From positions 1-14,331 of the IMG/VR virus record IMGVR_UViG_2778261418_000001: a stretch of DNA of 14,331 bases. One strand, 5' to 3'. Below the pieces are notes generated by a model. That model searched no databases and was not told the origin of the DNA. It saw nothing but the letters and a program-made list of their open reading frames with translations. The stretch is from a virus (taxonomy: Duplodnaviria > Heunggongvirae > Uroviricota > Caudoviricetes). This document shows positions 1 through 14,331 of this stretch, one piece after another; positions within the stretch are counted from its first letter, which is position 1, and the number at the start of each line of letters is the position of its first letter. The translations under genes and the position numbers were made by a program.

Positions 1-57
1 TTGACTCTTCTTTCACCCCTCAAGCCCCAAGCTCTTTCACCAATGGAGTCTGTCCTC

Positions 58-291
58 TTAAACTGAGCCACACCCCACAACAAACTCGTAGTAATCGCTC
101 CAGTCGATTTTGTTTTTGCCAGCTGCTTTCCAGGCGGTGAATGCACCGTTGTCCAGCGCGAACGACTGACAGTATTCAGCCGCGAGATTGATCTGGCCTG
201 AATGCGCAAAACTGATAAACGCATGTCGCCCTTTCCATGCTCTCATTGCGCACGTATCAGGAGTAATAGGCCCACCGTGGTAGTGAATCAT
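58..291 (-). CDS. hypothetical phage early protein (77 aa)
   Basis: Complete ORF; its ATG overlaps the stop of the upstream 246-aa gene (ATGA at 290-293). No family recognised. Confidence 0.45.
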   Translation of the reverse strand: MIHYHGGPITPDTCAMRAWKGRHAFISFAHSGQINLAAEYCQSFALDNGAFTAWKAAGKNKIDWSDYYEFVVGCGSV

Positions 292-292
292 C

Positions 293-1033
293 TCACTCTC
301 CTTTGATGCGAATGTCAGCGTCAGACATCATATGCAGATACTCAACTGCATCCTGAACCCATTGACCGCCAATCCCGTAATAGCGATGCGTAATGATGTC
401 GATAGTTACTAACGGGTCTTGTTCGATTAACTTCCGCAGAAACTCTTCCAGGTCACCAGTGCAGTGCTTGATGACAGGAGTTTTCCCAGGATGGCGAACA
501 ACAAGAAACTGATTTCCGACTTCACGGACTTCGTTGCTTTCCAGTTCTGCAATGCGCTTCTCTGCGGATTCCAACGCCGCAACCAATTCGTCTACAGTTC
601 CGGCAGCTTGCAGTGCGTAATCGGTAATAGCCATCTCATGATCAATTTCAGTACCGTTCTCATTCGTTGAGGTGATAGCAAAATAATCAGAGTCGATTTC
701 GTTATCAGCTAAGTGGCGTAGCGTATCGGCAACAAGCCGGCCGTTTTCGATTAGCAGCTTCCCTACCGTAAGCGCAATATCCTCGTTCTCCTGGTCACGG
801 CTTTTGATGTATTGCTGGTTTCTTTCCCGTTCATCCAGTAGTGCCAAAGCAATCTTTGGATTAAAGGCAGCAATAAATTCAGCGTTGTTTTTCAGAACGT
901 GTTGCGCAATGGCCTGACTACTTAGTCGGACCTCATAACCACGTGCGCCACGGTGTGGTTTATATGAGTCCCAGTCTCCCCACGTTGCTTTCTCTGCCGC
1001 CTCACGCAGTGCCTGATAGTCAATCTTGCTCAT
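293..1033 (-). CDS. hypothetical early-left protein, possibly ead/Ea22-like (246 aa)
   Basis: Long ORF, ATGA-coupled to the 174-aa gene upstream. Acidic, with a coiled-coil-looking central segment. Ea22-like is a guess from position and composition. Confidence 0.5.
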   Translation of the reverse strand: MSKIDYQALREAAEKATWGDWDSYKPHRGARGYEVRLSSQAIAQHVLKNNAEFIAAFNPKIALALLDERERNQQYIKSRDQENEDIALTVGKLLIENGRLVADTLRHLADNEIDSDYFAITSTNENGTEIDHEMAITDYALQAAGTVDELVAALESAEKRIAELESNEVREVGNQFLVVRHPGKTPVIKHCTGDLEEFLRKLIEQDPLVTIDIITHRYYGIGGQWVQDAVEYLHMMSDADIRIKGE

Positions 1034-1554
1034 TGGATGACTCCTTTACGAAGCTGTTCTGCGATATCTTCGAGAACGCCATCAGAGAATGAACGGTCAA
1101 AATCGCCTTCCGGCGCATTGGCCATAAACTCAGTAGAGGTAAGAATCATCCGGGCAATATCCGCAGCGTTCTTCGCAGTATCATCAATAAAACCAGCTTT
1201 CCAGGCTGCCAACATTCTGTTCGCCACAAAATAAGCGCCTTCCTTGCGTGCTTCAGTCTTCCCTTCAGCCAGGAAAGCATCGGTGGCAGGGGTCCCTTCA
1301 ACCTTCAGCCCTATAGGGGCCAGGTAATCCTTCAGACCAGCATTCTCAGCAGTCAGCGCCGCGCATTTAGCCTCAAGGTTATCAATCGTGATTCCAGCAG
1401 AACGACACTCCCGCAACGCCGTTTCCAGTTTTGATTCAAGTTCACCGAACTTACGCACCAGATATTCAGCGTTTGTTTCGTTAACCTTTAAATCTCGTGG
1501 GATGCATTTACCTTTCAGAAATCCATCCATCTCAATTAGTGTCATTTGTTTCAT
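1030..1554 (-). CDS. hypothetical early-left protein (174 aa)
   Basis: ORF with ATGA overlap to the preceding small gene (1551-1554). Ala/Glu-rich, coiled-coil-like centre. Function unknown. Confidence 0.5.
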
Positions 1555-1715
1555 TTCTTCCCACTCCGCAACATCGCATTCAGATATTTGTTGTCATTAA
1601 CAGAACCGAAACTCTTTCTCTTAAGTAATTCCTCTCTCGATGGCATTGGCTTTACGCGTTGGCGAATAATCATTTCTGCCGGAAGAATGCCGGGATTGTA
1701 TGCAAGTCCTCTCAT
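1551..1715 (-). CDS. small hypothetical protein (54 aa; start refined from the 104-aa track ORF)
   Basis: The track ORF 1551..1865 overlaps the 97-aa gene in another frame. An internal ATG at 1715 has a GAGGA Shine-Dalgarno 7 nt upstream. Basic C-terminus. Confidence 0.35.
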
Positions 1716-1725
1716 TGTAAATTCC

Positions 1726-2019
1726 TCAGTCATTACTGATAGCGCCATAGCGTGAGCGGTAATTACGCAGGCGCGGGTCAATTTCAGGGAAGTGGGTATA
1801 TGTGGCTTTACGGAATGGTCGGATTGATGTCTGGTAAATTCGCTCGCGTTCTTCTTTCTCTGCAAGCCATATACAGTGGCGAAATTCCTTTTCCTCTTTC
1901 GTTTCCTGCGGTAGCGACATTATCCGATCGTAGTTTTTCCTGAATTTATCCAGCACCTCCGATACGGAATTGCCGGAACAGCGGCGCGGGTCATCCGCAC
2001 CATACAGAGGCGCTGGCAT
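1726..2019 (-). CDS. hypothetical protein (97 aa); possibly Abc2-like anti-RecBCD, by position and size only
   Basis: ATG at 2019 with AAGGA 7-8 nt upstream. Sits just downstream of the erf/ssb module, where P22 carries abc2. Assignment not confirmed by sequence. Confidence 0.5.
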
Positions 2020-2042
2020 AATGGAATCCTTATTTTTCTAAA

Positions 2043-2426
2043 TCAGAATGGGATGGAATCGTCGTATACAGGAGTGTTCTGCTGGTTACTACTTTGCTGA
2101 TGTTGGCTGTTTCCTGAGGTTGCAAATCCAATCTTTGCATTCAGTAATTCAAGAGTGATTGATTGACCATTTTGCCCATGATAAACATCAACCCTGATGT
2201 TTTCTCCGGTAATTTCTACAATGCCACCTTCAACAAGAACACTACGGTAGTAATCCGCTTGCGCTCCCGGCTTGGCAAATACAACGGCGCTGTAGTTTGT
2301 CCATTCTTTCTTTTTTGTCTGGCGATCGTAATACTGAACGCCAGCACGGATGTTGAATCCGATATTTTCCCCGGCCTGAAACTCTCTTGCGGGCTTGTTT
2401 AGTCTTACAGTAATCGAATGTGCCAT
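2043..2426 (-). CDS. ssb: phage single-stranded DNA-binding protein (127 aa from internal ATG)
   Basis: C-terminus ends DDSIPF, the classic SSB acidic tail, after a Gln/Ser-rich linker. ATG at 2426 overlaps the erf stop (TAATG). The 30-residue N-terminal extension in the track ORF lies inside erf. Confidence 0.7.
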   Translation of the reverse strand: MAHSITVRLNKPAREFQAGENIGFNIRAGVQYYDRQTKKKEWTNYSAVVFAKPGAQADYYRSVLVEGGIVEITGENIRVDVYHGQNGQSITLELLNAKIGFATSGNSQHQQSSNQQNTPVYDDSIPF

Positions 2427-3031
2427 TAAGCAGCCGCTCCTTCTAATTCGTCTCGTCTGATGTTGTAAACGTCCTGCGCTTTGTGCTGCTCCGGTGTTCC
2501 TTCGAGCATCTTCCACGCTTTGGCGAACGCCTGTTTAAGATCTTCCACGGTGTTTTTTTGCATTGCTGCGTCAGTGAATGCTTTTAGAACCTGTTCAGGT
2601 GTAGGTGATGGTTTTGATTGCTTTGCTGCTGCGTTCTGCTGATGTTTATGTTCGTCGGTATCTGCATCTTTCGCATCATCAATGCCGAACAAACCATTGA
2701 GGCAATACTTGCGTGCATAAGAGCTTGTAGCTCCCGTAACTTGTGCAGAATCCATTCCTTTCTTGCTTTCTTCCTCTCGTGCAAGAGCAGTTGCCGTATG
2801 ACTGTTTTCGCCATCGGTAATAGTTGCCGTGGCTTTCACGTAATACCGATCACCAATCAACACAACTTCATCGCTGATTGATAAAAACAGGCCATTCAGT
2901 AACGGCTTAACGCCTTCAAGAATGTCTTCGCAGCTTCTGTATTTATATTTTCCGAATGAGTTGTACTGATTCTTTGGCGCGTTCAGATTCTCCTGAATGG
3001 CTGCCAGTCTTGCGTAAAATTCTTTGCTCAT
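2426..3031 (-). CDS. erf: single-strand annealing recombinase, ERF-family candidate
   Basis: From MSKEFYARL the protein matches P22 Erf as recalled from memory, in both sequence and ~200-aa size. Position matches P22 (downstream of cIII/kil). The upstream TTG start has no RBS. Confidence 0.65.
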   Translation of the reverse strand: MSKEFYARLAAIQENLNAPKNQYNSFGKYKYRSCEDILEGVKPLLNGLFLSISDEVVLIGDRYYVKATATITDGENSHTATALAREEESKKGMDSAQVTGATSSYARKYCLNGLFGIDDAKDADTDEHKHQQNAAAKQSKPSPTPEQVLKAFTDAAMQKNTVEDLKQAFAKAWKMLEGTPEQHKAQDVYNIRRDELEGAAA

Positions 3032-3132
3032 ATGATTGTTCTCAGAATGGACATGGCCCAAGGAAATAACGCTGATTTAATACTTCGACTCGGGACAAAT
3101 TAAGGCATACCCGCATTCCTTCGCGGTCACCA

Positions 3133-3291
3133 TTATGGCGATACCAGAGAGCTTTCTGCGTGTACATGCGTCTCTGTAACTTGCTCTCCTTCACTGTGGT
3201 TGCAAGTGACATGAATATCTCCTTCGTTACCGATTAATTCTTTCATCTGACGAATGAATTCTTCGTCTGACCAGTTATCTGTAAAACTCAT
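3133..3291 (-). CDS. small protein (52 aa) in the kil position
   Basis: ATG at 3291 overlaps the cIII stop (ATGA). Lambda and P22 have kil immediately downstream of cIII. No sequence confirmation. Confidence 0.35.
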   Translation of the reverse strand: MSFTDNWSDEEFIRQMKELIGNEGDIHVTCNHSEGEQVTETHVHAESSLVSP

Positions 3292-3458
3292 GGACGGCCT
3301 TGTTGTTTCAAAATATCCCAAAGCTTTTCGAGCAAGCTTTTCATTCTTGGTTGTTTAAAGTCTGCTCCGGTTAAAATGTTTTTTCGTGAATGCTGTACCG
3401 ATAAAATCGGGTTGAAAGGGCGAACCGATGCCGCCCCTGCAATAGCGAACTGCTGCAT
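3288..3458 (-). CDS. cIII: CIII-like protein (56 aa), inhibitor of FtsH-mediated CII degradation
   Basis: Not in the ORF track. ATG at 3458 with AGAAGGAG Shine-Dalgarno. Translation MQQFAIAGAASVRPFNPILSVQHSRKNILTGADFKQPRMKSLLEKLWDILKQQGRP resembles lambda CIII (MQYAIAGW... / ...WKRLIDILNQPG). Confidence 0.65.
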   Translation of the reverse strand: MQQFAIAGAASVRPFNPILSVQHSRKNILTGADFKQPRMKSLLEKLWDILKQQGRP

Positions 3459-3534
3459 AGGATGCTCCTTCTGTTTGATTGCATAACGAAAAACGCCTCG
3501 AGTGAAGCGTTATTGGTATGCGGTAACGCCGCGC

Positions 3535-3903
3535 TCAGGCGGCTTTGATAGTCATATCATCTGAATCAAATATTCCTGATGTATCGATATCGGTAATTCT
3601 TATTCCTTCGCTACCATCCATTGTAGGCCATCCTTCCTGACCATTTCCATCATTCCAGTCGAACTCACACACAACACCATATGCATTTAAGTCGCTTGAA
3701 ATTGCTATAAGCAGAGCATGTTGCGCCAGCATGATTAATACAGCATTTAATACAGAGCCGTGTTTATTGAGTCGGTATTCAGAGTCTGACCAGAAATTAT
3801 TAATCTGGTGAAGTTTTTCCTCTGTCATTACGTCATGGTCGATTTCAATTTCTATTGATGCTTTCCAGTCGTAATCAATGATGTATTTTTTGATGTTTGA
3901 CAT
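3535..3903 (-). CDS. hypothetical protein (122 aa), acidic
   Basis: ATG at 3903 with GAGGA RBS. Lies in the sieB/ral/ea10-equivalent variable slot. No family recognised. Confidence 0.55.
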   Translation of the reverse strand: MSNIKKYIIDYDWKASIEIEIDHDVMTEEKLHQINNFWSDSEYRLNKHGSVLNAVLIMLAQHALLIAISSDLNAYGVVCEFDWNDGNGQEGWPTMDGSEGIRITDIDTSGIFDSDDMTIKAA

Positions 3904-3921
3904 CTATTCATATCCTCACAG

Positions 3922-3948
3922 AAAAAAATCGCCCTCACATCGGAGGGC
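3922..3948 (-). terminator. intrinsic terminator-like hairpin just upstream of the 122-aa gene
   Basis: On the minus strand: GCCCTC-cgatgt-GAGGGC followed by GATTTTTTT, about 19 nt before the RBS. Confidence 0.5.
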
Positions 3949-4052
3949 AAAGAAGATTTCCAATAATCAGAACAAGTCGGCTCCTGTTTAGTTACGAGCG
4001 ACATTGCTCCGTGTATTCACTCGTTGGAATGAATACACAGTGCTTATTTGTA

Positions 4053-4523
4053 CTAATAAAATACCCAATTTTCTGTTTCTTGGTTGTGTCCAAAGTTATA
4101 TTCAATATCTGGTGTTGATGTATCAATATTTTTCATCCCATCAACAAGAGTTGATACAACAGCCAAATCTTGTTTTATTCTCATTAAATGGTATTTCTTC
4201 CGGCGCAATAAACTTTCAATAGCAAGTTTCTTCGTTGGGAATGCAAAAGATCTTTCTGCATTTTTTGCTACTTTCTTAATTGCATATCTATTTCTCCTTT
4301 GTTTCCATTCCTGTAACCACTGATTTGGTGCTGGTTTAAAATCAACAATCCAATGCGCAGGAACCAACCATGCATAATGCTCTGTCTGATGAAAAGCTAT
4401 ATATTGAAGTGCGAATATTTTTATCCCATCTTCTTCAACTGTCGCCTGGAATCTCCAGAAAACAGGCATTCCATCATGTTCAGTTTCTGATTCAGGAAAA
4501 GGTACGCTCCATGATTTTGTCAT
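4053..4523 (-). CDS. hypothetical protein (156 aa)
   Basis: ATG at 4523 with GAGGTG Shine-Dalgarno. The RBS overlaps the stop of the N-like remnant, as expected for the native gene downstream of N. No family recognised. Confidence 0.55.
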   Translation of the reverse strand: MTKSWSVPFPESETEHDGMPVFWRFQATVEEDGIKIFALQYIAFHQTEHYAWLVPAHWIVDFKPAPNQWLQEWKQRRNRYAIKKVAKNAERSFAFPTKKLAIESLLRRKKYHLMRIKQDLAVVSTLVDGMKNIDTSTPDIEYNFGHNQETENWVFY

Positions 4524-4531
4524 ATCTCACC

Positions 4532-4624
4532 TCAAATAAGTGGTTTGCTGCCTAATTTCATTTTCTGGCGACCAACACAAGTCACACCCATTTCACTGCG
4601 TGGCTTGCTGTAGTAAATACGGTT
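4532..4624 (-). pseudogene. N: 3' remnant of an N-type antiterminator gene (C-terminal ~30 codons only)
   Basis: Minus-strand frame translates to NRIYYSKPRSEMGVTCVGRQKMKLGSKPLI-stop, matching the conserved C-terminus of lambda N (YSKPGERGITCSGRQKIKGKSIPLI). The frame is closed by TAA at 4673-4675, has no start codon, and differs from the upstream 147-aa ORF frame. Confidence 0.6.
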
Positions 4625-4630
4625 ATTTAT

Positions 4631-4657
4631 GTAATAAAAAACCCGCCTTAGCGGGTT
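4631..4657 (-). terminator. intrinsic terminator after the 147-aa gene
   Basis: Minus strand: AACCCGC-taag-GCGGGTT followed by TTTTTATT, directly after the 147-aa stop codon. Confidence 0.6.
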
Positions 4658-4658
4658 A

Positions 4659-5102
4659 TTATTTCTTTGGATTTAGCTTTTCCATGTTCTCTGCGATCGT
4701 ACCTATTCTTGACCTTATTGTTGGAATATCAATTCCTCTCTGTATGTCTACATTTAAAGACATAAGCTCTCTGCTCCATCCTGCGATCGCATCGTGAAAT
4801 TGTCTTGCCCTGCTTGCTTGTCTACGTCTGCTGCTTTCAAGCTCTGTAAGCATTTGCTTTGCTTCGATCTGAGACTTGCCTTGCCCAACTCCCAATGCAT
4901 CGATTGCACATTGCCTCATCTCTGCTTTTATCAAAGGGTGAAGATTTTCAGCGCCAATAAAAATTACCTCGTCTATGCTTTTAAAAAGCAGAAGGCAATC
5001 AGTAACAACTTTGGTTCTTTTATCATCACACCTTACCTCTACCGAAGGTACGCCGCCATATTGCTTAACTCTCATTGCCGTGTAAACTGTAGCACTCTTC
5101 AA
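4659..5102 (-). CDS. hypothetical protein (147 aa) occupying the N position; TTG start
   Basis: AAGGAGG Shine-Dalgarno 5 nt before TTG at 5102. First gene after pL. Internal Arg-rich stretch SSRRRQASRARQ. No resemblance to lambda, 21 or P22 N. Confidence 0.55.
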   Translation of the reverse strand: MKSATVYTAMRVKQYGGVPSVEVRCDDKRTKVVTDCLLLFKSIDEVIFIGAENLHPLIKAEMRQCAIDALGVGQGKSQIEAKQMLTELESSRRRQASRARQFHDAIAGWSRELMSLNVDIQRGIDIPTIRSRIGTIAENMEKLNPKK

Positions 5103-5130
5103 ATCAGCCTCCTTTTTCTTTTTCTATATC

Positions 5131-5170
5131 AAAAAGCTGCTTTGCTTTTTGTGACTAAAAGCAAAAAAGC
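5131..5170 (-). promoter_or_regulatory. large hairpin plus U-run in the pL leader, preceded by a boxA-like motif
   Basis: Minus-strand RNA: GCUUUUUUGCUUUU-agucac-AAAAGCAAAGCAGC (14-bp stem, one mismatch) then UUUUU, ending ~17 nt before the RBS. TGCTCATTA lies ~10 nt 5' of the hairpin (boxA consensus CGCTCTTTA). Confidence 0.45.
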
Positions 5171-5259
5171 CTTCTCGCTAATGAGCAGCATTGCCGTTCA
5201 TCCTGAACCCGCCGCGCTCCCGACGCATGGTTTAATGTCGCGCCGTTCGACATGGCTTA

Positions 5260-5301
5260 ACTATACCCAAAGCTATTATTGCTGTAAATAGCTATAGTTA
5301 T
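5260..5301 (-). promoter_or_regulatory. OL/pL: leftward early promoter with overlapping repressor operators
   Basis: Minus strand -35 TTTACA (plus 5283-5288), 17-bp spacer, -10 TATAGT (plus 5260-5265). Operator-like sites ATACC-caaa-GCTAT (5263-5276) and ATAGC-tata-GTTAT (5288-5301), same architecture as OR. Confidence 0.6.
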
Positions 5302-5390
5302 AAAATAACTCCTTTGGTTATTTAGTCATTGATATCTAATGTAATTTATTTTTCTTGTATGTGAGATTTGGTGTTTTTTGGGCAATAAAA

Positions 5391-5409
5391 AACCCGCAAA
5401 AAGCGGGTT
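5391..5409 (-). terminator. intrinsic terminator downstream of cI
   Basis: Stem AACCCGC/GCGGGTT with 5-nt loop. On the minus strand it is followed by TTTTATT. 19 bp past the cI stop. Confidence 0.6.
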
Positions 5410-5427
5410 TGTTGTGGTGTGATGAGG

Positions 5428-6159
5428 TTAGTAGTCAACTACAGACCACCAGAAGATTCTTCCGATGATCTCGATATCGCTTAGATTCTTTTCTTCTTGT
5501 GGGTATTCCAGTGAGTTAAAGCTTCTAATGCTTACCTTGTCAGGCCCTGATCGAAAGAGAATCTTAATGCGTTTCCAACCGTTCTCGTTAATGGCGTAAA
5601 TCTTTCCGTCAACTATTTTCTTATCGTTGGTGTTAACAGCAACTGTTGTTCCATCAGGAATGTTTGGCTCCATGCTGTTGCCACGAGCCGGAAAACAAAC
5701 AACCCCGCTTCCATCACTGTTCGCGCCAACTCTGCGAAGGGTTGATTTGGAGAAGCGCAACATAAAGCCGTTGTGATCTTCATCAATCACCCGACCATCC
5801 CCGCATGCAAACTCAATATCTTTAAGGTAAGGAACTTCAACTTCATCACCTCTTAAAGGCGTTCCTCCATCCCATGGGTCCAAATATCCCCACGTGCTTT
5901 CATGAGGAATAGAAGATTTTGGATTATAAGGTTCAACTCCCTCATCACGCATTGGCCCAGTCCCATCGGAAAGCCATTCCGTACGAACTCCAAGCACTTT
6001 TGATATTTCAAAAAGTTTGCGCGTATTGCGTGTTTTTCCAGACGTAAGTTTCCAGACGCTTGGCTGAGACATGCCAACAGCATTGCCAAGAGAAGCCTGA
6101 GTAAACCCAGCCTGATCCATCGCGTATGTAAGCCTTTGAGAAAAAGTATCTAGTTTCAT
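5428..6159 (-). CDS. cI: CI-type prophage repressor (HTH N-domain plus LexA-like S24 autopeptidase C-domain)
   Basis: N-terminal XRE-type HTH (QASLGNAVGMSQPSVWKL). C-terminal S24 fold with the Ser motif GNSMEP and Lys in KRIK. Divergent from cro, flanked by operators; mRNA appears leaderless from pRM. Confidence 0.85.
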   Translation of the reverse strand: MKLDTFSQRLTYAMDQAGFTQASLGNAVGMSQPSVWKLTSGKTRNTRKLFEISKVLGVRTEWLSDGTGPMRDEGVEPYNPKSSIPHESTWGYLDPWDGGTPLRGDEVEVPYLKDIEFACGDGRVIDEDHNGFMLRFSKSTLRRVGANSDGSGVVCFPARGNSMEPNIPDGTTVAVNTNDKKIVDGKIYAINENGWKRIKILFRSGPDKVSIRSFNSLEYPQEEKNLSDIEIIGRIFWWSVVDY

Positions 6160-6165
6160 TCGTAC

Positions 6166-6236
6166 AACCTATAGCTACAGCTATTATTAGTCAAATACCT
6201 AAAGCTATTTACTTTCTGAATAGCTTTGGCTATTAT
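6166..6236. promoter_or_regulatory. OR region: three operators overlapping divergent pRM and pR
   Basis: Sites ATAGC-taca-GCTAT (6171-6184), ATACC-taaa-GCTAT (6195-6208), AATAGC-tttg-GCTATT (6218-6233). pR: -35 TTTACT (6208-6213), 17 bp, -10 TATTAT (6231-6236). pRM on minus: -35 TTGACT (6189-6194), 17 bp, -10 TAGGTT (6166-6171), with the cI ATG ~7 nt downstream. Confidence 0.65.
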
Positions 6237-6267
6237 TCTGATTGTGAATTCAGCAGGAGTTATTTTT

Positions 6268-6498
6268 ATGGTCAACGAGGCTATTAAAGCGGCTATTGAC
6301 TCAGTAGGAAGTCAGCAAAAGTTAGCTGATGCCTGCGGTGTTAAGCAGCCGTCTGTATGGGCTTGGTTGCATGGGAAGAAAAGGGTATCCGCTGAAAATG
6401 CCAAGCGCATTGAAATGGCTACCAATGGAAGCGTCCCTGCATACCTGATTCGCCCTGATTTATCCGCTTTGTTCCCCAATCCGAACAAAGCAGCTTAA
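6268..6498 (+). CDS. cro: Cro-like repressor (76 aa from ATG 6268)
   Basis: First gene rightward from pR. AGGAG RBS before ATG 6268. HTH QQKLADACGVKQPSVWAWLHGKK. The TTG at 6226 in the track ORF lies inside the operator. Confidence 0.75.
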   Translation: MVNEAIKAAIDSVGSQQKLADACGVKQPSVWAWLHGKKRVSAENAKRIEMATNGSVPAYLIRPDLSALFPNPNKAA

Positions 6499-6617
6499 TA
6501 AAGCAAATTTTTATACCGAACGGCCCGGTATACGGTCGGGTGCCCGGCGTGGTCATGGATGACTGTCAATGGTGCACAATAAAAAACCAAATTATTTACC
6601 TATGGAAATAGTAAGAA

Positions 6618-6914
6618 ATGGAACAAACAAGTTACAGCAAACTATCACAGCGCGACGTTGATCGCGCAGAAACAGATTTACTTATCAACCTGTCAACGCT
6701 TACTCAGCGCGGTCTGGCAAAGATGATTGGCTGTCATGAATCGAAGATAAGCAGAACGGACTGGAGATTTATTGCTTCAGTCTTGTGTGCTTTCGGAATG
6801 GCATCAGACATCAGTCCGATTAGTAGGGCTTTTAAGTATGCGCTTGATGGAATCACAAAGAAAAAATCCCCGGCCGCCACCGAGGATTTTAAGCAAATTG
6901 ATATGCAATTCTGA
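6618..6914 (+). CDS. cII: CII-like transcriptional activator
   Basis: 98 aa. C-terminal KKKSPAATEDFKQIDMQF aligns with lambda CII (KKRPAATERSEQIQMEF), with the HTH centrally. Position after cro. Confidence 0.75.
   Translation: MEQTSYSKLSQRDVDRAETDLLINLSTLTQRGLAKMIGCHESKISRTDWRFIASVLCAFGMASDISPISRAFKYALDGITKKKSPAATEDFKQIDMQF
6627..6640 (-). promoter_or_regulatory. putative pRE CII-binding repeat (TTGC-N6-TTGT) inside the 5' end of cII
   Basis: Minus strand reads TTGCtgtaacTTGT. Lambda pRE has TTGC-N6-TTGC flanking its -35 in the same place and orientation. Confidence 0.35.
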
Positions 6915-6946
6915 GGGAATTACTGGATCAATCCACAGGAGTAATT

Positions 6947-7591
6947 ATGACATACGAAAATGACAAATTCCAGGTTCTGAAGAGCATGAAGGTTCCAGAT
7001 GATTTTAAATCAAATGGCTTTGTTTATGTGCTTTCGAATGAGTGCATGCCAGGAATTTATAAGATTGGGATGACTAAGCATTCACCAGAAGTTAGGGCTA
7101 AAGAAATTTCAGCCTCTACTGGCGTTCCTAAGCCATTTAAGGTGATAGCAGCCTTTCATTCAAATAATCCCGCATCAGATGAAAAACTCATTCATAAAGC
7201 CTTTGCAAAAGAGAGGCTTAGTGATAATCGAGAGTTTTTCAAGCTTGAAGATAATGATCTTTCTGAATCTCTAAATGAAATAAGGGCGCTGGTTGGCCCT
7301 GAAAGAAATGGCGAGACGGCAGAATACGCAATTTACGACTCATTCATTTCTTTTCGCCATGAAAATGAGCTTGATCTTAATGAGGAGCTTATAGAGCAAG
7401 GTCTGGGTAGTGTAGTTGGTCATCTTCCTGCGGTGAAAAATTTCCTTATTCGCGCCGGAATTGATTACGCGAAGCAACTGATAAGCAAATATAACTCATC
7501 GATAGTTATTAATACAGATGGCAGTGTGGTGATGGTTAAGTCTCTTGAAGCCCAATGCTTTGATGCGGAGGTTGGAAATGAGCCTTGCTGA
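6947..7591 (+). CDS. T5orf172 (GIY-YIG-like) domain protein; moron between cII and O
   Basis: GGAG RBS. N-terminal GFVYVLSNECMPGIYKIGMTKHSPEVRAKEI ... REFFKL matches the T5orf172/MUG113 GIY-YIG-related pattern. Lambda has cII directly followed by O. Confidence 0.65.
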   Translation: MTYENDKFQVLKSMKVPDDFKSNGFVYVLSNECMPGIYKIGMTKHSPEVRAKEISASTGVPKPFKVIAAFHSNNPASDEKLIHKAFAKERLSDNREFFKLEDNDLSESLNEIRALVGPERNGETAEYAIYDSFISFRHENELDLNEELIEQGLGSVVGHLPAVKNFLIRAGIDYAKQLISKYNSSIVINTDGSVVMVKSLEAQCFDAEVGNEPC

Positions 7592-8420
7592 AGTATTTTA
7601 CCTGCCGAAGAGTGAACCTGTTGAACAGGAGCGAAGAGTGGCTGATATCGATGATGGTTACACCAGATTCGCTAACGAGCTGCTGGAAGCTATCGCAAGT
7701 GCCGATTTAACCGCTCGCCAGTTGAAAGTTATGCTGGCCTACGTCCGGAAAACATATGGATTCAATAAGAAAACAGATCGAATAGCCGATGAGCAAATTG
7801 CTCAGTTAACAGGACTGTCAAGGCAGAATGTTAACAAGGCTAAAAAAGAACTGATTTCAATGAATTGCCTGTTTATGGATGGAAATCAAATCGGTGTAAA
7901 CAGTGAGGTATCTGCGTGGCAATTCAGCAAGTGTCTCCAAGTTAGCAACTTTGTCTCGAAGTTAGAGACAAAAAATGTCTCCAAATTAGAGACACTCAAT
8001 GTCTCGAAGTTAGAGACACACAAAAGACATTCTTTAAAGACAAAAGAAAATATTAATAAACCCCCTATATCCCCCAAAAAAGTTTCTCAGAAGTTCGACC
8101 CGCTAGAAACAGAGTTGCCTGATTGGTTATCAGCAGAAACATGGTTGTCGTGGGTTACCTATCGCAAGGAGATAGGTAAGTCGATCAAGTCTAAGCAAAG
8201 TGTCACTCAGGCTATCAACGTTCTAAGCAGAAGTCTGGAGAAGGGATATACACCTGAAGAAATTATAAACCAGAGCATCGCCAGTGGTTGGCAGGGGATT
8301 TTTGAGCCCAAGACTCCAAAGGGGAAATCTCAACCGAGGCCGCAGCATCGAGCTATGCAGGAAAACTTTGCCACCAAAGATTACGGACAAACTGAAATGC
8401 CTTCATGGGCGCAGGAGTGA
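7578..8420 (+). CDS. O: replication initiator O (lambda O family)
   Basis: N-terminal RRVADIDDGYTRFANELLEA...LKVMLAYVRKTYGFNK aligns with lambda O (RNVADLDDGYARLSNMLLEA...FKVLLAILRKTYGWNK). Iterons lie inside the ORF. Start set at ATG 7578 (GGAGG RBS) rather than 7545. Confidence 0.85.
   Translation: MSLAEVFYLPKSEPVEQERRVADIDDGYTRFANELLEAIASADLTARQLKVMLAYVRKTYGFNKKTDRIADEQIAQLTGLSRQNVNKAKKELISMNCLFMDGNQIGVNSEVSAWQFSKCLQVSNFVSKLETKNVSKLETLNVSKLETHKRHSLKTKENINKPPISPKKVSQKFDPLETELPDWLSAETWLSWVTYRKEIGKSIKSKQSVTQAINVLSRSLEKGYTPEEIINQSIASGWQGIFEPKTPKGKSQPRPQHRAMQENFATKDYGQTEMPSWAQE
7932..8075. repeat. lambdoid replication origin: four iterons plus AT-rich region inside O
   Basis: Iterons at 7932, 7952, 7976 and 8000, each ~19 bp (TGTCTCgaagttaGAGACA, with internal dyad TGTCTC/GAGACA); the first is degenerate. 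Followed by AT-rich 8020-8075. Confidence 0.8.
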
Positions 8421-8422
8421 AC

Positions 8423-9268
8423 ATGACGCTGGATGAAAAGATCTCCCAACTGGAGAAAAAACTTGCAGAATTGAGTTCTCCGCCAATTGCTATCGAGCAT
8501 ACAGCTGTAGAAATTGGCACTGGCATCTGTGAAAAACATGGTGAGTTTGAGCAGCGTAACCGTTACTCGACTGGGCCAATTAAGTTTGCCTCAAGACCTA
8601 GCGAATGCCCGGAATGCATGAGAGATGAGCTTATTCGGCTACAGGCAGAGAAGATTAAAATCGACGAAGAATCACGTAAGCGCAATGTCGAGTTTCTGTT
8701 GAATAATCTTGATATTCCTGAACGATTCAAGGGTTGCACACTACAGAACTACGAGCCAGTCAACGACGATGCAAAGAGAGTGCTCAGGGTGTGTCAGGCA
8801 TACGCCAGCAAATGGCCTGAGAGGTTACAGAAAGGCGGTGGGCTGGTTATGTGTGGAAAGCCTGGTACTGGAAAGAATCATCTTGCACTGGCTATCGCCC
8901 GGCACGCAATTACGGAACATCAAAGCTCAGCTATTTTCACAACGGCGCTGAAAATTGCCAGAGAATATAAATCAACATGGTCGAAAAACTCCACCCGCAC
9001 AGAGGATGAAGTGATCCGACAGTTCACTAAACCTGACCTGCTAATTATCGATGAGGTTGGTGTGCAGTTTGGAAGCGAGGCGGAAAAGATGATCATGTTC
9101 GAAATCATCAACACCCGCTACGAGCGCATGAAGCCAACAATCCTGATTAGCAACCAGAGCAAAGATGAACTGTCTGCATTCATTGGTGAGCGTGTTATTG
9201 ACAGGATGAATGATGGCGGCGGGTGCACTCTTGCGTTTACATGGGATAGTTACAGGAGCAGATCGTGA
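8423..9268 (+). CDS. DnaC-like helicase loader (IstB-type AAA+ ATPase) with N-terminal zinc-ribbon-like Cys motif
   Basis: Walker A GKPGTGKNHLA and Walker B LLIIDEVG. CxxH...CPEC motif near the N-terminus. AGGAG RBS before ATG 8423. Directly downstream of O. Confidence 0.85.
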   Translation: MTLDEKISQLEKKLAELSSPPIAIEHTAVEIGTGICEKHGEFEQRNRYSTGPIKFASRPSECPECMRDELIRLQAEKIKIDEESRKRNVEFLLNNLDIPERFKGCTLQNYEPVNDDAKRVLRVCQAYASKWPERLQKGGGLVMCGKPGTGKNHLALAIARHAITEHQSSAIFTTALKIAREYKSTWSKNSTRTEDEVIRQFTKPDLLIIDEVGVQFGSEAEKMIMFEIINTRYERMKPTILISNQSKDELSAFIGERVIDRMNDGGGCTLAFTWDSYRSRS

Positions 9269-9555
9269 CTGGAAAAGAAATCATCCTGGAATATCTGAAA
9301 ACTCATGAACAATTCTCCCCACATGAATTAGCACTGATCACCGGAATACCAAATAACAGAATCGCTCAAGCAGCAAGGCATATGGTGAAACAAGGACATT
9401 TGAGTGTTGTTGAGCGTAAGTGGAAGACGGTTATTTATGCAAAACGCAAAGTGAAGAAGGAGCCAATTAAAAGAAATCCAGATGGTACGGGGTGGGGATG
9501 TGCAAATCCAATGACGGCGTTTATTAATAGGGCGCTTATGGAGGTAAGGCAATGA
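9265..9555 (+). CDS. ren: Ren-like protein (96 aa)
   Basis: GTG start overlapping the loader stop (GTGA), GGAG RBS. MTGKEIILEYLKTHEQFSPHELALITG... aligns with lambda Ren (MTGKEAIIHYLGTHNSFCAPDVAALTG...), same length and position. Confidence 0.7.
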   Translation: MTGKEIILEYLKTHEQFSPHELALITGIPNNRIAQAARHMVKQGHLSVVERKWKTVIYAKRKVKKEPIKRNPDGTGWGCANPMTAFINRALMEVRQ

Positions 9556-9580
9556 CCATCTACATCACTGAGCTAATAAC

Positions 9581-9613
9581 AGGCCTGCTGGTAATCGCAG
9601 GCCTTTTTATTTG
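9581..9613 (+). terminator. tR2-like intrinsic terminator between ren and ninB
   Basis: AGGCCTGC-tggtaatc-GCAGGCCT followed by TTTTATTTG. Confidence 0.6.
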
Positions 9614-9628
9614 GGGGAGAGGGAAGTC

Positions 9629-10069
9629 ATGAAAAAACTAACCTTTGAAATTCGATCCCCAGCACATCAGCAAAACGCTATTCACGCGGTACAGCAAATT
9701 CTTCCAGACCCAACCAAACCAATCGTAGTGACCATCCAGGAACGCAACCGCAGCTTAGACCAAAATCGGAAGCTTTGGGCTTGCTTAGGTGACGTCTCTC
9801 GTCAGGTTGAATGGCATGGTCGCTGGCTGGATGCAGAAAGCTGGAAGTGTGTGTTTACCGCAGCATTAAAGCAGCAGGACGTTGTTCCTAACCTTGCCGG
9901 GAATGGCTTTGTGGTAATAGGCCAGTCAACCAGCAGGATGCGTGTAAGCGAATTTGCGGAGCTATTAGAGCTTATACAGGCATTCGGTACAGAGCGTGGC
10001 GTTAAGTGGTCAGACGAAGCGCGACTGGCTCTCGAATGGAAAGCGCGATGGGGAGATCGGGCTGCATGA
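9629..10069 (+). CDS. ninB: NinB recombination protein
   Basis: From MKKLTFEIRSPAHQQNAIHAVQQILPDPTKP... the protein is essentially identical to lambda NinB as recalled from memory. Confidence 0.9.
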   Translation: MKKLTFEIRSPAHQQNAIHAVQQILPDPTKPIVVTIQERNRSLDQNRKLWACLGDVSRQVEWHGRWLDAESWKCVFTAALKQQDVVPNLAGNGFVVIGQSTSRMRVSEFAELLELIQAFGTERGVKWSDEARLALEWKARWGDRAA

Positions 10070-10590
10070 CTATCAAATCAAATACGCCAGCGTCAGATAG
10101 GTATCGGCTTATTGAGGATTATCTGTATTTAGACGGAGATACAGTCAGGTACAAAAAGGACTCGCTAAAACACCCCAACCACAGCCACCGGGCCGGAGAT
10201 GAAATTAAAACATCGATAAATGGATCTGGGTATAGACAGGTGTGTTTTGCAGGCATTCAGATGTTTGTTCACGTAGTTGTTTTTGCGCTGCACAACAAAA
10301 GAATGCCATTGAAAAATATTGACCATATTAACGGAAACAGGCTGGACAATTCCCCAAAAAATCTTAGGGAGGCAAGCCGGATAGCAAACAGCCGAAATCA
10401 GAAAACTAAGTGCAATAGCCGTTCTGGAATAAAAAATGTTTTATGGAACAAGCAAAAAAATAAATGGGCCGTTCAAGTGCGCACAGATTTTGGCCGGTTG
10501 CATTTTGGGTTCTATGAAGATCTTGAGCTTGCTGGTTTGGTTGCCAGTGAGGCTATCAACAAATATCACGGACAATATGCGAGGGTTTAA
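10066..10590 (+). CDS. HNH endonuclease with AP2-like DNA-binding domain (free-standing homing-endonuclease type)
   Basis: ATG 10066 overlaps the ninB stop (ATGA). HNH motif IDHINGNRLDNSPKNLR. C-terminal AP2-like WNKQKNKWAVQV...GFYEDLELAG. Inserted between ninB and the next nin gene. Confidence 0.8.
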   Translation: MTIKSNTPASDRYRLIEDYLYLDGDTVRYKKDSLKHPNHSHRAGDEIKTSINGSGYRQVCFAGIQMFVHVVVFALHNKRMPLKNIDHINGNRLDNSPKNLREASRIANSRNQKTKCNSRSGIKNVLWNKQKNKWAVQVRTDFGRLHFGFYEDLELAGLVASEAINKYHGQYARV

Positions 10591-11120
10591 TGATTAAGCA
10601 TAAATCAGAAACACCAAAAGAAGTTAGAGACTGCTGGCAAACGCCGCTTTGGCTTTTTGATGCACTGGATATTGAGTTTGGATTCTGGCTGGATTCGGCA
10701 GCGAGCGACAAAAATGCTCTGTGCGCTCACTGGCTAACTGAGGCCGACGACGCACTCAATTCTGAGTGGATAAGCCACGGTGCAATCTGGAATAACCCAC
10801 CGTACAGCAATATCAGGCCGTGGGTGGAAAAAGCCGCTGAGCAGTGCATACAACAGCGACAGACGGTAGTGATGCTTGTGCCAGAGGATATGTCTGTCGG
10901 ATGGTTCAGCAAGGCTCTGGAGAGTGTTGACGAAGTTCGCATTATCACTGATGGACGGATTAATTTTATCGAACCATCGACAGGGCTGGAGAAGAAGGGA
11001 AACAGTAAAGGCTCCATGCTGCTGATTTGGCGACCGTTCATCAGTCCTCGACGGATGTTTACTACCGTATCCAAAGCGGCATTGATGGCGATCGGGCAGG
11101 GCGTCAGGAGGGCGGCATGA
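10590..11120 (+). CDS. dam: phage Dam-type DNA N6-adenine methyltransferase
   Basis: Catalytic NPPY motif (IWNNPPYSN), size and nin-region position typical of phage orphan N6-adenine methyltransferases. TAATG overlap with the HNH gene. Confidence 0.8.
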
Positions 11121-11299
11121 GACGACAGCGACGAAGTATCACCGACATAATCTGCGAAAACTGCAAATACCTTCCAACGAAGCGCTCCAGAAATAAACGC
11201 AAGCAAATCCCAAAAGAATCTGACGTAAAAACCTTCAATTACACGGCTCACCTGTGGGATATCCGGTGGCTTAGAGAACGTGCGAGGAAAACAAGGTGA
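11117..11299 (+). CDS. ninE: NinE
   Basis: [60 protein letters not shown] is near-identical to lambda NinE as recalled. ATGA overlap with dam. Confidence 0.85.
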
Positions 11300-11466
11300 T
11301 TGACCCAAATCGAAGTTACGAACAAGAAAGCGTCGAGCGGGCTTTAACGTGCGCTAACTGCGGTCAGAAGCTGCATTTTCTGGAAGTTCACGTGTGCTCC
11401 GATTGCTGCGCAGAACTGATGAGCGATCCGAATAGCTCAATGTACGAGGAAGAAGACGATGAATGA
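11296..11466 (+). CDS. ninF: NinF (56 aa, GTG start)
   Basis: Not in the ORF track. GTG at 11296 overlaps the ninE stop. Translation [56 protein letters not shown] matches lambda NinF. Confidence 0.8.
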
Positions 11467-12181
11467 GTTAATAAATGGCAATGCCATCAAAATGACAAGC
11501 ATTGAAATCGCTGAGTTGGTGGGTAAGCGTCATGACAATGTGAAACGTACCATCGAAACGCTGGCTAAAAATGGTGTTATCCGGCTTCCTCAAATTGAGG
11601 TTTCCGAAAGAATCAATAACTTAGGGTTCAATGTTCAGTACGAGCATTACGTCTTCGAAGGCGAACAAGGTAAGCGAGATAGTATTGTTGTTGTTGCCCA
11701 GTTGTCGCCGGAATTCACCGCTCGTCTTGTTGACCGTTGGCGAGAGCTTGAAGAAGCTGCGGTTAATATCCCAAAAACGCTACCAGAAGCGTTGCGCCTT
11801 GCTGCTGATCTTGCTGAGCAGAAAATGCAACTGGAAAACCAGCTTGCAATTGCCGCACCTAAAGTTGAGTTTGCCGATCGCGTTGGCGAGGCCAGCGGAA
11901 TTTTGATTGGAAACTTTGCAAAGGTTGTCGGTATTGGTCCAAACAAACTGTTTGCGTGGATGCGCGATCACAAAATCCTTATTGCTTCAGGTTCCCGGCG
12001 CAATGTGCCAATGCAGGAATATATGGATCGCGGCTATTTCACAGTGAAAGAAACAGCGGTCAACACAAATCACGGAATACAGATATCGTTCACCACAAAA
12101 ATCACCGGGCGTGGTCAACAGTGGCTGACCAGAAAGCTGCTCGATAACGGAATGCTGAAAGTAACAGGGGAGGCTGCTTAA
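11459..12181 (+). CDS. antirepressor-like protein (Rha-type N-domain plus KilA-C/Ant C-domain)
   Basis: N-terminus (MTSIEIAELVGKRHDNVKRTIETL) resembles the Rha regulatory domain. The C-terminal half (FAKVVGIGPNKLFAWMRDHKIL...) resembles the KilA-C antirepressor domain. Inserted between ninF and ybcO. Confidence 0.7.
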   Translation: MNELINGNAIKMTSIEIAELVGKRHDNVKRTIETLAKNGVIRLPQIEVSERINNLGFNVQYEHYVFEGEQGKRDSIVVVAQLSPEFTARLVDRWRELEEAAVNIPKTLPEALRLAADLAEQKMQLENQLAIAAPKVEFADRVGEASGILIGNFAKVVGIGPNKLFAWMRDHKILIASGSRRNVPMQEYMDRGYFTVKETAVNTNHGIQISFTTKITGRGQQWLTRKLLDNGMLKVTGEAA

Positions 12182-12471
12182 TGGCTAACCTACGCAAAGA
12201 AGCACGCGGCAGAGAATGCCAGGTACGTATTTACGGAATATGCAATGGTAATCCTGAAACTACAGTTCTGGCACATTACCGGATGGCTGGAATTTGCGGA
12301 ACGGGAATGAAGCCTGACGACCTGATCGGCGCATGGGCTTGTAGCGCGTGTCACGATGAAATCGACCGACGCACCCATAACCTCGACAACAAAGACGCCA
12401 GACTTTACCACCTGGAAGGCGTGATCAGGACGCAGGCGATACTGCTGAAGGAGGGGAAGATTAAGCCATGA
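12181..12471 (+). CDS. ybcO: YbcO-like DUF1364 protein (Cys-rich, putative nuclease)
   Basis: 96 aa with a conserved Cys pattern (CQVRIYGICNG...CSACHDEIDRR). Same size and position (before rusA) as DLP12 YbcO. Confidence 0.65.
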   Translation: MANLRKEARGRECQVRIYGICNGNPETTVLAHYRMAGICGTGMKPDDLIGAWACSACHDEIDRRTHNLDNKDARLYHLEGVIRTQAILLKEGKIKP

Positions 12472-12830
12472 ACGAATATCAGTTTGTGCTTCCATACCCG
12501 CCGTCGGTGAACACCTACTGGCGAAGACGGGGAAGCCAATACTACATCAGCGATAAAGGCCAGAAATACCGAAAAGACGTTCAGCAAATCATCCGCCAAC
12601 TTAAGTTAGACATTTTCACCAAATCACGACTCCGCATCAAAGTCATCGCAGACGTTCCAGACTCCCGCCGCCGCGACCTCGACAACATCCTGAAAGGTTT
12701 ACTCGACTCCCTTATCCACGCCGGATTCGCGGAAGACGACGAGCAATTCGATGACATTCGCGTAATTCGTGGTGTGAAAGTACCAGGTGGACGGCTTGGA
12801 GTAAAAATCACCGAACTGGAGAACGTATGA
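12468..12830 (+). CDS. rusA: RusA Holliday-junction resolvase
   Basis: 120 aa. Motifs LPYPPSVNTYW and RRRDLDN and C-terminal GGRLGVKITEL align with E. coli RusA (LPWPPSNNRYY, RRRDLDN, GGRLELTITEM). Confidence 0.85.
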   Translation: MNEYQFVLPYPPSVNTYWRRRGSQYYISDKGQKYRKDVQQIIRQLKLDIFTKSRLRIKVIADVPDSRRRDLDNILKGLLDSLIHAGFAEDDEQFDDIRVIRGVKVPGGRLGVKITELENV

Positions 12831-13015
12831 ACGCCACAATTCAAACGATACCAGAGCTTCTTATCCAGACACGAGGTAATCAGACCGAAGTGGCGAGGAT
12901 GCTTTCCTGCGCAAGAGGAACAGTGCTCAAGTACAACCGAGACAGAAAAGGCGAGCGTCACGTAATAGTTAACGGCGTCCTGATGGTCACGCCAGGCAAA
13001 AAGGGAAGACGATGA
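12827..13015 (+). CDS. ninH: NinH-like small DNA-binding protein
   Basis: IPELLIQTRGNQTEVARMLSCARGTVLKYNRDRKGERHVIVNGVLMV aligns with lambda NinH (IPDMLVEAYGNQTEVARRLKCSRGTVRKYVDDKDGKMHAIVNDVLMV). Confidence 0.75.
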   Translation: MNATIQTIPELLIQTRGNQTEVARMLSCARGTVLKYNRDRKGERHVIVNGVLMVTPGKKGRR

Positions 13016-13530
13016 GCATAAGAGAACTAAACCTCACCAAAGAACAGCACGAGTGGCTGAATGGCTGGCTTGAACTGTGGGGCGCATGGGTTTATTCAGG
13101 TCGTCTGGAAAAGCGTATGAGCAGCGTAATAGCGAAGTTCATGGAGAGCGTAGAGCCGGGAAGAGTTATGACAAGGCCAATGTGCAATGATGATGATGGA
13201 ATGTTGATTTCTCAGGTCGTCGATTCCGTCATGTACATTGACAAAAAAGCCTTTGGCATCCTCCTCAGCTACTACGCTCATGGTTCATCTAAGCGAGCAA
13301 TTGCATCCTACTATCACGCGACTGCAAAGCCACGCAAGATGTGTGGACGTGGTGGCGAGGGATGGAGAAAACCTTCACTGGCAACCTGTAGAAACGAAAT
13401 TGACGACATCCTGAAAGCGTCATTATTTGTTTTATACCAGCCGATGCAAAATGCTTTCAAAATGCGTAAACGTGTTGAGAAAGTTAAGCATATTGCTGTT
13501 AAAAGCCTTGACATGCAATTATCCATTTAG
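13012..13530 (+). CDS. Q: late-gene antiterminator Q (QuuD/phage 21-82 type, not lambda-Q type)
   Basis: Pattern LELWGAW ... RPMCNDDDGML ... LLSYYAHG parallels DLP12 QuuD (ERWGAW ... RPQCCDDDAMI ... LLVDYYVVG) as recalled. Last gene before the putative late promoter. Confidence 0.8.
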   Translation: MSIRELNLTKEQHEWLNGWLELWGAWVYSGRLEKRMSSVIAKFMESVEPGRVMTRPMCNDDDGMLISQVVDSVMYIDKKAFGILLSYYAHGSSKRAIASYYHATAKPRKMCGRGGEGWRKPSLATCRNEIDDILKASLFVLYQPMQNAFKMRKRVEKVKHIAVKSLDMQLSI

Positions 13531-13537
13531 CCATAAT
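13508..13537 (+). promoter_or_regulatory. putative late promoter pR' overlapping the 3' end of Q
   Basis: TTGACA (13508-13513), 18-bp spacer, CATAAT (13532-13537). The hairpin with U-run ~10 nt downstream would give a short terminated transcript, as in lambdoid pR'/tR'. Confidence 0.5.
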
Positions 13538-13548
13538 TAGAAGGTAAG

Positions 13549-13588
13549 CTACCGTTAGTGACTCTTAAGTTGCAACGGTGGCTTTTTT
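13549..13588 (+). terminator. tR'-like intrinsic terminator
   Basis: CTACCGTT ... AACGGTGG (8 bp including one G-U) around a 17-nt loop, then C and TTTTTT. Confidence 0.5.
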
Positions 13589-13592
13589 ATTT

Positions 13593-13667
13593 GGGTCAGT
13601 CGTATAAAGGTCATTACGGAAGGCTGTTAACCTTCTTATCGTGGTTCGAGTCCACGCTGTCCCGCCA
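13593..13667 (+). tRNA. tRNA, anticodon GUU (Asn) by manual fold; imperfect stems
   Basis: 75 nt cloverleaf. Anticodon arm GAAGG-CTGTTAA-CCTTC, T-arm CGTGG-TTCGAGT-CCACG, 3' GCCA. One mismatch each in the acceptor and D stems, so it may be divergent or a pseudo-tRNA. Confidence 0.55.
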
Positions 13668-13672
13668 AATAT

Positions 13673-13748
13673 GCTGGTTTAGCTCCAATGGTAGAGCGGT
13701 CGCCTTGTAAGCGAATGGGTAGCGGTTCAAGTCCGTTAACCAGCACCA
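13673..13748 (+). tRNA. tRNA, anticodon UGU (Thr) by manual fold
   Basis: 76 nt. Perfect 7-bp acceptor stem (GCTGGTT/AACCAGC), D-arm GCTC-CAATGGTA-GAGC, anticodon loop CTTGTAA, T-arm AGCGG-TTCAAGT-CCGTT, ACCA 3' end. Confidence 0.7.
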
Positions 13749-13834
13749 TAACTGAGCCGTAGCCACTGGCTATCCTGAACTCATCAGTGATAGTTATGCT
13801 GCGGCCTTCTACACATGACCTTCGTGAAAGCGGG

Positions 13835-13869
13835 TGGCAGGAGGTTGCGCTAACAACCTCCTGCCGTTT
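13835..13869 (+). terminator. strong hairpin terminator between the tRNAs and the lysis genes
   Basis: GGCAGGAGGTTG-cgctaa-CAACCTCCTGCC (12-bp perfect stem) followed by GTTTT. Confidence 0.6.
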
Positions 13870-13992
13870 TGCCCGTGCATATCGGTCACGAACAAATCTG
13901 ATTACTAAACACAGTAGCCTGGATTTGTTCTATCAGTAATCGACCTTATTTCTAATTAAATAGAGCAAATCCCCTCAATGAAGGGGTAGAGC

Positions 13993-14196
13993 ATGTACCG
14001 TATGGACAAAATCAGAGAATGGTTCAGTTACAGCTTCGGAGGACTGACTGCGATGGGTGGCATTCTCTCCCTGAATGACTGGGCTGTCATCATTGGTATT
14101 CTTTGTACTGTCGGCACATTTGGCATCAACTGGTACTACAAGCGCAAAGAGCGCGAGGACAGATTGAATGGCAATGTCACCGGCACTACGAAATAG
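13993..14196 (+). CDS. holin, dual-start pinholin-like (67/64 aa)
   Basis: MYRM dual-start motif (Met1 and Met4, with Arg between). Two predicted TMDs, the first Gly/Ala-rich. Short charged C-terminus. Immediately followed by an overlapping SAR endolysin. Confidence 0.75.
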
Positions 14197-14331
14197 CGTA
14201 ATAGCGGCGATAAGTGGCGGGGCTATTGCTATAGCATCTGTGTTAATCACTGGACCAAGTGGTAACGATGGTCTGGAAGGTGTCAGCTACATACCATACA
14301 AAGATATTGTTGGTGTATGGACTGTATGCCA
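14174..14331 (+). CDS. SAR endolysin (phage 21 R-type lysozyme), 5' part; runs off the window
   Basis: [52 protein letters not shown] closely matches the N-terminus of phage 21 R / DLP12 RrrD as recalled ([57 protein letters not shown]). Overlaps the holin end in another frame. Confidence 0.8.

What the first reader, a model, noticed from the sequence alone, without database searches (positions are those of the whole stretch)
3535..4523. Two unknown genes (156 aa and 122 aa) in the post-N variable slot, each bracketed by hairpins
This slot corresponds to lambda ea10/ral/sieB and P22 sieB/17, a classic accessory position for exclusion, anti-restriction or defense genes. Neither protein matches a family I recognise. 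The 122-aa protein is very acidic, as DNA mimics and anti-restriction proteins often are. The 122-aa gene is preceded by a terminator-like hairpin (3922-3948), and a 9-bp perfect inverted repeat (4011-4038) follows the 156-aa gene.
Basis: inference. Interest (0 to 1): 0.6.

Follow-up and report, generated by a model that had tools for sequence, protein, structure and literature searches.

The report
Lambda ea10, PreS sRNA, HK97 gp45
The region is an already-sequenced stretch of a lambda-like phage's early operon: one "unknown" gene is lambda's own ea10, the other is the uncharacterised HK97 gp45 / 933W L0079 gene, and the hairpins between them belong to the known small RNA PreS and its terminator tL2a.

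Summary
Both ORFs and both hairpins are at the stated coordinates, on the minus strand, in the early-left (pL) operon of a lambdoid phage.

- **122-aa ORF (3535-3903).** This is lambda Ea10: 121/122 residues identical, Pfam DUF2528.
- **156-aa ORF (4053-4523).** This is the orthologue of HK97 gp45 / 933W L0079. It is a real gene under purifying selection and occurs in 598 of 5426 complete E. coli genomes. It has no Pfam, NCBIfam or PADLOC match and no fold match, so its function is unknown.
- **Hairpins.** Bases 3922-4009 are 85/88 identical to lambda PreS (LPR1). PreS is an Hfq-dependent sRNA that raises dnaN translation, and its terminator is tL2a. The 18-nt seed is 18/18 identical. The 4011-4038 hairpin ends 1 nt before the PreS 5' end. 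The block is annotated in phage Sf6 as "tL2A" and "boundary sequence bsq4". It is more widespread than either flanking gene (2234 of 5426 genomes).
- **"Post-N" does not hold here.** The phage carries an HK022-type putL RNA and only a 39-nt N remnant.

No evidence supports a defence or exclusion role. Both genes lie inside the lytic pL transcript with no promoter-like site of their own. Verdict: ordinary and already known as sequence. Only the function of gp45 (and of Ea10) remains open.

The parts
4053..4523 (-). 156-aa gene, orthologue of HK97 gp45 / 933W L0079 (phrog_1636). Uncharacterised early accessory protein: soluble, pI 8.8, with a basic central helix.
   Evidence: - 98.7-99.4% amino-acid identity to HK97 Gp45 and 933W L0079; phrog_1636 at E = 7e-112.
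- No Pfam, NCBIfam or PADLOC match.
- Purifying selection: dN/dS 0.09-0.14, with synonymous sites saturated against distant homologues.
- No transmembrane segment: maximum Kyte-Doolittle hydropathy (19-residue window) is 0.56.
4011..4038 (-). It sits 10 nt after the gp45 stop codon and ends 1 nt before the PreS 5' end. It is the 5' edge of the conserved 'boundary sequence'.
   Evidence: - RNA fold; longest inverted repeat in the region.
- Homology to lambda begins at 4043.
- The hairpin is retained in the authors' full lpr1 deletion (primer P969).
- It has no U-tract, so it is not an intrinsic terminator.
3922..4009 (-). Copy of the lambda sRNA PreS (LPR1), 88 nt. Seed at 3957-3974; terminator tL2a stem at 3929-3950; U-tract at 3922-3928.
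   Evidence: - 85/88 identical to lambda lpr1 as defined by the authors' cloning primers. The differences are two bases in the terminator loop and the last base.
- Seed 18/18 identical.
- Sf6 GenBank annotation of the same block: 'terminator, homology to phage lambda tL2A' and 'bsq4 boundary sequence'.
- Terminator scan hit.
- No Rfam family matches it.
3535..3903 (-). ea10 gene (lambda Ea10, Pfam DUF2528), an acidic 13.8-kDa early protein of unknown function.
   Evidence: - 121/122 identical to lambda Ea10; PF10800 at 159 bits against a cut-off of 22; phrog_646.
- Window 3435-4043 is 95.6% identical to lambda 33443-34045.
- AF2 mean pLDDT 93.
3492..3511 (-). Terminator-like hairpin between ea10 and the cIII-like gene (3288-3458).
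   Evidence: - Terminator scan.
- The sequence is shared with lambda and HK97.
- The cIII assignment rests on phrog_550 at E = 1e-22.
4586..4624 (-). Remnant of an N antiterminator gene: an internal 3' piece of phage-21-type N.
   Evidence: 100% identical over 39 nt to a stretch inside the phage 21 / DE3 N coding sequence.
4634..4657 (-). Intrinsic terminator after the 147-aa pL-proximal ORF. It must be read through for the genes of the finding to be expressed.
   Evidence: Terminator scan: 7-bp G+C-rich stem followed by TTTTTATT. It is also scored on the plus strand.
5122..5288 (-). pL promoter and HK022-type putL antiterminator RNA, which drive and antiterminate the operon that contains the finding.
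   Evidence: - 96.4% identical over 138 nt to HK022, HK75 and O276 segments annotated 'putL: antiterminator RNA' and 'promoter'.
- Promoter-like site TTTACA-17-TATAGT at 5288-5260.

Best explanation
The finding is a normal mosaic piece of a lambdoid early-left operon, read right to left on the minus strand.

**Gene order.** pL and putL (5122-5288); a 147-aa ORF; a terminator (4634-4657); an N remnant; the HK97-gp45-type gene (4053-4523); a 12-bp hairpin (4011-4038); the PreS sRNA with terminator tL2a (3922-4009); ea10 (3535-3903); a hairpin; then cIII.

**How it most likely works.**
1. After induction or infection, RNA polymerase starts at pL. The HK022-type putL RNA makes it termination-resistant. 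This step is inferred from 96% identity to putL.
2. Polymerase reads through the first terminator and transcribes gp45.
3. Some transcripts end at tL2a, and the 5' end of the sRNA forms just 3' of the upstream hairpin. This yields PreS.
4. In lambda, PreS binds Hfq, pairs through an 18-nt seed with host dnaN mRNA, raises beta-clamp synthesis and aids phage DNA replication. This was shown experimentally for lambda. It is inferred here from 85/88 identity, including the whole seed.
5. Read-through transcripts continue into ea10, whose ribosome-binding site starts directly after the U-tract, and then into cIII.

**The hairpin/PreS block as a recombination linker.** The block is nearly invariant and serves as the homologous linker ('boundary sequence') at which different accessory genes are swapped in on either side.

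**The two proteins.** Both are non-essential delayed-early proteins made in lytic growth, not from the repressed prophage. Ea10 is the known abundant acidic lambda protein of unknown function. For gp45 I commit to this as most likely (about 40%): a cytoplasmic host-directed early effector, for host takeover or counter-defence, that binds a nucleic acid or a conserved host protein through its basic central helix. It is unlikely to be a prophage exclusion or defence protein.
For: **Identity of the parts**
- Ea10 is 121/122 identical to lambda Ea10, with DUF2528 at E = 4e-47.
- gp45 is 98.7-99.4% identical to HK97 Gp45 and 933W L0079.
- The PreS sequence was taken from the authors' primers. The window copy is 85/88 identical, with the seed 18/18.
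- Across lambda, 933W, HK97 and the window, only the terminator loop varies, in three variants. The stems are invariant.
- Sf6 annotates the block as tL2A and bsq4.

**PreS function in lambda**
- bioRxiv 10.1101/2024.10.31.621285.

**Modularity**
- HK97 has gp45, the hairpin, PreS, then cIII, with ea10 precisely absent.
- In 80 IMG/VR loci carrying a gp45 gene at least 99% identical, gp45 follows N genes of at least four to five different types.
- The hairpin/PreS block follows gp45 in 75 of the 75 loci that have enough flank, 10 nt after the stop codon in 64. ea10 follows in only 28.
- Frequency in complete E. coli genomes: block 2234, ea10 1479, gp45 598, of 5426.

**Expression logic**
- All the genes are on the pL strand. 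No promoter-like site lies upstream of gp45.
- putL identity.
- Distant gp45 homologues also sit in early-left operons: after an N-like gene and before gam and recT; before recT, yqaJ and ssb; or before exc and int.
- More remote relatives sit in early gene arrays of unrelated Vibrio and Pantoea phages.

**gp45 as a real protein**
- It is under purifying selection and is soluble and basic.

**Ea10**
- Non-essential (PMC10695390) and abundantly produced (PMC3961180).
Against: - No expression data exist for this particular phage.
- PreS function was shown only in lambda, which uses N rather than put antitermination. The share of transcripts that stop at tL2a under put-modified polymerase is unknown.
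- The origin of the PreS 5' end is not stated in the source. The roles I give the upstream hairpin (a processing boundary, or a 3' stabiliser of gp45 mRNA) are my inference.
- The functional class proposed for gp45 rests only on context and composition. The structure model is mediocre (pLDDT 65), with no fold or family match.
- One close relative (Wanchaivirus PDP110P2) carries a frameshifted gp45, so the gene is dispensable.
Confidence: 0.85

Rival explanations
1. One reading: the two genes are exclusion, defence or anti-restriction cassettes in an accessory slot. Specifically, Ea10 would be an acidic DNA mimic that blocks restriction enzymes, and gp45 would be an exclusion or anti-restriction factor taking the place of ral and sieB.
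For: - The slot is the same as lambda ral/sieB.
- gp45 and lambda-type ral never co-occur in 80 loci (0/80), as expected of alternative occupants of one slot.
- Ea10 has pI 4.28 and net charge -14.
Against: - No PADLOC match for either protein.
- The 156-aa protein gave no Pfam or NCBIfam match at all, so no anti-restriction family among them.
- Both genes are inside the repressed pL operon with no promoter-like site of their own. A prophage-expressed defence role is therefore unlikely.
- ea10 is non-essential by CRISPRi and lies within the sieB-ea10 deletion used in laboratory lambda prophage strains.
- No defence or anti-defence report on Ea10 turned up in the searched library.
- Neither protein was in the 200-gene accessory-gene screen of Silas et al..
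Confidence: 0.2
2. Ea10 is a single-stranded-DNA-binding protein, as annotated in the 933W, phage 21 and several prophage records.
For: Database labels: 'ssb' or 'putative single-stranded DNA binding protein' in 933W and Min27, and 'ssDNA binding protein' in phage 21.
Against: - The Pfam scan returns DUF2528 and no SSB or OB-fold family.
- The confident AF2 model (pLDDT 93) is a beta-hairpin, four helices and one strand, not a five-stranded OB barrel.
- A strongly acidic protein (pI 4.28) is a poor DNA binder.
Confidence: 0.03
3. Ea10 is a soluble SPFH-like module that acts on the host HflK/HflC-FtsH complex, cooperating with the neighbouring cIII (an FtsH inhibitor) to tune CII stability.
For: - ea10 lies directly upstream of cIII in lambda, 21, 933W and this window.
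Against: - EF-Ts and T-fold proteins score about the same, so the match may reflect only a generic two-layer alpha/beta topology.
- HK97 and HK022 keep cIII without ea10.
Confidence: 0.07
4. The hairpins are only transcription terminators or mRNA-stabilising stem-loops at module borders. On this view the PreS-like sequence makes no functional sRNA in this put-dependent phage.
For: - tL2a was first described as a terminator.
- put-modified polymerase should read through it.
- No expression data exist for this phage.
Against: - The 18-nt seed lies outside any stem yet is 18/18 conserved. The whole 88 nt is near-invariant across phages whose flanking genes differ, while the terminator loop varies. 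That pattern fits selection on the RNA itself.
- Lambda also antiterminates at tL2a and still makes PreS.
Confidence: 0.1

Closest known systems
Bacteriophage lambda Ea10 (lambdap45; Pfam DUF2528)
   Same: - 121/122 residues identical.
- Same length, the same upstream tL2a/PreS block and the same downstream hairpin.
- Followed, as in lambda, by a cIII-family gene (phrog_550), though the window's cIII is diverged from lambda's.
   Different: One substitution (P94T). The gene is driven here by a put-type rather than an N-type antitermination system.
Lambda sRNA PreS / LPR1 with terminator tL2a (bioRxiv 10.1101/2024.10.31.621285); the 'bsq4 boundary sequence' of the Sf6 annotation
   Same: - 85/88 nt identical, with the seed 18/18.
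- Same terminator stem and U-tract.
- Same 12-bp hairpin immediately 5' of the sRNA.
- Same position just upstream of ea10.
   Different: - Two bases in the terminator loop and the last base differ.
- The upstream neighbour is gp45 instead of ral.
- Expression and Hfq binding have not been shown for this phage.
HK97 Gp45 / 933W L0079 (phrog_1636), a hypothetical protein
   Same: - 98.7-99.4% identical and 156 aa long.
- Same position immediately upstream of the hairpin/PreS block.
   Different: In HK97, 933W and 80 IMG/VR loci the upstream gene is an N antiterminator. Here N has been replaced by putL plus a 147-aa ORF, leaving a 39-nt N remnant.
Lambda Ral, orf28 and SieB, the occupants of the same slot in lambda
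   Same: They occupy the same place in the genome, between the first pL gene and the hairpin/PreS block. They are dispensable accessory genes.
   Different: - The 156-aa protein has no match in Pfam, NCBIfam or PADLOC, so no link to Ral or SieB was found. A direct pairwise comparison with lambda Ral or SieB was not run.
- It has no transmembrane segment.
- No restriction-alleviation or exclusion activity is known for gp45.

Membership tests
Lambda Ea10 / DUF2528 | Sequence match to Pfam PF10800 above the gathering score, and near-identity to lambda Ea10 | tested here: met
   159.3 bits against a cut-off of 22; 121/122 identical.
Lambda Ea10 / DUF2528 | Synteny: between tL2a and cIII in the pL operon, on the pL strand | tested here: met
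   Window 3435-4043 is collinear with lambda 33443-34045 at 95.6% identity. A cIII-family gene lies at 3288-3458.
PreS (LPR1) sRNA | Sequence identity to lambda lpr1 of at least 92% (the authors' conservation criterion), including the 18-nt seed | tested here: met
   85/88 (96.6%) identical; seed 18/18.
PreS (LPR1) sRNA | 3' G+C-rich stem followed by a poly-U tail (tL2a), typical of Hfq-dependent sRNAs | tested here: met
   8-bp stem plus UUUUUUU at 3950-3922.
PreS (LPR1) sRNA | Accumulates as an ~88/68-nt Hfq-bound RNA in the lytic cycle and activates dnaN translation | not testable with these tools
   Needs northern blot, RIL-seq or reporter assays. Shown only for lambda.
HK97 gp45 / 933W L0079 family (phrog_1636) | Full-length sequence match | tested here: met
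   phrog_1636 at E = 7e-112 over residues 1-156; 98.7-99.4% identity to HK97 and 933W.
Known anti-phage defence systems (PADLOC-DB) | Significant match of either protein to a defence-system protein model | tested here: not met
   Ea10: no hit. 156-aa protein: only Cas1_II at E = 0.018 and 12 bits, which is noise.
SSB / OB-fold ssDNA-binding proteins (database label of Ea10) | SSB or OB-fold domain by sequence or by predicted structure | tested here: not met
   [not shown]
DNA-mimic anti-restriction proteins (Ocr or ArdA type) | Strongly acidic protein | tested here: met
   Ea10 has pI 4.28 and net charge -14. This feature is not specific to DNA mimics.
DNA-mimic anti-restriction proteins (Ocr or ArdA type) | Sequence or fold similarity to a known mimic, or a DNA-like array of surface carboxylates; inhibition of a restriction enzyme | tested here: inconclusive
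   [not shown]
Lambda N / nut antitermination ('post-N' context) | An intact N gene and nutL between pL and the slot | tested here: not met
   The 147-aa pL-proximal ORF has no Pfam match, so none to an N-type family. Bases 5122-5259 match HK022 putL. Only a 39-nt N fragment remains.
Moron-type accessory cassette (own promoter plus terminator, expressed from the prophage) | A promoter directly upstream of the gene, independent of pL | tested here: not met
   No sigma-70-like site on the minus strand between 4524 and 4660, or between 3904 and 4052. A consensus scan only, so weak promoters are not excluded.

The most novel reading that the evidence does not exclude
The HK97 gp45 / 933W L0079 family is a new class of early phage effector with a fold not represented in the PDB.

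- It occurs in about 11% of complete E. coli genomes and in many Stx-converting phage records.
- It is kept at 95-100% nucleotide identity across those E. coli genomes, and copies at least 99% identical in protein sit behind at least four to five different N alleles.
- It has remote ~140-aa relatives in unrelated Vibrio and Pantoea phages.

On this reading it is a counter-defence or host-takeover protein that fills the same slot as the anti-restriction gene ral.
Probability: 0.25. Interest if true: 0.55.

Novelty: already known. Interest (0 to 1): 0.2.

Why it matters
As a discovery it matters little. Every element has been in GenBank since lambda (1982), 933W (1999) and HK97 (2000), and the RNA element was characterised in 2024.

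Three practical points remain:
1. RefSeq lists no feature under this block in the hits shown, although it occurs in 41% of complete E. coli genomes.
2. The 'ssb' label on Ea10 in several phage records is not supported by sequence or by predicted structure.
3. gp45 is a widespread, strongly conserved phage gene, frequent in Stx-converting phages, with no function, no family and no fold assignment. It was absent from the one large accessory-gene screen I could check. It is a reasonable candidate for such screens.

Tried and rejected
**gp45, remote homology**
- Pfam, NCBIfam, PADLOC and PDB sequence searches gave nothing significant.
- A profile search of 1.84 billion representative proteins found 86 hits. 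They define a wider ~140-aa phage superfamily (phrog_13631, phrog_25384) with the shared motif K+hxK..RFAxxTKxxAxxxLxxRKxxQhxHLKRxL. None of 40 members has a Pfam family. No informative domain fusions were found. A profile search against PDB sequences gave only coiled-coil noise, namely the ATPase inhibitor IF1.
- The AP2/integrase-arm-like appearance of the 'RFAFxTKxxA' motif is my recollection only and could not be tested.

**gp45, structure**
- The afdb50 library was unavailable.

**Literature**
- Lead rejected: orf184 of Silas et al. triggers gop-beta-cII and lies in the ral accessory region, so I asked whether it is gp45. Its AlphaFold file begins MEALVVERSEDGYW, so it is not. Neither gp45 nor Ea10 sequence motifs occur in their list of 200 accessory genes.

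**Other comparisons**
- Sf6 gene 34, which sits in the same slot, is unrelated to gp45 (hhalign probability 0.1) and is hydrophobic.
- Rfam has no family for PreS or for the hairpins.

**Ea10**
- No solved relative by sequence.
Full report
**1. What is there**

The window is a lambdoid phage early region. A LexA-like repressor gene (5428-6159, minus) and a cro-like gene (6226-6498, plus) diverge from each other. The finding lies in the leftward (pL) operon, on the minus strand.

- The ORFs of 122 aa (3535-3903) and 156 aa (4053-4523) are at the stated coordinates.
- A terminator-like hairpin has its stem at 3929-3950 and a U-tract at 3922-3928.
- The inverted repeat at 4011-4038 is the longest in 3400-4700. 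As RNA it forms a 12-bp stem with a 4-nt loop.
- The 138-nt intergenic RNA folds with z = -5.4 against dinucleotide shuffles.
- The 122-aa protein is acidic: pI 4.28, 22 D+E against 8 K+R.

**2. The 122-aa gene is lambda ea10**

- It is 121/122 identical to lambda Ea10.
- It matches Pfam DUF2528 at E = 4e-47 (159 bits against a cut-off of 22) and phrog_646.
- Window 3435-4043 is 95.6% identical to lambda 33443-34045. This stretch holds the start of cIII, ea10 and the whole ea10-ral intergenic block.

What is known about Ea10 is thin. It is non-essential by CRISPRi (PMC10695390). It is abundantly made from pL (PMC3961180). It showed one interaction in the lambda two-hybrid map (PMC3224144). I found no defence or anti-defence report on it.

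**3. The hairpins belong to a known sRNA**

A 2024 preprint (bioRxiv 10.1101/2024.10.31.621285) describes LPR1/PreS, an Hfq-dependent sRNA encoded between ea10 and ral of lambda.

- Its 3' end is the tL2a terminator. It appears as ~88-nt and ~68-nt species in the lytic cycle.
- It pairs through a seed with host dnaN mRNA, raises DnaN synthesis and promotes phage DNA replication. Seed or full deletions lower phage yield two- to four-fold in an Hfq-dependent way.
- The authors' primers define lpr1 as GAGCAATGTCGCTCG...GAGGGCGATTTTTTA, with the deleted seed TGTTCTGATTATTGGAAA.

In the window this sequence lies at 4009 to 3922 on the minus strand. It is 85/88 identical to lambda, and the seed (3974-3957) is 18/18 identical. 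The only differences are two bases in the terminator loop and the last base.

Across lambda, 933W, HK97 and the window, the terminator loop shows three variants while the stems and the seed are invariant.

The "9-bp inverted repeat 4011-4038" is a hairpin that ends 1 nt before the PreS 5' end. That hairpin is deliberately kept in the authors' full lpr1 deletion (primer P969). It has no U-tract, so it is not an intrinsic terminator. I infer, but cannot show, that it marks a processing boundary and/or stabilises the 3' end of the upstream mRNA.

The same block is annotated in the Sf6 GenBank record as "terminator; homology to phage lambda; tL2A" and "bsq4; boundary sequence". Rfam has no family for it.

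**4. The block is a recombination linker, and both of its flanks are variable**

| Phage | Upstream of the block | Downstream of the block |
|---|---|---|
| lambda | sieB, orf28, ral | ea10 |
| phage 21 | ral | ea10 |
| 933W and this window | gp45 | ea10 |
| HK97 | gp45 | cIII (ea10 precisely absent) |
| Sf6 | gene 34 plus ral | gene 33 |
| HK022 | IS903 | cIII |

The 131-nt block is 95-99% identical in 325 phage records. It occurs in 2234 of 5426 complete E. coli genomes, against 1479 for ea10 and 598 for gp45. The RefSeq hits listed show no annotated feature under it.

In 80 IMG/VR loci that carry a gp45 gene at least 99% identical:
- the upstream gene is an N antiterminator of 933W type (29 loci), phage 21 type (29), lambda type (11) or another arginine-rich N-like ORF;
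- the hairpin/PreS block follows in 75 of the 75 loci that have enough flank, 10 nt after the stop codon in 64;
- seven loci have one or two extra small ORFs in between;
- ea10 follows in 28;
- lambda-type ral occurs in none.

**5. The "post-N" label fails for this window**

Bases 5122-5259 are 96.4% identical to the HK022, HK75 and O276 segments annotated as pL promoter and putL antiterminator RNA. The pL-proximal gene is an unknown 147-aa ORF (4659-5102, phrog_13686, no Pfam hit), followed by a strong terminator (4634-4657).

Between that terminator and gp45, bases 4586-4624 are 100% identical to an internal 3' piece of the phage 21 N gene. The ancestor therefore had N followed by gp45, and the N module was replaced by a put-type module.

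Expression of gp45, PreS and ea10 here should thus depend on put-mediated read-through. This is inferred.

**6. The 156-aa gene**

It is the orthologue of HK97 Gp45 and 933W L0079: 98.7-99.4% amino-acid identity and phrog_1636 at E = 7e-112. Every record lists it as hypothetical.

It is a real gene.
- Full-length homologues exist down to 55% identity in Pectobacterium, Brenneria, Cronobacter, Rosenbergiella and metagenomes, with 40 invariant columns.
- Synonymous sites are saturated while pN is 0.17-0.25, and dN/dS is 0.09-0.14.

It has no transmembrane segment (maximum hydropathy 0.56). Its pI is 8.8, with a basic centre at residues 79-130 and acidic ends.

An exhaustive profile search found 86 representative proteins. 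They define a wider ~140-aa phage superfamily (phrog_13631, phrog_25384) with a conserved motif around 'RFAxxTKxxAxxxLxxRKxxQ'. No member has a known domain.

Context is consistent.
- Distant homologues lie on the early-left strand of lambdoid prophages: after an N-like gene and before gam and recT; before recT, yqaJ and ssb; or before exc and int.
- Remote relatives lie in early arrays of small genes in a Vibrio phage and in Pantoea phage LIET2.
- No promoter-like site precedes the gene.
- The closest whole-region relative, Wanchaivirus PDP110P2, has a 1-bp deletion that frameshifts gp45, so the gene is dispensable.

**7. Mechanism and rivals**

The best-supported account covers the region as a whole: a put-antiterminated pL transcript carrying gp45, PreS/tL2a and ea10, as set out in the best explanation. 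I put confidence at about 0.85 for the identities and the RNA module.

For the proteins only weak inference is possible. gp45 most likely acts in lytic growth as a cytoplasmic host-directed effector (about 40%). Within that, the counter-defence or takeover reading with a new fold gets about 25%. A prophage-expressed exclusion role is unlikely, at no more than 5%, because the gene is embedded in the repressed operon.

For Ea10, the SSB label gets about 3%. The SPFH/HflKC idea (about 7%) and the DNA-mimic idea stay untested leads.

**8. Verdict**

One 'unknown' gene is lambda ea10. The other is a long-catalogued hypothetical gene. The hairpins are tL2a/PreS and the classical boundary sequence.

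Novelty: already known. Interest: 0.2. That score is carried only by the unassigned and widespread gp45 family, and by the fact that the first reading missed the non-coding sRNA, which is the functionally best-understood element of the region.

Noticed in passing
window 5122-5288 (minus): The operon is driven by an HK022-type pL/putL antiterminator RNA (96.4% identical over 138 nt), not by N/nutL. This phage therefore appears to use RNA-mediated (put) antitermination.
   Followed up: partly
window 4659-5102 (minus), terminator 4634-4657: The first pL gene, in the position of HK022 nun, is an unknown 147-aa basic protein (TTG start, strong Shine-Dalgarno sequence, phrog_13686, no Pfam or NCBIfam family). 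A terminator scored on both strands follows it.
   Followed up: partly
window 4586-4624: A 39-nt stretch is 100% identical to an internal 3' piece of the phage 21 N gene. It is a remnant showing that an N module was replaced by the put module next to gp45.
   Followed up: yes
L003 (Wanchaivirus PDP110P2) 3655-5300: The closest relative of the whole region has a 1-bp deletion (at window position 4390) that frameshifts gp45. It also has about 1 kb of extra DNA with three small ORFs (68, 113 and 73 aa) between gp45 and the 147-aa gene.
   Followed up: partly
L007 (HK97) 3972-4165; L012 (HK022) 2135-2365: HK97 joins the PreS terminator directly to the post-ea10 hairpin, so ea10 is precisely absent. 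HK022 has IS903 inserted right next to the PreS block and lacks part of the upstream hairpin.
   Followed up: partly
[not shown]
   Followed up: no
window 3885-3896 and 3918-3929: The PreS U-tract region is complementary (10 of 12 bases) to codons 3-6 of ea10. This would place the ea10 ribosome-binding site and start codon in a hairpin loop on read-through transcripts. It may be chance.
   Followed up: no
IMG/VR loci L022, L029, L045, L050 (about 370-550 bp after gp45): In 7 of 75 loci, one or two further small ORFs are inserted between gp45 and the hairpin/PreS block. Examples are a 94-98-aa protein ending ...AISKALGGE and a 52-70-aa protein. These are more cargo in the same slot.
   Followed up: no
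E. coli RefSeq genomes (hits H136-H140): The hairpin/PreS block occurs in 2234 of 5426 complete E. coli genomes, up to six copies per genome. The listed hits show no annotated feature under it.
   Followed up: partly
window 13593-13664 and 13673-13745 (plus): Two tRNA genes lie in the late-gene regulatory region of the phage (Rfam tRNA, 55 and 61 bits).
   Followed up: no

Follow-up and report, generated by a model that had tools for sequence, protein, structure and literature searches.

How can a lambdoid prophage express its early leftward operon when only a stump of the antiterminator gene N stands between the promoter pL and the genes that follow? The question is raised by a 14,331-nucleotide stretch of E. 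coli prophage DNA, all of which was analysed here (the window). A preliminary description had offered two answers: either the prophage is N-defective, or something in a cassette that replaced the 5' part of N supplies antitermination. We put at about 85% the probability that the region holds the immediate-early segment of the pL operon in a lambdoid prophage of HK022 type, which, judged from its sequence, would be independent of N.

The 3' end of the N gene, consisting of 30 codons and the stop codon but no start codon, is located at 4532..4624 on the minus strand (translation of 4624..4535, NRIYYSKPRSEMGVTCVGRQKMKLGSKPLI; then TGA at 4534..4532). A search for intact-N relatives, proposed beforehand, was successful among phages. 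The intact 99-aa N of vB_EcoP-611R6 ends in ...EEVERKQ followed by NRIYYRKPRSEMGVTCVGRQKMKLGSKPLI and the stop codon; its 3' end aligns base for base with the remnant, and the homology starts exactly at 4624, where the breakpoint is mapped. Identity of the remnant to intact N in Stx and P22-like phages is 99-100%, and the block 4400-4624 shows the same identity to these phages. By tblastn with four N proteins, residues 69-100 of N were the sole match in the whole window (E 5e-17), in agreement with the claim that N is left as a 3' remnant only. Neither the head of N nor Nun (recognized by an N-terminal arginine-rich ...RDRRRIARW... and a C-terminal ...KKW(S)) was detected in the whole 14.3-kb window. 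The remnant part is matched by 258 phage records and also by 1,448 of 5,426 complete E. coli genomes, and the chance match that the preliminary description had allowed for is therefore excluded. As a parallel, E. coli 317 carries a 93-nt N remnant of a lambda-like allele at the same junction, labelled by PGAP as 'antitermination protein N, incomplete, missing N-terminus'.

As first described, the frame of the remnant is closed by an upstream TAA. It is open for just 16 codons, to this TAA within the end of a 147-aa ORF, and the sequence ahead of its internal Met contains no ATG, GTG or TTG in frame; the frame also differs from that of the 147-aa ORF (5102 to 4624 = 478 nt). Translation from the internal ATG, giving the 19-aa peptide MGVTCVGRQKMKLGSKPLI, was rejected: a ribosome-binding site is lacking ahead of this ATG, and between loci the tails differ in allele and length. 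The last codons of the remnant hold the ribosome-binding site of the next gene, a 156-aa ORF assigned to phrog_1636 (4053..4523, minus strand), which in Stx and P22-like phages comes after intact N.

On its other side the N homology adjoins the T-tract of a terminator (stem 4657-4640, then TTTTTTATT, with the homology from 4624). The proposal that this junction is a recombination breakpoint proved right, and so did the view that the segment from pL to the remnant is foreign to N-type phages. The leaders of N-type phages show no similarity to the window past 4624. The idea that an indel or a sequencing or assembly error hides an intact N, to be recovered on resequencing, has a negligible probability. 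Fifteen complete E. coli genomes, each assembled independently, carry the whole 4400-5450 stretch at 98.7-99.0% identity; the junction is present also in several IMG/VR prophages, and about 500 nt of coding sequence, conserved and unrelated, fill the position of the N head.

What, then, lies between pL and this junction? The OL operators and pL are located at 5260..5301 (minus strand), with -35 TTTACA at 5288-5283, a 17-nt spacer and -10 TATAGT at 5265-5260. This promoter was the best match in the promoter scan (10/12), and the OL operator repeats are common to OR at 6169-6233. Alignment with the annotated pL of HK022 and O276 places the probable transcription start at the A at about 5253. At +1/+2 relative to this presumed start begins putL (5181..5253, minus strand), a cis-acting antiterminator RNA of HK022 type identified by its identity to HK022 and by a structure test, with a 5' duplex (UGUCG/CGACA), lower stem I and stem II. 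Over 138 nt it shows 96.4% identity to putL of HK022, HK75 and O276, some records of which annotate putL there. From A8 to U74 the sequence is identical to HK022. The differences are confined to the lack of one base at the 5' end and, within the 5' duplex, two compensatory swaps from A-U to U-A, so that pairing is kept. This duplex, A3-G7/C15-U19, was defined by cryo-EM (PMC9378689), and the residues known to be functional, A9, G35, A64 and U68, together with U28 of a -10-like element (PMC9378689), are all retained within the HK022-identical stretch. Conservation of putL reaches 98.6% where the nucleotide identity of the 147-aa gene is just 64%.

Between putL and the 147-aa gene, an A/U-rich hairpin with a U-run is predicted at 5131..5175 (minus strand; fold z = -2.8). 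It is 100% identical in HK022 and O276, and the homology to HK022 continues to 5122; in other class B loci a different hairpin is found at this position. A weak extended -10-like element, TGATATAGA, was noticed by eye at 5132-5124.

The put structure was examined in 7 putL and 7 putR variants. Among its 22 pairs, 99.3% of cells are paired and 7 pairs covary with both sides changed; none of 500 shuffles was as good, and slid controls gave 27-51% pairing. Single-sequence folding of putL and putR was no better than that of shuffles (z = +0.3 to +0.7), as is to be expected of an RNA that is pseudoknotted and protein-bound, and the structure was therefore tested by covariation. Natural compensatory variants in the 5' duplex of putL and in stem II give independent support for the cryo-EM model. 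Rfam gave no match to the put regions at E <= 1, and its weak match of STnc370 at 4616-4667 (32 bits vs a gathering score of 54) was set aside as the terminator hairpin.

On the rightward side, pR (6208-6236, plus strand; promoter scan) is followed by cro (ATG at 6268, end at 6498, plus strand; Pfam P22_Cro/YdaS), a 231-nt gene that is annotated in a related locus (L005). Between cro and cII we detected a second antitermination element, which the preliminary description does not mention: putR (6514..6577, plus strand), with 97% identity over 72 nt to the annotated putR of O276 and HK022. It fits the put structure, its differences from putL being compensatory. The start at 6514 is about 271 nt past the presumed pR start near 6243, and the corresponding distance in HK022 is about 270 nt (PMC9378689). 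Leftward from OR, a cI-type repressor of 243 aa with XRE/HTH and S24 peptidase domains (Pfam) is encoded at 5428..6159 (minus strand), with its terminator at 5390-5410 (minus strand; terminator scan).

Both early leaders are occupied by put. No boxA with at most one mismatch was found in the pL or pR leader, the search being boxA-based since the cognate boxB is undefined. The absence of nutL, as claimed earlier, was confirmed: the leader is putL, without a boxA match. In HK022, put allows terminators to be read through in cis without phage proteins, and this is abolished by mutations in the zinc-binding domain encoded by rpoC. For antitermination in HK022, putL suffices (PMC9378689).

From the sequence we infer the activity of the put copies, the read-through of two terminators and the recombination history, as follows. 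Leftward transcription from pL (about 5253) would first make putL RNA (5253-5181). As in HK022, this RNA would fold, bind the zinc-binding domain of the beta' subunit of the transcribing RNA polymerase and confer resistance to pausing and termination. The polymerase would then run on through the terminator of the cassette (4657-4634) and through tL2a (3950-3922), reaching ea10, kil, erf and the remaining genes, while putR (6514-6577) would act likewise on the pR operon, N protein and a nut site being dispensable. The tL2a named here is the second pL terminator, equivalent to tL2a of O276 and lambda (3922..3950, minus strand; terminator scan). It is followed by an ea10-like DUF2528 gene (3535-3903, minus strand; Pfam DUF2528), and the tL2a-ea10 block has 96.8% identity to O276. 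As to the origin of the N tail, the left arm was probably joined to an internal site of N from an N-type phage by illegitimate or short-homology recombination immediately beyond the terminator of the cassette, and the recombinant would have survived because the left arm carries its own antitermination device.

The alternative is that the prophage once used N and nut, that an insertion removed the N head and nutL, and that the delayed-early genes stay unexpressed. N is indeed cut to 30 codons with its start codon missing, and two intrinsic terminators stand in the way from pL to the recombination genes. In both early operons, however, the canonical sites are occupied by nearly perfect HK022 put elements, which are not expected of a decaying N-type phage, and the same putL/putR layout is found in the isolated phage HK022 as well as in three phages with deposited genomes, phiEt88, PDP110P2 (these two with the 147-aa gene) and APC_JM3.2. 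At 99-100% identity to live N genes, the N tail marks a recent joint rather than decay, and orphan N tails adjoin the cassette also in phages with intact N. An N-defective prophage is accordingly very improbable. If its put RNAs confer terminator resistance without N, the prophage would be N-independent, not N-defective, although it could be defective outside the 14-kb window.

The second half of the earlier proposal, that something in the cassette supplies antitermination, comes close if the cassette is taken to include the pL leader with putL, but the 147-aa gene is not the device. The extent of the cassette is to be corrected in the same sense: the 147-aa gene with its terminator belongs to it, but it is smaller than was claimed. 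The true gene cassette covers about 4625-5121 and consists of a ribosome-binding site, the 147-aa gene and the terminator, the putL leader being separate. The gene (phrog_13686) is located at 4659..5102 (minus strand), starts with TTG and has AGGAGG as its ribosome-binding site at 5113-5108. Its intrinsic terminator (4634..4657, minus strand; stem 4657-4640 and a T-run, terminator scan, fold z = -4.7) is by position the first pL terminator, and the gene is the first and sole gene ahead of it. In nearly all related loci the 147-aa gene is followed by a terminator of this core, as is nun in HK022.

The 147-aa protein is basic (pI 9.4) and matches phrog_13686 (E 4e-92), a family without a named function. 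The family includes 15 clusters of 64-99% identity, with an invariant Arg-rich helix SSRxRQASRARQF. With a dN/dS of 0.04 against the gene of L027 (dS being saturated in other comparisons), the ORF is a real gene under purifying selection. The AF2 model consists of a beta domain and three helices (mean pLDDT 87). Homology, fold and defence-system searches of Pfam, NCBIfam, PADLOC, PDB and BFVD gave no match, and the family profile found just a chance-level RRM match among PDB sequences (E = 1.2). Among 1.8 billion representatives, 4 matches were obtained with the profile, all inside the family, and a scan of genome contigs added one locus, from an Erwinia species. The gene belongs to a narrow enterobacterial phage family.

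Could this protein be a new antitermination protein that takes the place of N, for instance through its SSRxRQASRARQF helix? Its gene comes first among the coding sequences after pL, the protein is basic with a conserved Arg-rich segment, and in a metagenomic relative (P0018) a lambda-N-like arginine-rich head is fused in frame to the helical part of the family. Yet among 33 related loci, in all of which the gene stands directly before the first pL terminator, the upstream element is putL in 16 and intact N in 17. Salmonella phage MG40, for example, has N annotated immediately ahead of the gene. Since it lies behind intact N in 17 loci, the gene is not a replacement of N. In addition, every N-lacking locus among the 33 has putL, which is sufficient in HK022; a 106-aa relative is encoded beside the tail-fibre genes of a P2-like prophage, away from any early operon; and the protein has no similarity to N, Nun or Q. 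The replacement of N by this protein is thus very improbable too. Within the immediate-early segment, the 147-aa gene is an accessory gene in its own right, and antitermination would not need it.

A Nun-like factor that excludes competing lambdoid phages is unlikely, if less so. In E. coli 317 the gene follows an HK022-type pL (identical to that of O276) and putL, in the position of HK022 nun; the Arg-rich helix is present, and the same-core terminator follows the gene as it follows nun. The gene is found beside true Nun homologues, however, in two loci, L030 (putL-nun-gene) and L029 (N-gene-nun), and is therefore not simply the alternative of nun, so that its treatment as a positional alternative was dropped. 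BLASTP against Nun gave nothing (E = 30). The promoter of HK022 nun is missing as well, the start codon comes no more than about 20 nt after the end of the HK022 homology, and in N-type phages the gene begins 16-60 nt after N, making expression in the lysogen doubtful. No consensus promoter was detected by promoter scan in the interval from putL to the TTG.

With low confidence, the product may be a basic protein of the very early phase, able to bind polymerase or nucleic acid and with an effect on the host or on rival phages. It is likewise unlikely, though conceivable, that phrog_13686 is a trans-acting factor of processive antitermination whose Arg-rich helix binds, for instance, elongating RNA polymerase or a nascent nut- or put-type RNA. 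Such a role would explain why the gene invariably precedes the first pL terminator, whether N, Nun or putL lies upstream of it, as well as the in-frame fusion of one relative to a lambda-N arginine-rich head.

The same survey bears on the claim that the cassette replaced the 5' part of N, which is not the likely history, given that the gene lies behind intact N in 17 loci and orphan N fragments occur there too. After the terminator, these fragments have 4, 12, 22-24, 30 or about 60 codons, some loci keeping intact N, and in L009 and L010 N tails are present ahead of the 147-aa gene. Since orphan N fragments flank the gene even where N is intact, the remnant is an inert scar of mosaic recombination, with no sign of a loss of function in the phage. 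The 147-aa unit resembles a moron, an accessory gene placed with its terminator between conserved genes, in being a compact gene with its own terminator (4657-4640 and T-run, kept across loci), in occurring in varied immunity and antitermination backgrounds, even in a P2-like prophage, and in its sharp junctions with duplicated or orphan fragments of neighbour genes alongside, as at the mosaic joints that illegitimate recombination leaves. The promoter scan gave no promoter of its own, and the gene therefore looks here like a pL-driven early lytic gene rather than one expressed in the prophage.

Among known systems, the closest is HK022 (pL-putL-nun and pR-cro-putR; also HK75 and the lambda/HK022 hybrid O276), with putL and putR 96-97% identical and in the same places relative to pL and pR, an equal hairpin after putL, N and nut absent, and a same-core terminator after the first gene. 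In contrast to HK022, the window has a repressor and operators of different specificity, lacks nun and its promoter and has the 147-aa gene directly after putL; its putL lacks one base at the 5' end and has two swapped base pairs in the duplex, and past the terminator lies an orphan N tail, found neither in HK022 nor in O276. With the N/nut systems of lambda type (lambda, 21, 933W/H-19B, P22 gene 24) the window shares the slot and the operon logic of promoter, antitermination device and terminators. The 30 codons are a true N C-terminus, and the 156-aa gene, ea10 and tL2a come from N-type phages, but the N head with its arginine-rich N-terminus and boxA in the leaders are lacking, and the device would be an RNA acting in cis. 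The core and fold of put are shared with put-like RNAs of HK639 ('putL-like'), Erwinia phiEt88, Salmonella UPF_BP1 and S9-5, and Enterobacter CobraSix. These copies are 84-99% identical over the put core alone (39-50% of a 160-nt query), and the flanking genes differ. In phiEt88 the likeness extends to putL, a 147-aa homologue, the terminator and an orphan N tail.

The apparent paradox of a lambdoid prophage with a stump of N would thus be resolved by the solution of HK022, an RNA that reprograms RNA polymerase, and the series of orphan N fragments illustrates how lambdoid mosaics join. The put elements are invisible to routine annotation: in 37 of 38 complete E. coli genomes with putL no annotated feature was listed there, and the remaining listing was 'regulator', not putL. 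Calls of 'N-defective' in other prophages could therefore be wrong. As to phrog_13686, it represents a small and strongly conserved immediate-early family whose place in the pL operon is very strictly kept; if it did act in trans, early operons would have in it a third kind of regulator, besides N and Nun.

The window comes from a lambdoid E. coli prophage and covers its early region. The pL operon extends on the minus strand from about 5253 down to 58, including Erf (2426-3061, minus), an ea10-like DUF2528 gene (3535-3903, minus) and a 156-aa gene (4053-4523, minus). On the other side of pL are the cI-type repressor (5428-6159) and, on the plus strand, cro (6268-6498), cII (6618-6914), O, a DnaC-like loader, NinB, Dam, RusA and the Q antiterminator (13012-13530). 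The pL promoter (TTTACA, 17 nt, TATAGT; 5288-5260) is the top promoter match of the region, and is surrounded by operator repeats common to OR. The terminator tL2a is located at 3950-3922, the tL2a-ea10 block being 96.8% identical to that of O276, a lambda/HK022 hybrid. An apparent accessory gene (6947-7591, plus) separates cII from the replication gene O and overlaps the beginning of the O ORF; its 214-aa product has a T5orf172/MUG113 (GIY-YIG-like) domain. A probable insertion of the homing-endonuclease type, the HNH_3 endonuclease ORF (10006-10590, plus), is situated between NinB (9611-10069) and the Dam-family methyltransferase (10590-11120), and overlaps ninB at its 3' end. Two tRNA genes (13593-13664 and 13673-13745, plus) are situated directly 3' of Q and 5' of a holin-like ORF (13993-14196), an order typical of Stx-phage late regions; no toxin gene was found in the window between the Q/tRNA genes and this ORF.

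The minus strand at 4624-4532 encodes NRIYYSKPRSEMGVTCVGRQKMKLGSKPLI followed by a stop codon. Using four N proteins and Nun as tblastn queries, nothing else was detected in the window, confirming that N is present as a 3' remnant alone. Many Stx and P22-like phages match the segment 4400-4624 at 99-100% identity, and its counterpart in them takes in the 3' end of an annotated N and the downstream 156-aa gene. Homology with the intact 99-aa N of vB_EcoP-611R6 begins exactly at AAC CGT ATT TAC (N70). In the window, the T-tract of a hairpin terminator lies directly upstream of this point, and the N frame stays open for only 16 further codons; it has no start, as the preliminary description had recognized. 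The 156-aa gene has its ribosome-binding site in the last codons of the remnant. The tail is near-identical to live N genes, which indicates a recent joint. In E. coli 317, the corresponding 93-nt remnant, of a lambda-like N allele, is labelled by PGAP as an N pseudogene without N-terminus. An assembly error as the source of the truncated N is ruled out, because the whole 4400-5450 stretch was matched in 15 complete E. coli genomes at 98.7-99.0% identity.

The HK022 pL leader matches the 140 nt past pL (5259-5122) at 96.4% identity, and this stretch is annotated as 'putL, antiterminator RNA' in the records of O276 and phage HK75. In the numbering of the cryo-EM study (PMC9378689), putL of the window (5181-5253, minus) aligned in full identity with HK022 from A8 to U74 and beyond, the sole putL differences being those of the A3-G7/C15-U19 duplex (AGACG...CGUCU in HK022, UGUCG...CGACA in the window), where two A-U to U-A swaps preserve the pairing; the window leader is one base shorter. 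Between cro and cII, putR (6514-6577, plus) is 97% identical to the annotated putR of HK022 and O276, and starts about 271 nt past the inferred pR start, in agreement with the distance of about 270 nt published for HK022 (PMC9378689). Seven putL and seven putR variants from the window and related loci were aligned, and the pairs derived from the cryo-EM structure were counted, with the pseudoknotted duplex taken in. Pairing held in 99.3% of the cells; none of 500 shuffles was as good, and slid registers gave only 27-51%. Seven pairs were changed on both sides; one putL variant contributes U37-A71 and U40-A67, and several others are differences between putL and putR. No match to boxA (one mismatch at most) was found in either leader; both lack nut, and Nun is absent from the window. 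Rfam gave no match on the put regions, which probably explains why the element is easily overlooked.

According to the HK022 literature (PMC9378689), HK022 has no N at all; its put RNA acts alone, binding the beta' zinc-binding domain and keeping termination suppressed, at intrinsic as well as Rho-dependent sites, over 10 kb or more. HK022, which was isolated as a phage, shares the putL/putR layout of the window, and so do three deposited phage genomes (phiEt88, PDP110P2 and APC_JM3.2), which speaks against a crippled prophage. The straightforward reading is that the window prophage is N-independent, and we infer that put is active and that terminators are read through. Within about 10 nt past every putL, a stable hairpin was observed (5131-5175, minus, in the window; spacers of the related loci L030, L032, L036, L044, L039 and L041). 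It varies by lineage, the HK022 type being A/U-rich with a U-run and others having AATTAC..GTAATT, so that structure is kept and sequence is not; terminator, processing site or translational control are candidate roles.

The HK022 homology of the leader stops at 5122. Past this point HK022 carries the nun promoter and nun, whereas the window carries AAAGAAAAAGGAGGCTGAT-TTG, the 147-aa ORF (5102-4659) and a terminator (4657-4634). For the distribution of this gene, 33 loci (32 from IMG/VR and one Erwinia genome) were fetched and analysed by script, and in all of them it is the last gene ahead of the first pL terminator. In 16 loci, among them the E. coli loci and Erwinia phage phiEt88, putL lies upstream at a distance of 80-122 nt, except for 428 nt in L030, where a nun homologue intervenes; a putR was detected as well in 14 of these loci, L036 and L041 being the exceptions. 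The other 17 loci have an N gene bearing the arginine-rich motif, which ends 16-100 nt before the ribosome-binding site of the 147-aa gene. The N tails are of the 933W/H-19B type (...CLPDVAIYxAGYR....VTAR*) in 16; in one, read by eye, the tail is lambda-like. In Salmonella phage MG40 an 'N-like transcription anti-termination protein' is annotated immediately ahead of the gene. These arrangements show that the gene does not stand in for N, and make the earlier proposal of a cassette in place of the N 5' part unlikely. That earlier interpretation is supported in part: the truncation itself stands, and the prophage reads as put-dependent. Replacement of nun is likewise ruled out by the orders putL-nun homologue-gene in L030 and N-gene-nun homologue in L029. 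The two Nun homologues (L030 2650-2979, L029 3476-3808) are 109-110 aa long with RRRIARW and a C-terminal KKKW(S); that of L029 is downstream of the 147-aa gene in a phage also having intact N, so that N and Nun coexist in a single phage.

Among 5,426 complete E. coli genomes, the cassette was found in 21, all of which also carry putL. In the genomes compared it directly abuts putL, as in CP029692 (putL 3014358-3014498, cassette 3014499-3014995). A total of 38 of these genomes contain putL, with two copies on plasmid-sized records, and none is annotated as such: in 37 the match has no listed feature, and the remaining listing is 'regulator'. More than half of these 38 putL prophages carry the 147-aa gene and lack nun.

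The ORF length is kept in 15 clusters (90% identity; 64-99% identical) from Escherichia, Salmonella, Cronobacter, Enterobacter, and phage and metagenome sequences. Against an 89%-identical relative dN/dS was 0.04; for other relatives synonymous sites were saturated, with dN of 0.15-0.35. By these sequence measures the ORF is a real gene, of a very narrow family (four representatives among 1.8 billion). The protein is basic (pI 9.4). Its model, a confident one (mean pLDDT 87), has an N-terminal domain of five strands together with three helices, and the invariant ELESSRxRQASRARQFxDAIAGWS is on the long helix. Family, defence-system and fold searches with the protein gave nothing informative. 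It would be made very early, independently of antitermination type, and is basic and equipped with a conserved Arg-rich helix. Our best guess, offered tentatively, is that it binds nucleic acid or polymerase and targets the host or competitors.

Past the cassette terminator, most loci carry an orphan N fragment, whose length and allele vary: 4 codons in L030, 12 in L012, 22-24 of the 933W type in L032-L044 and phiEt88, 30 codons, in three lambda/21-type alleles, for the window together with other E. coli loci, and about 60 in L027 and L028. In L033-L038 and L040 intact N is also present upstream of the 147-aa gene, so the orphan piece there duplicates part of N and is not what is left of a sole N. 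The short subfamily (proteins P0017 and P0018) has an orphan N tail upstream of the gene, even in a P2-like prophage beside tail-fibre genes. The 98-aa P0018 ORF (L009 1195-1491, a metagenome contig) is an in-frame chimera whose head, MNAQERRRERRKTQQDEWKKENPTLVGV (Pfam N36), is arginine-rich and lambda-N-like and whose remainder is the helical part of the family (residues about 49-107), with a 56-codon orphan N 3' fragment ahead and the family's usual terminator behind. E. coli PEC122 (L004 2934-3017) and phage APC_JM3.2 (L008 about 2285-2370) share with the window the repressor type, pL, putL and the ribosome-binding site with TTG AAG AGT G. The ORF then becomes the 27-aa MKSGTVCLPEVALFAAGHRTSKQVTAR, a 933W/H-19B-type N tail named 'transcriptional antitermination N peptide' by PGAP and matching phrog_271 positions 134-157; a 74-aa gene (phrog_5305) follows, and farther on just the last 6 or so codons of a lambda-type N tail. 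In L033-L040 (about 3475-3545), the cassette terminator is separated from the orphan 933W-type N tails by a conserved segment, AGAGTAGAGAAAGC...CCCCTTCTCTGCGTGACAGGCATGAGAGCAC, that contains an inverted repeat; it might act as a regulatory RNA or belong to the duplicated N.

The orphan N pattern fits standard lambdoid mosaicism, and a recombination history may be deduced from it. The native place of the 147-aa gene would be behind N. It would be carried between phages by recombination events that have one endpoint within N and a second immediately beyond the terminator, and N-cutting joints would survive whenever the incoming arm supplies N or put. An AACCCGC-loop-GCGGGTT core with a T-run is common to the terminators after cI (5390-5410), the 147-aa gene (4640-4657) and HK022 nun (3092-3112 in L006/L007). 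Speculatively, such repeated hairpins could be short homologies for joints directly past the cassette terminator.

On the comparisons made here, the window prophage is of the HK022 type and put-dependent, differing in immunity region and cargo. Upon induction or infection pL would fire, putL would fold in the nascent transcript and modify the polymerase, and the 147-aa gene would be translated from its TTG start. The modified polymerase would then ignore the cassette terminator and tL2a to reach the recombination genes, putR having the same effect rightward. With put recognized, the surprise of the truncated N vanishes; what remains are the unannotated put elements, the natural covariation backing the cryo-EM model, and a strictly positioned early gene family.

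Follow-up and report, generated by a model that had tools for sequence, protein, structure and literature searches.

The window analyzed here is a 14,331-nucleotide stretch of a tailed-phage genome (IMG/VR record IMGVR_UViG_2778261418_000001). On its minus strand, a σ70-like pL promoter (5260..5302) combines a −35 box TTTACA (5288..5283), a 17-nt spacer and a −10 box TATAGT (5265..5260). It scores 10 of 12 matches in a promoter scan, and its −10 box lines up with the annotated −10 box of the HK022 pL promoter in the alignment. Operator-like palindromes lie over pL (5262-5277 and 5287-5302) and recur at oR (6170-6234); the repeat families D1, D2 and I1-I5 are common to the pL site and the cI/cro intergenic region. 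Upstream of pL, the terminator scan places an intrinsic terminator at the end of the cI transcript (5390..5410, minus strand), with an 8-bp stem containing 5 GC pairs, a subsequent T run and a hairpin energy of −12.3 kcal/mol. Further on are a gene for a cI-type repressor with HTH and S24 peptidase domains (5428..6159, minus strand; Pfam PF00717 and PF01381; PHROG 4), cro (6226-6498) and cII (6618-6914). On the other side, the first ORF downstream of TTTACA-17-TATAGT is a 147-codon gene, hereafter named gene X, which the first-pass annotation had rightly placed first after pL.

The leader between pL and gene X begins with a put sequence, at most 10 nt after the −10 box and directly downstream of the pL start. 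Window positions 5259-5122 (minus strand) match the pL/putL region of HK022, HK75 and O276 at 96.4% over 138 nt. This span, made up of the pL start, the putL RNA and a hairpin, shows 96-100% identity with phage HK022. The identity extends from the transcript start through ...GATATAGAA and is lost just before the ribosome binding site (RBS) of gene X. Over a 67-nt alignment, a 68-nt putL probe (5250-5183) shows 97% identity with the characterised putL of HK022/O276, and it is 100% identical in E. coli prophages, and putL is annotated at the matching site in the O276 record. Across 10 sequence variants, the putL core is 97-100% conserved. At the base of put stem I, a compensatory A-U to U-A change is seen relative to HK022; in the basal helix of this stem, three of the five pairs are changed on both sides among the putL and putR variants, the other positions being either invariant or misaligned by MAFFT. 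A second element, putR, is found between cro and cII (6514..6577, plus strand) by alignment to the annotated O276/HK022 putR, with one core mismatch.

Judged by these comparisons, the leader is a self-acting antiterminator RNA, putL, of the HK022 type. We place it at 5183..5253 (minus strand), with a start near A5253 and the end of stem II at C5183; the transcript start and the numbering were inferred from the HK022 landmarks in PMC9378689. In HK022, terminator read-through in cis depends on the β′ zinc-binding domain of RNA polymerase: the nascent put RNA forms two stems and attaches to this domain of the polymerase that is transcribing it, and the put-bound polymerase resists pausing and termination with no phage protein involved (PMC9378689). 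Because HK022 put acts in this way without a phage protein, antitermination would sit in the put RNA and not in gene X. The near-identity to HK022 suggests that put is functional in the present phage as well. No N-like ORF is found among the early-left genes, where N is present only as a 31-codon relic. The Rfam scan of the whole window at gathering thresholds returned two tRNAs only and left the putL and putR leaders unmatched.

The first-pass annotation had described the leader as a nut/put-like arrangement. In substance this agrees with an HK022 putL, but the wrong elements had been credited, as the active put would be a two-stemmed RNA (about 5253-5183) that lies upstream of the interval quoted there (4659-5170). 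Just beyond that interval, the 9-mer TGCTCATTA (5187..5179) had been taken for a boxA-like motif. The sequence is indeed present; it consists of the final 5 nt of put stem II and 4 linker nt (5179..5187, minus strand). In related put leaders TGCTC is invariant while the final four bases vary (ACAA, AATG, ACTA or GCAA), and the search for a boxA 9-mer conserved among these leaders found TGCTC alone to be kept. With four of its nine bases non-conserved and the rest being the 3′ end of put stem II, TGCTCATTA was rejected as a boxA.

Downstream of putL, the leader contains an A/U-rich hairpin, hereafter type A (5131..5175, minus strand; core stem 5170-5136, U run 5135-5131). The core, from G5170 to C5136, has 13 pairs, one U·C mismatch and a 7-nt loop and is directly followed by U5135-U5131; the coordinates 5131-5170 previously given for a hairpin with a U run are therefore exact. 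The RBS begins after another 16 nt. In the minimum free energy fold, the stem reaches up to 18 bp (A5175-U5131) at −17 kcal/mol (z = −2.6), a possible extension in which AGAAG (5175-5171) pairs with the U run; 2 of 200 shuffled controls fold as stably. The 5′ arm of the hairpin includes a U6-G-C-U stretch (5160..5168, minus strand), the counterpart of the HK022 pause site. In HK022, the pause occurs 21 nt after stem II, the RNAs end at C94/U95, and pausing is suppressed by put (PMC9378689). C94/U95 would correspond to window positions 5161/5160.

The hairpin could be a genuine intrinsic terminator or attenuator in the present lineage, stopping polymerases that lack put and setting the level of X and of the operon. 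The 13-bp stem has G-C pairs at its base and UUUUU immediately after it, the U-tract score (3.98) equals or exceeds those of both clear terminators in the window, and the upstream A/G tract is able to pair with the U run, a feature of many intrinsic terminators. The hairpin is also 100% identical in HK022, where it stands ahead of nun, and in E. coli prophages. However, the stem is weak, the core yielding −10.8 kcal/mol over 36 nt, or −0.30 kcal/mol per nt as compared to about −0.6 in real terminators, and the hairpin was not called in the terminator scan of the window. In one related locus (L026), a compensatory C-G to U-A change preserves the stem, yet the U run is broken. At the equivalent site ahead of other X homologues stand hairpins B (L028, L030, L034 and L040) and C (phiEt88), both unrelated to type A and both devoid of a U run. 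Moreover, since each transcript reaching the hairpin has just made putL, most polymerases should be resistant to termination there (PMC9378689). We therefore regard an attenuator role as possible but rather unlikely. Because other put phages swap in two unrelated hairpins without a U run, the hairpin would belong to the put module and not to gene X, and the property conserved across put phages would be a stable stem beginning 7-9 nt past put stem II. Most likely, the leader hairpin serves to insulate or stabilise the put fold, and it would be no more than a weak terminator for polymerases that have not acquired put.

Gene X (4659..5102, minus strand) runs from a TTG codon to a double stop, TAA TAA, and encodes a 147-aa protein of 16.5 kDa with a pI of 9.4. 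Its Shine-Dalgarno sequence, AAGGAGG (5108..5114, minus strand), is located 5 nt before the TTG, and a GGAG-type RBS precedes the start in all homologous loci. The protein is an ordinary member of PHROG 13686 (E = 4.2e-92, residues 1-147 of 147), to which Salmonella phage MG40, Erwinia phage phiEt88, Flyfo siphovirus Tbat2_3 and Wanchaivirus PDP110P2 also contribute. Homologues fall into 15 clusters; every full-length copy is 147 aa long, and the start codon, whether TTG, ATG or GTG, keeps a constant position. With pN of 0.04-0.28 against pS of 0.44-0.99 (dN/dS about 0.03-0.1), X is a genuine gene under strong purifying selection, which bears out the ORF with AAGGAGG and TTG proposed at first sight. 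Since selection acts on the X frame, an antisense ORF of 165 aa (4794-5291, plus strand) was dismissed. The gene is frameshifted in two loci (L010 and L038) and deleted in PEC122.

Outside its own family, X stands alone in the searches carried out. Scans against Pfam (E ≤ 1), NCBIfam and PADLOC gave no matches, a profile search of PDB sequences gave nothing below E = 1, and an exhaustive HMM search of 1.84 billion representatives recovered 4 clusters only, all of them the X family or fragments of it. Text searches by accession and PHROG found no paper. In the AF2 model, X forms a four-strand β sheet (residues 5-49) followed by helices 56-72, 76-121 and 126-142, with a pLDDT of 86 and a pTM of only 0.59. 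Foldseek, to which the first-pass annotation had looked for a relative of the 147-aa protein, returned no fold relative in BFVD and PDB at E ≤ 0.001; scattered dsRBD chains at E > 0.7 were counted as no evidence of kinship. The absence of resemblance to N noted earlier holds: relatedness to N was rejected at an hhalign probability of 0.2% against the N alignment, and relatedness to Nun at a BLASTP E value of 30 against HK022 Nun. HK022 Nun has an N-terminal arginine-rich motif and a C-terminal KKW. As compared to the N antiterminators (PF25694, PF11438), X has no Pfam match, and its Arg stretch (92-100) is internal, not N-terminal. The Arg-rich stretch that had drawn attention, SSRRRQASRARQ, is present at residues 90-101, on the predicted helix 76-121, but its conservation is partial, homologues keeping no more than three of the five arginines (R92, R94 and R100). 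The motif ELESSRxRQASxARQF is conserved and, in the AF2 model, solvent-exposed on this long helix.

Behind gene X lies a tL1-like intrinsic terminator found by the terminator scan (4634..4657, minus strand), in which AACCCGCUAAGGCGGGUU is followed by UUUUAUU; its hairpin has −11.4 kcal/mol for 18 nt. A GC hairpin with a T run follows X in nearly all homologous loci. Next comes the relic of an N gene of the lambda/Stx-phage type (4532..4624, minus strand), comprising the last 30 codons and the stop (NRIYYSKPRSEMGVTCVGRQKMKLGSKPLI). It is 98% identical to annotated N 3′ ends and lacks a start, the arginine-rich motif and the N-terminal two thirds. The next early-left gene (4053..4523, minus strand) matches the profile of PHROG 1636, annotated without a function, which in phages of the Stx and P22 types comes directly after N.

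Read in the +1 frame from its final codons, X continues for 44 codons into the N-like tail, ending in ...YYSKPRSEMGVTCVGRQKMKLGSKPLI and a stop. A programmed +1 frameshift at AAG-AAA-UAA, raised as a speculation in the first-pass annotation, would join X to the N-like tail in a protein of about 190 aa; such a product would carry the end of N that binds RNA polymerase. The frame is open through the terminator to the stop of the N tail in the window and in close relatives of it, and it is open also in L033 and L036 via a different sequence. However, single-base differences close it in close relatives of the open loci (L016, L031, L032 and L035), and it is closed as well in L030, L037 and L040, while an N tail is altogether missing from many homologues (L004, L025, L026 and L028). 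Neither the frame relation nor the slippery site is conserved, the codons ahead of the stop being AAG AAA, AAA AAA, AAC AAA or AGA AAA. In addition, two consecutive TAA codons end X, an intrinsic terminator separates it from the tail, and the tail is a recombination relic. Comparative data thus already contradict the fusion, which we consider extremely improbable.

The placement of X in other phages informs on its role. X may sit directly after a complete N, at a distance of 16-85 nt, as in Salmonella phage MG40 and other loci, after a nun homologue (L028), or between N and nun (L027). In N-type phages, 10-85 nt separate N from X, with 16 nt in the Salmonella phages. Behind a complete N or nun, X has no leader of its own. 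It coexists with full-length N genes of three types, in which case any leader hairpin is absent; since it coexists with both N and nun, X does not replace them. X instead of nun is also observed in relatives with HK022 immunity (L011, L012, L016 and L017). Among 5426 complete E. coli genomes, 38 have a put-type leader, and 21-24 of them carry gene X. A put-dependent lambdoid prophage of the present type is relatively common in E. coli O111 and in animal isolates. Of the two attributes of a moron, its own promoter and its own terminator, X has the terminator and no promoter, no promoter-like site being found in the scan of the 16 nt between hairpin and RBS.

Altogether, we favor, with a probability of roughly 75%, the view that the region opens the early-left operon of a put-dependent lambdoid prophage of the HK022 type, with X as an accessory gene outside the antitermination machinery. 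The repressor-controlled pL (5260-5288) would fire into putL (about 5253-5183), behind which polymerase would meet the U-rich pause stretch, the A/U-rich hairpin, the strong RBS, X and the GC-rich terminator (4634-4657). X would occupy the promoter-proximal slot before the first strong terminator, a slot also used by N and Nun, so that its synthesis would fall in the first minutes that follow induction or infection. Among the roles named in the first-pass annotation were those of an exclusion or defence moron and of a toxin; the lack of its own promoter and the repressor control of pL argue for expression in the lytic cycle rather than in the prophage. Our best guess is that X is a dispensable early-lytic accessory protein. 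From its position and general features, X would probably be a basic, helical protein binding a macromolecule of the host or of a competitor, for host takeover or counter-defence, a suggestion that we make with low confidence.

The proposal that X itself is a non-canonical antiterminator or RNA-binding regulator, whose Arg-rich helix would act on the leader hairpin as on a nut-like site and control read-through, draws on the conserved exposed motif, the basic pI and the constant vicinity of N, Nun or put. A metagenomic ORF (P0018) even joins an N arginine-rich motif to X-family residues 49-107, but it is preceded by another N 3′ end, on a contig of 1.7 kb, and has the look of a deletion product; as a "Rosetta stone" for a link to RNA polymerase, it was judged a deletion artefact of adjacent genes. 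On the other hand, the leader already holds a complete putL, complemented by putR, and X elsewhere accompanies full-length N of three types, with no leader hairpin to act on. Conversely, HK022 has the hairpin without X, and unrelated hairpins stand in ahead of X homologues. Conservation covers only 3 arginines, X resembles neither N nor Nun, and it is frameshifted or deleted in some prophages. Overall, such a role is very unlikely. That X is so strictly linked to N, Nun and put could nevertheless reflect a role related to transcription after all. X would then be a new promoter-proximal factor acting on the host elongation/termination apparatus or on early phage RNA, a modulator alongside N or put and not an antiterminator itself. 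This would explain why X is found only in the N/Nun/put slot, upstream of the first terminator and with three antitermination strategies, and also the conserved exposed R-x-R-Q-A-S-x-A-R-Q-F helix; we nonetheless hold it to be doubtful.

Similarly doubtful is a role as an exclusion or defence gene expressed from the prophage, in which X would be a functional analogue of Nun guarding the lysogen. X does occupy the place of nun behind putL and has its own terminator, as morons do. The lambdoid region next to N is a hot spot for exclusion and anti-exclusion genes, and in MG40 a P22 gp17-like protein is annotated a few genes downstream. However, whereas HK022 nun has an annotated promoter, the 16 nt from the U run to the RBS of X contain no promoter-like site; the operator repeats overlap pL, a strong terminator lies upstream of pL, X is found alongside nun homologues (L027 and L028), and it has no PADLOC match.

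For the preferred reading of an HK022-type early-left operon with X as an accessory gene, the regulatory part is textbook biology, to which another put-dependent lambdoid prophage is added. It carries a correction, namely that putL and putR need recognising by annotators and scanners, and that such a leader is not to be taken for a nut site or an attenuator. The X family itself is cleanly defined by its fixed length of 147 aa and very strong purifying selection, with no detected relatives, and it keeps to the slot that separates the early-left promoter from the first terminator, beside N, Nun or put. This clean definition makes it a cheap and well-posed target for deletion and expression in the cultured phages MG40, phiEt88 and PDP110P2. 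If X does act on transcription or host defence, it would represent a new early function of lambdoid phages.

The closest known system is HK022, with HK75 and the hybrid O276. As there, a nearly identical putL directly follows the pL start; the linker, the U-rich pause stretch and the A/U hairpin are identical, putR is found between cro and cII, an N gene is absent, and a GC hairpin terminator follows the first gene. In the HK022 record X16093 (Oberto et al. 1989), the identical hairpin is annotated as "putative nutL equivalent". The homology stops 13 nt before the RBS, and HK022 has nun with a private promoter in the place of gene X, which bears no similarity to Nun. The immunity type also differs, the present phage having a 243-aa HTH/S24 repressor with its own operators. 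With the lambda N/nutL system, the region shares the slot, that of the first gene past pL with a tL1-type terminator behind it, and the presence of a leader hairpin. In contrast to lambda, an N protein, an N-terminal arginine-rich motif and a conserved boxA are all missing here; X bears no relation to N, of which only a 30-codon relic persists, and the leader hairpin has 13-18 bp and a 7-nt loop where lambda boxB has a 5-bp stem and a pentaloop. Finally, ral and sieB of lambda and gene 17 of P22 are small, non-essential, mosaic accessory genes transcribed from pL and adjoining N. X is likewise swapped in and out between related phages. It has no sequence or fold similarity to these genes, the likeness lying in position and general knowledge, and whereas accessory genes of the ral/sieB type come after the terminator, X stands upstream of the first strong terminator, in the slot of N and Nun.

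The window holds a lambdoid immunity and early region. The cI-type repressor gene (HTH and S24 peptidase domains, supported by domain and PHROG matches; 6159..5428, minus strand) is followed by a strong intrinsic terminator (5410..5390, minus strand; terminator scan) and by a sigma-70-like promoter, TTTACA-17-TATAGT, corresponding to pL (5288..5260, minus strand; promoter scan). Operator-like palindromes with a consensus of about ATAGCTnnAGCTAT are common to the pL and pR/pRM regions (5262-5302 and 6170-6234). Since those overlapping pL recur between cI and cro, they are oL/oR-type operators. Leftward, the early ORFs comprise X (the gene for the 147-residue protein), PHROG 1636, PHROG 646, cIII, Arf-like, Erf, SSB, Abc2 and others. 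The right arm encodes cro (6226-6498), cII (6618-6914), O-like and DnaC-like replication proteins, Ren-like, HNH, Ant and RusA proteins and a Q-like antiterminator (13012-13530, plus strand). Genes for tRNA-Asn (GTT) and tRNA-Thr (TGT) lie directly 3' of the Q-like gene (13593-13748, plus strand).

The leader that separates pL from X is the putL element of phage HK022. A megablast search of phage genomes matched window positions 5259-5122 at 96.4% to HK022, HK75 and the HK022/lambda hybrid O276, at the exact place where these records annotate the pL -10 and "putL: antiterminator RNA". In pairwise alignment, near-identity to HK022 spans from the transcript start to ...GATATAGAA and breaks off sharply 13 nt before the X RBS. 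Within putL, there are two differences from HK022; they compensate each other, turning an A-U pair at the base of stem I into U-A. In addition, a putR antiterminator RNA is found in the cro-cII interval (6514-6577, plus strand), which matches the putR annotated in HK022 except for one mismatch in the core. Rfam gave no match for putL or putR of the window. In HK022, nascent put RNA attaches to the beta' zinc-binding domain of its own transcribing polymerase and suppresses pausing and termination without a phage protein (PMC9378689). Because putL closely resembles that of HK022, putR is present and no N protein was found among the window's early-left ORFs, the phage is, as far as its sequence indicates, put-dependent. 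Among 5426 complete E. coli genomes, 38 contain a put-type leader and 21-24 contain X.

The first-pass annotation had described a boxA-like motif, TGCTCATTA (5187..5179, minus strand), ahead of a hairpin, as an attenuator or a nut/put-like arrangement; in taking these for a boxA and an attenuator, it misread the HK022 put arrangement. We anchored the HK022 transcript numbering on published landmarks, namely the -10-like AACCAT (+23..+28), G35/G36, where the stems meet, and U68 in the lower part of stem II (PMC9378689). This places the end of put stem II at C72, or window position 5183; therefore, TGCTCATTA consists of the five 3'-terminal bases of stem II and a further four from the linker. 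TGCTC does not vary among ten put leaders, and the following four bases are ATTA, ACAA, AATG, ACTA or GCAA, so that a conserved boxA was rejected. The backtracking pause suppressed by put lies 21 nt past stem II, and the stalled transcripts have their 3' ends at C94/U95 (PMC9378689). It would map to window positions 5161/5160, where the sequence is identical to that of HK022; this position falls in the UUUUUUGC stretch, within the 5' arm of the leader hairpin.

This hairpin and its U run (hairpin A) are located at 5170..5131 (minus strand), as initially placed. The extended form has 18 bp (-17 kcal/mol, z = -2.6; core alone -10.8 kcal/mol). Its U tract equals those of the window's two clear terminators in quality, but its stem has only half their per-nucleotide stability, and the terminator scan of the window did not call it. 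Hairpin A is 100% identical in HK022, whose 1989 record labels it "putative nutL equivalent". In one homologous locus (L026), the stem is kept via a C-G to U-A double change and a U.C mismatch is repaired, while the U run is lost (UUUAUG). Other put phages have counterparts at this position: hairpin B in four loci (L028, L030, L034, L040; -14 to -21 kcal/mol), one of which (L028) has it ahead of a nun homologue, and hairpin C in Erwinia phage phiEt88 (L046 2440-2490; -16.5 kcal/mol). The three types are unrelated to one another, each begins 7-9 nt past put stem II, and A is the only one with a U run. The loop of hairpin B contains a U4 run some 21 nt beyond stem II, approximately at the HK022 pause position. 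Because hairpin A is identical in HK022, is replaced by B or C elsewhere, and B also precedes a nun homologue, the leader hairpin appears to be part of the put module and not of gene X. Likewise, since L026 keeps the stem without the U run and B and C have none, the conserved feature is probably a stable stem, not termination.

All sequence items pointed out initially are literally present: the ORF, its RBS, TGCTCATTA, the hairpin with its U run, the Arg-rich stretch and an open +1 frame. X starts with TTG at 5102 (minus strand), 5 nt after an AAGGAGG RBS (5114..5108), and its 147 codons end at a double TAA (4661..4656). Depending on the lineage, the start codon is TTG, ATG or GTG at one position, always behind a GGAG-type RBS, which confirms the TTG start. 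X matches PHROG 13686, of unknown function in PHROG, end to end (E = 4e-92). In a search of 5.8 billion proteins, 15 clusters were recovered with identities of 64-99%; they stem from E. coli, Salmonella, Cronobacter, Enterobacter and phage metagenomes. When 1.84 billion representatives were searched exhaustively with a profile, only four clusters came up, all of them the X family or its fragments. The gene is found on thirty viral contigs and in four cultured phages (Wanchaivirus PDP110P2, Salmonella MG40, Erwinia phiEt88 and a Flyfo siphovirus). Each full-length copy has exactly 147 residues, without indels. Synonymous sites are saturated (pS 0.44-0.99 versus pN 0.04-0.28), and dN/dS is 0.03-0.12 where computable. 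An antisense 165-codon ORF with a GTG start (4794-5291, plus strand), opposite X and the put leader, is almost certainly spurious, as selection operates on the X frame. A shortened relative of 106 residues (P0017, family residues 1-107; L042 3225-3545) is encoded outside any pL operon, on a 49-kb metagenomic contig with tail-fibre assembly, tail-fibre and baseplate-wedge genes and, further downstream, an acyltransferase gene.

The X protein (16.5 kDa, pI 9.4) was modelled with AF2 (pLDDT 86, pTM 0.59) as a four-strand sheet (residues 5-49) followed by three helices (56-72, 76-121, 126-142). The Arg stretch rides on the 46-residue predicted helix 76-121, and only R92, R94 and R100 are conserved, the motif being SSRIRQASIARQF in a divergent clade. 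Hence, this stretch is predicted to be a patch of conserved basic residues within a structured helix, and an arginine-rich motif of the N or Nun type was rejected. X is also unrelated to Nun by sequence comparison and to N by profile comparison, and family, defence-system, solved-structure and fold searches gave no match. Within its phage family, which is uncharacterised, X is an ordinary member.

The proposal that X could be an antiterminator is opposed by its genomic context. X directly follows putL and hairpin A in the window, in E. coli prophages (L009-L017, L038), some of which have HK022 immunity, and in L025 and L026; it follows putL and hairpin B or C in L030, L034, L040 and phiEt88. 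In L028 (2505-3441), it comes after putL and a nun homologue whose product is 58% identical to HK022 Nun. Elsewhere, X lies 10-85 nt after a complete N gene, of three different types, in Salmonella MG40-like loci (L004, L005, L018-L024, L039), L006-L008, L029, L031-L033 and L035-L037. The presence of N and Nun together in one phage is unusual; in L027 (2532-3808), X sits between N and a nun homologue. X therefore occurs alongside each of N, Nun and put, and in the N phages it lacks a leader of its own. A role as modulator of transcription or RNA alongside N or put is, in our view, unlikely. A GC-rich hairpin and T-run terminator follows X in almost all loci, and X fills the promoter-proximal slot ahead of the first strong terminator.

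A +1 shift fusing X to the N-like tail was not supported across homologous loci. The tail (4624-4532, minus strand) is the 3' relic of a lambda/Stx-type N gene; it consists of the last 30 codons and the stop and shares 98% identity with the 3' ends of annotated N genes. A double stop codon and an intrinsic terminator separate it from X. The +1 frame is open in the window lineage, L033 and L036; it is closed by single-base differences in L016, L031, L032 and L035, and also closed in L030, L037 and L040. Moreover, many X homologues have no N tail, and the codons ahead of the X stop vary. N relics recur behind the X terminator in L009-L015, L030-L037 and L040 and have the appearance of scars left by recombination within N. 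They belong to two unrelated tail types (...GRQKMKLGSKPLI and ...CLPEVAIF..VTAR), which suggests repeated recombination inside N as X is exchanged. A 98-codon metagenomic ORF (P0018; L041 1195-1491) joins a lambda-type N arginine-rich motif (PF11438, E = 1e-9) to X-family residues 49-107, with another N 3' end before it and the usual terminator after it; it has probably arisen by deletion between neighbouring genes.

Prophages can be carried without an intact X: it is frameshifted to 89 codons in E. coli OkiPb01689 (L010 3029-3298) and in a viral contig (L038), and deleted past codon 3 in E. coli PEC122 (L044 2501-2744). PEC122 keeps the same immunity region as the window, together with putL, the hairpin and the RBS; its first three X codons are joined in frame to an N tail, giving a 27-codon ORF that RefSeq labels 'transcriptional antitermination N peptide'. 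The promoter scan of the window found no promoter-like site between the leader hairpin and the RBS. As X has no such site of its own and pL is operator-controlled, X would be expressed only following induction or infection. Judging from position and general features, X is best read as an accessory protein of the early lytic phase that the phage can do without; it would bind through a basic helical surface and may serve in host takeover or counter-defence.

Overall, the window phage has its put sites in common with HK022 and differs from it in immunity type. Past the point where homology ends, HK022 has the nun promoter and nun, whereas the window has an RBS and X. The regulatory arrangement of the leader is already known biology, that of HK022 put.

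Follow-up and report, generated by a model that had tools for sequence, protein, structure and literature searches.

The window, by which we mean the whole analysed stretch of 14,331 bp, comes from a mosaic lambdoid E. coli prophage, of which it is the early region. At 94-98% identity, HK97, HK022, CUS-3, the mEp phages and the Wanchaivirus PDP110P2 match 35-53% of its length. The following features concern us here; scores in bits refer to a weight matrix derived from relatives of the locus only, and operator names denote putative sites:

5183-5245, minus strand: putL, HK022-type antiterminator RNA (96% identity to HK022/O276; coordinates transferred from the O276 annotation)
5260-5265 (-10 TATAGT) and 5283-5288 (-35 TTTACA), minus strand: predicted promoter pL, 17-nt spacer (consensus scan, 10/12)
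5263-5276: OL1, ATACCCAAAGCTAT, in the pL spacer and overlapping the -10 (17.7 bits; kept in relatives)
5288-5301: OL2, ATAGCTATAGTTAT, adjoining/overlapping the pL -35 (15.6 bits; 25 bp from OL1, likewise in relatives)
5308-5321: possible degenerate OL3, ACTCCTTTGGTTAT, weak, with one good half-site only, 20 bp from OL2
5390-5410, minus strand: predicted intrinsic terminator of cI, AAACCCGC-TTTTT-GCGGGTTT followed by a T run (terminator scan)
5428-6159, minus strand: cI repressor gene, 243 aa (Pfam HTH_3 and Peptidase_S24)
6166-6171 (-10 TAGGTT) and 6189-6194 (-35 TTGACT), minus strand: candidate promoter pRM, 17-nt spacer (read from the sequence)
6171-6184: OR3, ATAGCTACAGCTAT, in the pRM spacer and touching the pRM -10 (19.1 bits; all close relatives have it at -25 relative to the cI ATG)
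6195-6208: OR2, ATACCTAAAGCTAT, between the -35 elements of pRM and pR and adjoining both (18.1 bits; position -49 conserved)
6208-6213 (-35 TTTACT) and 6231-6236 (-10 TATTAT), plus strand: predicted promoter pR, 17-nt spacer (consensus scan, 9/12; hexamers invariant in relatives)
6220-6233: OR1, ATAGCTTTGGCTAT, in the pR spacer and overlapping the -10 (21.8 bits, the top matrix score; position -74 conserved)
6268-6498, plus strand: cro, 76 aa (Pfam YdaS_toxin, P22_Cro and HTH_3), with the Shine-Dalgarno sequence AGGAG at 6255-6259
6521-6577, plus strand: putR, HK022-type (identity to the annotated HK022/O276 features)
6618-6914, following cro: Phage_CII gene (Pfam)

The flanks of this locus are 96% identical to HK022/O276, whereas the part in between is not (megablast; the HK022 match covers 15% of the query). 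The left block of HK022 homology (5122-5255), which contains putL, stops at the start region of pL, and the right block, which holds putR and cII, begins at about 6514, directly past the stop codon of cro. Since the borders coincide with the ends of the HK022 homology, the stretch from 5256 to 6513 behaves as an exchangeable 'imm' module, comparable to those swapped in the classical hybrids lambda imm434 and lambda imm21. We consider it highly probable, jointly with the regulatory switch proposed below, that 5256-6513 is a complete exchangeable immunity cassette consisting of pL/OL, terminator, cI, OR and cro. The locus has divergent genes for an HTH+S24 repressor and a small HTH Cro protein, tandem palindromes over divergent promoters, with a motif that recurs at pL, and antitermination sites together with cII in the flanks, as is expected of a lambdoid immunity region. 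Because an Rfam scan of 4900-6800 returned no family above threshold, the put RNAs were assigned solely by their 96% identity to the annotated HK022/O276 features.

The cI and cro pair matches PHROG 4 and PHROG 35, both of which are transcriptional repressor families. We place the start of cro at ATG 6268 rather than at TTG 6226, where the translation in the mechanical ORF list begins. The cI protein shares 51.6% identity with phi80 cI over 99% of the length of the latter, and this full-length homology includes the presumed catalytic residues S162 (GNSMEP) and K196 (WKRIK) and the cleavage-site motif A118-C119-G120, all of them invariant in a family alignment of ten sequences. Its N-terminal domain aligns to residues 2-63 of the 434 repressor at an E-value of 5e-9, with residue 6 of cI pairing with residue 2 of the 434 repressor and QPSVWK falling opposite QQSIEQ. 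Judged by these alignments, cI is a phi80-type repressor with a 434-like DNA-binding domain. The closest solved structures to Cro are all-alpha proteins, namely Xylella Cro (3bd1) and P22 Cro. The recognition helices of the two proteins, S31-Q-P-S-V-W-K37 in cI and K-Q-P-S-V-W-A in Cro, have QPSVW in common.

The initial annotation had described an ATAGC-N4-GCTAT family common to OL and OR, with three OR sites about 24 bp apart over a divergent pRM/pR pair and the same motif over pL, and all of this is borne out. A search with ATAGCNNNNGCTAT at up to one mismatch gave five matches in the 14,331 bp, compared to 0.45 expected from shuffles, and none of 200 dinucleotide-preserving shuffles contained five copies. 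All five lie in the non-coding stretches on both flanks of cI. With two mismatches allowed, only three further, scattered matches outside the immunity region appeared, about as many as chance would give (8 observed, 5.8 expected). The centres of OR3, OR2 and OR1 (6177.5, 6201.5 and 6226.5) are 24 and 25 bp apart, that of OR2 lying at -42.5 relative to the cI ATG, and those of OL1 and OL2 (5269.5 and 5294.5) are separated by 25 bp. The near-identical pair that had been quoted, ATACC-taaa-GCTAT at OR and ATACC-caaa-GCTAT at OL, reads as given, and OL1 and OR1, compared on opposite strands, are equally close with 13 of 14 positions identical; OL1 also holds the position within its own promoter that is equivalent to that of OR1.

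The window contains two good OL sites only. The weak candidate OL3 at 5308-5321 is absent from the 15 best matrix matches in the window, of which the fifteenth scores 2.1 bits, and is kept merely as a possible remnant; in the relatives L030 and L035 a third site with the same 20-bp spacing is recognisable. Another OL candidate at 5333-5346 was rejected, as it is likewise outside these 15 matches. A terminator-like hairpin at 6199-6229 was also discarded, because it is formed by the right half of OR2 pairing with the left half of OR1.

A scan of IMG/VR with the family alignment yielded 80 loci with a cI that shares 57-100% identity with that of the window, and the motif search in related prophages that had been suggested found the sites conserved down to 66% cI identity. 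Relatives at 92, 83, 82, 68 and 66% cI identity possess three OR sites, located at -74/-49/-25 or -75/-50/-26 relative to the cI ATG, together with two OL sites spaced by 25 bp; in L035 and L043 this OL pair lies beyond inserted genes, about 1-1.4 kb further from cI. In an alignment of eight OR regions (cI 66-100% identical), 27 of 30 half-site columns are invariant, as are 18 of the 24 columns that belong to promoter hexamers and the cro Shine-Dalgarno sequence outside the half-sites, but only one of 12 in the operator centres and eight of the 42 remaining intergenic ones. The imperfect half of OR2 in L043 sits on the opposite side of the site, so that it is the palindrome which is preserved and not a fixed or promoter sequence. 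A weight matrix built from 26 sites of the five relatives with 66-92% cI identity, the window being excluded, recovered exactly the five window sites with 15.6-21.8 bits, while the next best position reached 5.7 bits. Its consensus is A-T-A-G(75%)-C(88%)-Y-W-W-R-G-C-T-A-T. A fourth 'site' upstream of cI in the relatives, ATAGCTCCTGCTGT, was left out of the matrix and rejected as an operator, since it corresponds to the Shine-Dalgarno region of cro read on the complementary strand.

The operator sequence changes together with the recognition helix of the repressor. Of the 78 loci with enough upstream DNA, 31 have the helix QP[ST][VI]W[KR], and 30 of these possess at least two motif sites upstream of cI, compared to none of the 47 with other helices, although these loci are phylogenetically related and represent about six immunity types, so that the counts overstate the number of independent observations. 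The association is found in two deep lineages, that of the window and the ASU11 type. An unbiased palindrome search with all 1024 five-mers and spacers of 3-7 also returned ATAGC-N4-GCTAT as the top palindrome at the loci with this helix. Other helices are accompanied by other sites: QPA(I/V)QK by ATAAC-N4-GTTAT and QAAIQK by ACAAC-N4-GTTGT, both essentially at -74/-49/-25, and QGAIQK by AATAC-N4-GTATT and QSTINK by ATCGC-N4-GCGAT, both at other positions. Within each immunity type, Cro and cI begin their recognition helix with the same residues. There is one exception, L037, which has the recognition helix of the window yet possesses ATACC/ATAAC...GGTAT sites; position 4 of the half-site is therefore not set by the helix alone. 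The restriction of the sites to the flanks of cI, the footprint in the relatives, the recovery by the matrix, the co-variation with the helix and the QPSVW of Cro all speak for the earlier proposal that these are probably true repressor sites.

It is possible, if at present doubtful, that the phi80-type cI family is a natural set of orthogonal repressor/Cro/operator triplets on a common scaffold with a simple code between helix and half-site, in which the window and ASU11 types might repress each other. The scaffold may consist of three OR sites at -74/-49/-25 from a leaderless cI in several types. As for the code, helix residues 2-3 and half-site positions 2-4 may change together, with P-S/T corresponding to TAG, P-A to TAA, A-A to CAA and S-T to TCG.

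The half-site differs from the operators of HK022 and phi80 as read from annotated records and also from those of lambda, 434 and P22. The initial annotation had compared it to the last three and suspected a distinct immunity specificity, a suspicion to which the comparison with HK022 and phi80 adds support. The ATAGC word is, however, not unique to this cassette, as the ASU11-type lineage has the same half-site. Among 50,697 deposited phages, the DNA-binding domain was found in two uncharacterised ones only, APC_JM3.2 and PDP110P2, the next match being less than 58% identical. APC_JM3.2 carries the same cassette as the window, and the publication devoted to it is a genome announcement. A literature search gave no report of binding, footprints or transcript starts for the cassette, and six exact site strings gave no phage-related match in the literature that could be searched, the single match being an unrelated human CRISPR screen. 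Besides two sequenced phages, the immunity type occurs in 31 complete E. coli genomes out of 5,426, among them several from human clinical isolates and poultry, and RefSeq labels its genes as XRE family or plain transcriptional regulators. The specificity of this immunity appears not to have been described before, although the kind of switch is thoroughly understood, and the new content is limited to the operator word and the family-wide correspondence between helix and half-site.

One might object that the specificity is not distinct at all and belongs to an existing type, with the two groups being perhaps partly homo-immune, since ASU11-type loci have ATAGC-N4-GCTAT at both OR and OL. The cI of these loci has the helix AQPT[IV]WR and their Cro the residues QPSVS. 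The two types differ in that ASU11-type cI is just 57-61% identical to that of the window and in the layout of OR, where the ASU11 sites are located near -92 and -34 and the proximal one contains a Shine-Dalgarno sequence; moreover, we found no description of the ASU11 operators either in the literature searched. No E. coli genome is shared between the window type (31 genomes) and the ASU11 type (17 genomes), but with only about 0.1 expected this speaks neither for nor against homo-immunity. We regard this objection as unlikely to hold, although it is the most serious of those considered here, and retain the reading of an apparently undescribed specificity.

A consensus scan of 5100-6650 for sigma-70-type promoters detected two strong ones, pR and pL, both on operators, and pL runs leftward into putL. 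In the direction of transcription they have the same architecture: the last base of the O2 site is also the first T of the -35, and 6 nt past the -35 follows ATAGCTTTGG(C/G)TAT, whose last bases open the -10. The parallel layout noted before, with O2 adjoining the -35 and O1 in the spacer overlapping the -10, is thereby confirmed, as is the recurrence of the motif at OL, where OL1 and OL2 lie on the pL found by the scan. The candidate pRM stayed below the threshold of the scan, as expected for an activator-dependent promoter. The start of cI reads TTGACT-17-TAGGTT-GTACGA-ATG, with the ATG at 6159 and the -10 ending 6 nt before it. There is no Shine-Dalgarno sequence in front of cI, whereas cro has one, and the pRM positions TTGA and TAnnnT are invariant across the aligned relatives. 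In lambda pRM, too, 6 nt separate the -10 hexamer from the ATG. These observations agree with the earlier suggestion that the cI transcript is leaderless as in lambda, which we predict from the same elements.

The maintenance transcript might instead start further upstream, or the true start codon might lie downstream. The -10 TAGGTT is weak, the scan missed pRM, and in relatives of the ASU11 type cI is preceded by a normal Shine-Dalgarno sequence. This is set against the gap between OR3 and the cI ATG, which is 11 nt in the window and most close relatives and 12 in L032 and L033, the lack of a Shine-Dalgarno sequence, and the TAnnnT hexamer located 6-7 nt before the ATG in every aligned relative. 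A downstream start would also delete helix 1, as is evident from the pairing of cI residue 6 with 434 residue 2, and lambda cI and paaR2 are documented leaderless genes of the cI type (PMC8630535). A conventional leader is thus rather improbable, somewhat more so than a shared specificity with the ASU11 type, and we keep to the prediction of a leaderless cI.

In our view the five palindromes are, with high probability, the operators of cI and Cro in a lambda-like switch. Dimers of cI and dimers of Cro would read ATAGC-YWWR-GCTAT via the 434-like HTH domain, with Q-P-S-V-W in both proteins. In a lysogen, cI on OR1+OR2 and on OL1+OL2 would block pR and pL, and cI at OR2, whose centre lies at -42.5 from the cI start, would be placed to activate the weak divergent pRM, which would start at or beside the cI AUG and give rise to a leaderless mRNA. 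Since OR3 is in the pRM spacer, pRM would be silenced by high levels of cI or, once the prophage is induced, by Cro. Repression would end when the S24 domain undergoes self-cleavage stimulated by RecA, which would make the prophage SOS-inducible. The order in which the sites would be filled and any cooperativity, as well as binding and pRM activation, we infer by way of the lambda/434 paradigm.

It could be argued that the operators are real but read by one of the two regulators only, or by some other protein of phage or host, so that the three-way logic of lambda fails. In some lambdoid-type systems, such as 933W and the telomere phages, the use of operators is reported to depart from that of lambda (PMC3317979). 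In the present case, cI and Cro share QPSVW, such sharing recurs in each immunity type, and the positions of the sites on pR, pRM and pL match the lambda layout, all of which makes a single or foreign reader quite improbable. That the palindromes bind nothing and arose by chance or from a self-resemblance of AT-rich promoters is hardly credible: their overlap with promoter hexamers might account for some of the conservation, but no shuffle reached five sites, the adjoining spacer drifts whereas half-site bases that lie outside the hexamers do not vary, OR2 of L043 keeps the palindrome and not the promoter sequence, and sister phages hold the positions while the word changes in step with the recognition helix. 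The lambda-like switch with cI and Cro as readers is therefore the interpretation which we follow below.

There are many parallels to lambda. In both, cI and cro are divergent and there are three OR sites, 24-25 bp apart in the window and 23-24 bp apart in lambda. O1 lies in the promoter spacer and overlaps the -10, O2 is found at the -35, and the pRM spacer holds OR3; the centre of OR2 is near -42 of pRM, the ATG follows the -10 after 6 nt, and the C-terminal domain is of the self-cleaving S24 type. In contrast to lambda, the window has operators of 14 instead of 17 bp with an unrelated sequence, a 434-like DNA-binding domain, and a Cro of the all-alpha P22/YdaS type, whereas that of lambda has a beta-rich fold. 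There is no rexAB between cI and OL, and the good OL sites number only two.

The 434 repressor is the closest solved structure to the N-terminal domain of cI, and both systems have two-fold symmetric operators of 14 bp, which in 434 read ACAA-N6-TTGT. Gln28 of the 434 repressor reads operator position A1, and in the window A1 also stands opposite a conserved Gln in the first position of the recognition helix. In both, repressor and Cro share the start of this helix and the operator centre is A/T-rich and not conserved. The window differs in the half-site (ATAG(C) versus ACAA(G/T)), in the helix (QPSVWK versus QQSIEQ) and in the C-terminal domain, which is of the phi80 type. A 434-like HTH domain with 14-bp symmetric sites points to recognition of the 434 type, but not to imm434 specificity, as ATAGC is combined with QPSVWK instead of ACAA with QQS. 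Other relatives, namely Klebsiella RCIP0034 and S.Inf 5-2, have a QQAIQQ helix and ACAA-N6-TTGT-like sites. In 434 and P22, the operator centres tune affinity by indirect readout (PMC3317979), and the YWWR centre of the O1 and O2 sites compared to the mixed centre of OR3 (TACA) is reminiscent of this and may serve a similar purpose.

With phi80, the similarity concerns the repressor: homology extends over the full length and the C-terminal domain is nearly invariant, including the F-A-C-G-D-G stretch; phi80 cI is cleaved at a Cys-Gly bond. The operators of phi80 are repeats of the ATCAAC/ATCCAC type, its helix is SPQTVNN, and extra genes lie between its cI and OL, in all of which the window differs. 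With HK022, it concerns the surroundings, that is the flanks with 96% identity, putL to the left of pL and, beyond cro on the right, putR and cII. Between these flanks stands a different cassette; the operators of HK022 read TGWAC-N5-GTWCA, and the window has no nun gene after putL. As the megablast match is confined to the flanks and the operators differ, the immunity is not that of HK022. The PaaR2/YdaS system of CP-933P, the nearest studied YdaS-type switch, has been footprinted and shares a YdaS-family Cro, a leaderless repressor gene and the lambdoid logic (PMC8630535). It was nevertheless discarded as a model, because repressor and operator both differ: PaaR2 does not possess an S24 domain, and the palindromes that serve as its operators are 18 bp long with the consensus GTTTAGTAA (PMC8630535).

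The understanding of lambdoid switches is unchanged by these results, as the inferred mechanism is that of lambda and 434. They do provide a precise map of operators and promoters for an immunity type that has so far been labelled merely XRE family transcriptional regulator, and this map predicts which prophages are homo-immune and which are hetero-immune. In addition, one more natural repressor/operator pair and a list of helices with their half-sites become available, which could be used as orthogonal parts or for testing predictions of specificity. Should the phi80-type cI family indeed be such a set of orthogonal triplets, the window would be its first ATAGC member to be described, and the window and ASU11 types, with about 57% identity, could cross-repress each other's prophages.

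The immunity cassette, which is itself not of the HK022 type, is bracketed by putL and putR sites of the HK022 type. The features around it, in window coordinates, are the following.

4659-5102, minus strand: 147-aa protein, first gene of the pL operon, matching PHROG 13686
5122-5255, minus strand: HK022-type putL antiterminator RNA site, 96% identity to HK022/O276
6514-6600, plus strand: HK022-type putR antiterminator RNA site, 96% identity to HK022/O276
6947-7591, plus strand: protein of 214 aa carrying T5orf172 and MUG113 domains

Neither put RNA matched a family in Rfam. Behind putL the window has neither an N-like gene nor nun, and the slot held by nun in HK022 is taken here by the 147-aa gene, which starts with TTG behind a strong ribosome-binding site (AAGGAGG). 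Its product has no Pfam match, and PHROG 13686 is a family of unknown function. On the other side of the cassette, cII is directly adjoined downstream by the T5orf172/MUG113 gene, at the place where the O/P replication genes usually start in lambdoid phages.

The cassette matches two places in the chromosome of E. coli E10 (NZ_CM143887). E. coli EM03-18-08 (NZ_CP063483 and NZ_CP063485) also has two matches, one chromosomal and one on a 39-kb record that was deposited as a plasmid and may be an excised circular phage.

Within the cassette, a scan flagged a 13-bp inverted repeat (6199-6229) as terminator-like. We rejected this reading, as the repeat is no more than OR2 and OR1 pairing through their facing halves (right half of OR2, left half of OR1). 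In some relatives OL includes a third site, 20 bp past OL2 (L030, 2333-2346; L035, 3660-3673). A possible remnant of it in the window, at 5308-5321, retains only one half-site. Two relatives, L035 and L043, have genes inserted between the cI stop and OL, the position of rexAB in lambda, and their OL sites are thereby set about 1-1.4 kb further away from cI; the window has no such insert.

The related phi80-type cI proteins of L012 (Klebsiella phage RCIP0034) and L008 (Salmonella phage S.Inf 5-2) have a recognition helix resembling that of 434 (SQQAIQQ), and 434-like ACAA-N6-TTGT palindromes are found upstream of cI. In L037 the cI helix (AQPSVWK) is that of the window, and yet the sites in the cI-cro gap are of the ATACC/ATAAC-N4-GGTAT type; the Cro helix of L037 (SQPAVFR) is a different one. 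L047 (SVPSIWK) looks similar in its cI-cro gap. L037, together with the similar-looking L047, is an exception to a simple code in which the cI recognition helix co-varies with the operator half-site.

Follow-up and report, generated by a model that had tools for sequence, protein, structure and literature searches.

Free-standing homing endonuclease genes such as mobE and segG of T-even phages home without an intron: the enzyme cuts a conserved nearby gene in genomes that lack the nuclease gene, carriers escape through sequence differences at the site, and flanking markers are co-converted. Cutting and marker exclusion by these T-even enzymes have been shown experimentally, in virulent phages that frequently co-infect. 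The mechanism that we propose below for a nuclease gene in the lambdoid nin region is alike; our locus, described from sequences, lies in temperate prophages. The C-terminal DNA-binding part of the HNH enzyme I-HmuI is a helix-turn-helix and not an AP2 domain. I-HmuI (Bacillus phage SPO1, PDB code 1u3e) is intron-encoded, whereas the gene described here is free-standing, with no intron. Phages, cyanobacteria and protists have a recognised family of homing endonucleases that join HNH to AP2 (Barth et al. 2023, PMC10448857). Its 'IPA-HNH' genes in vibriophage ICP1 resemble ours in having an N-terminal HNH and a C-terminal AP2 and in being free-standing, beside or inside conserved phage genes and at genetic-exchange boundaries; they are too divergent for the Pfam HNH_3 profile (PMC10448857), which our protein matches. 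The ICP1-type genes are associated with replication, ribonucleotide reductase, terminase and structural genes, whereas ours sits in temperate lambdoid prophages with a non-essential accessory dam as its predicted target.

Two further systems share parts of the arrangement. The actinobacteriophage 'ShiLan domain' (Arsenault et al. 2025, PMC11855218) is likewise a patchily distributed HNH homing element that has invaded a non-essential DNA methylase gene, apparently still functional. There the HNH is read out of frame from an insertion that is itself in frame, midway along the methylase (PMC11855218). Our HNH has its own ORF at the very 5' end, joined to the start that the methylase formerly used, and the methylase has received a new one; both methylase families and hosts differ. 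Gene 31 of phage epsilon34 (Villafane et al. 2008, PMC2629481) has captured a start codon in the same way, but in the early left operon, from another invaded gene and in another HNH lineage, and a replacement copy of the start is not described for it (PMC2629481). Our search of the literature found no prior description of an HNH insertion at ninB–dam.

The window analysed here is a stretch of 14,331 nt from a Caudoviricetes record (IMGVR_UViG_2778261418_000001), in which ninB, an HNH ORF and dam follow one another in a lambdoid nin operon (Table 1). All three ORFs of the original prediction, and both of the overlaps it described, are present in the sequence: an ATGA at 10066–10069 joins the ninB stop to the HNH start and a TAATG at 10588–10592 joins the HNH stop to the dam start, with a further ATGA (11117–11120) between the dam stop and the ninE start. 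The neighbours of HNH and dam all match nin-region or phage regulatory families in Pfam, and ninB is 97–98% identical to its counterparts in phages SfI and 434. Its 3' end provides the HNH ORF with a ribosome-binding site (GGAG) as well as the ATGA stop/start overlap. The TAATG overlap is unique to the window copy; in 17 of the 18 full-length relatives the HNH is one codon longer, ending GTTGAATGA, and meets dam in an ATGA overlap, the window protein having lost this last residue through an E175 to stop codon change.

Table 1. Features of the ninB–dam region, in window coordinates.
Feature	Position	Strand	Description
ninB	9629–10069	+	Recombination mediator (orf); Pfam NinB 1.1e-54
HNH-AP2 endonuclease ORF	10066–10590	+	174 codons (174 aa); Pfam HNH_3 4.6e-11; phrog_99 'HNH endonuclease' 9e-43
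Original A-type dam 5' end	10066–10091	+	26 nt, codons 1–9 (MTIKSNTPA); now the HNH ORF 5' end; identical to SfI and 434
Cassette (segment missing from empty-site alleles)	10092–10628	+	537 nt; HNH body plus replacement dam 5' end; from allele alignment
AP2-like DNA-binding domain, C-terminal (predicted)	10426–10578	+	Residues ~121–171; three beta strands, then a long helix
GAGGG Shine–Dalgarno-like motif	10581–10585	+	Within the HNH 3' end, 5 nt upstream of the new dam start; read from the sequence
dam	10590–11120	+	Orphan N6-adenine methyltransferase, 176 aa, NPPY motif; PF05869 Dam 1.1e-65; TIGR01712 phage_N6A_met 1.3e-78
B-type replacement dam 5' end	10590–10628	+	Always tied to HNH or HNH remnants
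ninE	11117–11299	+	Next operon gene after dam; Pfam NinE 6.9e-42

The HNH_3 core occupies residues 67–110 and retains all of the family-invariant positions (H69, D86, H87, N99 and N108); a nuclease core with conserved catalytic and metal-binding residues and an attached module for sequence-specific DNA binding (here AP2) are features of the HNH_3/I-HmuI-like group, and this protein has both. An AlphaFold2 model of the protein (mean pLDDT 89.5) and evidence from the family predict an I-HmuI-like fold with a C-terminal AP2. Of the HNH/AP2 label first given to the gene, the HNH half is upheld by Pfam HNH_3, and the AP2 half by the model and by homologues, 16 of 50 aligned ones matching PF00847 (AP2); Pfam AP2 finds neither the window protein nor its C-terminal 54 residues, even at E≤10, and HNH_3 is the only Pfam family seen. 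Searching PDB sequences with the protein returned a chance match only, and PADLOC and NCBIfam profiles gave no match to it, PADLOC defence systems included.

Comparison with the contiguous ninB–dam of phages SfI and 434 reveals sharp junctions at 10091/10092 and 10628/10629, between which a 537-nt cassette substitutes for 10 nt (ACACGACAAG) of the empty allele, between dam codons 9 and 14. The ATG that now opens the HNH ORF is the annotated dam start in both phages. HNH continues the reading frame of dam's first nine codons, and so relies on the start codon and ribosome-binding site of dam and is translationally coupled to ninB in dam's place; the 3' end of the cassette brings a new ribosome-binding site, start codon and 14-codon dam N-terminus, by which dam remains intact. 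The gene does adjoin ninB and dam, as predicted, but it is not an intergenic wedge, since its first 26 nt are the original dam 5' end. Nor is the insertion a clean one on alignment downstream of ninB: 10 nt within dam have been replaced, the start codon captured and a substitute 5' end supplied.

The common dam allele, here called A-type, starts at the ATGA overlap with ninB and encodes a protein beginning MTIKSNTPAHDKDCWQTP; its ninB–dam junction in phages 434, HK140 and VT2-Sakai reads ...GGGCTGCATGACTATCAAATCAAATACGCCAGCACACGACAAGGACTGCTGGCAAACGCCGC... HNH is far from uniform among relatives: all 68 A-type loci are empty, with dam beginning at the ninB overlap. Every HNH is followed by the alternative, B-type start, and each of the 27 distinct B-type loci in our tally is either HNH+ or scarred. 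The cassette boundaries are identical in all loci, a presence/absence polymorphism at one fixed site; because they are the same everywhere, the alleles compared appear to document a single original insertion event. We also considered whether the A-type allele might be a deletion derivative of the HNH+ allele. This idea was rejected: ACACGACAAG is not derivable from the HNH+ sequence, the N-termini of the two allele types align colinearly as homologues (TPxxx[KR]DCW), and the N-terminus of a distant Dam (locus L124) is A-like.

Homologues of the nuclease occupy the same position in other contexts. One with 78% identity (locus L009) lies directly upstream of a PF05869 dam, behind a DUF1367 gene, and the divergent dam that follows it has a B-type-like N-terminus (MIKHKSQTPIESRD), while the MTxKS start of this HNH may be native or may derive from dam; another with 50% identity (L124) is again directly upstream of a PF05869 dam, behind thioredoxin/ribonucleotide reductase genes. 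P0028, a remoter relative that matches 63% of the query at 50% identity, lies elsewhere, among virion-structural genes. We consider it likely that the ORF is a free-standing homing endonuclease gene, of a lineage specialised on the 5' end of phage PF05869 dam.

Suggestions that HNH proteins act with NinB come from Gram-positive phages, in which NinB–HNH fusions are described (Balaji & Aravind 2007, PMC2034487; Curtis et al. 2014, PMC4118853), and our ORF is translationally coupled to ninB. The fused Gram-positive HNH, however, is a zinc-finger HNH motif of the DUF968 family and not HNH_3–AP2 (PMC4118853). The gene is moreover sporadic and often broken, and it goes with the dam allele whatever the type of ninB: three ninB/ybcN families accompany it, and in relatives it lies downstream of DUF1367 or thioredoxin genes. 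A recombination accessory nuclease working with NinB/Orf is accordingly very improbable. Lambdoid-type phages also include HNH proteins with a terminase-assisting role, of the HK97 gp74 type. That the ORF is a packaging nuclease of this kind has next to no probability: between ninB and ninE, within the nin operon, it is far from and not adjacent to terminase genes, and it is missing from most relatives. In L003, a related prophage that has HNH, the genes for packaging lie more than 6 kb downstream; they encode a DNA-packaging protein, large terminase, portal and scaffolding protein, a set that we take to be a headful, P22-like layout without need for a gp74-type HNH. The existence of such HNH proteins in phages of this type is also mentioned in PMC11855218.

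The expected mobile, homing-endonuclease-type insertion was borne out by an abundance of empty-site alleles. The cassette is found in 34 of 5,426 complete E. coli genomes, always adjoining dam, whereas the same dam is present in 2,193 copies across 1,566 E. coli genomes, about 2% of them with the cassette. None of 427 matching phage records contains it (the best tblastn match in the phage collection has 46% identity), and a plasmid collection gave no match. Species-representative genomes yielded just one distant HNH relative, with 39% identity, which suggests that the cassette is rare outside the sampled E. coli, E. albertii and Salmonella.

The Dam protein is a phage N6-adenine methyltransferase by profile (PF05869, 220.9 bits against a cut-off of 28.1; TIGR01712, 262.2 bits against 97.05) and by its catalytic motif (NNPPY at residues 67–71). 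It is also an orphan: PADLOC orphan-methyltransferase models match it, its neighbours are nin and regulatory genes, and dam stands without HNH in ~98% of copies (about 2,150 of 2,193 places). Citing Radlinska & Bujnicki 2001, Forde et al. 2019 (PMC6602927) report that M.EcoVT2Dam, the orphan methylase of the VT2-Sakai prophage, is GATC-specific. Given this report and the 97% identity of the window Dam to VT2-Sakai orf32, we infer GATC specificity for the window enzyme, its N-terminal 14 residues swapped; the predicted specificity is that of the host's own Dam.

The original prediction joined nuclease and methylase into a pair and gave Dam an anti-restriction role. If they were a functional pair, HNH would attack DNA that lacks phage Dam methylation and Dam would protect the carrier, and in keeping with this HNH adjoins a PF05869 Dam in three divergent lineages, dam is never broken in HNH+ loci, and lambda-type ninB has a GATC 11 nt ahead of the shared start codon. 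That GATC is missing, however, in the ninB' background. Dam+ E. coli hosts methylate GATC on all phages, so methylation of the specificity reported for M.EcoVT2Dam would be unable to separate carriers from non-carriers. Nothing in these sequences shows Dam in an anti-restriction or protective role. The co-inherited, interdependent nuclease and methylase of a type II restriction–modification system are not seen here: dam alone is the rule, and HNH is freely lost while Dam stays, being gone or broken in 11 of 29 B-type loci. The AP2-bearing architecture is that of a homing endonuclease, with no PADLOC defence-system match, and an insertion within the dam reading frame at fixed boundaries is the signature of an insertion site, not of operon partnership. 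We regard the pair as decidedly improbable; in our reading Dam is the resident gene and target, not the functional partner of the nuclease, and dam's role as insertion and homing site would account for the adjacency.

Movement and decay of the cassette were read from the loci themselves. It is found behind at least three ninB/ybcN families. Over the same 19 loci, nucleotide diversity is 0.0086 in the cassette versus 0.0213 in the dam body (2.5-fold lower in the cassette); ten locus pairs have identical cassettes, yet 9–14 differences in the dam body (backgrounds 2–3% apart), and two co-resident prophages of one strain have a perfectly identical cassette tract on differing dam backgrounds. Identical cassettes on divergent flanks and lower cassette diversity are consistent with homing, and also with ordinary recombination. 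Seeking to map a co-conversion tract, we looked for dam-body SNPs fixed between HNH+ and empty alleles and found none: polymorphisms are shared up to the junction, and all four gametes are present in the dam body from +15 nt. Lambdoid recombination could be free enough to yield the mosaic and linkage patterns without nuclease-driven conversion.

The ~38% of B-type loci without a working HNH include four distinct HNH-less junctions, three of which keep 41, 29 or ~12 nt of HNH at microhomologies; the GAGGG motif persists in such HNH-deleted scar alleles of strains E2, FDAARGOS_944 and E308. Strain TW10590 likewise has a scarred B-type allele. Broken copies carry a premature stop (L024), a frameshift (L026) or an IS100 insertion (L012/L027), and database proteins of the HNH also include frameshifted and truncated forms. 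The dam ORF is intact in all 98 loci checked. Recent substitutions in HNH are near neutral (17 nonsynonymous, 6 synonymous), whereas comparison with the 78%-identical homologue gives a dN/dS of ~0.09, long-term constraint. The element may now be largely inactive, given its ~2% frequency, the near-neutral recent substitutions and the proportion of B-type loci lacking a working HNH.

The same low frequency, near-neutral substitutions and frequent pseudogenes, together with the single pair of boundaries in all loci, would also suit a passive module that inserted once and then moved among lambdoid prophages by ordinary homologous recombination alone, its nuclease inert or otherwise employed; lambdoid nin regions are highly mosaic anyway. 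Against it stand the strong long-term purifying selection, the cassette's reduced diversity relative to its flanks and the identical tract in co-resident prophages. If the nuclease did not itself uphold the linkage, moreover, it would be difficult to account for the conserved position upstream of dam in three unrelated phage contexts, and we judge a purely passive history unlikely.

In the homing reading that we prefer, HNH would be expressed with the delayed-early nin operon, in lytic growth or on induction, and would nick or cut the insert-less dam 5' region of co-infecting or co-resident lambdoid phages. ninB is the cassette's left homology arm and dam from 10629 onward its right; repair off the HNH+ copy through these arms would copy the cassette in. 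The target, of about 50 bp, is predicted from allele comparison. Carrier and empty alleles differ in sequence across the junction, and the B-type dam 5' end is a candidate immunity patch over the predicted target: carriers would be immune because their dam 5' end is recoded and the site disrupted. Once the cassette has spread, the nuclease gene would be without short-term selection in prophages and would decay or be deleted, leaving the B-type dam start as a scar.

Exclusion of insert-less phages by HNH, part of the original prediction, is possible. In its strongest form the cassette would be an active interference weapon with built-in immunity that, when phages are induced or co-infect, cuts the A-type dam 5' end of most E. 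coli lambdoid phages, Stx-converting VT2-Sakai included, and depresses or converts competitors; the travelling, recoded 14-codon dam start would be its immunity determinant, and the recurrence at ninB and the HNH in ninF described below would make such nucleases a general driver of nin-region mosaic boundaries. This larger claim we find doubtful, if conceivable. What the alleles describe is well documented, but it is an ordinary selfish element and neither a new system nor a nuclease–methylase partnership.

Together the loci give a well-resolved natural series for one temperate lambdoid homing endonuclease gene, from naive and occupied sites through decaying copies to empty sites that retain scars; a patch brought by the cassette lets the invaded gene go on working. 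Most work on homing has been done in virulent phages. Several lambdoid prophages often share one chromosome, and they would permit direct testing of homing between co-resident prophages. Stx-converting phages also have the predicted target, and, should the enzyme be active, such nucleases could help to explain the positions of nin-region mosaic boundaries.

HNH genes are drawn in published ninR maps (PMC4118853). The layout of an invaded gene's start fragment, then HNH, then the restored gene recurs at ninB, and a different HNH interrupts ninF in other prophages.

The window covers the early and nin regions of a mosaic lambdoid prophage, with abc2, erf, a cI-like repressor, cro, cII, the replication O gene and a DnaC-like loader in its left part and ninB, the HNH ORF, dam, ninE, ninF, an ant/KilAC gene, ybcO, rusA, ninH and Q in its right. 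Between the early-left genes and the repressor (4053-5291), ORFs of 147-165 aa lie on both strands; none of the three matches Pfam, and NCBIfam gave no match for the two on the minus strand. Re-reading of the sequence confirms the originally predicted coordinates of ninB, the HNH ORF and dam, and their overlaps (ATGA for ninB/HNH, TAATG for HNH/dam); dam and ninE overlap by ATGA. An insertion had been predicted as wedged cleanly between two genes: the insertion stands, but alignment with phages SfI and 434 places it inside the dam reading frame. In both phages, the ATGA shared with ninB is where dam begins, and its product reads MTIKSNTPAHDKDCWQTP... (A-type allele). This ATG and the next 26 nt form the beginning of the HNH ORF in the window (MTIKSNTPA/SDRYRL...), and dam starts afresh 3' of the HNH stop, with a differing but homologous 14-residue N-terminus before CWQTP... 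(B-type allele). The net change against the A-type is replacement of 10 nt (ACACGACAAG) by a 537-nt cassette. Because the dam start is thereby left with HNH, the HNH ORF takes over both the ribosome-binding site of dam and the coupling of dam to ninB; the new start of dam is served by GAGGG within the HNH 3' end. The TAATG overlap is peculiar to the window copy, as 17 of 18 full-length relatives end GTTGAATGA, giving an ORF one codon longer and an ATGA overlap with dam.

Coordinates of features in the window and in compared loci
Record	Coordinates	Strand	Feature	Length
Window	4053-4523	-	ORF
Window	4659-5102	-	ORF
Window	4794-5291	+	ORF
Window	6947-7591	+	T5orf172/MUG113 ORF	214 aa
Window	9629-10069		ninB
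Window	10066-10590		HNH ORF	174 aa
Window	10092-10628		Cassette (HNH body and replacement dam 5' end)	537 nt
Window	10452-10462		Stretch with an A-rich run
Window	10590-11120		dam	176 aa
L003 (E. coli GPEC1446)	5115-5778	-	HNH-AP2-like gene
L008 (Stx1 phage AU6Stx1)	2902-3507		HNH-AP2 gene
L009 (metagenomic contig)	3447-4553		PF00145 cytosine-C5 methylase gene
L012 (E. coli 503440)	633-2434		IS100 element
L013 (E. coli E200086, NZ_CM128605.1)	2530-3547, 3544-4071, 5133-5848		Three HNH-AP2-type genes

The sole Pfam match of the HNH protein is HNH_3 (4.6e-11), and PHROGs assigns the ORF to HNH endonuclease. The Pfam AP2 profile does not match this copy even at E<=10. The HNH-AP2 label nevertheless stands, because AP2 is matched in 16 of 50 aligned homologues (best 1.5e-10), the C-terminal region is colinear throughout this family, an AlphaFold2 model (pLDDT 89.5) ends in three strands followed by a long helix, and the family-invariant H69, D86, H87, N99 and N108 are all kept. 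Among homing endonucleases, HNH-AP2 proteins form an established family; in phages, genes for homing endonucleases are frequently found within or next to conserved genes (Barth et al. 2023, PMC10448857).

The 5,426 complete E. coli genomes searched contain 2,193 copies of this dam (at least 95% identity), spread over 1,566 genomes; 34 genomes have the cassette, dam-adjacent every time. No copy was found in the plasmid collection, essentially none in species-representative genomes and no carrier of the HNH gene among 427 matching phage records. In a tally of 95 distinct loci (RefSeq and IMG/VR), HNH is missing from each of the 68 A-type loci and, where present, always has a B-type start on its 3' side. 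The cassette is found behind at least three ninB/ybcN families, with several downstream gene sets; these divergent flanks and the abundance of HNH-less alleles bear out the mobile homing-endonuclease insertion first read from the sequence. We found no fixed differences in the dam body between HNH-carrying and empty alleles, and the two groups segregate the same dam polymorphisms from 15 nt beyond the junction. Nucleotide diversity over the same 19 loci is 0.0086 in the cassette versus 0.0213 in the dam body, and ten locus pairs have identical cassettes yet 9-14 differences across 488 nt of dam. This pattern is consistent with the trace expected of homing or gene conversion between co-resident prophages, although ordinary recombination would also serve. 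Passive spread of the cassette by recombination would likewise suit its single pair of boundaries, low frequency and HNH pseudogenes, but is unlikely, fitting poorly with long-term constraint on the protein and a position conserved three times.

That constraint is evident from comparison with L009, a metagenomic contig whose homologue is 78% identical: dN is 0.15 and dS 1.58 (ratio ~0.09), indicating long-term purifying selection. Recent variation within the E. coli cassette (17 nonsynonymous versus 6 synonymous changes) looks nearly neutral. The L009 homologue lies directly upstream of a divergent PF05869 dam with a B-like N-terminus (MIKHKSQTPIESRD), here behind a DUF1367 gene, not ninB. A PF05869 dam also directly follows a second homologue (L124, 50% identical), which itself comes after ribonucleotide reductase and thioredoxin genes. 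P0028, a more distant relative that is 50% identical over 63% of the query, has a different setting, amid virion-structural genes. Most simply, these neighbourhoods would point to a clade of homing endonucleases that home to the 5' end of genes of the PF05869 dam family. The nin region of contig L009 holds two methylase genes, since a gene for a cytosine-C5 methylase also lies between its ninE and ninF.

The nuclease is repeatedly lost or damaged. Seven B-type loci lack HNH, through four junction types: a 13-codon relic (ATGACTATCA/ACAAATATCAC...TGA) with deletion at a CTATCAA repeat, the final 29 nt of HNH, ~12 nt with deletion at GAGGG, and an exact ATGA-to-ATGA join. Other loci have a G121* stop (L024), a frameshift (L026) or an IS100 element (L012 and L027) between ninB and a leftover HNH gene whose 5' end is gone; frameshifted and truncated versions are also present in the protein database. 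By contrast, dam keeps its full length at every one of the 98 loci examined, and is therefore maintained, whereas short-term loss of the nuclease is tolerated. Frameshifted database variants (P0002) depart at residues encoded by a window stretch (10452-10462) with the A-rich run gcaaaaaaataaa, which may be slippage-prone.

The dam product matches PF05869 and TIGR01712, has an NPPY motif and is classed by PADLOC among orphan methyltransferases. It is 97% identical to VT2-Sakai orf32, with differences nearly all in the swapped N-terminus, and GATC methylation is reported for M.EcoVT2Dam, the orphan methylase of the VT2-Sakai prophage (PMC6602927). Since E. coli already methylates GATC, this mark cannot tell carriers from non-carriers, and ~98% of dam copies lack HNH; the functional nuclease-methylase module of the original prediction thus finds no support, and dam is instead the gene that was invaded. 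A restriction-modification-like HNH-Dam pair is accordingly improbable, a NinB-associated recombination nuclease more so, and a packaging HNH scarcely credible, each failing on distribution, domain type or location.

Our preferred model of homing builds on directly observed allele structures, linkage of HNH to the B-type start, the decay series, identical cassettes on divergent flanks, the fold and the conserved place upstream of dam. Expression of the nin operon in lytic growth would carry the HNH gene, whose enzyme would cut or nick the A-type dam 5' region of HNH-less phages or prophages, at a target predicted within ...CATGACTATCAAATCAAATACGCCAGCACACGACAAGGACTGCTGGCAAACGCCGC...; repair would copy the carrier allele, with homology arms supplied by ninB and the dam body. 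Carriers would be immune because their site is split and recoded, and after spread the nuclease would be relaxed, then lost. Published ninR maps already draw HNH genes (PMC4118853); our literature search turned up no account of the present ninB-dam element. In actinobacteriophages, a methylase gene with an internal HNH element has been described, in a different layout (PMC11855218), and in phage epsilon34 an HNH gene was noted to have captured the N-terminus of a resident gene (PMC2629481). The value of the ninB-dam element lies in its clean natural series and sharply predicted target.

Further nuclease-like genes occur in the window and in compared prophages and phages. In the window, cII and the replication O gene are separated by an ORF with a T5orf172/MUG113 domain (2e-15 / 4e-16). 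The ORF also matches the PADLOC candidate defence models PDC-S57 and PD-Lambda-1; NCBI labels its counterpart in a related E. coli prophage 'GIY-YIG nuclease family protein'. One of 179 phage records matching that stretch (CurroJimenez_Bas106) has the gene, the rest matching the cII end only. The prophage may thus have a second insertion here, of a homing-endonuclease-like or defence kind. The three HNH-AP2-type genes of E. coli E200086 differ from one another and share one nin region; at ninB, an HNH gene stands between a fragment encoding 32 residues of the NinB N-terminus and a ninB gene, repeating the order at dam (start fragment, nuclease, restored gene), and the third HNH splits ninF into 5' and 3' pieces. 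The E. coli GPEC1446 prophage, which also holds the dam cassette, has an unrelated HNH-AP2-like gene adjoining a truncated N antiterminator gene. In AU6Stx1, an HNH-AP2 gene with 38% identity directly precedes and overlaps ninG, making the ninG-adjacent position in Stx1-converting phages a further nin-region site for this family.

Follow-up and report, generated by a model that had tools for sequence, protein, structure and literature searches.

A predicted IHF site inside roi, a nin-region gene for a two-module Rha–KilAC protein in a lambdoid phage

The gene roi was reportedly first described in coliphage HK022, by Clerget and Boccard in 1996. In their account Roi is said to bind at a point in roi that adjoins an IHF site, IHF reportedly stabilises this binding, and the escape mutants are said to be mutants with weaker DNA binding. 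To go by its title, as cited in PMC3430580 and PMC4587872, the founding paper reports that Roi inhibits lytic growth in IHF mutants. Rha of phages phi80 and P22 blocks phage growth in IHF-defective hosts (PMC4936722), and the Rha domain has been described as a winged helix-turn-helix (PMC8951638). In Stx phages, where roi lies just upstream of the antiterminator gene Q, roi is sometimes disrupted by IS629 (PMC4587872). Although roi has had its name since 1996 and is widely annotated, the biochemical role of Roi is still poorly defined, and our literature search for functional work on Roi after 1996 returned secondary mentions only. Annotation pipelines label the protein inconsistently, as ‘anti-repressor Ant’, ‘KilAC domain protein’ or ‘DNA-binding protein’; the first of these is the name of PHROG 63, which matches the Roi protein analysed here (1e-99).

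The roi copy examined here lies in a 14,331-nucleotide (14.3-kb) stretch of phage DNA, the whole of which we call the window. The window is a mosaic HK97/HK022-type lambdoid early region, of which any single record covers 59% at most. A previous, sequence-only reading had placed an open reading frame at 11459–12181, and the frame is present at exactly these positions on the + strand (Table 1). In amino acid sequence its product shares 99% identity with HK620 Roi and 88% with HK022 Roi, the latter over 241 aa (E 4e-159). At the DNA level the gene matches 220 phage records that are 91–99% identical (in 214 the match spans 80% of the gene or more), and many of the matching records name it roi or its product DNA-binding protein Roi (HK022, HK620, H-19B, CUS-3, phage 86 and P27). 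About a fifth of complete E. coli genomes (1110 of 5426) also carry it, with up to four copies per genome. Relatives of Roi are encoded in 557 viral contigs; the best 80 of these 557 hold 99–100% identical copies, which are informative for synteny and not for diversity. Since the cluster holding the identical protein has 2355 member sequences and 7183 cluster representatives (50% identity) match Roi at E ≤ 1e-3, the open reading frame stands far beyond chance. It is the known gene roi, a nin-region DNA-binding regulator gene; as such it is already known and ordinary, being common to HK022, HK97, HK620, H-19B, 933W/VT2-Sakai and many Stx phages.

Table 1. Positions in the window of roi, its internal features and the neighbouring elements discussed in the text
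Feature	Positions	Strand	Remarks and basis
roi coding sequence	11459..12181	+	ATG to TAA, 240 aa + stop; ORF list
GAGGA ribosome-binding site	11446..11450	+	8 nt 5' of roi ATG, within the end of ninF; read from sequence
Rha-family winged-helix domain, N-terminal	11492..11755	+	aa 12-99
Allelic (mosaic) N-domain segment	11522..11656	+	aa 22-66; protein and DNA alignments
IHF consensus match AATCAATAACTTA (WATCAANNNNTTR)	11611..11623	+	codons R-I-N-N-L, aa 51-55, wing tip loop
Long linker helix joining the two domains	11780..11890	+	aa 108-144; AF2 model; within the segment shared with P1 Ant1 and KilA
KilAC/ANT domain, C-terminal	11834..12142	+	aa 126-228; Pfam PF03374
ninF, upstream gene, same operon	11296..11466	+	Pfam NinF PF05810, 5.7e-13
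roi start / ninF end overlap, ATGAATGA	11459..11466	+	8 nt; indicates translational coupling
roi stop / ybcO start overlap, TAATG	12177..12183	+	
ybcO/hkbD (DUF1364), downstream gene	12181..12471	+	Pfam YbcO PF07102, 2.8e-44
tR2-like intrinsic terminator upstream of ninB	9581..9604	+	8-bp stem, 6 GC pairs, then T-run; terminator scan
Antiterminator Q	13012..13530	+	about 830 bp 3' of roi, same transcript; Pfam Phage_antitermQ, 1.1e-25
CI repressor, HTH + S24 self-cleaving (LexA-like) type	5428..6159	-	Pfam Peptidase_S24 3.7e-15, HTH_3

The sequence-only reading had called Roi a Rha and KilAC protein, and a domain search recovered both domains above the Pfam gathering thresholds. Phage_pRha (PF09669) scored 36.7 bits against a cut-off of 29.9 (E 6.3e-09), and ANT/KilAC (PF03374) scored 113.5 bits against a cut-off of 25.3 (E 7.7e-33). 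Among 60 diverse homologues, 58 matched Phage_pRha and all 60 matched ANT/KilAC. Against the NCBIfam model TIGR02681 (phage_pRha) Roi reached 17.9 bits, below the curated cut-off of 45.95, which places it outside this narrower subfamily. The helix-turn-helix DNA-binding domain that marks the Roi group is present in the protein studied here. Searches of PDB sequences, both with the single Roi protein and with a profile, gave nothing significant. An AlphaFold2 (AF2) model built from a shallow alignment limited to sequences of 85% identity or more was discarded (pLDDT 40), and a run with 60 diverse homologues produced a confident model (mean pLDDT 90, pTM 0.52). In this model the N-terminal winged helix is made of a strand (residues 11–13), two helices (14–21 and 25–37) and a β-hairpin (45–52/58–67), followed by helices in the segment 68–101. 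The linker is a helix of 37 residues, and the C-terminal domain (pLDDT about 96) once more consists of two short helices (150–157 and 161–170) and a β-hairpin (194–215), closed by a helix at 217–229. Roi is, as modelled, a two-module protein in which a Rha-family winged helix is joined by a long helix to a KilAC module.

The IHF consensus WATCAANNNNTTR is matched exactly only once in the whole window, and this match lies inside roi, in the N-terminal domain. Because about one match is expected by chance in 14.3 kb, the argument for an IHF site in roi rests on the pattern of its conservation. The consensus is found at the same codons in H-19B roi, in HK022 roi despite the diverged allele of that gene, and in P22 rha, whose 13-mer is identical to that of roi though the two proteins are only 40% identical in this region. 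The homologous stretch of the HK022 record lies at 34807–34819. Among 19 graded homologues, the consensus was present in 10/10 that carry the peptide I-N-x-L, and it was absent from the entire gene in all nine that do not (0/9). Codon usage around the site follows the same line. Seven diverged alleles share 15 degenerate columns at which the amino acid is invariant, and of these only the core Ile (ATC) and Leu (TTA) are written with a single codon; the invariant Gly next to the IHF core uses all four of its codons.

The same pattern was seen in a larger sample of 170 roi/rha loci, pooled by peptide motif only and not by DNA, which gave 35 distinct haplotypes. The consensus was matched in 35 of the 35. 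All four N positions of the consensus vary among these haplotypes, including amino acid changes between N, D, E and G, as do all 10 flanking third-codon positions. By comparison, only W varies among the nine specified positions, and only from A to T, as the consensus permits; Ile is always ATC and Leu is always TTA. Conservation of the 13-mer could be a mere result of the protein motif INNLG. We rejected this as the sole cause, since the middle residue of the motif changes among four amino acids, the adjacent Gly draws on four codons, and the Ile and Leu codons never change across the 35 haplotypes. The predicted IHF site in roi is, as judged from these alignments, under purifying selection at the DNA level across the roi and rha lineages, and its variation has the footprint expected of such a site. 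In the AF2 model the codons of the site fall in the wing-tip loop, where, on this model, such a constraint on the DNA can be tolerated.

Conservation of the predicted site agrees with reports that Roi and Rha depend on IHF. If the account attributed to Clerget and Boccard holds, the match in Table 1 is very probably their published site, and so not new for HK022; how widely the site occurs among Rha-family genes may be less well recognised. An IHF consensus within the coding sequence offers a precise target for explaining why phages with Roi or Rha depend on IHF for growth. We looked for a Roi operator around the IHF site, as direct or inverted repeats, and obtained only short, unconvincing matches. 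The palindrome at 11650–11663 was considered as such an operator and set aside, as it is not conserved in HK620 or HK022.

In the window the genes run in the order ninB, an HNH gene, dam, ninE, ninF, roi, ybcO, rusA, ninH and Q. The HNH gene, at about 10.2–10.6 kb and with 40% GC, looks far more insertion-like than roi. Pfam matches identify the upstream neighbour of roi as ninF and the downstream neighbour as ybcO, as the sequence-only reading had named them. HK022 and HK620 have the same order, ninE-ninF-roi-hkbD(ybcO)-rusA-ninH-Q, and H-19B and Stx phages have ninF-roi-ninG. Synteny comparison placed roi at the same position across HK022, HK620 and the best 80 of the 557 viral contigs; in these contigs ninF precedes roi in 80/80, and roi is followed by ybcO in 71 and by ninG in 7. 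It had also been proposed that roi is not part of the lambda nin set, and this was borne out: ninF abuts ninG directly in P22, and H-19B carries roi with homologues of lambda orf56 and orf204 on either side. As roi is lacking from lambda and P22 at the ninF/ninG junction, it behaves as a presence/absence module.

Absence from this junction is the one observation in favour of the proposal, made together with the previous claim, that roi is an acquired moron, and in favour of the wider reading of roi as a moron or accessory cargo (e.g. for defence or lysogenic conversion), recently inserted and expressed from the prophage for the benefit of the host. The remaining observations did not uphold either. 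Within the window we found neither promoter-like nor terminator-like sites flanking 11459–12181, and the counts of such sites in the window were not above those in shuffled sequence; the only hairpins near roi lie within coding sequence. The gene overlaps both of its neighbours and appears translationally coupled to them, and its GC content (0.46–0.48) equals that of the surroundings (0.46–0.52 in the flanking genes). A PADLOC defence screen of Roi gave no match. Furthermore, roi is a named gene whose position is fixed in hundreds of phages, and the description of the Gally prophage lists it among the transcriptional regulators of the phage (PMC9928086). We therefore regard recent cargo as scarcely credible. 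The module encoding Roi is mosaic and belongs to the standard make-up of one large class of lambdoid phages.

We consider it probable, with a fair margin for doubt, that roi encodes an IHF-assisted, delayed-early, site-specific DNA-binding regulator that modulates the lytic programme. From the anatomy of the region, roi would be a delayed-early gene that lacks its own promoter and depends on pR for transcription. Its transcription would follow once CI is inactivated and N lets RNA polymerase pass the tR2-like terminator, which lies at a place equivalent to the tR2 annotated in the HK620 record, and translation would be coupled within ninF-roi-ybcO. Roi and IHF would then bind together to DNA that lies in the roi gene or adjoins it, as is reportedly the case in HK022. 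The resulting nucleoprotein complex of Roi and IHF on the early-right unit upstream of Q may tune lytic development. When IHF is missing, wild-type Roi would instead block lytic growth, again in line with what is reported for HK022.

The sequence-only reading had described Roi as an Ant-type protein that could mediate cross-prophage induction. The homology to an antirepressor stood in the case of P1 Ant1, via the C-terminal module: residues 73–234 of Roi are 59% identical to residues 178–342 of Ant1 over 165 aa (E 1e-66), and the sole Pfam domain of Ant1 is PF03374, which Roi also carries. There was no meaningful likeness to P22 Ant, for which the best local match in a pairwise comparison spans 37 aa at E 0.001, a chance-level result. 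The antirepressor label of Roi can thus be traced to P1 Ant through the common C-terminal module, and not to P22 Ant. This module is promiscuous. More than 1000 phage records show it joined to a Bro-N, AntA, KilA-N or Rha N-domain, and their hosts include both Gram-negative and Gram-positive bacteria. As far as the alignments indicate, the module is the only part through which Roi is homologous to antirepressors.

Taken at face value, this likeness would make Roi a true antirepressor whose P1-Ant-like module inactivates its own CI, or that of a co-resident prophage, and so spreads induction in trans. According to the P1 record, Ant ‘antagonizes C1 repression by formation of Ant1/Ant2/C1 complex’, and many E. 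coli strains carry several lambdoid prophages, with the multiple roi copies per genome noted above. The expression of roi is at odds with such a function. Because the gene belongs to the pR operon, lies behind the tR2-like terminator and has no promoter of its own, Roi would be made only after the CI of its own prophage is already gone. Known trans-acting antirepressors are under independent control, by Arc/Mnt/sar for P22 ant and by c4 RNA for P1 ant; for roi we found no independent control of the own-promoter, LexA, Mnt/Arc or antisense RNA type, and its start overlaps ninF. A scan of the window for LexA boxes gave seven one-mismatch matches against 4.6 expected, none of them next to roi; the only one in the nin region is at 10894, inside dam.

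The presumed target and the family relations of Roi also argue against an antirepressor. The CI encoded in the window is of the S24 self-cleaving type, which needs no antirepressor for SOS induction and which is not known to be related to P1 C1. Roi-type two-domain proteins are found in virulent phages that have no lysogeny repressor (among them Vibrio phage ICP1 and the Salmonella Jersey viruses). The same C-terminal module is present in P1 KilA, which is not an antirepressor, and the characterised orthologue of Roi is described as a DNA-binding protein. We consider it quite unlikely that Roi is a true antirepressor, and cross-prophage induction by Roi, which no finding of this analysis supports, is disfavoured.

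A two-handed switch would combine both modules of the protein. In this scheme the Rha wing and the IHF site of the gene would tether and dose Roi according to the level of IHF in the host, and hence to growth phase, and the C-terminal module would capture the repressor of a co-resident lambdoid prophage, thereby spreading induction. We give this scheme very little weight. A better supported idea than the two-handed switch is that the self-embedded, predicted IHF site serves throughout the Rha/Roi family as a conserved cis-element, with at least one virulent Salmonella phage among its carriers. If this is true, Rha and Roi genes would be self-contained IHF sensors.

The C-terminal module also raises the possibility that Roi is mainly a host-directed effector of the Kil type, in which KilAC inhibits a host process such as cell division while the phage grows lytically, and the Rha domain and IHF site only keep the dose in check. 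The module shares 67% identity with the C-terminus of P1 KilA, for which the P1 record notes ‘product can kill host’, and its occurrence in virulent phages fits a role in host takeover. The KilA-C domain of Gp07 of staphylococcal phage phi11 is sufficient for growth inhibition and filamentation when overexpressed in E. coli (PMC5944126), though these data come from heterologous overexpression, and some Ant-domain proteins have been reported to be toxic (PMC2701414). On the other hand, IHF-dependent growth inhibition is common to Rha of P22 and phi80, which does so without a KilAC module. As the phenotype is shared with a Rha protein of this kind (P22 Rha consists of Phage_pRha and ORF11CD3), it tracks with the N-terminal domain. 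We believe that a mainly Kil-type function is unlikely. Neither the antirepressor reading nor the Kil-type reading is mutually exclusive with an IHF-assisted regulator, and both are compatible with that model.

Among the known systems, P22 Ant resembles Roi only in the functional label given by annotation pipelines; its Pfam domains are P22_AR_N and P22_AR_C. P1 Ant1/Ant2 shares with Roi the linker helix and the KilAC module (59% identical), and both score on PF03374. Unlike Roi, P1 Ant has a different N-terminal part without a Rha domain; c4 RNA controls it at the post-transcriptional level in the immI operon, and its target is P1 C1. P1 KilA and phi11 Gp07 are built like Roi, with a DNA-binding N-domain fused to KilAC, and the C-module of P1 KilA is 67% identical to that of Roi. 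In these proteins, however, the N-domain is KilA-N or Bro-N as opposed to Rha, and host killing or filamentation is documented for them (P1 record; PMC5944126).

Rha of P22 (orf201) and phi80 is like Roi in its Phage_pRha winged-helix domain (40% identity over 43 aa), in carrying the same IHF 13-mer on the same wing-loop codons, and in the reported growth inhibition in IHF-deficient hosts (PMC4936722). P22 Rha differs from Roi in its C-terminal domain, which is ORF11CD3 and not KilAC, and in the location of its gene, which follows the lysis genes in the late region and is not part of the nin region. HK022 Roi agrees with the Roi described here in length, in its position between P and Q, in its two domains and in its internal IHF consensus. 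All differences between the two proteins are confined to residues 22–66, and the remainder of the gene is nearly identical. In this segment the Roi described here has the HK620/H-19B-type allele and not the HK022 type, which is its sole difference from HK022 Roi, and its DNA-recognition specificity may therefore differ from that of HK022 Roi.

The Roi-type N-domain was found joined to a different, non-KilAC C-terminal half in phage PhiR49_2 and Stx2d phage 112808 (comparison loci L085 and L090, each at 1201-1908 of the locus). Both fusion genes retain the IHF site that lies within roi, and both are located directly 3' of cro, in the usual position of cII and not in the nin region. In the Stx phages VT2-Sakai and Min27 (L086 and L088), a separate 'ant' gene is located in the nin region immediately upstream of roi, placing two KilAC-labelled genes next to each other; the presence of 'ant' beside roi in Stx phages has been noted previously (PMC3430580). 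Two further forms were found among the roi-cluster protein records P0006/P0007 and P0001/P0002. Some E. coli records contain a 294-aa protein in which NinB (PF05772) is fused to the KilAC part of Roi, apparently the product of a ninB-roi deletion, and others contain 304-aa Roi forms with an N-terminal extension of 64 aa.

Full two-domain Roi-type proteins are also encoded by virulent phages, namely Salmonella phage FSL SP-101 (L096), Vibrio phage ICP1 (ORF112; L097) and Salmonella phage S138 (L098). FSL SP-101 retains the identical IHF 13-mer. Among the loci of its close relatives, the I-N-x-L-G loop was entirely absent in 29 of 31.

Additional features located in the window around and within roi
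Feature	Position	Strand	Details
GIY-YIG-type ORF	6947-7591	+	Pfam T5orf172 / MUG113
HNH endonuclease ORF	10006-10590	+	Pfam HNH_3, 5.5e-11; PHROG 99
Terminator-like hairpin in roi, antisense	11829-11844	-	Terminator scan
Near-consensus sigma-70 promoter	13508-13537	+	TTGACA, 18-nt spacer, CATAAT; 11/12 matches
tRNA-Asn(GTT) + tRNA-Thr(TGT)	13593-13748	+	5 nt apart, between Q and holin gene

The HNH endonuclease ORF, which overlaps the end of ninB, separates that gene from dam. Its GC content of 0.40 is the lowest of the region, and PADLOC returned a weak 'homing endonuclease' match. Compared with roi, this ORF has much more of the appearance of a recently inserted sequence or a homing element. 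The GIY-YIG-type ORF is placed between cII and the replication gene O. It matched the candidate-defence model PDC-S57 (E = 6.4e-29) as well as the nuclease part of PD-Lambda-1, and may encode a homing nuclease or else be a defence gene carried by the prophage.

The hairpin on the antisense strand of roi might mark the end point of an antisense RNA of the paQ type. In the Gally prophage, a close relative with a roi 98.8% identical, antisense transcripts in macrophages begin at Q and reach up to roi (PMC9928086). The sigma-70 promoter, which overlaps the end of the antiterminator gene Q, is presumably the late promoter pR'.

Phage P1, like the window, carries an adjacent tRNA-Asn/tRNA-Thr pair. 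In the P1 record, a predicted IHF-binding site is annotated within ant1, at the start of ant2 (48945-48957; 3946-3958 of comparison locus L099). P1 ant1 is, like roi, a KilAC-family gene with an internal predicted IHF site, although the positions of the two sites are non-homologous.

Follow-up and report, generated by a model that had tools for sequence, protein, structure and literature searches.

Two tRNA genes that lie directly behind the late terminator of a prophage raise the question of how they are transcribed, and whether their supply depends on the late antiterminator Q. We analyzed this question in a stretch of 14,331 nucleotides (the window), positions 1 to 14,331 of the IMG/VR record IMGVR_UViG_2778261418_000001. 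A first-pass annotation had described Q, a late promoter, a hairpin terminator, two tRNA genes, a second strong terminator and the lysis genes, and had proposed that Q gates the tRNAs. Every physical feature that it listed was present where it had been placed (Table 1), and the order Q, pR′, tR′, tRNAs and lysis genes matches the curated annotation of Sf6, phage 21 and HK75. We consider it likely that the region is a standard late-operon start of a P22-like/lambdoid prophage with a phage-21-type Q and a promoterless passenger cassette of two tRNAs, and that these tRNAs are expressed by Q-dependent read-through of tR′.

Table 1. Features of the late-operon start in the window.
Feature	Position	Strand	Basis
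Q, late-gene antiterminator of Q21 type, 172 aa	13012–13530	+	PF06530, E 1e-25, 90.3 bits
pR′ late promoter, TTGACA-18-CATAAT, overlapping the 3′ end of Q	13508–13537	+	Promoter scan, 11/12 matches
Putative Q-binding element (QBE), tandem 8-mers AATTATCC/ATTTAGCC in the promoter spacer	13517–13532	+	Homology
Approximate late mRNA start (13544–13547) and putative pause element TAAGCTA (13545–13551)	13544–13551	+	Alignment to phage 21
tR′, intrinsic terminator with a bulged 17-pair hairpin and UUUUUUAUUU	13546–13592	+	Fold and homology
tRNA-Asn(GUU), G73, encoded CCA, U4.U69 and U13.U22 mismatches	13593–13667	+	ARAGORN; Rfam RF00005, 55.3 bits
tRNA-Thr(UGU), G1-C72, C2-G71, A73, encoded CCA	13673–13748	+	ARAGORN; Rfam RF00005, 61.2 bits
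Hairpin A of the structured lysis leader	13756–13805	+	dG −27.7, z −4.4
Hairpin B, inner stem 13836–13847/13854–13865, outer helix 13830–13835/13871–13876, tail GUUUUG	13830–13876	+	dG −32.4, z −5.3
Class II holin, first protein gene of the late operon	13993–14196	+	PF16080, E 4e-21
Endolysin, 5′ part, continuing past the end of the window	14168–14331	+	Annotation of homologues (endolysin/lysin); reading frame

The two tRNA genes (Asn and Thr) directly behind tR′ of this lambda-like prophage are genuine. ARAGORN called both the GUU and the UGU gene on the region, as the first-pass annotation had read them, and both scored far above the Rfam RF00005 gathering score of 29 bits; an Rfam search by E-value detected no other RNA family in 12800–14331. 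Synthetase identity elements are G34, U35, U36 and G73 for Asn, and G1-C72, C2-G71, G35 and U36 for Thr. All of them were present in the sequence and in the cmscan alignment, and both tRNAs are predicted to be charged. The anticodon loops are identical to those of the host (CUGUUAA for Asn), whereas the remainder of both tRNAs is very unlike asnT and thrU. Recent capture from the host was rejected, as both differ widely from K-12 asnT and thrU. The chimeric Thr copy of JLK-2012 is an exception to the non-host origin.

The first tRNA had been suspected of decay on account of its mismatches, which are real: U4.U69 in the acceptor stem and U13.U22 in the D stem are visible in the Rfam alignment, and the thermodynamic fold alone lies near that of shuffled sequence (z −1.7). 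Nevertheless, that tRNA-Asn is a decaying pseudogene is highly improbable, given a score of 55.3 bits against a threshold of 29, an intact G73 and encoded CCA, and the fact that the 13:22 pair is often non-canonical in tRNAs. Its exact sequence, with both mismatches, recurs in phage 21, SfI, JLK-2012 and Salfasec13b despite differences in the adjacent tRNA-Thr and flanks, and Tbat2_3 carries one T-loop change, the only base that varies across the six lambdoid copies. The present sequence is also the commonest of nine IMG/VR variants, with 64 of 80 copies identical over all 75 nt. In tRNA-Thr, the pair U3-A70 is replaced by C3-G70 in Tbat2_3 and CMS-2020a. Because tRNA-Asn is conserved and the stem changes of tRNA-Thr are compensatory, both tRNAs are, judging from these comparisons, under selection.

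The promoter described by the first-pass annotation, of the sigma-70 type, was recovered with 11 of 12 consensus matches as the sole strong plus-strand promoter-like site in 12800–14331. The identical sequence is annotated as pR′ in Sf6 and HK75, and its −35 hexamer TTGACA is shared with the experimentally mapped pR′ of phage 21. The GenBank record of phage 21 cites the literature for its −35, QBE, −10, start site, pause element and terminator; according to this annotation, the promoter and the elements behind Q action have been demonstrated in that relative. Phage 21 has the same order of parts (pR′, QBE, sigma-dependent pause, tR′, tRNA-Asn, tRNA-Thr, S21), and over 13545–13760 the window matches its leader, terminator and tRNA pair at about 98% identity, whereas its −10 and tandem 8-mers (ATTGAGCA/AATGAGCA versus AATTATCC/ATTTAGCC) are different. 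The Q proteins are 85% identical over 162 aa and differ after about residue 94; the C-terminal half of the window Q, which has diverged from that of phage 21, corresponds to the half that contacts DNA in Q21. The same Q variant and identical tandem repeats have been described for phage L (PMC8022706). The position of the 8-mers matches that of the phage 21 QBE, suggesting that they form a putative QBE, and we infer that the present Q is specific for this variant. Downstream, TAAGCTA aligns with the annotated start site and SDPE of phage 21 (TAAGCTG), from which it differs by one base; in phage L, the late mRNA start was estimated to lie 46 bp before the tRNA (PMC8022706).

The hairpin terminator described ahead of the tRNAs also held up. 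The hairpin at 13546–13584 has a dG of −21.2 kcal/mol (z −6.5; none of 200 shuffles was equally stable) and is followed by UUUUUUAUUU, giving a U6AU3 tail in which nine of ten bases are U; a simple terminator scan missed it solely because its stem is long and bulged. A single base sets the element apart from its phage 21 counterpart (annotated with PMID 1704887), and likewise from the annotated tR′ of Sf6 and HK75. It lies within about 50 nt of the start site, and homology to phage 21 predicts that Q can override it. This terminator-type hairpin, both tRNAs and the homology to known phages are established by the present analysis.

To what extent transcription of the tRNAs is tied to this terminator can be judged from the edges of the cassette. 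tRNA-Asn starts one base after the U-run in the window, likewise directly after the terminator U-run in phage 21, and directly after a T6–8 run in all 94 IMG/VR contigs (94/94). It is found behind at least three different types of terminator hairpin: in Tbat2_3 it directly follows an unrelated hairpin, and in mEp506 the same tRNA pair stands directly behind a lambda-type Q, 6S leader and tR′. Homology of the cassette ends at the U-run on the 5′ side and at CCA on the 3′ side; therefore, it brings no promoter or terminator of its own. A tRNA promoter was rejected for the present locus, where the U-run and the tRNA are a single base apart; scanning gave no plus-strand promoter-like site from pR′ up to 13593, and the window as a whole contains no perfect consensus promoter. 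By contrast, transcription of the tRNAs in the Stx2a phage Sp5 has a separate start site beyond tR′, for which the window has no room. The constant junction with the U-run, the variety of hairpins and the U-run/CCA boundaries together argue that the tRNAs can be reached only by polymerase that comes from upstream and crosses tR′. Since a promoter would not fit into the cassette, putative gating by Q is the best-supported reading, and the gate is probably leaky. The phage L paper leaves two routes, excision of the tRNAs from late mRNA or a promoter of their own (PMC8022706), and it is on this choice that the comparative evidence bears.

In the proposed mechanism, pR′ would fire constitutively, and RNA polymerase lacking Q would halt at tR′ and release a leader RNA of about 46–49 nt. 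After induction, Q would bind the two 8-mers of the spacer, load onto the sigma-paused polymerase and render it terminator-resistant. The polymerase would then cross tR′, tRNA-Asn, tRNA-Thr and a structured leader of about 245 nt into the holin, endolysin and virion genes. We further infer that the tRNAs are cut from this long transcript, with RNase P acting at G13593 and G13673 and the 3′ ends being trimmed to the encoded CCA. The mature tRNAs would add decoding capacity for ACA, which the phage over-uses about 3-fold, and less so for Asn codons.

A rather unlikely alternative is that the tRNAs are made mainly without Q and act early or in the lysogen. Polymerase could reach them by leak of a constitutive pR′ through tR′ in lysogens, or as terminator-resistant polymerase from the early right operon via the nin region and Q; since the tRNAs follow Q immediately and in the same orientation, polymerase reading through from any upstream source reaches them, and, being stable, they could accumulate from a small leak. 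Constitutive activity of pR′ in lysogens of lambdoid phages (PMC7547250) favors such a supply, as does the high tRNA signal in lysogenic cultures of BTP1, a 98.5% identical copy, whose authors exclude the two tRNA genes when listing genes above 100 TPM. This signal, which is the one indirect indication that mature, charged tRNAs may be made, fits either leak through tR′ or a stable RNA accumulating from a few induced cells. However, tR′ is a strong hairpin with a tail of nine U in ten, BTP1 has an unusually high spontaneous induction that could account for the signal, and the supplementary tables of that study are without TPM values for the tRNAs; moreover, standard RNA-seq quantifies tRNAs poorly. 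If terminator leak does supply the tRNAs in lysogens, it would amount to a quiet form of lysogenic conversion. A much more speculative proposal, to which we give little weight, treats the Asn-Thr cassette as a mobile module that lacks both promoter and terminator, invariably has its 5′ edge within the U-run of the tR′ ahead of it, and draws on both lysogen pR′ leak and Q read-through. The tRNAs would then alter host translation or protect against tRNA-targeting toxins in lysogens, U4.U69 would be functional (e.g., in nuclease evasion), and RNase P would release the leader of about 47 nt as a defined small RNA in both states. Q-dependent read-through of tR′ nonetheless remains our preferred reading.

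The spacer from tRNA-Thr to the holin (13749–13992) contains no credible ORF and is a non-coding lambda-type leader, in agreement with the earlier reading that the slot holds the tRNAs without a toxin or other cargo. The spacer (about 245–247 nt) folds at −97 kcal/mol (z −7.45). Lambda 44946–45182 is about 95% identical to the window from 13749 to about 13990, a stretch that includes hairpins A and B and a small hairpin before the holin start. The Q of lambda, however, is unrelated, its leader is 194 nt long, and in place of tRNAs about 190 bp of other sequence fills the slot. Hairpin A is conserved in the alignment of lambda, Sf6, phage 21 and SfI, and a U-run behind it is limited to copies of the 21/SfI type (T5–7 in phage 21 and SfI). 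The inner stem of hairpin B is a perfect 12 bp with a dG of −22.9 alone, which the 6-bp outer helix brings to −32.4. Among eight copies compared, only that of the window has a perfect 12-bp stem; each homologue has one mismatch. Three of its pairs show compensatory changes across lambda, HK97, P22, ES18 and SE16, and the loop CGCUAA is invariant across phages with four different Q types. Hairpin B is part of the lambda-type lysis leader. The holin that follows has homologues annotated as such in more than 20 near-identical phages. In phage 21, the spacer between tRNA and holin is shorter, lacks the 12-bp hairpin and carries a T-run after hairpin A, and the holin is of another type.

The first-pass annotation had taken hairpin B for a strong second terminator; its stem was borne out, together with covariation, whereas its role as a terminator was not. 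A working terminator here would box in the tRNAs and shield the lysis genes from tR′ leak, and the great stability of the hairpin, its perfect stem and its tail with four U are in keeping with this; furthermore, other tRNA-bearing phages have a hairpin and T-run before the holin (a T6 run in Tbat2_3, and the runs after hairpin A in phage 21 and SfI). However, the tail GUUUUGCC, with 4 U in 8, was not called by the terminator scan and can pair into the outer helix, and its T-weight is 1.7, as compared with 3.7–3.8 for tR′ hairpins. The P22-type homologues (P22, ES18, SE16) retain the hairpin with compensatory changes, but have the tail UGAUCUGC and no U-run. In a terminator-type score, of which the ranking alone counts, hairpin B reached −12 here and −26 to −53 in homologues, well below the proven tR′ hairpins (about −1 to +11). 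It is present in only 35 of 80 tRNA-bearing loci, is missing in phage 21, and occurs in lambda, HK97 and P22, all of which lack the tRNAs; the curated P22, Sf6 and lambda records leave it unannotated. Judged by tail, homologues, comparative score and distribution, hairpin B as a terminator is not supported, and we regard it as unlikely. There is a better, though somewhat less than even, chance that hairpins A and B serve the processing or stability of the late mRNA leader, whether as RNase III sites, say, or as a structure that protects its 5′ end once the tRNAs are excised. The strong fold of the spacer, the three compensatory pairs and the loop retained across Q types favor such a role, and the inner and outer helices together (about 18 bp) would be of a size suited to RNase III. 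A 1988 paper listed in PMC7547250 reportedly describes RNase III processing sites in the Q-dependent late transcript of lambda, which may or may not coincide with hairpins A and B; the hairpins match no Rfam family, and the stem mismatch in every homologue except the window counts against this role.

As to the purpose of the tRNAs, comparison of codon usage had been suggested for AAC and ACA in late genes. ACA was indeed enriched, at 15.6–16.7 per 1000 codons in the window genes and Sf6 late genes versus 5.4 in a 50-kb K-12 sample (odds ratio 3.6–4.0, p about 1e-12 to 1e-14), whereas Asn codons were enriched 1.3–1.4-fold. Matching specific to late genes was rejected: the ACA bias is found equally in early genes (12.6 per 1000), without a late-specific signal. 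The skew of AGA, AGG and ATA exceeds that of ACA. For ACA, the SfI paper gives 17.3 versus 7.1, and it saw no clear case for tRNA-Asn. In the coat gene of Sf6, the AAC:AAT ratio of 17:11 is a milder bias than the 24/25 for AAC versus AAT reported for phage L (PMC8022706). The codon-supply argument is weak because early genes share the ACA bias, AGA, AGG and ATA are more skewed, and SfI offers no clear Asn case.

It is improbable, although the modest codon match, with ACA not the most skewed codon and Asn codons barely skewed, speaks for it, that the tRNAs serve no codon supply at all, and instead replace host tRNAs hit by toxins or defense nucleases, or are near-neutral hitchhikers at a recombination hot spot. 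Phage tRNAs that counter tRNA-targeting defenses are known in other phages. Beyond the anticodon loop, both tRNAs diverge strongly from host asnT and thrU, tRNA-Asn has a conserved U4.U69 mismatch in its acceptor stem, and the cassette is missing from many related phages. However, as the anticodon loops are the same as those of the host, anticodon-loop nucleases would still cut the phage tRNAs, and no Asn- or Thr(UGU)-specific defense nuclease was identified in this analysis; the strong sequence conservation argues against near-neutral hitchhiking. HK75, CUS-3 and lambda, like many related phages, are without the tRNAs, which are therefore dispensable.

The arrangement of a tRNA pair behind tR′ is already known, being annotated in phages 21, Sf6, L, SfI and BTP1, and papers on SfI and on phage L (for the latter, PMC8022706) describe this tRNA slot. 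A paper on satellite integration makes no mention of prophage tRNAs in the slot behind tR′. Among the closest layouts is that of the P22-like phages Sf6, L, BTP1, SPN9CC and ST64T, which have a type 3 Q and tRNAs at the late-operon start and are 95–98.5% identical over Q, promoter, terminator, tRNAs and leader. In the Sf6 record, the annotated pR′, qut, tR′, tRNA-Asn and tRNA-Thr correspond exactly to those of the window; Sf6 differs by one base in the first 8-mer (ATTAGCC) and by a lambda-S-type holin, whereas BTP1 and SPN9CC have a class II holin, as in the window. In phage L and Salfasec13b, the second tRNA is of the Leu(UAA) type instead of Thr.

The parallel with Stx phages drawn by the first-pass annotation proved stronger than claimed. 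The Stx2c phage 2851 shares the 21-type promoter, leader and terminator with the window and keeps the initial 24 nt of tRNA-Asn, a stub that is followed by tRNA-Ile/Arg/Arg and then stx2. Stx phages (2851 and the 933W/Sp5 type) thus use the same slot and logic, with tRNAs ahead of cargo and lysis genes, but their tRNA-Ile/Arg/Arg serve ATA, AGA and AGG and are accompanied by toxin genes, whereas the window has no toxin. On the strength of the shared sequence, the resemblance is best described as homology, not analogy. JLK-2012 carries Asn-Thr-Gly tRNAs and the cargo genes tciAB in the same slot. The leader of Sp5 is 258 nt and yields the sRNA StxS, as compared with about 47 nt in the window.

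By itself, the locus is a matter of routine annotation, one more copy of a cassette described since the 1991 work on phage 21 and already present as annotation in many GenBank records. The whole cassette is 98.5% identical to those of Sf6 and BTP1. The best phage record for the window as a whole had 53% coverage at 97.5% identity. Among complete E. coli genomes, 824 of 5,426 contain at least part of the cassette, the closest match having 99.1% identity.

ARAGORN, run on the whole window, called exactly two tRNA genes, tRNA-Asn(GUU) and tRNA-Thr(UGU), the pair that the first-pass annotation had proposed. Both score well above the gathering score of the Rfam tRNA model (29), and a search of 12800-14331 against all Rfam families returned no match beyond them. 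As had also been described, the pair is flanked by Q and lysis genes: YbcO, RusA, NinH and then the Q antiterminator (172 aa, PF06530) lie upstream, and a class II holin (PF16080) lies downstream, followed by an endolysin gene that extends past the window end. The proposed late promoter, pR', is the sole strong plus-strand site of its kind in the region by promoter scan, and the hairpin terminator behind it, tR', is present before the tRNAs. At position 13550, in the tR' stem, the window has A (A-U pair) in place of the G (G.U pair) of phage 21, Sf6 and HK75, which slightly strengthens the hairpin.

Features of the Q-to-lysis region and related sites (window coordinates; empty cells, no value)
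Feature	Position	Strand	kcal/mol	z	Remarks
CII-type box at start of cII-like ORF	6627-6640	-			
Diverged part of Q, codons after ~aa 94	13294-13530				
CII-type box within Q	13324-13337	-			TTGCGTGGCTTTGC
pR'	13508-13537	+			TTGACA-18-CATAAT
Tandem 8-mers in promoter spacer	13517-13532				AATTATCC/ATTTAGCC
tR' hairpin	13546-13584		-21.2	-6.5	followed by UUUUUUAUUU
tRNA-Asn(GUU)	13593-13667				ARAGORN; Rfam 55.3 bits
tRNA-Thr(UGU)	13673-13748				ARAGORN; Rfam 61.2 bits
tRNA-to-holin spacer	13749-13995		-97	-7.45	247 nt
Hairpin A	13756-13805				
Hairpin B	13830-13876		-32.4	-5.3	inner perfect 12-bp stem 13836-13847/13854-13865; 6-bp outer helix
Small hairpin before holin	13971-13986				
Holin N-terminus	13971-14004 area				M-Y-R-M
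Gene overlapping holin end	14168-14331				to window end

This region is a copy of a well-known, widely annotated cassette and was in that sense already known. More than 20 Salmonella P22-like phages (e.g. SPN9CC, BTP1 and vB_SosS_Oslo) match the 1.3-kb Q-to-endolysin stretch at 94-96% identity, and Shigella phage Sf6 and several E. coli phages match its first 75% at 97-98%. The Sf6 record shows the same layout: gene 59, labelled 'similar to phage 21 Q', is followed by the late promoter, qut, tR', a tRNA-Asn itself labelled 'similar to phage 21', tRNA-Thr and the holin. From 13545 on, the window is ~98% identical to phage 21, whose record (2022) annotates the -35 and -10, a Q-binding element (QBE) of two tandem 8-mers, the start site, a sigma-dependent pause element and the terminator (citing PMID 1704887), with tRNA-Asn beginning at the next base and tRNA-Thr following. 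Both tRNAs have been reported downstream of Q in SfI, Sf6, ST64T, PS3 and phage 21 (PMC3636060). Among 5,426 complete E. coli genomes, 824 match the leader and tRNA stretch (347 of these at ≥80% coverage), with annotation as tRNA-Asn and tRNA-Thr. The window as a whole is a mosaic, with an HK97/HK022-like early region and a Q-to-lysis end nearest Salmonella P22-like phages; the best phage record, PDP110P2, covers 53% of it at 97.5% identity, and none covers more.

The window Q is 85% identical to phage 21 Q (Q21), and nearly all differences lie beyond residue 94; only the C-terminal half has diverged. The tandem 8-mers also differ from the phage 21 QBE (ATTGAGCA/AATGAGCA), and together the two changes look like a co-varying switch in specificity of protein and DNA site. 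The same variant, with the same repeats and with Q divergence in the QBE-contacting segment, has been described in phage L, whose tRNA genes lie 46 bp past the putative late start (PMC8022706). The CII-type box within Q aligns with the annotated paQ CII-binding site of phage 21, which suggests a conserved antisense promoter there; the second CII-type box occupies the usual pRE position. Because the count of CII-type motifs in the window is not above chance, positional homology alone is meaningful for these sites.

Comparison across phages indicates that the Asn-Thr pair is a portable module always adjoining a terminator. In HK75, Q, promoter and terminator are the same, but the tRNAs are missing and the U-run leads into lambda-like sequence. 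mEp506 carries the same tRNA-Asn directly behind the U-run of a lambda tR', together with a lambda-type Q, lambda pR' and lambda 6S leader. In Tbat2_3, which carries Asn-Phe-Thr, a different hairpin with a T6 run (dG -19.2) lies seven bases 5' of tRNA-Asn. We scanned IMG/VR with the 5' 40 nt of tRNA-Asn and counted contigs with sufficient flank. A T6-8 run plus (A/C)TT(T/G) immediately preceded the tRNA in all 94 contigs; the upstream hairpin was of the 21/Sf6 type in 81, of the lambda type in nine and of other types in four, behind at least four promoter/QBE variants. Asn and Thr were carried together by 71 of 80 contigs. On the 3' side, lambda homology restarts right after the tRNA-Thr CCA. 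Given this abutment to the U-run in all contexts and to lambda sequence after CCA, the cassette has neither promoter nor terminator of its own. Its second slot is exchangeable, judging by Salfasec13b (L013, 974-1050), where the place of the second tRNA is taken by another sequence, not called by ARAGORN, which probably corresponds to the Leu(UAA) tRNA described in phage L and in ST64T.

The acceptor- and D-stem mismatches noted in the first-pass annotation are present in tRNA-Asn (U4.U69 and U13.U22), but its suggestion of a divergent or decaying gene does not hold. The same tRNA-Asn, mismatches included, occurs in phage 21, SfI, JLK-2012 and Salfasec13b, with a single T-loop change in Tbat2_3, and all 75 nt are identical in 64 of 80 IMG/VR copies, while tRNA-Thr and the flanks vary among phages; it also has G73 and an encoded CCA. 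tRNA-Thr shows a compensatory change among homologues (U3-A70 to C3-G70). Except in the anticodon loop, the two genes differ widely from their K-12 counterparts asnT and thrU, which marks them as old phage genes and rules out recent capture.

The resemblance to Stx phages seen earlier was correct, and is homology, the slot being literally the same. In Stx2c phage 2851, a Q of the Q21 type is combined with promoter, leader and terminator of phage 21, directly followed by the first 24 nt of the same tRNA-Asn (L010, 3045-3073); the sequence then diverges to tRNA-Ile, two tRNA-Arg genes and stx2AB. This stub is a footprint: the toxin cassette either took the place of an Asn-Thr cassette or originated next to one. 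JLK-2012 carries Asn, a Thr copy and Gly, then tciA and tciB. Its annotated tRNA-Thr (L011, 2629-2704) is a chimera, with the first 25 nt phage-type and the remaining ~50 nt close to K-12 thrU; it received no ARAGORN call and is possibly a non-functional recombinant.

Going by its homology to phage 21, pR' would fire constitutively and polymerase would stop at tR' after ~46-49 nt. After induction, Q on the tandem 8-mers would load onto the sigma-paused polymerase and render it terminator-resistant, and the late transcript would continue past tR', across the two tRNAs and the structured leader, and on into the genes for lysis and the virion, with host tRNA-processing enzymes excising the tRNAs. 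Dependence of the tRNAs on upstream transcription is inferred from sequence, chiefly because in every context they have no promoter and adjoin a terminator. The initial observation of the locus is confirmed and its interpretation partly supported. Strict Q-gating is not established, because the phage L authors leave the route of tRNA expression open (PMC8022706), BTP1 lysogen cultures, in which spontaneous induction is frequent, give high signal for the two tRNAs, the tRNAs of Stx2a phage Sp5 are transcribed from a start site of their own beyond tR', and, from lambda biology, terminator-resistant polymerase of the early right operon would reach the tRNAs too. An Sp5-like start site is impossible at this locus for want of space. 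Either Q read-through or terminator leak may supply the tRNAs.

The proposed comparison of codon usage bore out an ACA bias, but not a late-specific one. Per 1000 codons, ACA occurs at 15.6 in window genes, 16.7 in Sf6 late genes, 12.6 in Sf6 early genes and 5.4 in a 50-kb K-12 sample (all Asn codons, 51.7, 48.0, 42.9 and 37.7, respectively). Odds ratios for ACA against other Thr codons are 3.5-4.0 (p 1e-10 to 1e-14), and our counts reproduce the published SfI values of 17.3 vs 7.1 (PMC3636060). The case for codon supply is only moderate, because the bias is not confined to late genes, AGA, AGG and ATA (the codons of Stx-phage tRNAs) are more skewed, Asn codons are enriched just 1.3-1.4-fold, and related phages do without the cassette. 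A role in counter-defence is conceivable but less likely.

The tRNA-to-holin spacer is unusually structured, and its two long conserved hairpins, A and B, are common to lambda; no annotated function was found for either in any record. Hairpin B had been taken for a second strong terminator. Its perfect 12-bp stem and stability stand, but it is not convincing as a terminator: its tail is GUUUUGCC in the window (GCUUUG in Sf6, UGAUCUGC in P22-type copies), and it ranks well below tR' hairpins on one scoring scheme, used for ranking alone. Hairpin B is real and under selection: three pairs are changed on both sides across lambda, Sf6, HK97, P22, ES18 and SE16, and 92.8% of cells pair (32-56% with partners slid). 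It occurs in the tRNA-less lambda, HK97 and P22, is missing from phage 21, is carried by only 35 of 80 tRNA-bearing contigs and has no annotation in the curated records of lambda, P22 and Sf6; it belongs to the lambda-type lysis leader. A role in RNA processing or stability is no more than a lead: a 1988 paper reportedly places RNase III processing sites in the Q-dependent late transcript of lambda. The general idea of a second terminator finds some backing in other phages. A T5-7 run follows hairpin A in phage 21 (L002, 1352-1412) and SfI (L014, ~1052-1110), and is found in none of the window, lambda and Sf6; phage 21 and SfI, not the window, may thus have a second terminator behind the tRNAs. 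Tbat2_3 has a hairpin and T6 run ahead of its holin with no counterpart in the window. The M-Y-R-M start of the window holin is a possible dual-start holin/antiholin arrangement, and the gene overlapping the holin end has a hydrophobic N-terminus resembling SAR endolysins.
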